From assembly GCA_024679065.1 (NCBI GenBank), contig JAGIQG010000040.1, positions 558,001 through 622,000 on the forward strand: a stretch of 64,000 nucleotides of DNA, in the 5' to 3' direction. Source of the stretch: Sphyrna mokarran (Eukaryota). A program made the position numbers and the translations under genes. How positions within the stretch are numbered: the stretch's first letter is position 1; the number at the start of each line of letters is the position of its first letter. Positions 1 through 64,000 of this stretch are shown here, piece by piece. Below the pieces are notes generated by a model that had not been told where the DNA came from, did no database searches, and saw only the letters and a program-made list of their open reading frames with translations.

Positions 1-3000
1 CGGGAATCGAACCCCGGGTCCCTGTGGAGGCAGCAGCCTAAAGCACTGTGCACTGAGCCGGGAATCGAACTCGGGTCCCTGTGAGACAGCAGTGCTATCC
101 CACTGTGCGCTGAGCCCGGAATCGAACCCGGGTCCCTGTGAGACAGCAGCACTAACCCACTGTGCGCTGAGCCGGGAATCGAAGCCGGGTCCCTGTGAGG
201 CAGCAGCGCTAAGCCACTGTGCGCTGAGCCGGAATCGAACCCAGGTCCCTGTGAGACAGCAGTGCTAACCCACTGTGTGCTGAGCCGGGAATCGAACTCA
301 GGTTCCTGTGAGGCAGCGGCGCTAACCCACTATGCGCCGAGCCGGGAATCGAACCCGGGTCCCTGTGAGGCAGCAGCGCTAAGCCACTGTGCGCTGAGCC
401 GGGAATCGAAACCCGGGCCCCTGTGAGGACAGGGCAACCCACTGTGCGCTGAGCCGGGAATCGAACCCGGGTCCCTGTGAGGCAGCAGCGTTAACCCACT
501 GTGCGCTGAGCCGGGAATCGAAGCCGGGTCCCTGTGAGGCAGCAGCGCTAAGCCACTGTGCGCTGAGCCGGGAATCGAACCCAGGTCCCTGTGAGACAGC
601 AGTCTAACCCACTGTGTGCTGAGCCGGGAATCGAACTCAGGTTCCTGTGAGGCAGCGGCGCTAACCCACTATGCGCCGAGCCGGGAATCGAACCCGGGTC
701 CCTGTGAGGCAGCAGCGCTAAGCCACTGTGCGCTGAGCCGGGAATCGAACCCGGGCCCCTGTGAGGCAGCGGCGCTATCCCACTGTGCGCTGAGCCGGGA
801 ATCGAACCGGGTCCCTGTGAGGCAGCGGCACTAACCCACTGTGTGCTGAGCCTGGAATCGAACTCGGGTTCCTGTATCAACCACTGTGCACCGAGCCGGG
901 AATCGAACCCGGGTCCCGTGAGACAGCGGCGCTAACCCACTGTGCGCTGAGCCGGGAATCAAACCCGGGTCCCTGTGAGACAGCGGCGCTAACCCACTGT
1001 GCTCTGAGCCGGGAATCGAACCCGGGCCCTGTGAGACAGCAGCGCTAACCCACTGTGCGCTGAGCCGGGAATCGCAAACCGGGTCCCTGTGAGACGCAGA
1101 ACTGTGCGCTGAGCCGGGAATCGAACTCGGGTCCCTGTGAGGCAGCGGCGCTAACCCACTGTGCGCTGAGCCCGGAATCGAAGCCGGGTCCCTGTGAGGC
1201 AGCAGCACTAAGCCACTGTGCACTGAGCCGGGAATCGAACTCGGGTCCCTGTGAGACAGCAGTGCTATCCCACTGTGCGCTGAGCCCGGAATCGAACCCG
1301 GGTCCCTGTGAGGCAGCAGCATTAACCCACTGTGCGCTGAGCCGGGAATCGAAGCCGGGTCCCTGTGAGGCAGCAGCGCTAAGCCACTGTGCGCTGAGCC
1401 GGATCGAACCCAGGTCCCTGTGAGACAGCGGCGCTAAACCACTGTGGCGAGCCGGGAACGAACCGGGTCCCGGAGGCAGCAGCGCTAACCCACTGTGCGC
1501 TGAGCGGGAATCACCAGGTCCTGTGAGACAGCGGCGCTAACCCACTGGCCACAACAACCCCACAAACACCCACTGTGCGCTGAGCGGGAATCGAAGCCGG
1601 GTCCCTGTGAACAGCAGCATTAACCCACTGTGCGCTGAAGCCGGAATCGAACCCGGTCCCTGTGAGACAGCAGCACTAACCCACTGTGCGCTGAGCCCGG
1701 AATCGAACCCGGGTCCCTGTGAGACAGCACTAACCCACTGTGCGCTGAGCCCGGAATCGAACCGGGTCCCTGTGAGACAGCAGCGCTCACCCACTGTGCG
1801 CTGAGCCGGGAATCGAACCCGGGTCCCTGTGAGACAGCAGCGCTAACCCACTGTGCGCTGAGCCGGGAATCGAAGCCGGGTCCCTGTGAGGCAGCAGCGC
1901 TAAGCCACTGTGCGCTGAGCCGGGAATCGAACCCAGGTCCCTGTGAGACAGCGGCGCTAACCCACTGTGCGCTGAGCCGGGAATCGAAGCCGGGTCCCTG
2001 TGAGACAGCAGCACTAACCCACTGTGCGCTGAGCCGGGAATCGAACCCGGGTCCCTGTGAGACAGCAGCGCTAACCCACTGTGCGCTGAGCCGGGAATCG
2101 AACCCGGGTCCCTGTGAGACAGCAGCGCTAACCCACTGTGCGCTGAGCCGGGAATCGAACCCGGGTCCCTGTGAGGCAGCAGCGCTAACCCACTGTGCGC
2201 TGAGCCGGGAATCGAACCCGGGTCCCTGTGAGACAGCAGCGCTAACCCACTGTGCGCTGAGCCGGGAATCGAACCCGGGTCCCTGTGAGACAGCAGCACT
2301 AACCCACTGTGCGCTGAGCCGGGAATCGAACCCGGGTCCCTGTGAGACAGCAGCGCTAACCCACTGTGCGCTGAGCCGGGAATCGAAGCCGGGTCCCTGT
2401 GAGACAGCAGCACTCCACTGTGGCGCCCTGACACACCTACCCATCACCACCCCCACGGCCCTGTGAGACAGCACCTACCCACTGTGCGCTGAGCCGGGAA
2501 TCGAACCCGGGTCCCTGTGAGACAGCAGCACTAACCCACTGTGCGCTGAGCCGGGAATCGAACCCGGGTCCCTGTGAGGCAGCAGCGCTAACCCACTGTG
2601 CGCTGAGCCGGGAATCGAACCCAGGTCCCTGTGAGACAGCAGCGCTAACCCACTGTGCGCTGAGCCGGGAATCGAAGCCGGGTCCCTGTGAGACAGCAGC
2701 ATTAACCCACTGTGCGCTGAGCCGGGAATCGAAGCCGGGTCCCTGTGAGACAGCGGCACTAACCCACTGTGCGCTGAGCCCGGAATCGAACCCGGGTCCC
2801 TGTGAGACAGCAGCGCTCACCCACTGTGCGCTGAGCCGGGAATCGAACCCGGGTCCCTGTGAGACAGCAGCGCTCACCCACTGTGCGCTGAGCCGGGAAT
2901 CGAACCCGGGTCCCTGTGAGACAGCAGCGCTAACCCACTGTGCGCTGAGCCGGGAATCGAACCCGGGTCCCTGTGAGACAGCAGCGCTAACCCACTGTGC

Positions 3001-3182
3001 GCTGAGCCGGGAATCAAACCCGGGTCCCTGTGAGGCAGCAGCGCTAATCCACTGTGCGCTGAGCCGGGAATCGAACCCGGGTCCCTGTGAGACAGCAGCG
3101 CTAACCCACTGTGCGCTGAGCCGGGAATCAAACCCGGGTCCCTGGCACCGTGAGGCAGCAGTGCTAACCCGCTGTGCCACCC
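1..3182 (-). repeat. Tandem array (~55 copies, 57-bp unit) derived from the tRNA-like head of a HE1/V-SINE
   Basis: Unit CCCACTGTGCGCTGAGCCGGGAATCGAACCCGGGTCCCTGTGAGACAGCAGCGCTAA. Its reverse complement carries an A-box-like GCGCACAGTGG and a B box GGTTCGATTCC. The right end (3120-3182) is a near-complete SINE head (minus strand GGTGGCACAGCGGGTTAGCACTGCTGCCTCACGGTGCCAGGGACCCGGGTTTGATTCCCGG). The 19-aa periodicity of the track ORFs matches 57 bp. The array runs off the left edge. Confidence 0.9.
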
Positions 3183-3509
3183 AAGCAGTCTGTGAAGATG
3201 TTTAGGTAATATTGAATTGTTGAGAAAAGATCAATAGTTGAACTTTGTCTACTCTCGCTCCGAGTTCTGATTTTCTTATCAGTGTGTGTGTGTCTGTCTG
3301 TGGTGTGTGTGGTGGGGGGGGGGTGGGGGGGGGGTTATGTGTGGGGGTAGAGGCAGATCCAATCGAGGAGTTTGAGGGGCTGCTGGAGGAAAGAATTTGA
3401 GAGGGTTTACTGGGAGCAGGAAACGAGGGAGTGAATGAGGTAAATCAATCCACCAGTTGGGCTAGCACTGACAAGGTGGGCTGAATAGCCTCTGAGTGGA
3501 CCATTCTCA

Positions 3510-4020
3510 GCCATGACTGTCACCAACTTTTACAGATGCCCCATAGAAAGCATTCTTTCTGGGTTTGTATCACAGCTCGGTCTGGGCTCCTGCTCTGCCC
3601 CAAGACCCACAAGGAACTACAAAAGCTTGGTGAATTTAGCCCAATCCATCACACAAACCCCAGCCTCCCATCCATTGACTCTGTCTACACTTCCCGCCGC
3701 CCTCGGGGAAAAGCAGCCGGTATAATTAAGGACTCCCCCCCACGCACCCCGGACATTCTCTCTTCCACCTTCTTCCAATGGGGAAAAAGGTACAAAACTC
3801 TGAGGTCCCGTACCGACCGACTCAAGAACAGCTTCTTCCCTGCTGCTGTCAGACTTTTGAATGGACCCACCTCGCATTAAGTTGATCTTCCTCTACACCC
3901 CTCGCTGTGACTGTAACACTACATCCTTTCCTTCTCTATGAATGGTATGCTTTGTCTGTATAGCACACACGAACAATACTTTTCACTGTATCCCAATATA
4001 TGTGACAATAATAAATCAAG
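3510..4020 (+). mobile_element. 3' fragment of a non-LTR retrotransposon (Rex1/Babar-like RT C-terminus plus 3' UTR)
   Basis: Frameshifted peptide TNFYRCPIESILSG...RTDRLKNSFFPAAVRLLNGP, ending in an AATAATAAATCAA tail. The same family recurs many times in the window. Confidence 0.75.
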
Positions 4021-4032
4021 TCATTGAACACA

Positions 4033-4815
4033 GGCAGCATGGTGGCACAGTGGGTTAGCACTGTGAGGTGGGCACCTGGGTTCGATTCCCAGCTCAGGTC
4101 ACTGTCTGTACGGAGTCTGCACATTCTACACATATCTGTGTAGGTTTCCCCCGGGTGCTCCAATTTCCTCTCACAGCCTGAAAGACATGCTGGTTAGTTG
4201 ATTGGCCGTGCTAAATTGTCCCTTAGTATCCAAAGATCTGTAGCTTAGGGTGGATTGGCCGTGCTAAATTGTCCCTTAGTGTCCAAAGCTGTGTAGCTCA
4301 GGGTGGATTGGCCGTGCTAAATTGTCCCTTAGTATCCAAAGATGTGTAGCTTACGGTGGATTGGACGTGCTAAATTGTCCCTTAGTGTCCAAAGATGTGT
4401 AGGTTAGAGTGGATTGGCCGTGCTAAATTGTCCCTTAGTGTCCAAAGATGTGCAGGTTAGGGTGGATTGGCCGTGCTAAATTGTCCCTTAGTGTCCAAAG
4501 ATGTGCAGGTTAGGGTGGATTGGCCGTGCTAAATTGTCCCTTAGTGTCCAAAGATGTGTAGGTTAGGGTGGATTGGCCGTGCTAAATTGTCCCTTAGTGT
4601 CCAAAGATGTGCAGGTTAGGGTGGATTGGCCATGCTAAATTGTCCCTTAGTATCCAAAGATGTGTAGGTTAGGTGGATTAGCATTGTTAAATCACCCTGT
4701 TCTGTCCCAGGATGTGTAGGTTAGCTGGGTTAGCAATGTAAAAATGTGGGGTTGTGGAGATAGGGCCTGTGGGATTGTGGTAGGTGTGAACTTGATGGGC
4801 CAAATGACCTTCTAT
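4033..4815 (+). mobile_element. HE1-like V-SINE with an internal 53-bp tandem expansion (~9 copies, ~4195-4690)
   Basis: GGTGGCACAGTGGGTTAGCACTG...GGTTCGATTCCC head and GTCTGTACGGAGTCTGCACATTCT core, followed by repeated GGTGGATTGGCCGTGCTAAATTGTCCCTTAGTGTCCAAAGATGTGYAGGTTAG. Confidence 0.8.
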
Positions 4816-5234
4816 TGTGAGAGGGCCCTGGAGGGGCGACTGTGAGGGGGGTTAACCAGGAGGAGATGAGGGAGGGGAATCAATCCTCTGGGGGGGGGGG
4901 TATCACTGACCAAGGCGGGCTCAATGGCCTCCCGATTATGCAGTGGCTGTTCTGACAGAACCCCACTCTTTACAAAGAGGCGCCCTCCCTCTTCCTGCTT
5001 CCAATGTCATATGCACCCTTCTGCCCACTCTCCCATGTGACCAGAGGAACTGCCTGCCCTGCGCATGCCCCACTCTCCTGCGCACCACATACAATGTGCC
5101 CATTGGGGTCACCCAGCTCCACTCAGCTTCTCAGCAAACTCACACCCACACACCTGGCATACCACCATTGCCATCCGAGGGTCTGTCTATGTGCTGCTCT
5201 CAATTCCATGTGAGGGGGGGGTAAATGCTGCAGA

Positions 5235-5808
5235 GGGGCGGGCTGGAGACAGAGGGGGCGGGCTGGAGACAAGGGGGGGCGGGGCTGGGAGACAAGGGGG
5301 CGGGGCTGGAGACAGAGGGGCGGGGCTGGAGACAGAGGGGGCGGGGCTGGAGACAGAGGGGGCGGGGCTGGAGACAGAGGGGGCGGGGCTGGAGACGAGG
5401 GGCCGGGGCTGGAGACAGAGGGGGCGGGCTGGAGACAGAGGGGGCGGGGCTGGGAACGGGGAGGGGGCTGGAGACAGAGGGGGCGGGGCTGGAGACGGGG
5501 GAGAGGGGCTGGAGACAGAGGGGGGCGGGCTGGAGAGAGGGGGCGGGGCTGGAGTCAGAGGGGGGCGGGGCTGGTGCAGAGGGGGGCGGGGCTGGAGACA
5601 GAGGGGGGCGGGGCTGGAGACAGAGGGGGCGGGGCTGGTGACAGAGGGGGGCGGGACTAGAACAGAGGGGGGCGGGGCTGGAGACAGAGGGAGGCGGGAC
5701 TAGAGACAGAGGGGGGCGGGGCTGGAGACAGAGGGGGCGGGGCTTGGTGACAAGAGGGGGGCGGGGCTGGAGACAGAGGGGGCGGGGCTGGAGACAGAGT
5801 GGGGCGGG
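5235..5808 (+). repeat. G-rich minisatellite, ~21-bp unit GGGGGCGGGGCTGGAGACAGA
   Basis: Directly visible. The overlapping Gly/Arg-rich ORFs are translations of this repeat. Confidence 0.95.
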
Positions 5809-6065
5809 TCTTACGCTCCTGTTCCCGGTTGCACCTGCGCTTTGTGGTTCGCCCTGCCTCGTGCCCATCCTCCCGGGCTCCCCCCTCTCGCCGCTCTGTT
5901 GCCCATTTGACGCAAGCGCACTACCTCCCCCTCACTGCCCTCCTTCCCGCTCGCCCCCTCCCGCTCCGCGCAGGCGCTCTCCGCTCTCCCCTCCCTCCCC
6001 GCGCAGGCGCTCTCCCCTCCCGCCCCGCGCCGGCGCTCTCCCCTCCCGCCCCGCGCAAAACTTCG
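5809..6065. promoter_or_regulatory. CpG-rich patch with GC boxes and NRF1-like GCGCAGGCGC motifs (possible CpG-island promoter)
   Basis: High CpG density with repeated CCGCGCAGGCGCTCTC and CCCTCCCGCCCC. No associated exon was identified. Confidence 0.3.
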
Positions 6066-6706
6066 GTGATATCTTTTAGTCCTTGGTGTTTTGGAAGGTC
6101 TTGTCCAATTAACCCCTTGGCGATAGTTGCTGCAGTGCCCTATGTAGATTGTCCACATGCAACTTGTTGTTTTGTACGGGTGGTTCCCCCTTTGGAGGGG
6201 ACTCAGCTCCCACTACTTCAGCCAGAGTCAGTGAGAATCCTTGTGTTTAATCCCTGGCTCTGGCAGCAGCCAAATCACAAGACTGGCTTCATTGTAATAA
6301 TTAGTGCTGCCACGGGATGGCAGTGTTAGACCATCAGACAGAGGGGAGTTGCAGGGGTGTTGGTGAATTTACAGAGAGGACACAGACAGGTTTGTGAGAG
6401 CCTGGGAAATTCTCAACATAATCGCTCACTGCCCCCCCCCTTAAACAGCAGAGAGGAAAAGGCAAGGATGGTTAAATACAGGAAACTCACTGGACTGTGG
6501 AAAGCAGTAAAAATTTTATAAATTAACTAACGGTTCGCATTTGCTCTCTCCTCAGCTGTCTCTAATTCTTCTGTCTCTCAATTTCCCTGTTTCTCTGTCA
6601 CTCTCTCTGTTGGTTTCTCCTCTGTGTCTGCTGGATTAGCTGCCAAGTTGTCCTGATGAGTGCAAAATGAGAAGCTTTAGCATGTCTCTTTGATCAGCGA
6701 TAGAAG

Positions 6707-6995
6707 ATGTGTGTGCGTCTGTGTGTTTGTCTGTGTACCTGCCTAAGTGTTAGTGTGTGGGTGTGTGTCTTGCATCTTTGTATCGATATGTGTGTGTCTT
6801 TTGTGTATTTGTTTGTATGTGTGCATACCTGTGTGTGTATATATGTATATCTGTGTGTGTGTGTGTGTGTGCGCATGCCTGTGGTGTGTGTCTATCTAAG
6901 TGTGTGTGTATCTGTGTGTGTGCATGCTTCTCTTTGTGTAAATTTGTCTTTGTGTGTGTGTGTGTCTATCTGTGTATCTCTCTCTCTCTCTGTGT
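6707..6995. repeat. Degenerate (TG)n/(TC)n microsatellite
   Basis: Visible TG dinucleotide run with interruptions. Confidence 0.9.
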
Positions 6996-7271
6996 TGCTG
7001 CAATATGTGCTGTTCTGTCAGGGGTGGGTTGATGAATTACACACAGTGCTGTCCTCTGGTTGATGGGCTCCACTACAAGCTGCAGGTTCTGTGGACGGTG
7101 CTGTAGGAGCGACTGTCCACCAGCAGAGAGCGGTGCCGTATCACTTCACACCGCACAGAGAAAGTAATTCATTCACACCCAGTGGACCCTGCCTCACCTC
7201 AACATCCCCCTCCCCTACGCTGCCCTTCCACTCCCCTGCACCTCCCTCCCTCCTTTCTCCTCCCTCCTTTT

Positions 7272-8400
7272 GAATGGACTTATCTCGCATTCAGCTGATC
7301 TTCCGCTCCAGTGAAAAGTGTTGTTTCTCACGCACTATACAGACAAAGCATACCATTCACAGAGAAGGAAATGAGAGAGTGCAGAACGTAGTGTAGAACA
7401 CAGAGAGTGCAGAGAGTGCAGAACACAGCTAGCGTGTAGAGAAGGATCAATTGAATGTGTACGTATGCATATAGCGATTTGATTTGATTTATTATTGTCA
7501 CATGTATTAACATAGTGAAAAGTATTGTTTCTCGCGCGCCAAACAGACAAAGCATACCATTCATAGAGTAGTAAATGAGAGAGAGTGCAGAATGTAGTGT
7601 TACAGTCACAGCGAGGGGTGTAGAGAAAGATCAACTTAATGCGAGGTGGGTCCATTCAAAAGTCTGACAGCAGCAGGGAAGAAGCTGTTCTTGAGTCGGT
7701 CGGTTCGGCACCTCAGACTTTTGTATCTTTTCCCCGACGGAAGAAGGTGGAAGAGAGAATGTCCGGGGTGCGTGGGGGGGAGGGTGTCCTTAATTATACC
7801 GGCTGCTTTTCCCCGAGGCAGCGGGAAGTGTAGACAGAGTCAATGGATGGGAGGCTGGGGTTTGTGTGATGGGATTGGGGGCTACATTCACCAGCCTTTT
7901 GTAGTTCCTTGCGGGTCTCGGGGCAGAGCAGGAGCCCAGACCGAGCTGTGATACAAACCCAGAAAGCATTCTTTCTGGTTGTATCTGTGGAGGTCAGGTC
8001 CTTGAGTGTCTTTATGACAGAGATAGTTAGGTTCTTGATTAATAAGGGGATCAGGAGTTATCGGAAAAAGGCAGGAGAATGGGGATTAGAAAAAAATCAG
8101 CCATGAATGAATGGGGGAGCAGACTCAATGGGCTGAATGACCTCATTCTGCTCCAAGTCTTATGGTCTTTTAATGGGGCATCTGTAAAAGTTGGTGAGAG
8201 TTGTAGCGGGACATGCCAAATTTCCTTAGTCCTCTGAGAAAGTAGAGGCGTTGGTGGGACTTTGTTAAGTATAGTTTTGGCGTGGTGGGGGGAGGGAACC
8301 AGGACAGGTTGTTGGTGATCTGGAAGCCTAAAAACTTGAAGTTCTCGATTCTTTCTACTTTGTCCCTGTTGATGTAGACAGGGGCATGTTCTCCAGAAGG
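7272..8400 (-). mobile_element. Rex1/Babar-like LINE fragment, with duplicated 3' end and a nested CR1-type 3' piece (~7990-8170)
   Basis: Reverse complement of the 3510-4020 family (GGGTCCATTCAAAAGTCTGACAGCAGCAGGGAAGAAGCTGTTC; TTTGATTTGATTTATTATTGTCAC tail). Confidence 0.7.
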
Positions 8401-8699
8401 ATAAATGCATGCCGTTACTGGGATAGGGTCTGGCTGGAATTTGTATCCATGCCTAAGAATGCAGTTGCTAATTGGTCACTCCCCAAGGCATTGCTAACCA
8501 GAAGGGGGCCATTTGCCCCATTGAGTCTGCACCGACTGCAATCCCACACATAACCCCGTGCATTTAACCTTGCTAGACCCCCTGACACACCAAGGGGCAA
8601 TTTAGCACGGCCAATCCACCGAACCTGCACAGTTGAAGAGTGTGGGAGAAAACTGAAGCAGATGGAGGAAACCCACGCAGACATGGTGGGGAAAATGGA

Positions 8700-9560
8700 A
8701 ACAGGCCCTTTGGCCCCACTTCTCCATGCTGCCCCTTTTTTAAACCCCCAAGCTAGTCCCAATTGCCCACATTTGCCCCATATCCCTCTGTACCCATCTT
8801 ACCCATATAACTGTCTAAACGCTTTTTAAAGACAAAATTGTACCCACCTCTACTACTACCTCTGACAGCTCATTTCAGACATTCAAAAAGATATTGACTA
8901 TCTCGCTGATCTGTGCCCCCTCATTATTTTATAGACCTCTATAAGATCACCCCTCAGCCTCCTACGCTCCAGAGAAAAAAAGTCCTAGTCTATCCAGCCT
9001 CTCCTTATAACTCAATCCATCAAGTCCCGGTAACATCCGAGTAAATCTTTTCCTGCTCTCTTTCTAGTTTAATAATATCCTTTCTATAATCGGGTGCCCA
9101 GAACTGTACACAGTATTTCCAAATGTGACCTTACCAATGTCTTGTACAACTTCAACAAGACCGTCCCCAACTCCTGGATTCAATGTTCTGACCAATGAAA
9201 CCAAGCATTGCCGAATGCCTTCTTCACCACTCTGTCCACCTGTGACTCCACTTTCCAGGAGTTATGAACCTGTACCCCAAGATCTCTCTGTTCTGTAACT
9301 CTCTCCCCCAATGCCCTACCATTAACTGAGTAAGTCCTACCCTGGTTCAAATCGACCAAAATGCATCACCTCGCATTTATCGAAATTAAACTCCATCTGC
9401 CGTTCGTCAGCCCACTGGCCCCAACTGATCAGGACCCCGTTGCAATCCGAGATAACCATCTTCACTGCCCGCTATGCCATCAATCTTGGTGTCATCCTCA
9501 AACTTCCTAACCGTGCCCCTGATATTCTCATCCAAATCATTAATATAAACCACCAAGTCC
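8700..9560 (-). mobile_element. CR1-clade LINE 3' fragment
   Basis: Minus-strand RT motif YINDLDENIRGTVRKFEDDTKI and a typical CR1 3' ORF2 region. Confidence 0.8.
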
Positions 9561-10024
9561 CAGTAGCATCCTAGTGAACCAAGTCCGGAATTGAACCGGC
9601 GTCCCTCGCACTGTGAGGCAGCAGTGCTAACCTCTGTGCCGCCCTGCCACACGTGTTGAATATATATACTGCATTGGTGTAAATGTGCTGTTGTAACTTG
9701 CAATCGAAAAAGCTCAACAAATCTGTGCAGAATTGTAATTTGTTATGTGTGAAATAAGATGTGAACATGCATGGTGAGAGCAAGGAGGAAAACAGCAGAG
9801 AGAGATCAGGCCAGATGAGAATGAGCTTTGATCTGTGTCGGAGTTTACTCTGGAAAGGAAAGGCTGAGTATGACTCGTGAACTAATGCCTCTTTACTGAG
9901 TACTGCTATGATTACTTCATAATTCCCCTTCAGCCGTTGCACATAAACTACTGCCTGCCACTCAAAAACCAAACAAAAGTTCATTTACACAACCTGAAAA
10001 CACAGTCACATTGTAACCACTGTC

Positions 10025-10775
10025 CATTAGATACAGGAGCAGAATGAGGCCACTCGGCCCATCGACTCTGCTCCCCCATTCAATCACGGCTGATATTTTT
10101 CTCACCTATTCTCCTGCCTTTTCCCCCGATCCCCTTATTAATCAGGAACCTATCTCTCTCTGTCTTAAAGACACTCAGTGACCCCGGCCTCCTCTGCGGC
10201 AAAGAGTTCCACACATTCCCCGCTGAAGAAATCCCTCCCCTCTGTTTTAAAGGATCGTCCCTTTAGCCTGAGGTTGTGCCCTCTCTGCTTCGAGTTTCTC
10301 CCGAAACATCCTCTCCCATGTCCACTCTATCCTCGCAGTATCCTGGAAGTTTCAATAAGATTCCCCCCCCCCTCCCTCATCCTTCTAAACTCCCAACGAG
10401 GACAGACCCAGAATCCTCAACCCGTTCCTCAAGCTCTTCATTCCCGGGGATCGTTCTTGCGATCCTCCCTCTGGAGCCTTTCCGAGGCCGGCACATCCTT
10501 CCTTAGATACGGGGACCCGAAACCGCTCCCAATACCTCAAACAGGGTCTGACCAGAGTCTTGTTCAGCTTCAGAAGTCCATCCCTGCTCTTGTATTCTAA
10601 CCCTCTCAAAATGAACGCTAACATTGTATTTGCCTTTCTAACTGAACGTGCATGTTAACCTTAAGAGAATCTTGAACAAAGATTCCCGAGTCCCTCTGTG
10701 TTTCTGATTTCCTAAACATTTCACCCATTTAGAAAATAGTCTCTGCCTCCATTCCTCCTTCCAAAGTGCGTACAC
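10025..10775 (-). mobile_element. CR1-clade LINE 3' fragment
   Basis: Minus-strand MLAFILRGLEYKSRD...LVRP.L.Y (CR1 ORF2 C-terminus) plus 3' UTR. Confidence 0.75.
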
Positions 10776-10931
10776 TTGTCAGGAAAATGAAGAATATTTT
10801 CTAATACTTTTGGTAATAACACTGTCGTATTTCTCACAGATTAGAAAATAGGCTAGAGAGCGTGTAATTGGTTTAATTAAGAGAGACTGCAAGGATTTAA
10901 ACACCAGTAAGAACCGGTGTTGATATGTTAT

Positions 10932-11685
10932 TGAACAGAGTGTACTGGGGGAAATTTCATTAGAATTTATATCAGGCAATAGAATAAATAATTTGGAACT
11001 GGGTTGTTTCGGTTCAAAGAGGCACATATCCAACTTGTAAAACTGTCAGCACACGAGGCAAAGATAGGGTAAGTTTCCTTTTTAAAATGCAGGAGCTTAA
11101 TTTTGATAAAATTAATTAATTAAATTTCAGGCCGTAACTTTGATTTGATTCATTATTATCTTGTATTAATGTACAGTGAAAAATATTGTCTCTTGTGTGC
11201 AGACAAAGAGGAGGAAAGGAGAGAGTGCAGAATGTAGTGTTACAGTAATGACTAGAGTGTAGAGAAAGATCAACTTACTGTAAGGTGGGTCCATTCAAAA
11301 GTCTGAGGGCAGCAGGGAAGAAGCTGTTCTCGGTACGTGAGCTCAGACTTTTGTATCTTTTTCCCGACGGAAGAAAGTGGAAGAGAGAATGTCCGAGGTG
11401 CTGGCTGCTTTTCCGAGGTAGCAGCAAGTGTAGACAGAGTCAGTGGATAGAGGCTCGTTCTTCGCAAAGAATTATAAAAGGTCGTGAATGTAGCCCAATC
11501 CATTAATTAATTAATTTTACCAAAATTAAGCTCCTGCATTTTAAAAAGGAAACTTACCCTATCTTTGCCTCGTGTGCTGACAGTTTTACAAGTTCCTCTT
11601 TGAACCGAAGCAATCCAGTTCCAAATTATTTATTCTATTGCCTGATATAAATTCTAATGAAATTTCCCCCAGTACACTCTGTTCA
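10932..11685. repeat. Inverted repeat with ~190-bp arms (10932-11123 and 11503-11685) around a LINE fragment
   Basis: TGAACAGAGTGTACTGGGGGAAATTTC...ATTAATTAATTAA is matched by its reverse complement TTAATTAATTAAT...GAAATTTCCCCCAGTACACTCTGTTCA, with few mismatches and one ~10-nt indel. Confidence 0.9.
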
Positions 11686-12169
11686 TTAACAGAGCAGAAG
11701 CGCATACCAAGCTGTGATACAACCAGAAGGAATGCTTTCTATGGGGCGTTGGTGAGAGTCGTAGCGGACATGTCAAATTTCCTTCGTCTTCTGAGAAAGT
11801 AGAGGCGTTGGTGGGGCTTTCTTAACGATAGTGTCGGCGTGGGGGGGGGACCAGGACAGGTTGTTGGTGATCTGGATGCCCAAAAACATGAAGCTCTCGA
11901 TCCTTTCTACTTCGTTCTGCTATTATACTGCTATTATTATTTAATAAATCCTCTTCAATCATTGCACCCAAACTACTGCCTGGCACTCAAGAAGCCAAAT
12001 AAGGGTTCATTTACACAACGTTAAAACAAATCCACATTATAAATGAGGAGTTATAATGTTTTTCTTTTGGGAATAACACTGTCGTACTTCTCACAGATTG
12101 GAAAATAGGCTAGTGGGGGTGTGATTGGTGTAATTGGATTAAGCGAACTGCAAAGATCCAGCAATGTGT

Positions 12170-12782
12170 CTTGGACCTCCCCCCACCACCCAATGCTGAC
12201 TTTGTCAACTTTAGTTAAGAAACCCCAAACACCCCTAATTTCTCAGAAGACTGAGGAAATTTGACATGTCCGCTACGGACTCTCACCAACTTTTACAGAT
12301 GCCCCATAGAAAACATTCTTTCCAGGTTTGTATCACAGCTCGGTCTGGGCTCCTGCTCTGCCCGAAGACCCACAAGGAACTACAAAAGGCTGGTGAATGT
12401 AGCCCCAATCCCATCAGGCAAACCCCAGCCTCCCATCCATCGACTCTGTCTACACTTCCCGCTGCCTCGGGGGGAAAAGCAGCCGGTATAATTAAGGACC
12501 CCCCCCTCCCCACGCACCCCGGACATTCTCTCTTCCACCTTCTTCCGTCGGGGAAAAAGGTACAAAAGTCTGAGGTCCCGCACCGACCGACTCAAGAACA
12601 GCTTCTTCCCTGCTGCTGTCAGACTTTTGAATGGACCCACCTCGCATTAAGTTGATCTTTCTCTACACCCCCTCGCTGTGACTGTAACACTCCATTCTGC
12701 ACCCTCTCCTCTCCTTCTCTATGAACGGTATGCTTTTCACTGTATCCCAATTCATGTCACAATAATAAATCAAATCAAATTA
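12170..12782 (+). mobile_element. Rex1/Babar-like LINE 3' fragment
   Basis: TLTNFYRCPIENILS... peptide and AATAATAAATCAAATCAAAT tail. Confidence 0.75.
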
Positions 12783-13460
12783 AGGTTGTAAAATTGGAAG
12801 AAAGTGAGACAAAGATAAGGTAAGTTTACTGTTTGAAATATCAGAGCGGTAGAGTTATGGAAATGAATCAGTTCTGGGCAAAGGGAAAATTCTGAGAGAC
12901 TGCATGAAAAAATACAGAACAGGGAGACGAAAGGGAAGGATCACATTGAAGAAAATACTGAAGGCTGTGTAAGGGTGTTAGATCTCCAAGTAGATCAGTG
13001 TGGGAGCTGTTAATCTCCCCAAGCAGATGGTGTGGTAGATGGTAACAGCTAAAAGAAAACATTGCACAGATGGGATTAGACCTGGAAAAAACATTTCGCT
13101 GTGACAGTCAGAGAGAACACCAAGAACCACAGGGCATTGTGTGGGGAAATTACTGGAATTCCACAGATTTAAATATCCAAAAGGACATCAGAAAATGGAA
13201 AGTTAGCTTTGTGTCTCGGTACACCCAAGATCTTTCTGAAACTATTAAAAAGTACTGCTAACTGTGAACATATTGTTGTGTTTAAGTATGATTTTGTTTC
13301 TGTTTTAATCAACATTTAAGTTGAATATAAAATCTTCACAATTAATGCGAAATCATGTCCTGATTTCAGGAAGCTGCTTCATAATATACAAATTGAAAGA
13401 AATGTTTTGGCAGCTATTTCAATCTTCTCTTTGGGCAGCTCTGGATTTACCATCAGCCCT

Positions 13461-14640
13461 GTCTCAACACTGTCACGTACTAACCGTGTTCCCTCACCCT
13501 GCATACAGTCTCAACACTGTCACGTACTAACCGTGTTCCCTCACCCTGTGTACAGTCTCAACACTGTCACGTACTAACCGTGTTCCCTCACCCCGTGTAC
13601 AGTCTCAACACTGTCACGTACTAACCGTGTTCCCTCGCCCTGTGTACAGTCTCAACATTGTCACGTACTAACTGTGTTCCCTCACCCTGTGTACAGTCTC
13701 AACACTGTCACGTACTAACCGTGTTCCCTCACCCTGTGTACAGTCTCAACACTGTCACGTACTAACCGTGTTCCCTCACCCTGTGTACAGTCTCAACACT
13801 GTCACGTACTAACTGTGTTCCCTCACCCTGTGTACAGTCTCAACACTGTCACGTACTAACTGTGTTCCCTCACCCTGTGTACAATCTCAACACTGTCACG
13901 TACTAACCGTGTTCCCTCACCCTGTGTACAGTCTCAACACTGTCACGTACTAACCGTGTTCCCTCACCCTGTGTACAGTCTCAACACTGTCACATACTAA
14001 CCGTGTTCCCTCACCCTGTGTACAGTCTCAACACTGTCACTGTGTTTATGTACAGTTCCCTCACTCTGTGTACAGTCCCACACTGTAACTGTGTTTGTGT
14101 ACAGTTCCCTCATTCTGTGTACAGTCCCACACTGTCACTGTGTTTGTGTACAGTTCCCTCACTCTGTGTACAGTCCCGCACTCCCACTGTGTTTGTGTAC
14201 AGTTCCCTCACTCTGTGTACAGTCCCACACTCCCACTGTGTTTGTGTACAGTTCCCTCACTCTGTGTACAGTCCTGCACTCTCACTGTGTTTGTGTACAA
14301 TTCCCTCACTCTGTGTACAGTCCCACACTCTCACTGTGTTTGTGTACAGTTCCCTCACTCTGTGTACAGTCCCACACTGTCACTGTGTTTGTGTACAGTT
14401 CCCTCACTCTGTGTACAGTCCCACACTGTAACTGTGTTTGTGTACAGTTCCCTCACTCTGTGTACAGTCTCACACTGTAACTGTGTTTGTGTACAGTTCC
14501 CTCACTCTGTGTATAGTTTCACACTGTAACTGTGTTTGTGTACAGTTCCCTCACTCTGTGTACAGTCCCGCACTCTCACTGTGTTTATGTACAGTTCCCT
14601 CACTCTGTGTACAGTCCCACACTGTCACTGTGTTCCTGTA
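13461..14640 (+). repeat. Two-part minisatellite: 47-bp unit (13461-14040) switching to a related 49-bp unit (14040-14640)
   Basis: GTCTCAACACTGTCACGTACTAACCGTGTTCCCTCACCCTGTGTACA, then CACTGTCACTGTGTTTGTGTACAGTTCCCTCACTCTGTGTACAGTCCCA. Confidence 0.95.
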
Positions 14641-15219
14641 GATTTTCCACACTCTGCTTCTGATAAGTTGTCAATTGGAGATAATGAAACTCCCCTCTCA
14701 ATAACCTAATTTCTTACCCTTACCTTCCTCAGAGCATGTGTAAAGAAGGATCTGAATGTCTGTTGCATCCTAGAGGTTGTTCAGAGATGAAAATAAAGTC
14801 TTGATGTTGTCCATCTTTTCCCAATAAGTTTCAGTTCTTCCAGTCTTTCACCTTTGGGTAAATATAAACCTGTTTATTGGTGCAACGTACAATATCAGAA
14901 CGGTATTTCCATATTTAAAGTGCTGTGCTTATTCTTTTTAGTAACAAAGTCCCTCTGGGAGGTCCCCCTGGTCAGATTAAATCTGATTCTGCTCTCTGAG
15001 GGGAACTGGAAGGAGAAGGAACTTGTCTTGATGATATCGTCGAGTTTCGGACATCTGTCAGATGTTAAAGACAAATAGTCAGTGTGCTTCTAGTAAATGA
15101 GGATGGCTGCTTTAGAAATTTAAGAAGCGATAATTCAAACTTAATTCAAATATCGCAATCTCCCAAATTTCCATTTTATTTAACGCAAACAATTTATGTT
15201 TTCTGCAATCTCTTCACAC

Positions 15220-16335
15220 CGTCCCCATCAAACACTCCCAGGACAGGTACAGCACGGGGTTAGATACAGAGTAAAGCTCCCTCTACACTGTCCCCCATCA
15301 AACACTCCCAGGACAGGTACAGCACTGGGTTAGATACAGAGTAAAGCTCCCTCTACACTGTCCCCCATCAAACACTCCCAGGACAGGTACAGCACGGGGT
15401 TAGATACAGAGTAAAGCTCCCTCTACACTGTCCTCATCAAACTCTCCCAGGACAGGTACAGCACGGGTTAGATACAGAGTAAAGCTCCCTCTACACTGTT
15501 CCCCCATCAAACACTCCCAGGACAGGTACAGCACAGGGTTAGATACAGAGTAAAGCTCCCTCTACACTGTCACCCCATCAAACACTCCCAGGACAGGTAC
15601 AGCAAGGGTTTAGATACAGAGTAAAGCTCTCTCTACACTGTCCCCCCCATCAAACACTCCCAGGACAGGTACAGCACGGGGTTAGATACAGAGTAAAGCT
15701 CCCTCTACAGTGTCCTCCATCAAACACTCCCAGGACAGGTACAGCACGGGGTTAGATACAGAGTAAAGCTCCCTCTACACTGTCCCCGCCATCAAACACT
15801 CCCAGGACAGGTACAGCACGGGGTTAGATACAGAGTAAAGCTCCCTCTACACTGTCCCCGCCATCAAACACTCCCAGGACAGGCACAGCATGGGGTTAGA
15901 TACAGAGTAAAGCTCCCTCTACACTGTCCCCATCAAACACTCCCAGGACAGGTACAGCACAGGGTTAGATACAGAGTAAAGCTCCCTCTACACTGTCCCC
16001 CCATCAAACACTCCCTGGACAGGTACAGCACGGGGTTAGATACAGAGTAAAGCTCCCTCTACACTGTCCCCCATCAAACACTCCCAGGACAGGTACAGCA
16101 CGGGGTTAGCTACAGAGTAAAGCTCCCTCTACACTGTCCCCCATCAAACACTCCCAGGACAGGTACAGCACGGGGTTAGATACAGAGTAAAGCTCCCTCT
16201 ACATTGTCCCCCATCAAACACTCCCAGGACAGGTACAGCACGGGGTTAGATACAGAGTAAAGCTCCCTCTACACTGTCCCCCCATCAAACACTCCTAGGA
16301 CAGGTACAGCACGGGGTTAGATACAGAGTAAAGCT
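15220..16335 (+). repeat. ~70-bp tandem repeat (~16 copies)
   Basis: Unit CCCCATCAAACACTCCCAGGACAGGTACAGCACGGGGTTAGATACAGAGTAAAGCTCCCTCTACACTGTC. Confidence 0.95.
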
Positions 16336-17259
16336 TGGACTTAAAGACTTGAAGCTCTCAATCCTTTCTACTTCATCCCCTGTTGACGTAGACAGGGCCA
16401 TGTTCTCCTGTAGGCTTCCTGAAATCAATGACAATAGCTTTCGTTTTGTTGACATTAAGTGAAAGATTATCCTCATTATCTGCTGTACCTGCACACTACT
16501 TTTCTGCTGTTCATGCATGAGGACACCCAGATCCCTCTGCATCGAGATAATACGCAGCTTCTCTGCAATTAGATAACAAACTGCGTTTGTATTTTTCCTA
16601 CCAAGACAGATAACCTCACATTTTTTTGATTTGATTTATTATTGTCACATGTATTAACAGTGAAAAGTATTGAATCTCGTCCACTATTCAGACAAAGCAT
16701 AACGTTCACAGAGAAGGAAACAAGACTGTACAGCATGTGGTGTTACAGTTGCAGCGAGATTTTGATGTAATTTATGATTGTCACATGTATTGAGATACAG
16801 TGAAAAGTATTGTTTCTTGTTTGCTTTACAGACAAAGCATACCGTTGGTAGTGAAGGAAAGGAGAGGGTGCAGAACGCAGTGTTACAGTCACAGCGAGGG
16901 GTGTAGAGAAAGATCAACTTAATGTGAGGTGGGTCCATTCAAAAGTCTGACAGCAGCAGGGAAGAAGCTGTTCTTTGTTAAAAAGATTTGCTGGGGTACA
17001 TTGAGAGAAACTATCTCTTTGCTGTGGGTTGTTGAGAATAAGTGAACAGAATCCAAAACTCTGAGCCAGGTGGTTGAGAATTGATTTCAGGAAGTATTTC
17101 TTCACACAAAGCACAGTGAACATCTGGAAATCTCAAACCTGAAACAATATTGAGGCTGGAAGGTCAACTGAAAAATTCAACATTGTGATTGACAGAATTT
17201 GGTGAAAGTACAAGAATTGAAAAATCTACAAACAAGGCAGTTAAATGAAGTCAAGGGAC

Positions 17260-18330
17260 AGATACAATTGTGTAGGGCATTGGTGAGGCCACAGCTGGAT
17301 ATTGTGTGCAGTTTTGGTGTCTTTATCTGAGGGAGGATGTCCGTGCTATAGAGGGAGCACAGCGAAGATTTACCAGGCTGATTCCTGAGATGGCAGGTCC
17401 GTCATGATGTGGAGGCATTGGAGAGGGTACAGAGGAGGTTTACCAGGATGTTGCCTGGTATGGAGGGCAGGTCTTATGAGGAGAGCTGAGGGATTTGAGG
17501 TTGTTTTCGTTAGAAAGGAGGAGGCTAAGAGGGGACCTTATTGAAACATATAAGATGATTAGAGGTTTAGATAGGGTGGACAGTGATAGCCTTTTTCCTA
17601 GGATGGAGAAAGCTAGCCCGAGGGGACACAGCTTTAAATTAAGGGGTGATAGTTATAGGACGGATATCAGAGGTAGGTTCTTTACCCAAAGGGTGGTTCG
17701 GGAGTGGAATGCCCTGCCTGCAGCAGTTGTAGATGCTCCAAGTTTGGTGGCGTTTAAGAGGTTGGTTGATAAGTATATGGAAGAGAAGGGAATGGTTTAG
17801 TTTGGAGGGGCATTGCTTTTTATATTGGTCGGCACAACATCGAAGGCCGAAGGGCCTGTTCTGTGCTGTAATGTTCTATGTTCTATGTTCTATGTTATAT
17901 GAGAAGAGACTAAGTCAGTTAGAATTATATTCACTGGAGTTTAGAAGAGTGAGAGGGGATCTCACAGAAACTTATAAACTTCTAACAGGATTAGACAGGG
18001 TAGATTCAGAAAGAATGTTCCTAGTGGTGGGGGGGGTGTCCAGAACTAGAGATCATAATTTGAAGGTAAGGGGTAAACCTTTTAACTGAGATGAGGAGAA
18101 ATGTCTTCAACCAGAGAGTGATGAATGTGTAGAATTCACTACCAAAATGGTGTGTGATTTCAGGAAGGAATTTCTCTTGGGGCTAAAAAGATCAAGGGGT
18201 AAGGGAGGAAGGGGGAATCAGGATATTGAATATGAAGATCAGCCATGAACATAATGAATGGCAAAGCAGGCTCGAAGGGCTGAAGGGCCTCCTCCTGCTT
18301 CTAGTTTCTATATTTCTATCAGCCATGGTC
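17260..18330 (+). mobile_element. Nested CR1 LINE 3' fragments (younger copy ~17407-17895 inside an older one)
   Basis: LFSLERRRLRGDLIETYKMIRGLD...FFTQRVVREWNALP ends in (TTCTATG)n, after which the interrupted copy resumes (YEKRLSQLELYSLEFRRVRGDL). Confidence 0.8.
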
Positions 18331-18982
18331 GAACTGAATGACAGAACAGGATCGAGGGGCCGAATGGTCTACTCCCATTCTGATTCTCTAATGTTTTTGA
18401 GCAGAATCTCTCAATGTGCAGCTGTTGAGTTCTGAGAAACAGGTTTGATATTTTCACTCTTGGTTTTCAGACGTGTGAAACTTGGCAACAACCTCAGGTC
18501 TATTTCCTTCTGCTTACCCTTCCTGTAGGAGTTAGCGGCATCACTTAAACTGAACAGGGGGCCTCCCAGAGCGAGCAGTGTTACTAAAAAGAATAAGCAC
18601 TGTGTTTTACATATGGAAATATGGTTCTGATTTCGTGAACCACACCAATAAACAATTCTTAAATTTATTGAAAAGAGACCAGGCCAACAGGACCGAATGT
18701 GGGAAGGTAAAAGAGGCTCAAAACCCAATCTCCCTGTTCGAGTGGAGAACAATCTGTCCCCTATACAGGAACAGCATTAAACTGTCTCTAAACTGGAGAT
18801 TCTTCAGCTGATATCTTGAGGAACTTGGTAAAGGGTTTAAAGAAAGACATTGGTTTGGATCATCAGGAAAATTGAGATGACCTCAGATTGAAGGTGATGA
18901 TTAACTATGAAAAACACAGGGAATTTACCCTGTGACCCAGAAACATTGAACTAGAAATGTCAGTCAACCAATGAATCTGGTT

Positions 18983-20380
18983 CCTTCCACAGTCCATGTA
19001 CAATCTACACTGTCCTGGGATTATTAACCATTTAATCTCCTTCCACAGCCCATGTACAATCTACACTGTCCTGGGATTATTAACCATTTAATCTCCTTCC
19101 ACAGCCCATGTACAATCTACACTGTCCTGGGATTATTAACCATTTAATCTCCTTCCACAGCCATGTACAATCTACACTGTCCTGGGATTATTAACCATTT
19201 AATCTCCTTCCACAGCCCATGTACAATCTACACTGTCCTGGATTATTAACCATTTAATCCTCTTCCACAGCCCATGTACAATCTACACTGTCCTGGGATT
19301 ATTAACCATTTAATCTCCTTCCACAGCCATGTACAATCTACACTGTCCTGGGATTATTAACCATTTAATCTCCTTCCACAGCTCATGTACAATCTACACT
19401 GTCCTGGGATTATTAACCATTTAATCTCCTTCCACAGCCCATGTACAATCTACACTGTCCTGGGATTATTAACCATTTAATCCTCTTCCACAGCCCATGT
19501 ACAATCTACACTGTCCTGGGATTATTAACCATTTAATCTCTTCCACAGCCCATGTACAATCTACACTGTCCTGGGATTATTAACCATTTAATCTCCTTCC
19601 ACAGCCCATGTACAATCTACACTGTCCTGGGATTATTAACCATTTAATCTCCTTCCACAGCCCATGTACAATCTACACTGTCCTGGGATTATTAACCATT
19701 TAATCCCCTTCCACAGCCCATGTACAATCTACACTGTCCTGGGATTATTAACCATTTAATCCCCTTCCACAGCCCATGTACAATCTACACTGTCCTGGGA
19801 TTATTAACCATTTAATCTCCTTCCACAGCCCATGTACAATCTACACTGTCCTGGGATTATTAACCATTTAATCCCCTTCCACAGCCCATGTACAATCTAC
19901 ACTGTCCTGGGATTATTAACCATTTAATCCCCTTCCACAGCCCATGTACAATCTACACTGCCCTGCGATTATTAACCATTTAATCCCCTTCCACAGCCCA
20001 TGTACAATCTACACTGTCCTGGGATTATTAACCATTTAATCCCCTTCCACAGCCCATGTACAATCTACACTGTCCTGCGATTATTAACCATTTAATCCCC
20101 TTCCACAGCCCATGTACAATCTACACTGTCCTGGGATTATTAACCATTTAATCCCCTTCCACAGCCCATGTACAATCTACACTGTCCTGGGATTATTAAC
20201 CATTTAATCCCCTTCCACAGCCCATGTACAATCTACACTGTCCTGCGATTATTAACCATTTAATCCCCTTCCACAGCCCATGTACAATCTACACTGTCCT
20301 GGGATTATTAACCATTTAATCCCCTTCCACAGCCCATGTACAATTTACACTGTCCTGGGATTATTAACCATTTAATCTCT
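18983..20380 (+). repeat. 56-bp tandem repeat (~25 copies)
   Basis: Unit CCTTCCACAGCCCATGTACAATCTACACTGTCCTGGGATTATTAACCATTTAATC(T/C). Confidence 0.95.
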
Positions 20381-20544
20381 TACCAGGTACTTTGTAAACT
20401 CTTCCCTATCAATAGAACTCTAAGTGCACTTAATCTCCTGAGAAATACATTTTTAACTGTTAAATACACTTGGAGAAATTCTCCTGAATATTCATCAATC
20501 CTCACATCTCCATCAGGAATCTGTCTGGATCCTCTTTCCTCTTT

Positions 20545-21070
20545 AAGGAAATTTGGCAAATCCTACACGACTCTCACCAACTTTTACAGATGCCCCACAG
20601 AAATCATTCTTTCTGGTTTGTATCACAGCTTGGTCTGGTCTCCTGCCCTGCGCAAGACCACAAGGAACTACAAAAGGCTGGTGAATGTAGCCCCAATCCA
20701 TCACACAAACCCCAGCCTCCCATCCATTGACTCTGTCTACACTTCCCGCTGCCTCGGGGAAAAGCAGCCGGCATAATTAAAGACCTCCCCCCACGCACCC
20801 CGGACATTCTCTCTTTCACCTTCTTCCATAGGGTATAAGATACAAAAGTCTGAGGTCACGTACTGACTGACTGAGGAACAGCTTCTTCCCTGCTGCTGTG
20901 AGACTTTTGCAATAAGTTGATCTTTCTCTACACTCTCGCTATGACTGTAACACTACATTCTGCATCCTCTCCTTTCCTTCTCTGTGAACAGTATAGTTTG
21001 TCTGTATAGCGCACAAGAAACAATGCTTTTCACTGTATCCCAATACATGTGGCAATAGTAAATTAAATCA
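20545..21070 (+). mobile_element. Rex1/Babar-like LINE 3' fragment
   Basis: LRKFG...TLTNFYRCPTE peptide; same family as 3510-4020. Confidence 0.7.
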
Positions 21071-22229
21071 GTCCTTAAACCCCCTGAGTGACAGGTTAGC
21101 CGAGCTCAGGGTGGACTCGGGGACCAGGCTTCACAACAAGGCCTGGCTGAGTGAGGGGAAAACAGTGAATGAGGCAACAGGAAGGCAAACACAGGAGGGG
21201 GATATTCAAGGCTGGATAACAGTGCCAGCTCAGGAACAATTTGCTGCGTGTGGAAGCAGCCCAGACAGTGAAACATTTCCAGTGCGGTTTTCATCAATCA
21301 TTGCTGATGGGGCTGAGTTTGGTTCTGGGTGTGTGTTCTGCTTGTTGCTGATAAAGACTCGATCTAAAAAGGCCTTTCCGCTGTTTTATCTCAAGTCTGA
21401 CAGGGGACCGGTTCTGTAAGAACCCAGTGACATGTGCTGGGTGGGTGTTGGGGTCAGGTGTAGGGGGGGGGGTGTTGTTGGTGGGAGAAATAGGGTGGGT
21501 GCTGGTGGGAAGACAGTGTGTTTGTACCAGTTCTTTGCTTTTGGGACGTTGCTGTGTTTGGGACATTCCTGTGTGCCATTGTCTTCTCTCTTGGTTACAT
21601 TACAATAGTCACTTCAAGGCTGTAAATTGCTCTGGCAGGTACTGAGTTTGTGAAATGAACTCCGTCGATGCAGGTTAGTGTGAGCACAGGTGAACTTTGG
21701 TTCAACTTAGAATCCTAGAATCTTCCAGCAGAGAAGGAGGCCGTTCAGCCCCCTGTGTCTGTACTGGTTCTTTGACAGAGCAGCCATGCTTCATTCCACA
21801 CTCCTGCTTTTTGTCTGTAACTTCTTCCTCCTCAGAGATCTGTCTAACTTCTTTTTAAAATCGGATCAGCTTCCTCCATCTTGTCACAAGACTATTCCAG
21901 AGTCCAACAACTCTCTGAGTGAAAACAATTCTCCTCATTCCCCCTTTTCCACCCTTTGTCAATGATTTTTAAATCAAGTTATTGACCAACTCACCAGAGG
22001 AATAATTTGTCTCTATCTATCCTATCAAAACCACACACGGTCTATTCTGTTATCCTCTTAACCTTCTCTGTTCCAACAGCAACAACCTGTATCTATGGAG
22101 CGTCTTTAACACAGTAAAACATCCCACATGCTTCACTGGAGCATGATAAAACAAAATTTAACACAAGCCACATGAGGAGATATTCGGGCAGAAGGTCAAA
22201 TGCTCGGTCAAAGGGTTATGATGGAAGAG

Positions 22230-22740
22230 AATCTTAAACTAGAAGGAGTGCAGAAAAGATTTGTTAAGATGCTACCAGGACTTGATGGATTGAGTTATAA
22301 GGAGAGGCTGGATAGACTGGGACTTTTTTCTCTGGAGTGTAGGAGGCTGAGGGGTGACCTTCTAGAGGTCTATAAAATAATGAGGGGCACAGATCAGCGA
22401 GATAGTCAATATCTTTTCCCCCAAAGGTAGGGGAGTCTAAAACTAGAGGGTGTAGGTTTAAGGTGAGAGGGGAGAGATACAAATGGGTCCAGAGGGGCAG
22501 TTTGTTTTCACACAGAAGGTGGTGAGTGTCTGGAACGAGCTGCCAGAGGTAGTAGTAGGGGCGGTATAATTTTGTCTTTCAAAAAGCGTTTAGACAGTTA
22601 CATGGGTAAGATGGATATGGAGGGATATGGACCAAATGCGGGCAATTGGGACAAGCTTAGGGGTTCAACAAGAAGGTCAGCGTGGCCAAATTGGGCCGAA
22701 GAACCAGTTTTCATGCTGTAAACCCCTATGATTCTATGAA
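22230..22740 (+). mobile_element. CR1 LINE 3' fragment
   Basis: LEGVQKRFVKMLPGLDGLSYKERLDRLGLFSLE.RRLRGDL, with a CTATGATTCTATG tail. Confidence 0.85.
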
Positions 22741-22844
22741 AGTGCTACAGAGATAATGGATGTACTGGTAGAAACCTCCAAGAATCCTTAAATTTGAAAA
22801 GGACCAAGGGGGTTGGAAAACTATCAATGTAACACCTTTATTCA

Positions 22845-25800
22845 GGGAGATACTGTAAACTGACTGCATCTCTCAGTCCCCTCACTCAAGAAGGTATCTG
22901 TGCACTGACTGGTGTCTCTCAGTTCCCTCTCTCTCTCTCAGTAAAATATCTGTACACTAACTGGTGTCTCAGTCCTCTCTCTCTCAGGGAGATATCTGTA
23001 CACTGACTGGTGTCTCTCAGTCCCCCCTCTCTCTCAGGGAGATATCTGTACACTGACTGGTGTCTCTGTCCCCTCTCTCTCTCAGGGAGATATCTGTACA
23101 CTGACTGGTGTCTCTCTGTCCCCTCTCTCTCTCAGGGAGATATCTGTACACTGTCTGGCGTCTCTCAGTCCCCCCTCTCTCAGGGAGATATCTGTACACT
23201 GTCTGGTGTCTCTCAGTCCCCTCTCTCTCAGGGAGATATCTGTACACTGTCTGGTGTCTCTCAGTCCTCTCTCTCTCTCAGGGAGATATCTGTACACTGA
23301 CTGGTGTCTCTCAGTCCCCTCTCTCTCAGGGAGATATCTGTACACTGACTGGTGTCTCTCAGTCCCCTCTCCTCAGAGATATCTGTACACTGACTGGTGT
23401 CTCTCAGTCCTCTCTCTCTCAGGGAGATATCTGTACACTGACTGGTGTCTCTCAGTCCCCCTCTCTCTCAGGGAGATATCTGTACACTGACTGGTGTCTC
23501 TCAGTCCCCTCTCTCTCTCTCAGGGAGATATCTGTACACTGACTGGTGTCTCTCAGTCCCCCCTCTCTCTCAGGGAGATATCTGTACACTGACTGGTGTC
23601 TCTCAGTCCCCTCTCTCTCTCTCAGGGAGATATCTGTACACTGACTGGTGTCTCTCAGTCCCCTCTCTCTCTCAGGGAGATATCTGTACACTGACTGGTG
23701 TCTCTCAGTCCCCTCTCTCTCTCTCAGGGAGATATCTGTACACTGACTGGTGTCTCTCAGTCCTCTCTCTCTCTCAGGGAGATATCTGTACACTGACTGG
23801 TGTCTCTCAGTCCCCTCTCTCTCTTCAGGGAGATATCTGTACACTGACTGGTGCTCTCAGTCCTCTCTCTCTCAGGGAGATATCTGTACACTGACTGGTG
23901 TCTCTCAGTCCCCTCTCTCTCTCTCAGGGAGATATCTGTACACTGACTGGTGTCTCTCAGTCCTCTCTCTCTCTCTCTCAGGGAGATATCTGTACACTGA
24001 CTGGTGTCTCTCAGTCCCCTCTCTCTCTCTCTCAGGGAGATATCTGTACACTGACTGGTGTCTCTCAGTCCCCTCTCTCTCTCTCAGGGAGATATCTGTA
24101 CACTGACTGGTGTCTCTCAGTCCCCTCTCTCAGGGAGATATCTGTACACTGACTGGTGTCTCTCAGTCCCCTCTCTCAGGGAGATATCTGTACCTGACTG
24201 TGCTCTCCCCCCTCTCTCTCTCGGGAGATATCTGTACACTGACTGGTGTCTCTCAGTCCCCTCTCCTCTCTCAGGGAGATATCTGTACACTGACTGGTGT
24301 CTCAGTCCCCTCTCTCTCTCTCAGGGAGATATCTGTACACTGACTGGTGTCTCTCAGTCCTCTCTCTCTCTCTCCAGGGAGATATCTGTACACTGACTGG
24401 TGTCTCTCAGTCCCCTCTCTCTCTCTCAGGGAGATATCTGTACACTGACTGGTGTCTCTCAGTCCCCTCTCTCTCTCTCAGGGAGATATCTGTACACTGA
24501 CTGGTGTCTCTCAGTCCTCTCTCTCTCTCAGGGAGATATCTGTACACTGACTGGTGTCTCTCAGTCCTCTCTCTCTCAGGGAGATATCTGTACACTGACT
24601 GGTGTCTCTCAGTCCCCTCTCTCTCTCTCTCAGGGAATCTGTACACTGACTGGTGTCTCTCAGTCCTCTCTCTCTCTCTCAGGGAGATATCTGTACACTG
24701 ACTGGTGTCTCTCAGTCCCCCTCTCTCAGGGAGATATCTGTACACTGACTGGTGTCTCTCAGTCCTCTCTCTCTCTCAGGGAGATATCTGTACACTGACT
24801 GGTGTCTCTCAGTCCCCTCTCTCTCTCTCAGGGAGATATCTGTACACTGACTGGTGTCTCTCAGTCCCCCTCTCTCTCTCTCAGGGAGATATCTGTACAC
24901 TGACTGGTGTCTCTCAGTCCCCCTCTCTCTCTCTCAGGGAGATATCTGTACACTGACTGGTGTCTCTCAGTCCCCTCTCTCTCTCTCTCTCTCAGGGAGA
25001 TATCTGTACACTGACTGGTGTCTCTCAGTCCCCTCTCTCTCTCTCTCAGGGAGATATCTGTACACTGACTGGTGTCTCTCAGTCCTCTCTCTCTCTCAGG
25101 GAGATATCTGTACACTGACTGGTGTCTCTCAGTCCCTCTCTCTCTCTCTCAGGGAGATATCTGTACACTGACTGGTGTCTCTCAGTCCCCTCTCTCTCTC
25201 TCAGGGAGATATCTGTACACTGACTGGTGTCTCTCAGTCCCCTCTCTCTCTCTCTCAGGGAGATATCTGTACACTGACTGGTGTCTCTCAGTCCCCTCTC
25301 CTTCTCTCTCAGGGAGATATCTGTACACTGACTGGTGTCTCTCAGTCCCCTCTCTCTCTCTCTCAGGAGATATCTGTACACTGACTGGTGTCTCTCAGTC
25401 CCCTCTCTCTCTCAGGGAGATATCTGTACACTGACTGGTGTCTCTCATCCCCTCTCTCTCAGGGAGATATCTGTACACTGACTGGTGTCTCTCAGTCCCC
25501 TCTCTCTCTCTCAGGGAGATATCTGTACACTGACTGGTGTCTCTCAGTCCCCTCTCTCTCTCTCTCAGGGAGATATCTGTACACTGACTGGTGTCTCTCA
25601 GTCCTCTCTCTCTCTCTCAGGGAGATATCTGTACACTGACTGGTGTCTCTCAGTCCCCTCTCTCTCTCTCAGGGAGATATCTGTACACTGACTGGTGTCT
25701 CTCAGTCCCCTCTCTCTCTCTCAGGGAGATATCTGTACACTGACTGGTGTCTCTCAGTCCTCTCTCTCTCTTCAGGGAGATATCTGTACACTGACTGGTG

Positions 25801-27640
25801 TCTCTCAGTCCCCTCTCTCTCTCTCTCTCAGGGAGATATCTGTACACTGACTGGTGTCTCTCAGTCCCCTCTCTCTCTCTCAGGGAGATATCTGTACACT
25901 GACTGGTGTCTCTCAGTCCCCTCTCTCTCTCTCAGGGAGATATCTGTACACTGACTGGTGTCTCTCAGTCCCTCTCTCTCTCTCTCAGGGAGATATCTGT
26001 ACACTGACTGGTGTCTCTCAGTCCTCTCTCTCTCTCAGGGAGATATCTGTACACTGACTGGTGTCTCTCAGTCCCCTCTCTCTCTCAGGGAGATATCTGT
26101 ACACTGACTGGTGTCTCTCAGTCCCCTCTCTCTCTCAGGGAGATATCTGTACACTGACTGGTGTCTCTCAGTCCCCTCTCTCTCTCAGGGAGATATCTGT
26201 ACACTGACTGGTGTCTCTCAGTCCCCTCTCTCTCTCAGGGAGATATCTGTACACTGACTGGTGTCTCTCAGTCCCTCTCTCTCTCTCAGGGAGATATCTG
26301 TACACTGACTGGTGTCTCTCAGTCCCCTCTCTCTCTCTCAGGGAGATATCTGTACACTGACTGGTGTCTCTCAGTCCTCTCTCTCTCTCTCAGGGAGATA
26401 TCTGTACACTGACTGGTGTCTCTCAGTCCCCTCTCTCTCTCAGGGAGATATCTGTACACTGACTGGTGTCTCTCAGTCCCCTCTCTCTCTCAGGGAGATA
26501 TCTGTACACTGACTGGTGTCTCTCAGCCCCTCTCTCTCAGGGAGATATCTGTACACTGACTGGTGTCTCTCAGTCCTCTCTCTCTCTCAGGGAGATATCT
26601 GTACACTGACTGGTGTCTCTCAGTCCCTCTCCTCTCTCAGGGAGATATCTGTACACTGACTGGTGTCTCTCTCTCTCTCTCTCTCAGGGAGATATCTGTA
26701 CACTGACTGGTGTCTCTCAGTCCCCTTCTCTCTCTCAGGGAGATATCTGTACACTGACTGGTGTCTCTCAGTCCCCTCTCTCTCTCAGGGAGATATCTGT
26801 ACACTGACTGGTGTCTCTCAGTCCCCTCTCTCTCAGGGAGATATCTGTACACTGACTGGTGTCTCTCAGTCCCCTCTCTCTCAGGGAGATATCTGTACAC
26901 TGACTGGTGTCTCTCAGTCCCCTCTCTCTCTCAGGGAGATATCTGTACACTGACTGGTGTCTCTCAGTCCCTCTCTCTCTCTCAGGGAGATATCTGTACA
27001 CTGACTGGTGTCTCTCAGTCCCCTCTCTCTCTCTCAGGGAGATATCTGTACACTGACTGGTGTCTCTCAGTCCCCCTCTCTCTCTCTCAGGGAGATATCT
27101 GTACACTGACTGTCTCTCAGTCCCCTCTCTCTCTCTCAGGGAGATATCTGTACACTGACTGGTGTCTCTCAGTCCCCTCTCTCTCTCTCAGGGAGATATC
27201 TGTACACTGACTGGTGTCTCTCAGTCCCCTCTCTCTCTCAGGGAGATATCTGTACACTGACTGGTGTCTCTCAGTCCCCTCTCTCTCTCAGGGAGATATC
27301 TGTACACTGACTGTCTCTCTCTCCCCTCTCTCTCTCTCAGGGAGATATCTGTACACTGACTGGTGTCTCTCAGCCCCTCTCTCTCTCTCAGGGAGATATC
27401 TGTACACTGACTGGTGTCTCTCAGTCCTCTCTCTCTCTCTCAGGGAGATATCTGTACACTGACTGGTGTCTCTCAGTCCCCTCTCTCTCTCTCAGGGAGA
27501 TATCTGTACACTGACTGGTGTCTCTCAGTCCCCTCTCTCTCTCTCAGGGAGATATCTGTACACTGACTGGTGTCTCTCTGTCCCCTCTCTCTCTCTCAGG
27601 GAGATATCTGTACACTGACTGTCTCTCAATCCCTATCTCA
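22845..27640 (+). repeat. ~4.8-kb tandem array (~90 copies, ~48-58-bp unit with variable (CT)n) ending ~220 bp before the IgW TATA element
   Basis: Unit CAGGGAGATATCTGTACACTGACTGGTGTCTCTCAGTCCC(CT)n. All ORFs between 22.9 and 27.5 kb are translations of it. Confidence 0.97.
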
Positions 27641-27794
27641 GGTAGAGATATATAACTGCAGTCTCACAGGTTATCTGATCTCCTCAAACTGTTTAACTTT
27701 GAAATAAATAGTAGAAAGTGTGAGTGGATCTTGAATCTTAATATTGCCGCCTGTTGAATCAGTAAATAACTTGTTGAGGATTGAAATCTCTGCT

Positions 27795-27866
27795 GGAGGC
27801 GGGGACAGGAAGCGGGTGGAGCTGCAGTTTGTGCTGTGGGACCCTCACTCCACTTCCCTATTTAAA
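27795..27866 (+). promoter_or_regulatory. Putative IgW VH promoter (GC box, two Ets-like sites, TATA-like element; no octamer)
   Basis: GGAGGCGGGG 27795-27804, ACAGGAAG 27805-27812, CACTTCC 27851-27857 and TATTTAAA 27859-27866, about 90 nt upstream of the leader ATG. No ATGCAAAT/ATTTGCAT was seen. Confidence 0.65.
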
Positions 27867-27950
27867 CAGCACTGACTCCTGCTCCAAACAAAGTGGCTGT
27901 GAAGCAGCCGGTTTCTGGAGTGTCTGTCAGTGTGTGTCTGAATACACAGG

Positions 27951-27999
27951 ATGATGGGGACTGCTCCTTATCTCTGTGTCCTTCTGTTCTGTCTGACAG
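27951..27999 (+). CDS. IgW: IgW heavy chain leader exon (MMGTAPYLCVLLFCLT-G)
   Basis: ATG, hydrophobic signal peptide, phase-1 donor CAG/GTGAGA, and a 121-nt intron to the V exon. Confidence 0.93.
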
Positions 28000-28120
28000 G
28001 TGAGAGGTGCTGGGGTTTTATCCCCACACTGTCTGATTAATCAGGGATTCTTTGATCATCTGTTTATCTAACGGGAGGTTTACTAAAATTAACTCTCTTC
28101 TTTTTCTCTTTTATTAACAG

Positions 28121-28419
28121 GTGTCCGGTCCAATGTCGTGCTGACCCAGCCCGGGTCTGTTGTGAAAAAGCCGGGGGAGACAGTCAAACTCTCCTGTGCG
28201 GTCAGTGGGTTTGATATCAGCAGCTATTGGATACACTGGATCAAACAGGTCCCTGGGAAAGGGCTGGAGTGGTTAGTTAATTACAAGATTGGTGGTACAA
28301 GTAGTTATGCGCCTGGAATTAAAGGTCGATTTGTCCCTTCAAGTGGGTCCAGTACACTCGCCTACCTTGAAATTAGTCAACTAAAAACAGACGACACTGC
28401 CATGTATTACTGTGCAAGA
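28121..28419 (+). CDS. IgW: IgW VH gene segment (germline)
   Basis: Acceptor TTATTAACAG. Encodes GVRS-NVVLTQPGSVVKKPGETVKLSCAVSGFDISSYWIHWIKQVPGKGLEW...DTAMYYCAR with canonical Cys/Trp/Cys. The N(I/V)VLTQP.SVVKKPGET start is typical of shark IgW V. Confidence 0.97.
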
Positions 28420-28458
28420 CACAGAGAGAGGAAGCAGGGCTGGATTGGGACAAAAACT
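28420..28458 (+). other. 23-bp-spacer RSS 3' of VH
   Basis: CACAGAG (28420-26), 23 nt, ACAAAAACT (28450-58). Confidence 0.93.
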
Positions 28459-28589
28459 CAGAGACACAATCTGCAATTAATGGAAGGAGTAAAAGGGAAG
28501 GAATGATCGCTCACCCTCAGTTATCAGTACAGATTTATTCCCATCCTCGCTGTGCTGGGATCTGCCCTCCCTGGAAATGGGAGATGTGG

Positions 28590-28665
28590 ACGGCACGGTG
28601 ACACTGTGGTTAGCACTGTTGCTTCACAGCGCCAGGGATCCGGGTTCAATTCCCCCAGCTTGGAT
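28590..28665 (+). mobile_element. HE1-like SINE head fragment in the V-D1 interval
   Basis: GGCACGGTGACACTGTGGTTAGCACTGTTGCTTCACAGCGCCAGGGATCCGGGTTCAATTCCC. Confidence 0.75.
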
Positions 28666-28966
28666 CATTGAGACATCACAGCTTAAACCAGTGTCAGTGT
28701 AAATCAGAGAAGAGGATTGCTCACTTGTCGCAGTGTGGATTCAGTGTGAAGGGACTGGATTCAGTGTCAAAATTCCCAAACTCCCATGGAGGGGTTGAAC
28801 ATTGACACATTCCCCGGATTATTAAACCCGGTGATCCAGGGACAGAACCATTGAGACATCACAGCTCAAACCAGTGTCAGTGTAAATCAGAGAAGAGGAT
28901 TGCTCACTTGTCGCAGTGTGGATTCAGTGTGAAGGGACTGGATTCAGTGACAGTGAGAGGAGTGGA

Positions 28967-29049
28967 GGTTAATGTATGGCTGTGTATCACAGTGTCTATA
29001 TATGGGGTGGCACAGTGAGAGAGATGGGGAAATCCTCCATTCAAAAACC
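28967..29049 (+). other. IgW: DH1 segment (coding 28995-29010, TCTATATATGGGGTGG) with 5' 12-RSS and 3' 23-RSS
   Basis: GGTTAATGT-12-CACAGTG | D | CACAGTG-23-TCAAAAACC. All three frames are open (SIYGV, LYMGW, YIWG). Confidence 0.93.
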
Positions 29050-29357
29050 TGCCACAGGAAAGTTATTTAAACTGGGGCTTTCAGGCGATATTACCGACCT
29101 TTATCTCATAGCCCGTGTGTGTGTGAACAATTTTCTTTGGAGATATTATTGAAAAGGGGAAAGAACAGTGAGTGACAGCGAGGGGATGCAGAGCAATGAA
29201 AACTCCTTGTGGATCATCTTATCTTTCTGTAAAGTCCTGAAAGACCCTGAGTTTGATACCCGATGTGTGGGGGACACATGGATACAGACTGAGGAGTTAA
29301 TAAAGCTTCTGGCTGCCTGTCTGGAACATTTTATTTTGGGCTGAATCTTATACCTGT

Positions 29358-29420
29358 GGTTTATGACCTGGGGTGAAGTACTGTGATACGCTCACAGTGA
29401 TAGAGAGCTTGACACAAACT
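29358..29420 (+). other. IgW: DH2 segment (coding 29386-29392, ATACGCT) with 12-RSS on both sides
   Basis: GGTTTATGA-12-TACTGTG | D | CACAGTG-12-ACACAAACT. Confidence 0.92.
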
Positions 29421-29758
29421 TCCTCCTGTAGAAATGACCGCGTGTATCAGAGTCTGTGTCCATGGATTCCACATTCCTGCTTCCCAGAGTGAAATATCTC
29501 AGCACTGACTCAGATTATCGGAGGAAAATGTGGATTTCTGGGAAAATAAAAGACAAAAAGGAGGCGATTCTGTTTCTTGGTAAAATGCAGGAGCTGGTGT
29601 TCGCAGACAGTAAAACTGCAAAAATAATTCATTTATTCATACATTTGGAACAGGATTAGGATGGAATTTCAGAGTCAAATGCAGCAAACTACTGCTCCGG
29701 GTTAAAACATGGTTTAAGTTTAATTACCCTGAGATTATTACATATTGTGGACAAGTTC

Positions 29759-29797
29759 AGTTATTGTATTGGGTGAATGAGGAGACAGAGCACAGTG
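29759..29797 (-). other. 23-bp-spacer RSS 5' of JH
   Basis: On the + strand: AGTTATTGT (29759-67), 23 nt, CACAGTG (29791-97). Confidence 0.9.
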
Positions 29798-29845
29798 ACT
29801 ATTTTGACTACTGGGGGAGTGGAACCTTCGTGGAAGTGACTTCAG
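29798..29845 (+). CDS. IgW: IgW JH segment (YFDYWGSGTFVEVTS)
   Basis: WGxG motif and phase-1 donor TCAG/GTAAGA. Confidence 0.96.
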
Positions 29846-30739
29846 GTAAGACAAATTTCTCAATTCCTTCTTTACTTATTTTCTTTAATTTGTGTTATTG
29901 GTGAATTTGATCGTTCAGCTGTAATGTGTGATTTATCTGAAATCAGTGAGGTATTTGGAATAATTAAATGTTTCTCTCTGAGAGAGCTGGATTTCTGTAG
30001 AGACAAGGACATACCCAGTAATTGGAGCTGAAATCTGATAACTGGATTTACTCTCAAGGGTTAAGGTTTAACTCCATAGAATGGAATAACGATTCCCGGA
30101 TCTGTTTAGTGTGTTCCGTTTGACTCAGATTATAATTTTCAGGACATTCTGTTGGAGCAGGTTTGGTGATTTTGGATTTTAGATATTTGCAGTTGGGTTC
30201 GAATTTTGTTCTAATCTGAATTCAAATATTTTGTACAATTGTCTCATGATTTAATTGTTGATGTCAGAGTGGTTTTAAATGTGAGTTATTGCAGTTCAAA
30301 CATTGCTGGAACAGTTTTTAGGTGTATAAAGATTAAGTCCTATGTTCCACTTGATATTTTAGTGATTGTGGAGAGAAAATGGTTTACACAGAGTGAGAAA
30401 CAGGGATTTGTGTTTATAAAAAAACCTCATTCCAACAAGCTGAGCATGAAACAGTGAGCTGCCCAGACAGACAGGAATCAGACTGCATGTGGAATAGGAT
30501 TGTCTTATTGAGACAGGATGTGATTTGTGTTTTGACCATAATTGTTAAACTATCATGATTTACAAATATCCAATCGAGAGTTTAAATCATCTTTTGCTCC
30601 TGAAAGTGAACCTACATTGAGAACTAGAGGATTTGTATGTGGCAGAAACTGTTCTTGAGCACACACAGTAATGGAGCTGTTAATTGTTAATTCATTGAAT
30701 CTGTTTTTTATCATCAATTTTCTAATATTTACAATTATT

Positions 30740-31315
30740 GGATTTGATTTATTATTGTCACATGTACTAACATACGATTAAAAAGTATTGTTTCTTGCAC
30801 GCTGTAAGACAAAGCATACCATTCATAGAGAAGGAAAGAAGAGAGTGCAGAATGTAGTGTTACAGTCACAGCGAGGGGTCTAGAGAAAGATTAACTCAAT
30901 GCGAGGTGGGTCCATTCAAAAGTCTGACAGCAGCAGGGAAGAAGCTGTTCTCGAGTCGGTCGGTGCGTGACCTCAAAGTTTTGTATCTTTTTCCCGATGG
31001 AGAAGATGGAAGACAGGATGTGTGGGGGTCCTTAATTATGCCGGCTGCTTTTCCCCGAGGCAGCGGCAAGTGTTGACAGAGTCAATGGATGGAAGGCTGG
31101 TTTGCGTGATGGATTGGATACATTCACCACCTTTTTGCAGTTCCTTGCGATCTTGAGCAGAGCAGGAGCCCAGACCAATGGGGCATTTGTAAAAGTTGAT
31201 GAGAGTTGTAGCCGGCATGCCAAATTTCCTTAGTCTTCTGAGAAATTAGAAGCATTGGTGGGCTTTCTTAACTATAGTGTCAGCAAGAGGGGAACCAGAA
31301 CAGGTTGTTGGTGAG
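30740..31315 (-). mobile_element. Rex1/Babar-like LINE fragment in the J-C1 intron
   Basis: Reverse complement of the 3510-4020 family. Further pieces lie at ~31700-32170 and ~35170-35825. Confidence 0.7.
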
Positions 31316-32214
31316 AAGTCCCAGTCTATCCAGTCTCTCCTTATAACTCAAACTATCAAGTCCTAGTAGCATCCTAGTAAATCTTTTTTGCCTCTCTCTA
31401 GTTTAATAATATCCTTTCTATAATAGGGTGACCAGAACTGTGCACAGTATTCCAAGTGTGGCCTTACCAATGTCTTGTACAACTTCAACAACTTGTATAA
31501 CTTCAACGTACTGGAGGCAGTACGGAGGAGGTTTACTAGGTTGATTTCTGAACTGAGCCTGTTGTCTTATGAGGAAAGGTTGGACAGGCTGGGCTTGTTG
31601 CCATTGGAGTTTAGATGAGTGAGGGGTTACTTGAATGAAGTCTATAAGATTCTGAATAGTATTGATAAGGTGGAAGTGGGAAGGATGTTGTGCTAAATCC
31701 TGTTTGATTTATTGTCACCGACATTGGGATACAATGAAAAACATTGTTTCTTATGCACTATACAGACAGAGCATTACCTTACATGGAGAAGAAAAGGAGA
31801 GAGTGCAGAATGTAGTGTTACAGTCATAGCTAGGATTTAGAGAAAGATCAATCGAATGTGTATATATGCATACAGTGATTTGATTTATCATTGTCACATG
31901 TACTAACATACAGTGAAAAGTATTGTTTCTTGTACGCTATACAGACAAAGCATACCATTCATAAAGAAAGAAAGGAGAGAGTGCACAATGTAGTATTACA
32001 GTGACAGCGAGGGTGTAGAGAAGGATCAGCTGAATGCGAGGTAGGTCCACACACTAATAGCAGCAGGGAAGAAGCTGTTCTTGAAGCGGTTGGTATGTGA
32101 TCTCAGACTTTTGTATCTTTCTCTTGAAGAAGGTGGAAGAGAGAATGTCCGGGGTGCTTGGGGTCCTTAATTGTATTTTACACCTCAGCAAATAAAGACA
32201 AGCATCCCATATCT

Positions 32215-33700
32215 TAGTCATAGGAGCAGAATTAGGCTACTCGGCCCATCGAGTCTGCTCCCCCATTCAATCATGGCTGATAATTTTCTCATTCCCATCC
32301 TCTCGCCTTGTCCCCATAACTTCTGATCTCCTTATTAATTAAGAACCTGTCTATCTCTGTCTTAAAGACACTCAATGACCCGGCCTTCACAGTCTTCTAC
32401 GGCAAAGAATTCCACAGACTCACCTCTCTCTGGTTGAAGAAATTCTTCCTCATCTCTAAAACAGGATCATCCCTTTAACCTGACGTTGTACCCTCTGGTG
32501 CTAGCTTTCCCCTTAATGGAAACATCCTCTCCACGTCCACTCTATCCAGGGCCTCGCAGTATCCTGTAAGTTTCAATTAGATCCCCCCCCCCCTCATCCT
32601 TCTAAACTCCCAACGAGTACAGACCCAGAATCCTCAACCCATTCCTCATACGACAAGCTCTTCATTCCAGGGATCATTCTTGTGAACCTCCTCTGGACCC
32701 TTTCCAAGGCCAGCACATCCTTCCTTAGATACCGGGGCCCAAAACAATATTCCAAATGGGGTCTGATCAGAATGTTATACAGACTCAGAAGTACATCCCT
32801 GCTGTTGTATTGTCACCCTCTCGACATGAATGCGAACATTGCATTTGCCTTCCTAACTGCTGATTGAACATGCATGTTCACCTTAAGAGAATCCTGAACA
32901 AGGACTCCCGAGCCCCTTCGTATTTCTGATTTCCTAAGCATTTCGCCATTTAGAAAATAGTCTCTGCCTCCATTCCTTCTTCTAAAGTGCATAACCTCAC
33001 ACTTCTCCACATTGTATTCCATCTGCCATTTCTTTGCCCACTCTCCTAACCTACCAAAGTGCTGCAAAATGCTCAGGGACATTGTGAGGACATGAAGCAT
33101 GTTAAATGAAGCGTCTTTCTTTCACAAACATTTGTAATTCATGACCATTAATACGACATGTTGCGGCTGTACAAAACTCTGATGCGGCCGCACTTGGAAT
33201 ATTGCGTACAGTTCTAGTCTCCGCATTATAAGAAGCATTGGAAAGGGGTGCAGAGGAGGTTTACCAGGATATTGCCTGATATGGTGGGAAGGTCTTATGA
33301 GGAAAGGCTGAGGAACTTGAGGCTGTTTTCATTAGAGAGAAGAAGGTGAAGAGTTGACTTAATTGAGGCATACAAGATTATCAAAGGATTAGATAGGATG
33401 GACAGTGAGAGCCTTTTTCCTCAGATGGTGATGGCTAACACAAGGGGACATAGCTTTAAATTGAGGGGTGAGAGATAGAGGACAGGTGTCAGAGGTAGGT
33501 ACTTTAGTCAGAGGGTGGTAAGGGCATGGAATGCCCTGCCTGCAGCAGTAGTGGATTCGCCAACTTTAAGGGCATTCAAATGGTCACTGAGTAGACATTG
33601 GATAATATTGGAATAGTTTAGGTTAGAGTGTCATTAGATTGGTTAATGCAACATTGAGGGCTGAAGGGCCTATACTGTGCTGTAATATTCTATGTTCTAA
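32215..33700. mobile_element. Two CR1 LINE 3' fragments in opposite orientation (32215-33060 minus; 33150-33700 plus)
   Basis: Minus strand reads LGEWAKKWQMEYNVEKCEVMHF...KANAMFAF. The plus-strand piece is a CR1 3' region ending TTCTATGTTCTA. Confidence 0.75.
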
Positions 33701-36376
33701 TAAGAGGGGGTGAGATGGGTTTGAAATAAGAACATAAGAACTAGGAGCAGGAGTAGCCTACGGGACTTAGCTGTATTTCATGGGGTATAAGCATCACTGG
33801 GAAAGATAGCATTCGTTGTCTGTCCCTAATTGCCCTTGAACTCAGTGTCTTGCTTGGCCACTTCAGAGGGCAGGTAAGAGTCGGGGATGCAATTATCCAG
33901 TGATATTATCGCTATCATTAGTTAGGTTTCTACATTAATGTTCTGGGGAGGCGGGTTTGAATTCAGCCACGGCAGATGGTGAAATTTGAATTCAATGAGA
34001 TATCTAGAATTAAGAATTTACTGATGATTGTGAAACTGCTGTCAATTTGTTGGAAGAACCCATCTCGTTCAATAATGTCTTTTAAGGAAGGAAATCCAGG
34101 TTCTTACACAGTCTGGCCTACGTGTGACTCCAGAGCCACAGCACTGTAGTTGACTCTCAACTGCCCTTGAGCTACTAGAGAGGGGCAGTAAATGCTGCCA
34201 CTAACGCCTATGACCCACAAATGAATAAATAAAGCCAACCACACTGCTGTGGCTCTGGAGTCACATGTAGGCCAGATCAGGTAAGAAAGCCAGATTTCCT
34301 TCTCTAAAGGACAATAGTGAACCAGGTGTCAGTAATAGTTTTATGGTTGTGATTACTGAGACTAACTTTCTCGTCCAGATTTGGAAATTGAATTTAAATT
34401 TAAGCACTGATCAAGCTGGAATTTGATCCCATGTCCCCAGAACATTAACCCGAGCTCTGAATTATTGTTGGATTGACATTACCATTACACCTTTTGGCAG
34501 TGATATTGCAGTTCTATGTTTTGCTGTTTTCTCGTAAACAGACTTTAACTTAGACAATAATACGAACGTAAAAATATAAGAGCTAGGAGCAGGAGTAGGC
34601 CATCTGCCCCCTCGAGACTGCTCCGCCATTCAATAAGATCAGAATGTTTCTGAATTGGAGCTGATGCAGGGAAACACAGCAGCCAAACTGTGCACAGCAA
34701 GATTCCACAAACAACAACGTAATATTGATCCAGATAATCGGATTTAGTGATGTTGGGATGAACATTGGCCATGGCACTGGGAAGAAGGTCCTTGTCTTCT
34801 GTGAAAGTGGCCATGCGGGGCGGCAGGGGAGGGGCCTTGATTTAACCTCTCGTGTGCAGTACGGCACTTCACACAGTGTATTGCAACCTCAGCACTGCAT
34901 GGGAGTGTCAACCTGTTCCCCCTTGTTGGAGAGACTAGAATGAGGGGACACATTAAAATAACCTGAAGACTGGGGACAAATTCTTTCTCTCAGGGAGCCA
35001 AAATACATGGAATTCGCTTCCCAGGACTGCAGTGGGGCACAGTCATTGAAAATTTTCCAGGATGATTTAGATTCTTGGTTAACAAGGGAGTCAAAAGTTG
35101 AAAGGCTGATTCTGGGATGGTGGGACTGATGTAAGAGGAGAGATTGACTAGGTTAGGATTGTTTTTGATCTGATTTATTGTCACATGTATTAACGTACAA
35201 TGAAAAGTATTATTTCTTGTATGCTATACAAAGCATACCATTCATAAAGAAGGAAATGAGAGTGCAGAATGTACTGTGACAGTCATAGCTAGATTTTGAT
35301 TTATTATTGTCACATGTATTCACATAGAGTGAGAAGTATTGTTTCTTGTGCGCTATACAGATAAAGCATACTCTTCATAGAGAAAGAAAGAAGAGTGCAG
35401 AATGTAGTGTTACAGTCATAGCTAGGGTGTAGAGAAAGATCAACTTAACGCAAGGTGATCCATTCAAACGTCTGACAGCAGCAGGGAAGAAATTGTTCTT
35501 GAGTCGGTTGATACTTGAATTCAGACTTTTGTATCTTTTCCCCCAGTGGGGAAAAAGGTGGAAGAGAGAATGCCTGAGGTGCGGGGAGATCCTTAATTAT
35601 GCTGGCTGTTTTTCTCTGGGGCAGTAAGAAGTGTAGTTAGAGTCAATGGATGGGAGGCTGGTTTGCGTGATGGTTTGGGCTACATTCACGACTTTTTGTA
35701 GTTCCTTTTGGCCTTGGATAGAGCAGGAGCCCAGACCAAGCTGTGATACAACTAGAAAGATGGTGCATCTGTAGAAGTTAGTGAAAATCATAGCTGATAT
35801 ACCAAGTTTCTTTAGTTTTCTGAGAGTTTTCGCCAGACATCAGACAAATGAAGGGGATCTCATGGAAACTTATAAAATTCCAACAGTTTTGACAGGATGT
35901 ATGCAAGGAGGATGTTCCTGCTGGCGGAAGAGTCCTGAACCAGGGGCCACAGTCTGAGGATTTGGGGTAGAATATATAGGATGGAGATAGGGAGACATTT
36001 CTTCACCCCCTGGAATTCATTTCCACAGGAAGTAGTTGATGCCAAAACTTTGAATGCATTCAAGAAGCAGCTGGATATAGTACTTGGGCAAAAGGGATTG
36101 AAGGTTATGGGGGAAAAAAAAGGATTAAGCTGTTGAGTTAGAAGATCAGCCATGATGGTGATGAATGGCAGAGCAGGTTCAAAGGACCTTGTGGCTTCCT
36201 CCTGCTCCTATCTTCTATGTTATAGGGACAGACAGGAAAGTAGAGTGCAGCCACAATCAGATAAATTGTGATCAAAGGCAGAGCAAGCTGGAAGCTGACT
36301 GAATAGGTGACTCCTGTTGCATGTTTGTATATATTTATTTACTAAGCTTATCCATGTGCAATTATTTATATTTCAG

Positions 36377-36691
36377 TGACCCAGGCTGCACCATCGGTCT
36401 ACATCCCCAATCCTTCCTGTGACATGAACTCAAACCAAGATGAGATTAGCCTCGTCTGCCTGGTGAAGGGCTTTCAACCCAAGGCCATCACTCAGACATG
36501 GTCCAGGAACAATCAGGTCATTACGACTGGAATCAAGAAACTTCCGCCAGTCCGGGGAAAAGACATGAAATACACGATGAGCAGTGTGCTCAAAGTCTCT
36601 GCGTCAGATTGGAATACCGATAGTGTCTACCACTGCAAGGCAGGCCACAACTCCAACGCAATGGTGGAACGGCAATACAAAAGACCCAAAA
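36377..36691 (+). CDS. IgW: IgW constant exon C1
   Basis: Acceptor TATTTCAG. Encodes [16 protein letters not shown]...[18 protein letters not shown]...[14 protein letters not shown]...YHCKAGH, a C1-set domain with an N-terminal Cys suited to L-chain bonding. Phase-1 donor AAAA/GTTAGT. Confidence 0.95.
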
Positions 36692-37199
36692 GTTAGTACA
36701 AGATATTACTTTCCAACTAGAACTATATTATTAGACCATAAGACATAGGAGTAGAATTAGGCCACTTGGCCCATCGAGTCTGCTCCATCATTCAATCATG
36801 GCTGATATTTTTCTCATCCCCATTTTTCTTCCTTTTCCCCTGATTCCCTTATTAATCAAGAACCTATCTATCTCTGTCTTAAAGACACTCAATGACTTGC
36901 CCTCCACAGCCTTCTAGCTGAAGAAATTCCTCCTCATCTCTGTTTTAAAGGATTGCCCCTTTTACCTGAGGTTGTGCCCCTCTGGTTCTACTTTTTCCTA
37001 CTCGTGGAAACATCCTTTCCATGTCCACTCTATCGAGGACCTCACAGTATCCTCTAACTTTCAATAAGATCCTGCCCCCTCGCCGCCATCCTTCTAAACT
37101 CCAATGAGTACAGACCCAGAGTCCGTGAGACAGCAGTGCTAATCCACTGTGGTGCCGTGCTTCTTAAGAGAGGGGTGAGAAGAAATCTTTTCTCACAGA

Positions 37200-38640
37200 G
37201 AACAAAGACTAAAGAACAAAGAAAATTATAGCACAGGAACAGGTTCTTCAGCTCTCCAAACCTGCATTAACCATGCTGCCTGACTGAATTAAAACTCCCT
37301 ATCCTTCTGGGGACCATATCCCTTCATTCTTACTGTTTTCATGGATTTGCCCAAACGCCCCTTAAACTCACTATCATATCTGCTTCACTACCTCTTCCCC
37401 AATGAGTTCCAGGCACCCACCACCCTTTGTATAAAGAATTTGCCCATACATCTCCTCTAAACCTTGCCCCTCACACCTTAAACTTGTACCCTCTAGTAAC
37501 TGACTTTCCATCCTGGGGAAAAGCTTCTGACTATTCACTTTGTCTATACCCTTCTTCAATCTCCGTCATTCCAGTGAGAACAAACCAGGTTTCTCCAACT
37601 TCTCCTCATAGCTAATGCCCTCTATACAAGGCAACATCCTGGGAAATCTTTTCTGTACCTCTCCAAAGCCTCCACATCCTTCTGGTAGTGTGGTGACCAG
37701 AATTGAACACCATATTCCAAGTGTGGCCCAAATAAGGTTCTATAAAGCTGCAACATGACTTGCCAATTTTTAAACTCAGTGCCCTGGCCAATGAAGGCAA
37801 GCATGCCGTATGCCTTCTTGACCACCTTCTCCATCTGCGTTGTCACTTTTGTTGACCTGTATACCTATGCACTAGATTCGTCTGCCTATCAATACAAGAG
37901 GGTTGTGAATCCTTGAAACGAGACAGCGATGGAGACTGGGTCAGTCAATATTATTGAGGCAGAGAGTCAGATTCTGGCTAACAAGGGAGTTGTAGGTTAT
38001 CAGGGGGAAGTAGAGTGCAGAGTTGTGGCTAAACTTGGCCCCAAGTGGAGAATTGTAAATTCTATTTAAAATGGCTAAAATCTCAGCAACAACTTCATGA
38101 ACCATACTTTGGTCTGGCCACCCGACTATAGAAAGGATATTATTAAACCAGAAGAGTGCGGAAAAGATTTACTAGGAAGCTACCGGGACTTGATGGATTG
38201 AGTTATAAGGAGAGGCTGGGATAGACTGGGACTTTTTTCTCTGGAGCGTAGGAGGCTGAGGGGTGATCTTATAGAGGTCTATAAAATAATGAAGGGCACA
38301 GATTAGTTAGATAGTCAATATCTTTTCCCAAAGGTAGGGGAGTCTAAAACTAAAGGGTTTAAGGTGAGAGGGGAGAGATACAAAAGAGTCCAGGGGGCAA
38401 TTCTTTTACACAGAGGGTGGTGAGTGTCTGGAACAAGCTGCCAGAGGTAGTAGTAAAGGTGGGTACAATCTTGTCTTTTAAAAAGCATTTAGACAGTTAC
38501 ATGGGTACAATGGGTATAGAGGGATATGGGCCAAATGCAGACAATTGGGACTAGCTTAGGGGTTAAAAAAAAGGGTAGCATGGGCAAATTGGGTTGAAGG
38601 GCCTGTTTCCATGCAGTAAACCTCTATGCCTCTATGACAA
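37200..38640. mobile_element. CR1 LINE 3' fragments in the C1-C2 intron (37200-37870 minus; 38100-38640 plus)
   Basis: KKAYGMLAFIGQGTEFKNWQVMLQLYRTL..PHLEY.VQFWSPHY on the minus strand; YKERLGRLGLFSLERRRLRGDL-like on the plus strand. Confidence 0.8.
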
Positions 38641-38914
38641 TCTCAGACTGATTCTCAGCACTGAGATTGTCAGATACCAGCAGGAGAAAGCTGACCTTAT
38701 ACAGCAAGCATTCAGGACCCAAAACACTGAAGGATTCTCGCTGTTTGTCAAAATCTAGAACTAAAAGATTAAGCGAATATTTCAGGAGAACCCAGTCAAA
38801 TGGACGAATGACAGCTTGGCATGGTGACGGTTACTCTGGATATTAAAGGATAGGATACATCTTTCCTGTAGCAAAACTATTGTGTAATCTGAAACGTGCT
38901 GAAATGTGTTACAG

Positions 38915-39214
38915 GTCCAAACGTCACCCCCCTTACCCCATCCAAGCAGATTGTCAACAATCAATCTACTGTTGTCCTGGGCTGTGCGATATCTGGATTT
39001 GCTCCCGACGGCATCCAGGTTTCCTGGAAGAAAGGACAATTGGAACAAACAGGTATTGTTCTCCCTTCCAAACCGGGACCTGATGATACATTCGAAACAG
39101 TCTCTTACCTGATAGTCCCTGTGGCGGATTGGAAGAAAGGAGATGGCTATGTTTGTCAAGTGACCCACACACCTTCGAACTTCATTGAGAGGATCAGCTT
39201 GAGATACCAAGAGG
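38915..39214 (+). CDS. IgW: IgW constant exon C2
   Basis: Acceptor TGTTACAG. Encodes [10 protein letters not shown]...[21 protein letters not shown]...[22 protein letters not shown]...RYQE. Donor GAGG/GTAAGT. Confidence 0.96.
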
Positions 39215-42200
39215 GTAAGTGATGTCTGAGAGAGGAAAGGAATATCCCATCAGTAATTCAGACTTGTGTTCACTTCAAAGGCAAAGACTCTGCCTCAGTT
39301 CAAAATCACTGTCCCCAATAACAACCCTGCGGTGAAGGGGGTAAAACGTTCAGTGTTTGGTATTTTGACATTTAACCTACATTTAAGGGGAGTAATTTGA
39401 ATGGAATGCAGGAAGCAGAGGGAAACTGCTGGAATTGGGTCACTGTCTGTTTCCTGTCTTTATCCAATGGGATTCTCTGTGACCCGAAATGAAGATGGGG
39501 CTGGGTGTCAAATGGTCCACCTGATACGTCCCATCTGATACCCAACACATCGAATCCTATCCACAGTTCAAATCAGCTCCCAGTCTTTCCCTTTTCTACT
39601 GCCTCCCAAATGCTGCTTTATCCAGAATTTTTCCAGCTTTGTGTCTGAAGGAATTGCCAGGATTGGCCTCACCATTTCCTGAGCCTCCTCCAGAAATCAC
39701 TCAACTGACTGCTCATCAATTCATTCCCCACATTTTCCTTTTCGATAGAACTCCCCCGCCCCCCCCATCACTTTTATCAGACGTGTACAGAGTAGAAGAG
39801 CAAGGAGGTCATGTTGGAGCCGTACAGAGTGTTGGTGAGGCCACAGCTGGAGTACTGAGTGCAGTTCTGGCCACCTCACTATAGGAAGGATGTGAATGCA
39901 CTGGAGGGGGTGCAGAGAAGGTTCACCATGATGCTGCTGGGAATTGGAGTATTTGAGCCATAAGGAGAGTCTGGATAAGCTTGGATCACTTTCTGAGGGG
40001 GGCCGTGATTGAGGTGTATCAGATTATGAGGGGTTTGGATAGGGTGAGTAGGGAGCAGATGTTCCTCTGGTTGAGGAGTTAATCATTACGGCATTCTCCC
40101 TGTAACCCTTCAACCCATCGCCAATTAAAAATCAGTCTAACTCCTCCTTAAATTGACTCACTGTCCCAGTATCCACTGCACTTTGGAGTAGCGAATTCCA
40201 CAGATTCACAACCCTTTGGGAGAAGTTGTTTCTCCTCAACTCTGTTTTAAATTTGTTACCCCTTCTCCTTAGACTCTGACCTCTTCGTCCCAGAATGTCC
40301 CACAAGAGGAAGCGTCCTCTCCACGTCTTCTTTATCCATACCTTTTATTATCTTGTACACCTCAATTTGATCTTCCCTCATTCTTCTAAATTCCAGAGAG
40401 TAGAGTTCTAAATAAACTGTTCAATCTCTCTTCATATGACAAACCCCTTCATCTCTCAGTCAGGAGGGAGCAGAGTTTTAGAGTAAGTGGGTAGGAGATT
40501 CAGAGGGGATTTGTGAAAAGAAAATCGCACAGGAGGTGGTGGGAATCTGGAATTCACTGCCTGGGAAGGTAGTGGAGACTGGAAATCTTACAACCTTTCA
40601 AAAATATTTGGATGGGAACTTGAAACATCATGGGATTTTCCGGCTACACTCGCTCCAAAACCAGAGAAACCACCCCCCACCCCCACACCCCCCACCTCTG
40701 GGTCAGTAGACCTTTGTGTGGTCCACCCCCACCCCGGGTCAATAGATATTCACATGGTCCACCCCCTCCTCCCCCTCTGCATGCTATGATTCCTGTGGGA
40801 GCGGGAAGGGAGAATCCCCCTCCATAACATTCAAGGATATGGGACAAATGCTGGAAAACGGAATTAGAGTGTGTTTACTGGGGGGTATTGTTGATACAGA
40901 CGCAATGGGCTGAAAGGCCTTTTCTGCACTGTATGATTCTCTGACTGCACCTATCCCCTGCCTCCGGCCCCCACACCCAAATTCAGGATAATTTCCTCTG
41001 ACCGTTCTGGACAATATCAACATGATCCAGTCCATTTTGGATTCTAAAAAGGCAAGACTGAGCTGAGTTCCAGGGCCGTGTTGTTCTCCCAGTTTCTCAG
41101 CACATGGGAGGGGGAGTGAAAATGTGTAATGCTTAATCTGCAACTCTTCCAATTCCAGGTGAAAATCCTCCAATTCCAGGTGGAAACGTAACTAATAAAG
41201 TACTTTCCATCAGGTGTAGACACAGCTTCAGTGCAAAGAAAATGTCAACTAGTTTAGAATATAGATCATACAATCCCTACAGTGCAGAAATAGGACCTTC
41301 AGCCCATCGAGTCTGCACCGACCACAATCCCATCCAGGCCCTATCCCCATATCCCTACACAATTACCCGCTAATCCCTCTAACCTACACATCCAGGAAAC
41401 TAAGGGCCAATTAACCTAACCTGCACATCTTTGGACTGTGGGAGGAAACCGGAGCACTGGAGGAAATGCACGCAGACACGAGGAGAATGTGCAAACTCCA
41501 CACAGACAGTTTAGTTTGATTTGATTTATTATTGTCACATATCTTGAGATACAGTTAAAAGTATTGTTCCTTGCACACTACACAGACAAAGCACACCATT
41601 CATAGAGAAGGAAATGAGAGAGTGCAGAATGTAGTGTCACAGTCACAGCAAGGGTGTAGAGAAAAATCAACTTAATGCGAGGTAGGGTCCATTCAAAAGT
41701 CTGGAGGCAGCAGGGAAGAAGCTGTTCTTGAGTCTGTTAGGATGTGACCTCAGGCGTTTTTTCCCGACGGAAGAAGGTGGAAGAGAAAATGTCGAGGGTG
41801 TGTGGGGAGGTCCTTAATTATGCCGGCTGCTTTGCAGAGGCAGCGGGAAGTGTAGACAGAGTCAATGGATGGGAGGCTGGTTTATATGATGGATTGAGCT
41901 AGATTCACAATCCCTAAAATCCCTTGCGGTCTTTGGCGGAGCAGGAGCCCGTACCAAGCTGTGATTGCAAGCAGAAAGAATGCTTTCTATGGTGCATCTG
42001 TAAAAATTGGTTAGAGTTGTAGCTGACATGCCAATATGGCAATCAGATAATCTGCTAAATATTGACCACCTTCCCCTTTTTCAAAACCCTGACAATAGAA
42101 TCTGTTTCTTCAGCCTGAGAAGGGACCTTGGTTTCCAATCTCATCTGGTTCACTGATGTCCCTTAGGGAAGGAAATCTGCCATCCTTACTTGGTCTGGCC

Positions 42201-43306
42201 TACATGTGACTCCAGAGCCACAGCAATGTGGTTGACTTTCAACTGCCCAAGGACAACTAGGGGTGGGTAATAAATGCTGGCCAGCCAGCGATGCCCATGT
42301 TCCAGAAATGAATTGAAAGATGGATATAAAACAGAAAATGGGAACAATTCAAGTGTTATTTTCCCAGGCCAGTAACTCTGAAGGAAACCATGGAAAGTAC
42401 ATGTTATGGAGAAATAATCCCAACCTGCAGGAAGAGGGAACTTGTGTTACTTCCTCTGATTCCTGGGGGTTGTTCTCCCAATGCAAACCAACCATCTTCT
42501 TTCACAAGGAATTACCACCAATGGCAATGTGCATTGATATAGCGCCGTCAATGCAGCAACCCGTTCCAAAGGGTCTGACAGGATCAAAACCAAAGGGGAG
42601 CTGACACTGAGCCAGGAGGAGAAGATATTGTGATATACCGAAAGCTTGGCTGAATGAGAGGGAGAGGCTTTAAGGAGAGTCTCATACGAGGGGAGAGAGG
42701 TGACAAGTCTCTGAGGTTTGGGCAGTAAGTTGCAGAGATTAGGGCCCAGGTGGCTGAAGGCACAGCCAATGTGGGGGAAAGGAAGTGAAGTATGCACCAA
42801 ACACTAGAGTTATAGAGTTTCTGGATGGCTGTAGGAATGGAGAAGATTACAGAGATCAGGAGAGGTGAGGCCAATGGAACATGAGGATAAGGATTCAATT
42901 GTGAGGTGATCCAGGTTCCTCATACAAAAAGCTCTTCATTCCAGGGATCATTCTTGTGAATCTCCACTGGACCCTTTCCAAGGCCAGCACATCCTTCCTT
43001 AGATATGGGACCCAAAACTCTCACAATACTCCGAATGGGGTCTGGCCAGATCCTTATACACCCTCAACACTACATCCCTGCCCTTGTATTCTCGACATGA
43101 AGGCTAACATTGCATTTGATTTCCTAACTGCCGACTGAATCTGCACATTAATCTCAAGGGAATCTTGAACAAGGACTCCCAAGTCCCTTTGTGTTTGGAA
43201 TCAGAAGCTCCATTTCTCCACAGATGCTATTAGACCTGTTGAGTTTCTCCAGCATTTCCTGTTTTTGTTTCGATTTCTCTGAACTTTTCCCCTTTCCTAT
43301 TCCCAG

Positions 43307-43609
43307 AAATGACTGTGTTGATCCGAAATCCTTCCATGAAAGAGGTTTGGATGAACAAGACGGCTACCCTGGAGTGCTCAGTGGTCTGTTCTGACCCGAG
43401 CCCAATCCAGATCCTCTGGAAAGTGAGTGACAAGAGTAGAAGTGACGGAGTTTTGACTCATCAGCCCACAAGGGAAGGGAGCCTGCACATTATCGTCAGC
43501 CAACTTCGAACCAGTGCAGAGGAGTGGGAGAGCGGGATGGAGTTTGAGTGTTCCGTCCACGGTGATGCCTCGTCTGCACCGGTGTCGAAACGGATAAGCA
43601 GAGCAAAAG
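43307..43609 (+). CDS. IgW: IgW constant exon C3
   Basis: Acceptor TTCCCAG. Encodes EMTVLIRNPSMKEVWMNKTATLECSV...ILW...SQLRTSAEEWESGMEFECSVH...SRAK. Donor AAAG/GTGAGC. Confidence 0.96.
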
Positions 43610-43699
43610 GTGAGCAAACAATCAGAAATTAATCTCCTGACTTTGGTAAGCTTGAGGGGGAAAAGTTTAACACTTCCTTTGTTTATCCATTTCTTCCAG

Positions 43700-44017
43700 T
43701 GAAGCCAAAAAGTCCCACAGTTAGACTGCTGCCCCCAACAGAAGAAGAGATGAAGAGTAAGAACACAGCCACACTCGAGTGTTTGATCACTGAATTTTAC
43801 CCGGATCTTGTGGATGTCACCTGGGAGAAAGATGGTGTTCTGATCTCCTCCAAGACTCGTGCTGGGCTCACAGCTCTGGAGCAGGCAGGGACATTCAGTG
43901 TCAGGCACTACCTGACTGTGAGTCCAGAGGAGTGGAGGAGAAGCTCAACCTTCACCTGCACTGTGTCTCACCCACCCTCCCACTTCAACTGCAGTGAGAC
44001 AGTGAAGAACACCCAAG
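43700..44017 (+). CDS. IgW: IgW constant exon C4
   Basis: Follows C3 after a 90-nt intron. Encodes VKPKSPTVRLLPPTEEE...ATLECLITEFYPDLVDVTW...LTVSPEEWRRSSTFTCTVSH...KNTQ. Donor CAAG/GTATGA. Confidence 0.96.
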
Positions 44018-44796
44018 GTATGACCCGGGGGCCCCAACTCCAAAATTAGCACTGTTTATCCCTAAGGCTGTAAAATCTGTGATGGTCAGGAATTTTAACA
44101 TGGACAATGTTCGCGTGTTTATGCAGTGGGTGTTTGAGTGGGTTCAGGAGTCAATCATTACAGCACTCCCTTCAACCCATTACCAGTTAAAAACCAGTCT
44201 ACCCCCTTCTTAAATTGATTCATTGTTCTGGCATCCACTGTACTTTGGGGTAGCGAATTCCACAGATTCTCAATCCTTTGGGAGAAGTCATTTCTACTCA
44301 ACTCTGTTTTAAAATTGCTACCCTTCTCCTAAGACTCTGGCCTCATCCCAGAATGCATCCTCTCCACGTCTGCTTTATCCATACCTTTTATCATCTTGTA
44401 CATCTCAATTTGATCCTCCCTCATTCTTCTAAATTCCAGAGAGTAGAGGCCTAAATAAACTGTTCAATCTCTCTTCGTACGACAAACCCCTCATTTCTCA
44501 ATCAGAAGGGACCAGAGTTTTAGAGTAAGGGGGTAGGAGATTCAGAGGGGATTTGAGAAAAGAAAATCACACAGGAAGTGGTGGGAATCTGGAATTCACT
44601 GCTTGGGAAGGTAGTGGAGGCTGGAAATCTTACCACCTTTAAAAAATATTTGGATGAGCACTTCAAATGTCACGAATGGGATTTTCCAACCACACTTGCC
44701 TCAAAACCAGAGAACACCCCCCTGAGTCAATAGACATGGTCCACCCTCTCTTCCCCCCACCCCTGCTCGCTATGATTCCCGTGGCAGGCAGGAGGG

Positions 44797-47008
44797 GATA
44801 AGGATAGATCTGGTCCTCAGGTTGAAGTTCTGAACTGGAAAAAGGCCAAATTTGATGAAATGAGAAGGGATCTAGGAAGTGTGGATTGGCACAGGCTGTT
44901 CTCTGGTAAGGATGTAAATGGAAAGTGGGAGGCCTTCAAGAGAGAAATTTTGAGAGTGCAGAGTTTAAATGTTCCTGTCAAGATTAAAGGCAAAGTAAAT
45001 AGGAATAAGGAACCCTTGGTTCTCGAGGGAGATTGTAACACTGATTAAGAGGAAGAGAGAGTTGTATGAAATGTATAGGCAGCAAGGGACAAATCAGACG
45101 CTCAAGGAGTATAAAAAGTGCAAGAAGCTACTTAAAAGAGAAATCAGGAGGGCTAAAAAAAAAGCATGAGGTTGCTTTGGCAAACAGAGTGAAGGAAAAT
45201 CCAAAGAGCTTCTATAGGTATGTTAGGAGGAAAAGGATAGTGAGGGATATAATTGGTCCTCTTGAAGGCCAGAGTGGTAGATTGTGTATGGAACCAAGAG
45301 ATGGGGGAGATACTAAATGGGTTTTTTGCATCCGTATTTATTCAGGAAATGGACATGGAGGCTATGGAAATAGGGCAAACAGGTAGGGAGGTCATGAAAC
45401 CTTTACAGATCACAGAAGAGGAGGTGCTGGCTGTCTTGAGGCAAATCAGAGTGGATAAATCCCCAGGACCGGACATAGTATTCCCACGGACCTTGAGGGA
45501 GGCTAGTGTTGAACTTGCAGAGGCCCTGGCAGACATATTTAAAATGTCAGTGTTCACAGGGGAGGTGCTGGATGATTGGAGGATGGCTAATGTTGTTCTG
45601 TTGTTTAAAAAAAGTTCCAAAAAAAAGTGGGAAATTATAGGCCAGTAAGTTTGACTTAAGTGGTGGGCAAGTTATACGAAGGTGTGATAAAGGATAGGAT
45701 CTACAAATATTTGGATAGACAGAGACTTATTAGGACAGTCAACATGGCTTTGTGCATGGTAGGTCATGTTTGACCAATTTATTAGAGTTTTTCGAGGTGG
45801 TTACCAGGAAAGTGGATGAAGAGAAGGCAGTGGATGTCTACCTGGATTTCAGCAAGGCCTTTGATAAGGTCCCTCATGAGAGGTTAATTAGGAAGGTTCA
45901 GTTGCTAGGTATACATGGGGAGCTAATGAATTGGATTAGACACTGGCTCAATGGAAGAAGCCAGAGAGTGGTTGTGGAGGATTGCTTCTCAGGGTGGAGG
46001 CCTGTAACAAGTGGTGTGCTGCAGGGATTGGTGTTGGGTCCATTGTTTGTCATTGAAATCAATGATCTGAATGATGATGTGGTAAGTTGGATCAGCAAAT
46101 TTGCTGATGTTACAAAGGTTGGAGATGTAGTGGACAGTGAGGAAAGTTTTCAAAACTTGCAGAGGGATTTGGACCAACTAGAAAAATGGGCTGAAAAATG
46201 GCAAATGGAATTTAACACAGGCAAGTGTGAGGTATTGCACTTTGGAAGGACAAACCAAAGTAGAATGTACATGGTAAATGGTAGGACTCTGAAGAGTGCA
46301 GTTGAACAGAGAGATCTGGGAATACAGGCACAGCATTCCCTAAAAGAGAAGTCCAGGTGGATAGGGATGTAAAGAGTGCTTTTGGTTCATTGGCCTTTAT
46401 AAATCAGAGTATTGAGTATAAAAGTTGGAGAGTTACGGTAAGGTTGTATAAAGCATTGGTGAGGCCGAATTTAGAGTATTGTGTACAGTTTTGGTCACCT
46501 AGTTACAGGAAGGGTGTAAATAAGGTTGAAAGAGTGCAGAGAAGGTTCACAAGAATGTTGCCGGGACTTGAGAAGCTGAGTTACAAAGGGACGCTGAATA
46601 GGTTAGGATTTAATTCCCTGGAGCATAGAAGAATGACGGGAGATTTGATAGAGGTGTATATGATTTTTGATGGGTATAGATAGAGTGAATGCAAGCAGGC
46701 TTTTTCCACTGAGGCTAGGGGAGAAAAAAAACCTGGGAGCATGGGTTAAGGGTGAAAGGAGAAAAGTTTAAAGGAATATTAGGGGGGGAATTCTTCACAC
46801 AGAGAATGGTGGAAGTGTGGAATGAGCTGTTGGATAAAGTGGTAAATGTGGGGTCACTTTTAAGAATAATTTGAATGGGTTCATGGATAAAAGGGGTGTG
46901 GAGGGATATGATCCAGGTGCAGGTGCAGTGGGATTGGGCAAAAGATGGTTCGGTGCAGACAAGAAGGGTCAAAGGGCCTGTTTCTGAGCTGTAATTTTCT
47001 ATGGTTCT
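44797..47008 (+). mobile_element. 5'-truncated CR1-clade LINE (~2.2 kb; degenerate ORF2 with RT domain)
   Basis: Frameshifted segments KSPGPD..FPR.LRE, HGRSCLTNLLEFFE, YLDFSKAFDKVPH, SGVLQGLVLGPL, KFADVTK (catalytic motif degenerate) and LYKALVRPNLEYCVQFWSP. 3' tail TTTTCTATGGTTCT. The empty site is visible in the paralogous intron at ~40805. Confidence 0.92.
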
Positions 47009-47659
47009 AAGGGAGAATTCCCCTCCATAACATTCAAAGATATGGGACAAGTGCTGGAAAATGGGATTAGCGTGTGTTTACTGGTGGTTATTGTTGGTGC
47101 AGACTCGATGGGCCAAAAGGCCTTTTCTGTGCTGTATGACTCTCTGACCACACCCCCTGCCTCCTCCAAACTCAGGTCAATTTCCTCTGACCATTCTGGA
47201 CAAGGTAAGTGGGCTTTTCAACGTTAACATGATCTGGTCCCTTTCGGATCCTGAAAAAGGCAGGACTGAGCTGAGTTCAGGGGCTGTGTGGTTCTCCCAC
47301 TTTCCCGGCACAACGGGAGGGGGAGTGAAAACGTGTAAGGCTTAATCTGTAACTCTTCCAATTCCAGATGGCCCTTGTCCTCCTTGCACTTGTGCTGGGT
47401 GTATGCCGAAGTTTGTCCACAAGAATAACCTCGATGTGATCCTGGAGAATGGTGACAAGCTCCAATTTAACTGTCGCCCTCAAACTTGTTCAATAAAGTG
47501 ATTGACTGTGGATGGAATTGGCTGTTGAATATTATTAAGAACCATCCAGGAGGTTCAGATCCAGCCTGTGGTGTCTGTCAGGATGAAAGTGTTCAACAAT
47601 GCAACAAGCAACTGCCATAGTTTGGGTTCTCCCCCACCCAACCCACTCCTGAACTGTGA

Positions 47660-50320
47660 GAAGGATGTAGAATCCTTCAGCATGATCTGGACAGGTTGGG
47701 TGAGAGGGCTAATCAGTGGCAGATGCAGTGTAATTTGGATAAGTGTGAGGTTATTCACTTTGGAAGCAAAAACAAGAAGGCAGATTATTACCTGAACGGC
47801 TGTAAATTGGGAGAGGGGAATGTGCAGCGGGAACTGGGTGCACCAGTCACTGAAGGTGAGCATGCAGATGTAGTAAGCGGTAAAGAAGGCAAATGGTATG
47901 TTGGCCTTCATTGCGAGATGCTTCAAGTACAGGAACAGGGATGTGCTATTGCAATTATACAGGGCCTTGGTGAAGCCACACCGAGAGTATTGTGCGCAGT
48001 TTTGGTCTCCTTTTCTGAGGAAAGACATACTTGCTCTTGATGGAGTGCAGCAAAGGGTTTCCCAGGTTGATTCCGGGGATGGCGGGACTGACGTACGAGG
48101 AGAGATTGACTAAGTTAGGATTGTTTTCGCTGGAGTTCAGATGAATGAGGGTGGGAGGGGATCTCATGAAGACATAAAATTCAAACAGGACTAGACAGGA
48201 TAGATGCAAGGAGGATGTTCCCGATGGTGGGAACACAGTCTGAGAATTTGGGATAGACCACTTAGGATGGAGGTGAGGAGACATTTCTTCACCCAGAGAG
48301 TGATGAGCCTCTGGAATTCATTATCACATGAAGCAGTTGATGCCAAAACATTGAATGTATTCAAGAGGCAGCTGAATATAGCACTTGGGGTGAACGGGAT
48401 CAAAAGTTCTGGGAGAAAGCAGAATTGAGTTGGACAATTCAGCCATGATGGCGATGAATGGCGGAGCAGGCTTGAAGGGCTGAATGGCCTCGTCCTGCTC
48501 CTATCTTGTAAGTTTCTAATGTAAATGGTCATTTTCTTGTGAAATGCTCCAGGTCAGATTGAATAGGAACCTGACCCCACTGCCTGACCATTGTCTCTCA
48601 AAGTCTGTCGAGAATTAGAAGCATGTTTGTCACTCAGATAGTGAGGTCAGGGGCTGGTGGATTGGGCTTTGTTGATCCAGCAGAATGGTGTGATTGGCTC
48701 TTCCAATGGTCTTAGCTCTGAGGTAAATCAGTGATTCGGGACACAAGGAATTACCTGGTGCCCTGCTCAATCTGCACAATGTTTGATTAAATTCTGGGTT
48801 GCAGAGATGGAAACAGTTCCCTTCACTCCTGCAATCTTGGATACTAGTATCAGTCAATGACAGGAACTCAATATTCACAGGAATCCAAGTTGGGGAAGAC
48901 CATAAGACCAAAAGACAAAGCAGCAGAATTATGCCACTCGGCCCATTGAGTCTGCTCCCCCATTCAATCATGGCTGATATTTTTCTTATCCCCATTCTCC
49001 TGCCTTTCCCCATAACCCCTGATCACCTTATTGACCAAGAACTAGCTGTGTCTGTCTTAAAGACACTCAATGATCTGGCCCTCCACAGCCTTCTGCGGCA
49101 AAGAGTTCCATACATTCCCCACTCTCTGGCTGAAGAAATTCCTCCTCATCTCTGTTTTAAAGGATTGTCCTTTTAGCCTGAGGTTATCCCTCTGGTTCTA
49201 GTTTTTCCTACTAGTGGAAACATCCTCTCCACGTCTACTCTATTCAAGCCTCGCAGTATCCTGTAAGTTTCACTAAGATGCCCCTCTCATTCTTCTAAAC
49301 TCCGAGTACAGATCCAGAGTCCTCAACTGTTCCTCATATGACAAGGAATCATTCTTCTGAATCTCCTCTGGGCCTTTTCCAAGGTCACCACATCCGTCCT
49401 TAGATACGTGGACCCAAACTGCTCACAATACTCCAAATGGGGTCAGACCAGAACCTTATACAGCCTCAGAGATCCATCCCTGCTCTTATATTTTAGCCCT
49501 TTCAACTGTTTTTTCCACTTTTCCTCACAGTGGGAAAGTGGAATTAAATGCCCAGTGTCTAATATAATTATTTTACAAGGATAAGGGGACTTCTCACAAA
49601 CCCTGTTAGGTTCCCTGACAAATTCAGAAAATGGACTTCGACTGAGTGATGAACAGAATCAGCGATCCCAAAGTGGAAGGAAATTGGTGAACATTTTGTT
49701 TCAAAGACGAGAGAGAGAGAATGGAACATCTCAACCTAATAAAAGACCCAGTCCTGTCAGACAGACACTGTGTGCTGACCATGAGCTGAAACTGCAGCCG
49801 CAAGGGGTGATGGCTGGTGTACAACAGACTGTAGGAGTGGAGGCTTTGGAGAGGATATGGAAGAGTTTACCAGGATGTTGCCTGCTCTGGAAAGGTTGAA
49901 GAAACTTGGTTTGTTCTCACTGGAACGACGGAGGTTGAGGGGTGGTGACCTGATAGAGGTTTACAAGATTGAGTGGCACGGACAGAGTGGATAGTCAGAT
50001 GCTCTTTCCTTAAGGTAGAAAAGACAAGTACGACGGTACATCAGTTTAAGGTGCGTAGAGAAAAGTTTAGAGGAGCTTGCGAGACAAGTTTTTTTACACA
50101 GAGGATGGTGAATGTCTGGAATGTGCTGACCGGGGGGGTAATGGGACAGGCACCAGGGAGGTAATGGGCAACTAGACGAATACATGAATAGAATGGGAAT
50201 GGAAGGATACAAACTCTGTACCTGCACACGGTTTTAGTTTAGACAGGCATCATGATCAGCACAGGCTTGGAGGGCCGAAGGGCCCGTTCAATGTGCTGTT
50301 CTGCTCTTTGTTCTTTGTAC
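47660..50320. mobile_element. Cluster of further CR1 3' fragments (47660-48520 +, 48900-49500 -, 49830-50320 +)
   Basis: [37 protein letters not shown] and FFTQRV motifs. Confidence 0.75.
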
Positions 50321-53018
50321 AGCACACGCAGTAAACTGCTGGGTATCTGAAATGTAAATGTCCTCGAGGGGAGACGATAGCCTCATGGTATTATTGCTCA
50401 ACTATTAACCAAAACTCAGCTCATGTTCTGGGGACCAGGGTTCAAATCCTGCCACTCCAGATGGTGAATTTCAAATCAATAAAAAGTATTTGGAATTAAG
50501 ATCTACTAATGACCACGAAACCAATGTCGACTGGCGGAAAAACCTATCTGGTTCACTGATGTTCTTTAGGGAAGGAAATCTGCCTTGGTTACCTGGTCTG
50601 GCCTGACCTACATGTGACTCCAGAGCCACAGCAATGTGGTTGACTTTCAACTGTCCTCTGAACAAGGACAACTAGGGGTGGGTAATAAATGCTGGCCAGC
50701 CAGCGATGCCCATGTCCCACAAATGAATTGAAAGATGGATATAAAACAGAAAATGGGAACAATTCAAGTGTTATCTTCCCAGGCCAGTAACTCTGAAGGA
50801 AACTGGGGAAAGGACATTTTATGCAGAAATAATCCCAACCTGCAGGAAGAGGGAACTTGTGTTACTTCCTCTGATTCCTGGGGGTTGTTCTCCCAATGCA
50901 AACCAACCATCTTCTTTCACAAGGAATTACTGTCAATGGCAATGTGCATTGATATAGCGCCGTCAATGCAGCAACCCATTTCAAAGGGTCTGACAGGATC
51001 AAAACCAAAGGGGAGCTGACACTGAGCCAAAAGGAGAAGATATTGTGATATACCGAAAGCTTGGCCGAATGAGAGAGAGGCTTTAAAAAGAATCTCAAAT
51101 GAGGGGAGAGAGATGACAAGTCAGTGAGGTTTGGGCAGTAAGTTGCAGAGATTAGGGCCCCGATGGTTGAAGGCATGTCCACTGATGCTGGGGGGAAAGG
51201 AAGCGAAGGATGTACCAGAGACTAGAGTTGGATGGCTGTAGGAATGGAGAAGGTTACAGAGATCAGGAGAGGTGCAGCCAACGGAACATGAAGATAAGAA
51301 CCTGGATCAGGCTTAGAATCCTTAAATATGTGGTCCTTAATTTTGCCGGCTGCTTTACTGAGGCAGTGGGAAGTATAGACAGAGTCAATGGATGAGAGGC
51401 TGGATTGAGTGATGGATTGGGCTAGACTCAACCCTTTTGTAGTTCCTTGCGGTCTTGGGCAGCACAAAAGCCATACCAAGCTGTGATTAAACCAGAAAGA
51501 ATGCTTTTTATGGTGCATCTGTAAAAGTTGGCGAGAGTTGGAGCTGACATGCCAATATGGTGATCAGATAATCTGGTAAATATTGACTACTTCCCCTTTT
51601 TTAAAACCCTGACAATAGGATCTATTTCTTCAGCCTGAGAAGGGACCTTGGTTTCAGGTCTCTTTCTGAAAGATGGCACTGCAAACAGAGTTCCCTTAGT
51701 ACTGCTTGGCCATTCTTGCTCATGAAGTCAAGTATCTGTCATGGGACTTGAACATGCAGTAATATAGAGGAGGCAGCCCGGCTAACGAGGCAAGGCTGAC
51801 ACGGCCAATTAATGATCCAGAGAACTGAGTTCAAATCCAAGACAGCCTGAGAATTTGAATTTAGTTTTAGAAAGTAAAAATTGGAAATTAAACGCTGACA
51901 TCAATAAACCAGAAACTGTTCACTTGTCATTAAAAACCCAACTAGTTTGTTGATGTTCCTTTCAGGAATGATTATTGGTTAGAATCCCTACAGCACAGAA
52001 GGAAGCACTTGCAATATTGTGTTCAATTCTGGTCGTCACACTACCAGAAGGATGTGGATGCTTTGGAGAGGGTTCAGAAAAGATTTACCAGGACGTTGCC
52101 TAGTATGGAGGGCACTAATTATGAGGAGAGGATGGAGAAACATGGTTTGTTCTCACTGGAATGACGGAGGTTGAAAATAGTGACCTGATAGAAATCAAAA
52201 AGATTATGAGAGGCATAGACAGAGTGGATAGTCAGAAGCTTTTTCCTAGGTTGGAAGAGTCAACTTCTAGGGGGCACAGGTTTAAGGTGCGAGGGACAAG
52301 ATTTAAAGGAGATGTACGAGGCAGGTTTTTTACACAGAGGGTGGTGGGTGCCTGGAACTCGCTGCCAGGGGGAGGGAGTGGAAGCGGATACGATAGTGAG
52401 TTTTAAGGGACATCTTGACAAATCCAAAAATAGGATGAAAATAGAGAGATATAGTCTCCGGAAGTGTTGGGAATTTTAGTTAAGTCGGGGCAGCATGGTC
52501 AGTGCAGGCTTGAAGAGCTGAAGGGCCTGTTCCTGTGCCGCAATTTTCTTTGTTTTTTTGTTCTTCGTTCTGTGAAGCCATTCAACCCACCGAGTCTACA
52601 CCGATCACAATCCCACCTCGGTCCTATCCCTGTAATCCCACACATTTCCCTTGCTGATCCTCCTAACACTAAGGTCAATTTAACACTGCCAATCCACCTA
52701 GCCTGCACATCTTTGGACCGTGGGAGAAAACTGGAGCACCCGGAGGAAACCCTCACAGGTATAGGGAGAACGTGCGGACACCCACACAGACAGTGACCCG
52801 AGACCGGATTTGTGAGGCAGCAGTATTAACCACTGTGCCACTGTGCCGACTGTCCTGACCCTGTCTGCCTCAGATGTGGCTCCAGGCACAAACCCTGTGA
52901 AAGATCCCTGTGAGCCACTGTTGTATCTGTGACAACAGGCCTGAATCACCAGCCTTGCAAAGCCATGTCCTCGTCCCACCGGGTAATCATGAAATAATCA
53001 TTGTCATTTCTCACCCAG

Positions 53019-53339
53019 ATCACTGTTTGGACACTGGGATCTCAGTCACCTTAAGGAAGCCTCCTTTCGAAGAGATCTGGAGGAACAGGACAGCCACTCT
53101 TCTTTGTGAGATACTTCACGGTGATTTGGAGGGAGCCAGGGTGACCTGGCTGGTGGATGGAATTGAGAGAAAAGATGGAGTGAAGACTCAGAATCCCAAG
53201 AGGAATGGAAACAGAGACATGATCTTCAGCAGACTGACAGTCCCCGCCGCAGAGTGGGAGAGCGGGGTCGAGTATTTGTGTTGGGTGGAGGACAAAAGTT
53301 TGCCCACGCCGGAGAAGAGGTCAATCAGGAAAGCCCAAG
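53019..53339 (+). CDS. IgW: IgW constant exon C5
   Basis: Acceptor TCTCACCCAG. Encodes DHCLDTGISVTLRKPPFEEIWRNRTATLLCEI...VTWLVDG...SRLTVPAAEWESGVEYLCWVEDKSLPTP...KAQ. Donor CAAG/GTACGT. Confidence 0.96.
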
Positions 53340-53495
53340 GTACGTGTGGATGGAACTAGTCAAAGAGTCATAGAGATTTACAGCATGGAAACCCGCTTTG
53401 TTACCGTGCCACCCCGTCTTCCTCACCCGGTTTGCGTCACTGGGTAAATACAAGAGAGAAAGACTCAGTCTAATCTATATTGTCTCTGTTTGCAG

Positions 53496-53878
53496 TTGAG
53501 GTTAAGACTCAGCCTCAAATCTACCTCCTTCCCCCTTCATCGGATGAGATGGAGAGGGAGCAGACTGCGACCTTGGTGTGCCTGGTGACCGGATTCTCCC
53601 CCGCAGACATCTACCTGGCCTGGATGGCCAACGACACCCTCCTGAAATCGGGATTCGTGAACCAGCCGGTGAGCGAGGACGGTCACAGCGGCTGGAACTC
53701 CAGCAGTCAGCTGACAGTCTCTGCGGACGAGTGGGACAGCGGCACCACTTACTCCTGTGTGGTGGGACATGAGTCAGTCACATCAAACCTGTTCAGGAGC
53801 ATTAATAAATCTCATGGCAAACCCACCCTGGTCAATGTGTCACTTGTCCTGACCGAGAGCTTTAAATCCTGCTCATAA
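53496..53878 (+). CDS. IgW: IgW constant exon C6 with contiguous secretory tail (53816-53878, GKPTLVNVSLVLTESFKSCS*)
   Basis: Acceptor TGTTTGCAG. Encodes QPQIYLLPPSSDEM...ATLVCLVTGFSPADIYLAW...SSQLTVSADEWDSGTTYSCVVGHES. The IgM-type tailpiece has an NVS sequon and a penultimate Cys. Confidence 0.97.
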
Positions 53879-54162
53879 CATCTGGCCATTCAATCAGCCA
53901 TTTATATAATCCTTATAAATCGATGGTTAATACAGCCAGAGGATTGGTGTGATCACAAGAACAGCTCTCTTCTGGTGACAGGTCACAGAAAACGGCTTTG
54001 CTCGATCGTTGAGATAAAGAAACTATTCGGTGATTGAATCAGACTCCAAACATCCTTTTCTCCAAATGTCTGAAAGTCTTGAGTTCCCTTTGCAATATTT
54101 GATTGAGTGTGAGATCGCACAAAGGGTTAATTGTACACGGCACAATGTCCTGATCCAGTTTT

Positions 54163-54168
54163 AATAAA
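54163..54168 (+). terminator. Polyadenylation signal for the secreted form
   Basis: AATAAA ~285 nt after the stop, followed by a GT-rich downstream element (TTGTTGGTGTGTTTT ~54203-54217). Confidence 0.75.
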
Positions 54169-54229
54169 CATGATGTCAAAAGGTTTCAGTTTCAAGTCTT
54201 CATTGTTGGTGTGTTTTGAGAAACAGTAA

Positions 54230-54860
54230 ATGAGTCAAACTTAAAGTTTACTTATTAATGTCACAAGTAAGCTTACATTAATGCTGCAATGAAGTTACTG
54301 TGAAAATCCCGTGGTCACCACACTCCGTGCCTGTTTGGGTACTCTGAGGGAGAATTTAGCATGGCCAATGCACCTAACCAGCATATTTTGAGGATTATGG
54401 GAGGAAACCCACACAGACACGGGGAGAATATGCAGACAGTGACCCAAGCTGGGAACTGAACCTGGGTCCCCTGCGCTGTGAGATAGCAGTCCTAACCACT
54501 GTGCCACCATGTCACACTAACTTCGGACATGAGATGTGGTGAGCGTAATGTGCTTGTGACCAGCAGAGTTGCAATGATTAGTCCACAGCAGGGCGGCACA
54601 GTGGTTAGTACTGCTGCCCCACAGTGCCAGGGACCTGGGTTCAATCCCCAGCTTGGGTCACGTGTCTGTGTGGAGTCTGCACATTCTCACCACGTCTGCG
54701 TGAGTTTTGTCTGAGTGTTCCAGTTTCCTCCCACAGTCCAAAAGGCGCGCTGGCTAGGTGTACCTGAAAAGGCGCAGGAGTGTGGTAACTAGGGGATTTT
54801 CACAGTAACTTCATTGCAGTGTTAATATAAGCCTACTTGTGACAATAATACATAAACTTT
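54230..54860. mobile_element. Two head-to-head HE1-like SINEs (54230-54510 minus; 54590-54860 plus)
   Basis: tRNA-like heads (GGCACAGTGGTTAG...GGTTCAATCCC) and a shared tail (TTTCACAGTAACTTCATTGCAGTGTTAAT) in opposite orientations. Confidence 0.75.
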
Positions 54861-56173
54861 AAAACAGCTCCATCACCATTGTAAATATTAATGTCAGGTT
54901 GGCTGTGGTCTTTCTTGGTTTATCCGATTCAATTTGCTGTCAGTCAGTTCCCACAGTGAGAACTGTGAGAATGAGCGGATCATCTGGTTTTGGTTGAAAG
55001 GTGGATGTTGTCTGACTCAGAACTCTGCAGGGAATTTCCTGCTCTTCTTCCAGTAGTGTTGTGGGTCATTTACACATTAACATCAGCCTGAGGGCCATTG
55101 CTTAACGTCTCATTGGAAAGATGGCACCTCCGACACTGCAGCACTTTATCAGCCCTGTATCGGAGTGTGCCCCTGAATGATGCACTCTAGTCTCTGGAGT
55201 GAAACTCAAACTCTCAATTTTCTGAACCAGAGCTGGGAATGTTATCTACAAACCCCACCACAGTGATCCGTGAACTGCAGGCTTTCAGAATCCATTTGGT
55301 CCCTCACTCTCTCATATCACCACTCACAGCAACTTGTGTCACTGAGCAGATAAGGTCAGTGACACAAGGTCAGTCACATCTGGTGACTGCACAAGTTCAT
55401 CTAATGCTGCCTCAGAAAATATTGGGTCGACTGAAATATTAAATAGAGGCAGCAAATCAAAAAGAAATATTTGAAGTGAAAGGAATTTCATCCTGGTTGT
55501 GGGGATAATCTCAGAGTGCTCCCTGCAGGTCAATAGGTGTTACTGGAGACAAAAAGTGTGATAGAGAGAGAGAGGGAAAGTGTGAGAGTGACAGTGAAAC
55601 ATAAAAGGAAGACAGTGCGAGAGGGAAGAGGGAGACAGAATCAGAGAGGGGTTGAGAAGTAGAGAGTTTGTAATGATTCAATGCTCCCAGTGCTTTTCCT
55701 TTATTCATTTGTGAGACGTGGGCATTGCTGGCTGGGCCACCATTTATTTCCCATCCTAGTTACCTGAGAGCAGTTGAGAGTCAACCACATTGCTGTGGCT
55801 CTGGAGCCACATGTAGGCCAGACCAGATAAGGACGGCAGATTTCCTTCCCCAAAGGACATTAGTGAACCCAGTGGGTTTTTTTTTAAAACAACAATCGAC
55901 AATGGTTTCATGATCTTTGATCGACTCCTAATTCCAGATTTTTATTATTGAATTCAAATTCTACCAGCTGCCTTGGTGGGATTCGAACCCGTGTCTCCAG
56001 ATTATTAGCTGAGTTTCTGGTTTAATAGTCTAGCGATAATGCCACTAGGCCATCACTTCCCTCCCCCCTGCTGCTCCACTGTTGTCTTCTCCTTCGCTGT
56101 GTTATCTTCAAACTGTTGGGATGTTGGGGACCTTGATGTGAATTTTAACAGCTCTGATTTCTCTTTGTTTCAG

Positions 56174-56316
56174 CGAAACCTCCAGAGGTGACAGGAGAGG
56201 AAGGAAAGGAAGAAATGGGAGATTTGGAGGGAGATGACAACGCGCTGACAGTTTCTGCCTTTATCATTCTGTTTATTCTCAGTTTCCTCTACAGCACCTT
56301 TGTTACTCTCGTCAAG
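56174..56316 (+). CDS. IgW: IgW transmembrane exon TM1
   Basis: Acceptor TCTTTGTTTCAG, phase 1. Acidic spacer AKPPEVTGEEGKEEMGDLEGDD, then LTVSAFIILFILSFLYSTFVTLVK carrying the antigen-receptor CART residues (F..LF.LS..YST.VT). Donor AAG/GTGACC. Confidence 0.95.
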
Positions 56317-56519
56317 GTGACCAGATTTAATTTTCAATTCAGTGATAACAGCCACACACAATTTAAAGCCATGATTTATCTACAATTGATCCCCATATCT
56401 TATTATCCAACTCTCTAATTCCAACCATTAGGTTACAAACACACCCACAGTTGACTGGCAACAAACTACCGTTATTTTAAGCTTTTCATTTCACCTGATC
56501 TGGGGGCTTCAATTCAGCC

Positions 56520-58350
56520 AGGGGTTAGATTCCCTGTCCTTCATTGTCCGTTTCCCAAAATAAGGTCAGGTTACCTGTGTGTTAGTGTCCATTTCCCATA
56601 ATAAGGACAGATCCCAGGTCCTTTAGTTTCCATCTCCTAGAATAAGGTCAAATTCCCAGTCCTTTAACATCCATGTCTCAGAAAGAAGTCAGATTTCCAT
56701 CCTCTCTGGGGCAGAATGGTGACACAGTGATTAGCACTGCTGACTCACAGTAAAAAGGGCCTGGGTAACTGTCTGTGTGGAGTTTGCATGTTCTCCCCGT
56801 GTCTGCCTGGATTTCCTCTGGTGCTCCGGTTTGCTATTACAGTCCAAAGAAATGCAGGTTAGGTTGATTGGCTGTACTAAATTGCCCCTTAGTCTCAAGG
56901 CGATTAACAGTGCAAATCCGTGGATGTATAAGGTAAACTTTGGTGGGATCGGTGTTAGCGCAGACTTGATGGGCTGAATGTCCTCCTTATGCACTGTCAG
57001 GATGCTATGATTATTTATTGTCCATTTCCCTGACAAAAGTGAGATTCCCTGTCCTTTTGTATCCATGTCCCAGAATAAGATGGGTTTCCCAGTATTTTAG
57101 TCCATATCCCAGAAAGAGAGGAGATTCTCTGTCCTTCAGTGCATATGTCCCAGATTCAGGCCAGCTTCCCTGTCCATTAGTGTCCATCTGGCAGGAGAAG
57201 GTCAGATTCCCTGCCATTAAGCTCTCTATTCCAGAATAAAGTTAGATTTTCTGTTCTTTTTGCCCAAATCTCTGAATAAGGTCGTATTCCCAGTCCTTTA
57301 GTGTCCATGTCCCAGAATAAGGAAAGATTCTGAGTCCTTTAGTGTCCATGTCTCAGAATAAGCTCAGATTCCCAGTCCTTTCATTGTCTTTCATTATAAA
57401 ACTCCCAGATTCTCTGAGCTTTATTGTCCATGTCTCAGAATAAAGTCAGGTTACTGTCTGCTCCTGGACAGCATGGTGGCACAGTAGTTAGCACTGCTGC
57501 CTCACAGCAAAAGGGGGTCTGGGTTCTGGTCTGGCCTCAGGTAACTGTCTGTGTGGAGTTTGCATGTTCTCCCTGTGTCCGCCTGGATTTCCTCTGGGTG
57601 CTCCGGTTTGCTATTACAGTCCAAAGATCTATGGGATAGGTTGATTGGCCATGATAAATTGCCTTTTTGGTGTGAAGGGGATTAGCAGTGTAAATCCATG
57701 GGTAAACAACATAGGCTTGGGTGGGATTGGTGTCAGTGCAAGCTTGATGGGCTGATTGGTCTCCTTCTGCACTGTCGGGATGCTGATTGTTCAGTGTCCA
57801 TTTCTCTGACTAAGGTCAGATTTCCTTGTCCTTCAGTGTCCATGTCTGAGAATAAGGTCAGGTTCCTGTTCTTTAAGATCCATGTCCCACAATGAGATCT
57901 GATTCCCTGTCTTTTAGAGTCCATGTCCGAGATGAGGTCAGATTCCCTGTACTGTAGAGTCCATGTCCCAGAATAAGGTTGATTCCTGGTCCTTTAGTGT
58001 CCTTGTCACAGAATAAGGTCAAATTCCTTGTCCTTTAGTATCCATATCCCAGAAATAACGTCAAATTTCCTGTCCTTTAGTATCCATGTCCCAGAATAAA
58101 GTCGGATTCCCAGTCCTTCAGTGCCATAACATAAATAAGAAATAGGACTAGGAGTAGACCATCTAGCCCCTCTGGCCAGGAAACCAATGCAGACACGGGG
58201 AGAATGTGCAGACTCTGCACAGACAATGATCCTATTGGCCCAATTATTATCATTCTGAGCACAACGATAAACCTATTCTGCAGGTTTCATCTCCCAGAAA
58301 AAGGACAGACCTCTGTCCTTTAGTATCCATTTCCCAGAATGAGGACAACC
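56520..58350 (+). repeat. Degenerate ~41-bp tandem repeat in the TM1-TM2 intron, interrupted by HE1-like SINEs (~56710-57010, ~57470-57790)
   Basis: Consensus approximately GTCCATGTCCCAGAATAAGGTCAGATTCCCAGTCCTTTAGT. Confidence 0.8.
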
Positions 58351-58464
58351 CCTCTATAATCCTTTATTGTTCACTTCCGAGTAGACAGGCAGTCTCACTG
58401 TCTTTTTTGGGTGCACTGCCTGTATGGTACATCCAAGGTTCTTATTCTGCTGTCTGTTTTACAG

Positions 58465-58479
58465 GTTCAGCAGCAGTGA
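58465..58479 (+). CDS. IgW: Probable IgW TM2 exon coding part (VQQQ*)
   Basis: Strong acceptor CTGTCTGTTTTACAG, phase 0 matching TM1, a short tail then TGA. It is followed by unique 3'UTR-like sequence and AATAAA at 58893-58898. Confidence 0.7.
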   Translation, partial: VQQQ

Positions 58480-58892
58480 CCAGCGGATGCTTACGGCTCA
58501 CATTCAGACTTACACAAGACGTGAATTGCCCAGAAGTATTCCTGCGATGTTTGGGAACGGAACTTTACATTGTACACTGGAAAATACTCGGCTACTGCAC
58601 TGCCACAGCTCATCCTGGGAGATAAAACTCCAAACGGACCGGGGAACGATTGGGAAAGGGGGGATTGGGATGGGAGGGGGAAACAGTTGGGAAGAACAGC
58701 AGGGAAGGGGGAAGAGGGAGTGGGGAAGGGGGAGGTGGGAGGCAGTGTCAGTATGGGAAGGAGGGAAGGGCTGGTTCTCTGTGTCTTGTGGAAAATATTG
58801 TAAAAGCCAATGTTCAGATTTTTAATCTGAAAGCTTGCAGCTTTTTAAAAAGTATTTGCACTGATGTAAAAGTTTTGGTTTGAAGCTAAATC

Positions 58893-58898
58893 AATAAA
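58893..58898 (+). terminator. Putative polyadenylation signal for the membrane form
   Basis: AATAAA ~415 nt after the TM2 stop. Confidence 0.55.
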
Positions 58899-58974
58899 AA
58901 AACAAATGAAATAATGATGTGAAGCGATGGATGGAACTGAGAAAGGTTGAGTGTAGTTATTGGGTGAATATACC

Positions 58975-59260
58975 CATGTTTAGTCCCCCAGTGTTTTTAG
59001 GGTCCTCCCAGCATATTTGGGGCATCCTCCCCAGGGTGTTAAGGGTTCCCCCCCTCAGGATGTTTAGGGTCCCCCTCCCCACCGTGTGTTTAGGGATCCC
59101 CCTTGTGTGTTTAGGGTCCTCCCAGTGTATTTGGGGCATCCTCCCCAGTGTGTTTAAGGTCTCCCCCAGTGTGTTTAGGGTGCCCTCCCCTCCCCCCTCA
59201 GTGTCTTTAGGGTTCCCCCTCCCCACAGTGTGTTTAGGGTCTCCCCACGGTGTTTAAAGT
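58975..59260 (+). repeat. Degenerate ~20-25-bp repeat GTGTTTAGGG..CCTCCCCCA
   Basis: Visible periodic TTTAGGG/CCCC motifs. Confidence 0.75.
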
Positions 59261-61364
59261 CCCCTCCACCCACTTCAGGGTAGTGAGCAAATCACCGCTC
59301 TCCCAAAAACTGACTGAGTGTGGATGATTGCATTCCAGACCATGCCTGACAGACCAGTGCGGATTGCTCTGGTATTCCCGCCAATATGAGACAGAGGATG
59401 GAATTTTCCAGCCTTTCATACCAGCAGGGTTCTCCAGTCCAGCTGCAGTGAATGAAGCCTTGGCTAAGTGCCAAATTCTCTGTCCTCACTTGCAGCAGGA
59501 GCAGGGCCCCAACAACTGGAAAATTCCTGCCTTTTTTTTGGAAAATTCTGCCCAATGGCTGGAATTTAACTGATCTGCCTGCCATAGGAATCGGAGTAGG
59601 AGAGGAGCGGACCTAGGAAAGGTCTGTTGACATTGAGCGGGATTTTACGATACCACGATGAACTAGGCCATAAAATCCCGGCTAGTGTTCCAAGTCCAAT
59701 CCAGAAATTCTTTGGAATGGTCTTCTGAGTTTTCCCAGCACTTTCTGCTTTTATTTCAGATATTCAACATCTGCAACGTTTTGCTTTCATATGAAGAAAG
59801 TCAACAAAATCTAAGGGCAACACATTGGCGCAGTGGTTCGCACTGCTGCCTCAGCGCCAGGGACCTGGGTTCAGTTCCAGCCTCGGGTCACTGTCTGTGT
59901 GGAGTTTGCACATTCTCCCCACACGTTTCCTCCCGGTGCTCAGGTTTCGTCCCACAGTCCAAACATGTGTGGGTTAGGTTAATTGGCCATGCTAAATTGA
60001 CACTAGTGTCAAGGCAATTGGCAGGGTAAATATGTAGGCGTGATGTAGAGATGCTGGTGTTGCACTGGGGTAAGCACAGTAATCAGTCTCATAGCACCAG
60101 GTTAAAGTCCAACAGCAGTGAGTGCCACTCAGCTGAAGAAGGAACAGCGCTTCGAAAGCTCATGCTAACAATTAAACCTGTTGACTTTAACCCGGTGTAA
60201 CGAGATTTCTTACTGTAATTAAGTGGGGTTACAGGAATAGGTTGGAATTGTGATTGGTGGGCCGAATGGCCTCCTTCTGCACTGTGGGTATTCTATGGAT
60301 TTTATGACTAACCGTTCCTCCAGGGTCACAGGGCAATGGAATTTACTTGGTTAACTTCCAACACAATATAGATCTGGATGGATCGTAATATAAGATCTCA
60401 CTCTCTCTCTCTCTCTCTCAACCTTTCTGCAACCAACAGTACATAGGTCAGACTTCCGTCTGATTCTGTTGCTAATTATTCCCAGAACAGGGCACTAGTT
60501 GGTCGCCGGGGGCTTATAGTTTGGGGGGCATTTCACCACATCAAGCACAGCCACCCTCATACACACATCAGACAAACTAAGGGACAATTTAATGCGGACA
60601 ATCCACCTAACTTGCACGTCTTTGGACTGTGGGAGGAAAAAGTAGCACCCAGCAAAAAATAATACAAAATGCTGCTGAATAAATAAATCACAGTACAGAA
60701 TAGTGTTCGATCAGAGCTAAATATACTGGTGAATAAATTATAATGCAATAAAATGGCAAATTATAATGTGAAACAGGATTTATACCTCCAGTTTCTCTCT
60801 CTCTTTACCGCTCTATAATCATTATTCAGTTCATTTCCTTTCCCAATCCACATTACACTCCTTCTGTCTAATTTCTCTCTCGTGCTTTATAACACATTCC
60901 TCCCCTCTCTCTTCTCCTCATTCCGATCACAGGGCCTCCATCTCTCTCAGTGTGACAGGCAGCTACTGCACTGTTTCCCAGGTTAGCAGCCAAAGTCCTG
61001 CCTTTCCTCACCCACAATTCACCCACTTACAAATCCAGTCTGAGAGAGGAATAAACCGCTCCCTTACCATGTCACTGGGCTCCGCTCCCCCTGCGGAAAC
61101 TTCGCTCAGCTCCCGATACTAATCACCTCTTTCTCTCTGTCTGTCAGGGAGTGAATGCCAAGGCACTCTGTCCTCAGTATAATTTTCACACTCCATAGCT
61201 TCCAATAACGGCCTGGGCCTCTGCTTCCTGTTTTGAGTTTATTGCTTCTCTCCGAGCAGTCATTGCCAGGCAGTCAATTTGTACAGTGCACTAAACTCTG
61301 TCTGTCCAGGAAAAGACAGGGAGGGGAGAGAGAAGCAGGAGGCAGCAGGGAAGAATCACAGGAT

Positions 61365-61935
61365 CCCTACAGTGCAGAAAGAGGTCATTCGGCCCAGGCG
61401 AGTCTGCACTGACCACTATCTCATCCAGACCCATTTCCCACAATCCCTCATATATACCCCGCTAATTCCTCTAACCTGCTCATCTTTGGACACCAAGGGA
61501 CAATTTTCTACGGCCAATCCACTTAATCTGCACATCTTTAGAGAAGAAGGGACAATTCAGCATAGCCAATCCATCTAACCTGCACATCTTTGCACACTAA
61601 CGGACGATTTAGCATAGCCAATCCACCTAATCTGCACATCTTTGGACACTAAGAGACAATTTAACATGGTCAATCCACCTAACTTTGGACACTAAGGGGC
61701 AATTTGCATAGCAATCCACCAAACCTATACATCTTTTGGACAATAAGGGGCAATTTGGCATGACCAGTCCACCAAATCTGCATATCTTTTGGACTGTAGG
61801 AGGAAACCGGCACCCCCAGGAGGAAATCCACACAGTCACAAAGAAAATGTGCAAATTTCACACAGACAATGATCCACGCTAGGAATCAAACCCTGCGGCT
61901 GTGAGGCCACAGTGCTAACCCACTGTGCCTACTAT
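61365..61935 (-). mobile_element. HE1-like SINE with internal tandem duplication of the ~50-bp GGTGGATTGG...AAATTG module
   Basis: Reverse complement of the 4033-4815 element, with several degenerate copies of AATCCACCTAACCTGCACATCTTTGGACACTAAGGGACAATTT. Confidence 0.7.
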
Positions 61936-63154
61936 GCTGTCCATAAGGGAAAGAGACATTGACAGAGAAGGGAAAGAGAGAATAAAGTAGGGAAGGAGTA
62001 GAGAAATAATAGGGGAGATAGAGAATGAGAGTGGGCAAAAGAGAGAGAGGGAAGGAGTAAACAGGGAAGCAGGGAGGGAAGGGGAGGGATGAAAGCAGTT
62101 ACGAATGGGAGGGAGGAGGGAATAGTGGGGCAAGGGAGGGATAAAGGTAGTCTGTTTGTACACAGTGCAGCTCTGTTCTTGCACAGGGTCAAGTAGAGAG
62201 AGGAAGAGGGTGGGAAAGTGTGAGGGGAACCACTTATGAACTATTTCCATCCCCATATGAGATAGAATGGGGAAAGAAAGAGACAGGATACTGGGATGAA
62301 TACATGCAGGGGTTTTATAAGGTGGGAGCTTCAGAATGGAGCTGTTACTTTATTCTTTCGTGGGATGTGAATGCCTCTCGCAACACCAGCATTTGTTGCT
62401 CCTATCCCTAAATACGCTTGAGAAGTTGGTGGTGCCCAGGTTTCTTAAGCTGCTGCAGGCCATGTGGTGAAGCAACACCCACAGTGCTGTTAGGAAGGGA
62501 TTAGGGGCTTTGACCAGTGACAGTGAAGGAATGGCAGATACAGTTCCATATCAGGATGGTGTGTGACTTGGAGGGGAACATGCAGGTCTCAAAGGGACTG
62601 GACTTTCACATGGCTTGGGGAGAGTTTCATGTTTGGGGGAGTTTCCTGGGGATAATTTGACAGATAGAGTTTCACAGTGAGCAGGTTTTACAGGGGTAAG
62701 TTTTACCAAGTCCTCCTCTAACCCTGCAACCCTGCAAGATATCTGTGCTCCTCCAACTCTAGTCTCTTGTCCATCGCTGATCTTAGTTGTTCCATTATCA
62801 GTAGCTGTGGTTTCAGCTCTAAGTGTTGGAGTGAGCTCTCTACTCCTCCCTGCCTCTCTGTGTCAATTTCCTCATGAAGATGCTCCTTAAAACCTACATC
62901 TTTAGTCAAACTTTTGGCCATGTGCCCTCAGATCTCCTTCTGTGACTTGGTATCAAACATTGTTTGAACTCCTGTGACACACGTTGGGATGTTCTAATTC
63001 CCTAAAGCAGCTATATAATGGCAATTTATTGTTGTTGGTCTGGATATTGGAAATTCCCTAATGTCTAATCTTTCCAGATTAGAACAGAATCAAAGAATCC
63101 CTCCAGTGCAGAAAAAGGCCCATTGAGTCTGCACTGACCACAATTCCACCCGGG

Positions 63155-63987
63155 CCCTATGCCCTGTCTACATCAACGGGAACAAAATAGAAAGAGTCGA
63201 CAGCTTCAAGTTTTTAGGTGTCCAGATCACCAACAACCTGTCCTGGTTCCCCGCCATGCCAACATTATAGTTAAGAAAATCCACCAACATCCCTACTTTC
63301 TCAGAAGACGAAGGAAATTTGGCACGTCACTACGACTCTCACCAAGTTTTACAAATACAAGAGAAAGCATTCTTTCTGGTTGTATCACAGCTTGGTATGG
63401 GCTCCTGCTCTGCCCAAGACCGCAAGGAACTACAAAAGGGTGGTGAATGTAACCCAATCCATCACGCAAACCAGCCTCCCATCCACTGACTCTGTCTACA
63501 CTTCCCACTGCCTCGGGAAAAGCAGCCGGCATAATTAAGGACCCCACGCACCCCTGACATTCTTTCTTCCAGCTTCTTCCATCGGGAAAAAGACACAAAA
63601 GTCTGAGGTCACGTACCGACCGACCCAGTTTCTTCCCTGCTGCTGTCAGACTTTTGAATAGACCTAGATCACATTAAGTTGACCTTTTTCCACACCCTAG
63701 CTATGACTGTAACACTACATTCTGCACTCTGTCCTTTCCTTCTCTATGAACAGTATGCTCCATCTGTACAGTAGAAATGAAACAATAATTTTCACTATAT
63801 AGTAACGCATGTGACAATAATAAATCCAATGAATAAATTCTCTCCACCCTAGCTATGACTGTACCATTATATTCTGTATCCTCTCATTTCCTTCTCTATG
63901 AACAGTATGCTTGGTCTGCATTGCCCACAAGAAACAATACTTTTCACTGTATGTTAATACATGTGACAATAATAAATCAAATCAAAA
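63155..63987 (+). mobile_element. Rex1/Babar-like LINE 3' fragment with duplicated 3' UTR
   Basis: YFLRRRRKFG...ESILSGCITAWYG peptide and AATAATAAATCAAATCAAA tail. Confidence 0.75.
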
Positions 63988-64000
63988 GCCCACATATTTA

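Follow-up and report, generated by a model that had tools for sequence, protein, structure and literature searches.

A weak, probably occasionally used alternative recombination signal upstream of the J segment in an IgW heavy-chain cluster of the shark Sphyrna mokarran

Does the J segment of a shark IgW heavy-chain cluster carry a second recombination signal sequence (RSS), and could such a signal give rise to very long CDR3s? The question is raised by a 64,000-nt stretch of the Sphyrna mokarran genome (assembly GCA_024679065.1, contig JAGIQG010000040.1, positions 558,001 to 622,000), referred to here as the window and numbered from its first nucleotide. The original prediction held that a second 23-RSS, 48 nt upstream of JH, might form a built-in "long J". 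The relevant features of the window are as follows.

27951..28458, plus strand: leader exon (27951-27999), IgW VH exon (28121-28419) and V 23-RSS (28420-28458), from V identity to named IgW
28967..29049, plus strand: D1 5' 12-RSS (28967-28994), D1 (28995-29010) and D1 3' 23-RSS (29011-29049)
29358..29392, plus strand: D2 5' 12-RSS (29358-29385, minus orientation) and D2 (29386-29392)
29393..29420, plus strand: D2 3' 12-RSS CACAGTG-12-ACACAAACT, the sole deletional partner of either J-side signal
29711..29749, minus strand: cryptic or alternative 23-RSS CACAATA-23-ACTTAAACC, from sequence reading and scoring on a genome-derived matrix (10.5 bits)
29750..29758, plus strand: 9 nt separating the cryptic heptamer from the nonamer of the main J RSS, read from the sequence as the coding end that an upstream join would leave
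29759..29797, minus strand: main J 23-RSS CACTGTG-23-ACAATAACT (20.2 bits), whose read-through in the J frame gives LLYWVNEETEHS
29798..29845, plus strand: IgW JH segment DYFDYWGSGTFVEVTS with a GT donor at 29846; other sharks' IgW proteins have a similar J
36377..56316, plus strand: IgW constant region with six C exons, secretory tail and TM exon, from tblastn with Squalus and Triakis IgW (53-76% identity), splice sites and ORFs
36377-36691, 38915-39214, 43307-43609, 43700-44017, 53019-53339 and 53496-53878, plus strand: the C exons, the last with the secretory tail
56174-56316, plus strand: TM exon

The window contains a complete IgW cluster. The V region is 73% identical to Squalus IgW and 69% to Triakis IgW, and the constant domains match named IgW at 60% (C1) and 75-76% (C3-C6). 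Signals occur in the order 23/12/23/12/12/23 across V-D-D-J, followed by the six C exons, secretory tail and TM exon. The shark IgW cluster as reviewed in PMC5192425 likewise has one V, Ds, one J, six C exons, a secretory tail and a TM exon; the layout is no different, and the passages of that review dealing with IgW mention no extra signal.

The predicted signal and its spacing were found exactly as described. On the plus strand, GGTTTAAGT (29711-29719) is followed by 23 nt and then by TATTGTG (29743-29749), which on the minus strand (29749-29711) reads as an RSS with two mismatches to consensus in the heptamer and two in the nonamer. The IgW cluster is intact, and its J coding end follows 48 nt downstream. 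The site combines a CAC heptamer, a 23-nt spacer, a nonamer-like motif and J orientation upstream of the J RSS, and a 12-RSS partner in deletional orientation is present at the 3' side of D2 (29393-29420). The J frame was also predicted to be open over the intervening 48 nt (29750-29797), and it reads QVQLLYWVNEETEHSD-YFDYWGSG, with stops in the other two frames; after QVQLLYWVNEETEHSD the frame continues as YFDYWGSGTFVEVTS.

Signal strength was scored with a heptamer-plus-nonamer matrix built from 96 genuine 22/23-RSSs (35 distinct) of the other, non-IgW clusters of this genome. In these bits, which are not RIC scores, the cryptic site reaches 10.5; the true J RSS scores 20.2, and the six RSSs of the cluster range over 15.4-23.0. 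The minimum among the 35 distinct genuine heptamer-nonamer pairs was 15.9 bits (12.2 by leave-one-out, the next being 17.3), and the cryptic site falls below every genuine V, D or J signal in that set. In published SARP-seq data, which come from a 12-RSS library and mammalian RAG whereas the cryptic site is a shark 23-RSS, joints amounted to 0.055% for the cryptic CACAATATG and 0.515% for CACTGTGCT of J, making the cryptic heptamer ~9-fold less active; the genuine D2 5' heptamer of the cluster, CACAGTACT, gave 0.127% (PMC9723617). The heptamer CACAATA is itself found at the genuine D2 3' RSS of cluster L020. Among the 1000 best predicted nonamers of PMC12711392, the main J nonamer ACAATAACT occupies row 15, and the cryptic nonamer ACTTAAACC is absent from the supplement text. 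That absence does not exclude function, because the genuine D2 5' nonamer TCATAAACC is likewise absent from the table. RSS scores can also mislead, since the only signal used at mouse TRBJ1-7 is an upstream one with a failing RIC score, as reported in PMC6857471. By these comparisons the cryptic signal is weak, though not clearly dead.

How often such a site arises by chance was assessed in several ways. Under the rule implicit in the original prediction (CAC start, no more than two mismatches in heptamer and two in nonamer, spacer of 23), the 64-kb window has five matches, comprising three genuine RSSs, the cryptic site and one at 50125. The D2-J interval (338 nt) was dinucleotide-shuffled 5000 times; 0.5% of the shuffled sequences (spacer 23) or 1.3% (spacer 22-24) held a J-oriented site that equalled or exceeded the score of the cryptic site, and 0.12-0.28% held one together with an open J frame. 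Real DNA is richer: both strands of window positions 30,000-64,000 yielded 7 sites (spacer 23) or 16 (spacer 22-24), equal to ~3% and ~8% per interval. The cryptic site is rarer than chance on the narrow test, and overall 0.3-3% per D2-J interval would be expected to carry one. These figures flatter the site because the threshold was taken from the site itself; as many clusters were examined in addition, its rarity, which is the main result favouring the original prediction, is suggestive only. The open frame alone is unremarkable, with 161 of 290 16-codon windows stop-free in the D2-J interval and 37% in the J-C1 intron. The divisibility of 48 by three was considered as evidence and discarded as meaningless, since junctions are trimmed and receive N additions.

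The content of the added segment was then considered. Of its 48 nt, 39 are the J RSS itself, meaning that the "long-J peptide" is the J RSS read through, and the J frame stays open for 184 nt upstream, well beyond the cryptic signal. In other clusters the read-through gives Q-x-x-L-L-Y, with LLY corresponding to the nonamer. Counted over 32 other clusters (L014 was dropped, its Trp pattern not matching), the J frame is closed by a stop in 31, and in 29 that stop lies 7 nt upstream of J, which we read as a shared ancestral codon; in L030, an IgM-type cluster, the J frame is open for 76 nt. IgW gene models of other sharks read the spacer-heptamer stretch in three frames, namely THSD in Cetorhinus (junction THSDYW), RAQW in two Chiloscyllium (RAQWYYLDYW) and QSTV in Stegostoma (QSTVLGYW). 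These read-throughs, automated-annotation artefacts of the last few codons only, indicate that the frame of J-RSS DNA relative to J is not fixed among sharks. When the 41-aa long-J frame was compared with longer proteins, a weak test, the search gave one candidate and none at E<=10. The ultralong CDR3s of cattle are stabilised by cysteines. In IgNAR, cysteines likewise serve as a stabilising motif in CDR3 (PMC5192425), and the added segment QVQLLYWVNEETEHSD has no cysteine.

Our searches of the assembly identified one other IgW cluster, an inverted copy ~135 kb away (L004). Its cryptic signal is identical, and the two clusters differ at one position over 28768-29795 (~1030 nt). Past the J border identity falls, with a 9-nt shorter J and 4 substitutions, and the proteins are 61% identical in C1 and 100% in C6, a pattern that suggests recent homogenisation. 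Conservation in paralogous IgW clusters had been proposed as a check, and what it returned was an identical signal within a tract of ~1 kb carrying a single difference; the match is uninformative on conservation because that tract is near-identical anyway, and paralog conservation was rejected as evidence for selection. In its own organisation, L004 (G000:C994:719000-724000) has three D segments (two D1-type 12/23 plus D2) compared with two in the window, and the 524-nt difference maps to window position 28766, between direct repeats.

The wider set consisted of 40 stretches taken around the best V hits, 34 of which had a J RSS; L032 and L039-L043 were excluded from J counts. Non-IgW clusters are termed IgM-type from their layout and from a last C exon ~40% identical to IgW C6. 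A J-oriented site with an equal or better score lies within 340 nt of J in 12 of the 33 other clusters (spacers of 22 or 24), and these 12 are not independent because 11 represent one homologous site, ten with a spacer of 24 and L012 with 22:

165-188 nt upstream of J: homologous D2-J RSS-like site in L006, L008, L012-L014, L016, L021, L025-L027 and L033

Among the 13 sites of this sort, the window's is alone in having an exact 23-nt spacer. In 18 of 33 other clusters a GTG sits 7 nt ahead of the J nonamer and could be the ancestor of the cryptic heptamer. Anchored similarity between the IgW flank and those of other clusters is marginal (P 0.043 over 20 nt, 0.054 over 30 and 0.134 over 60), and the IgW flank gave no match to an nhmmer profile built from the J flanks of 32 other clusters. 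Two further features of these flanks were noted. Cluster L038 (V at G000:C994:9418119-9418406) has a tandem signal, CACAGAA-22-ACAAAATCT, 46 nt upstream of a J whose frame is closed; its V contains a TAG, and neither a V nor a D RSS was found there. An AG is located 4 nt upstream of the J nonamer in 32 of 33 non-IgW clusters, mostly after a pyrimidine-rich tract, and resembles a conserved acceptor site for the splicing of germline J-C transcripts.

Signals of a comparable kind are known from mouse T-cell receptor genes. Mika et al. 2019 reported alternative upstream RSSs at TRBJ1-2 (-31), TRBJ1-7 (-40) and TRBJ2-6 (-47); that of TRBJ1-2 accounts for <0.1% of joins, with signal joints cloned, and that of TRBJ2-6 for 3 of 145 joins (PMC6857471). 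As described there, these cases resemble the window in having a second J-oriented signal 30-50 nt upstream, use of which leaves the D-J coding joint with the true J RSS still in it. They differ in being 12-RSSs in TCR beta whose use was shown by reads (for TRBJ1-2 also by signal joints), whereas the window has a 23-RSS recognised from sequence alone; in contrast to mouse, there is no overlap between the two signals in the window, and the J frame remains open all the way through. The immgenT study describes RSS-retaining "freak event" joins in mouse TCR (bioRxiv 10.64898/2026.01.30.702900), in which in-frame joins keep germline flank and RSS and produce extremely long CDR3s, as would be the case here; those joins were seen in expressed TCRs, whereas the IgW case is predicted only. 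Safonova and Pevzner 2020 described V(DD)J tandem fusions through cryptic nonamers, in which cryptic signals beside genuine RSSs also provide a route to long CDR3s; there, however, a second nonamer serves the same heptamer and is conserved mammal-wide, and the IgW signal is a separate heptamer plus nonamer (PMC7605257). Titles and abstracts within our literature search, which left most subscription papers outside its scope, included none on an alternative J RSS in shark IgH. The site is probably a real, weak and occasionally used alternative RSS in shark IgW, and a new candidate of the kind known from mouse TRBJ.

The sequence and orientation of the signal, its open J frame and its low score relative to genuine RSSs were observed directly. 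With somewhat more confidence than doubt, we interpret it as a weak 23-RSS-like signal that is rarely cut by RAG (probably in ~1% of D2-J joins at most) and gives RSS-retaining long CDR3s as a likely unselected by-product. The proposal that D2 could join at either signal survives in part: the 12/23 rule permits it, and with a signal of this strength rare use is plausible, as mouse TRBJ genes illustrate (PMC6857471). RAG bound to the D2 3' 12-RSS would usually take the strong J RSS and would occasionally capture the outer signal instead, deleting the D2-J DNA as far as 29749 and leaving the J RSS in the joint. The coding end from 29750 would then be trimmed and N-added. Approximately one third of outer joins would be in the J frame, reading (Q)VQLLYWVNEETEHSDYFDYW, and those retaining 29750-29797 would contain TGGGTGAATGAGGAGACAGAGCAC. 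An in-frame outer join would add up to 16 residues. Nurse shark IgM CDR3s span 4-17 codons with a mean of 11.6, and a 24-codon case was termed an aberration (PMC2435157); because 16 residues added to that mean give ~27, we would expect a cysteine-free CDR3 of ~27 residues, which must still pair with a light chain. The signal itself may have originated by drift of the J flank, from a GTG near the nonamer and an A/T-rich nonamer-like stretch at the right distance.

The original prediction also envisaged a later rearrangement through the intact inner RSS, and as a form of editing this fails. The 12-RSSs that remain after an outer join (D1 5' and D2 5') are oriented like the inner J RSS, so a second event could only be inversional; once V-D1-D2 are joined, the signal orientations imply that no 12-RSS is left for the inner J RSS.

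Two rival accounts were weighed. We consider it unlikely that the signal is an inert look-alike, never cut and always outcompeted by the strong J RSS 9 nt away, with no long CDR3 resulting. Such a reading fits the lowest score among all RSSs compared, and higher-scoring J-oriented sites do exist in J-C introns with no J behind them. The T at nonamer position 4 breaks the purine-A/T-purine motif of positions 4-6 described in PMC12711392, yet two genuine nonamers of the cluster, TCATAAACC and ACATTAACC, also have T there, mouse signals with worse nonamers are in use (PMC6857471), and the cryptic heptamer+2 is measurably active in SARP-seq (PMC9723617). The other account concerns origin and is compatible with rare use: the site would be a drifting, old tandem copy of the J RSS plus 9 nt. 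We regard this as improbable. No tandem repeat was called at the site and its spacer matches the adjacent J spacer at just 6 of 23 positions, although the 48-nt period matches the combined length of one RSS and 9 nt, and the clusters' J segments differ in length by exactly 9 nt (Trp preceded by 14 or by 5 nt). Compared with the J spacers of other clusters, the upstream spacer matches at 8.1 of 23 positions against 5.7 when shuffled (P 0.08), a weak hint, but a comparable resemblance to the ordinary J flanks of other clusters is seen in the 20 nt preceding the nonamer (P 0.04).

In a third account, the IgW J would have been selected as a dual-RSS "long J" built for normal and long CDR3s at appreciable frequency, to which we give very little credence. 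The exact 23-nt spacer, CACA start, AAA core and open J frame speak for it (joint chance 0.12-0.28% in shuffles), as does a J frame closed in 31 of 32 other clusters, although the IgM-type L030 also has an open frame and the tandem signal of L038 has a closed one. Identity in both IgW clusters of the assembly is expected from one difference in ~1030 nt up to the J border, the frame varies among other sharks' IgW models, and the peptide is a cysteine-free RSS read-through. The CDR3s of named IgW cDNAs are short (Squalus YTWEYGHLDY and Triakis DRMGGA; other species, n=2), and even 24 codons counted as an aberration in nurse shark IgM (PMC2435157). As a selected feature the built-in long J is not supported, with a score below all genuine RSSs, 39 of 48 nt belonging to the J RSS and a frame that remains open 184 nt upstream. 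It is accordingly a long shot that two working 23-RSSs exist of which the outer supplies a maintained minority class of IgW, with a ~27-residue CDR3 from the read-through inner RSS. Equally far-fetched at present is what that would represent, a germline route to long loops within a conventional two-chain shark antibody.

If the outer signal were often used, very long CDR3s would be hard-wired in IgW by a route needing neither extra Ds nor long N regions, in which an RSS doubles as coding sequence, with a bearing on the evolution of long loops and on the little-understood IgW. If use is rare, which we consider the most likely case, the site would extend a RAG slip known from mouse TCR to a shark Ig locus. 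The adjacent signals would provide a clean natural test of competition between two RSSs, and reads retaining the RSS would be mis-called as long N regions. A V-domain protein search with 96 hits brought up 7 gene models from sharks and 2 named IgW proteins known from cDNA; of 23 short hits in another, none was named as a shark protein, and neither yielded an IgW repertoire. In run X1 (RNA by guess, with no positive control), contigs matching 27800-30200 cover part of the V and D region and nothing of 29582-29905, a stretch that includes the normal J and the long J alike. An X1 contig of depth 92 agrees with V over 28193-28275, carrying the base of the paralog at 28234, and then runs into ~117 nt of divergent sequence (CDR2-FR3; window 28193-28420), and is perhaps a third IgW V or an allele absent from the assembly.

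Several other elements were observed in the window. The IgW J-C1 intron contains a V-oriented RSS-like sequence on the plus strand (CACAGAG-24-AAAAAAACC, 30387-30426, 16.9 bits). There are two minisatellite arrays, one at 14043-14609 with 49-nt units that include a 12-RSS-like match, and one at ~24850-27630 with ~52-nt units, immediately upstream of the IgW promoter.

The J-C introns of IgM-type clusters contain two conserved J-oriented sites:

~1.2-1.35 kb downstream of the J heptamer: strong conserved RSS in L007, L017-L019, L022-L027, L031, L034 and L036, e.g. at G000:C994 5,157,774, which is L025 position 3274
~290-300 nt downstream of the J heptamer: RSS-like site with a 23- or 24-nt spacer in L006, L008, L009, L012, L013, L015-L018, L020-L023, L025-L027, L029, L031 and L034-L036

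The former reads CACAGTG, CACAGCG or CACAATG-22-(A/G)CAGAAACA and scores 18.5-23.1 bits, equal to genuine signals; six copies were read, and no J-like coding sequence was found behind them. Joined to a D2 3' 12-RSS, it would delete J and silence the cluster, an arrangement that recalls the kappa intron RSS and deleting element, and it is possibly of greater interest than the cryptic J signal. The second site scores up to 21.6 bits and reads CACAATA-23-ACAACAACC in L006 and L008.

Individual clusters showed further peculiarities. In L005, a divergent IgH cluster, the opposite strand holds at 2218-2291 (G000:C994 ~7,224,720-7,224,790) a tRNA-Asn(GTT) sequence, either a gene or a pseudogene, whose end is ~15 nt from the J RSS nonamer and upstream of it. 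L037 (G000:C969:7386) is without V and D1 signals, as if V and D were germline-joined, and L039 (G000:C994:7404999) resembles a germline-joined VDJ with an open frame.
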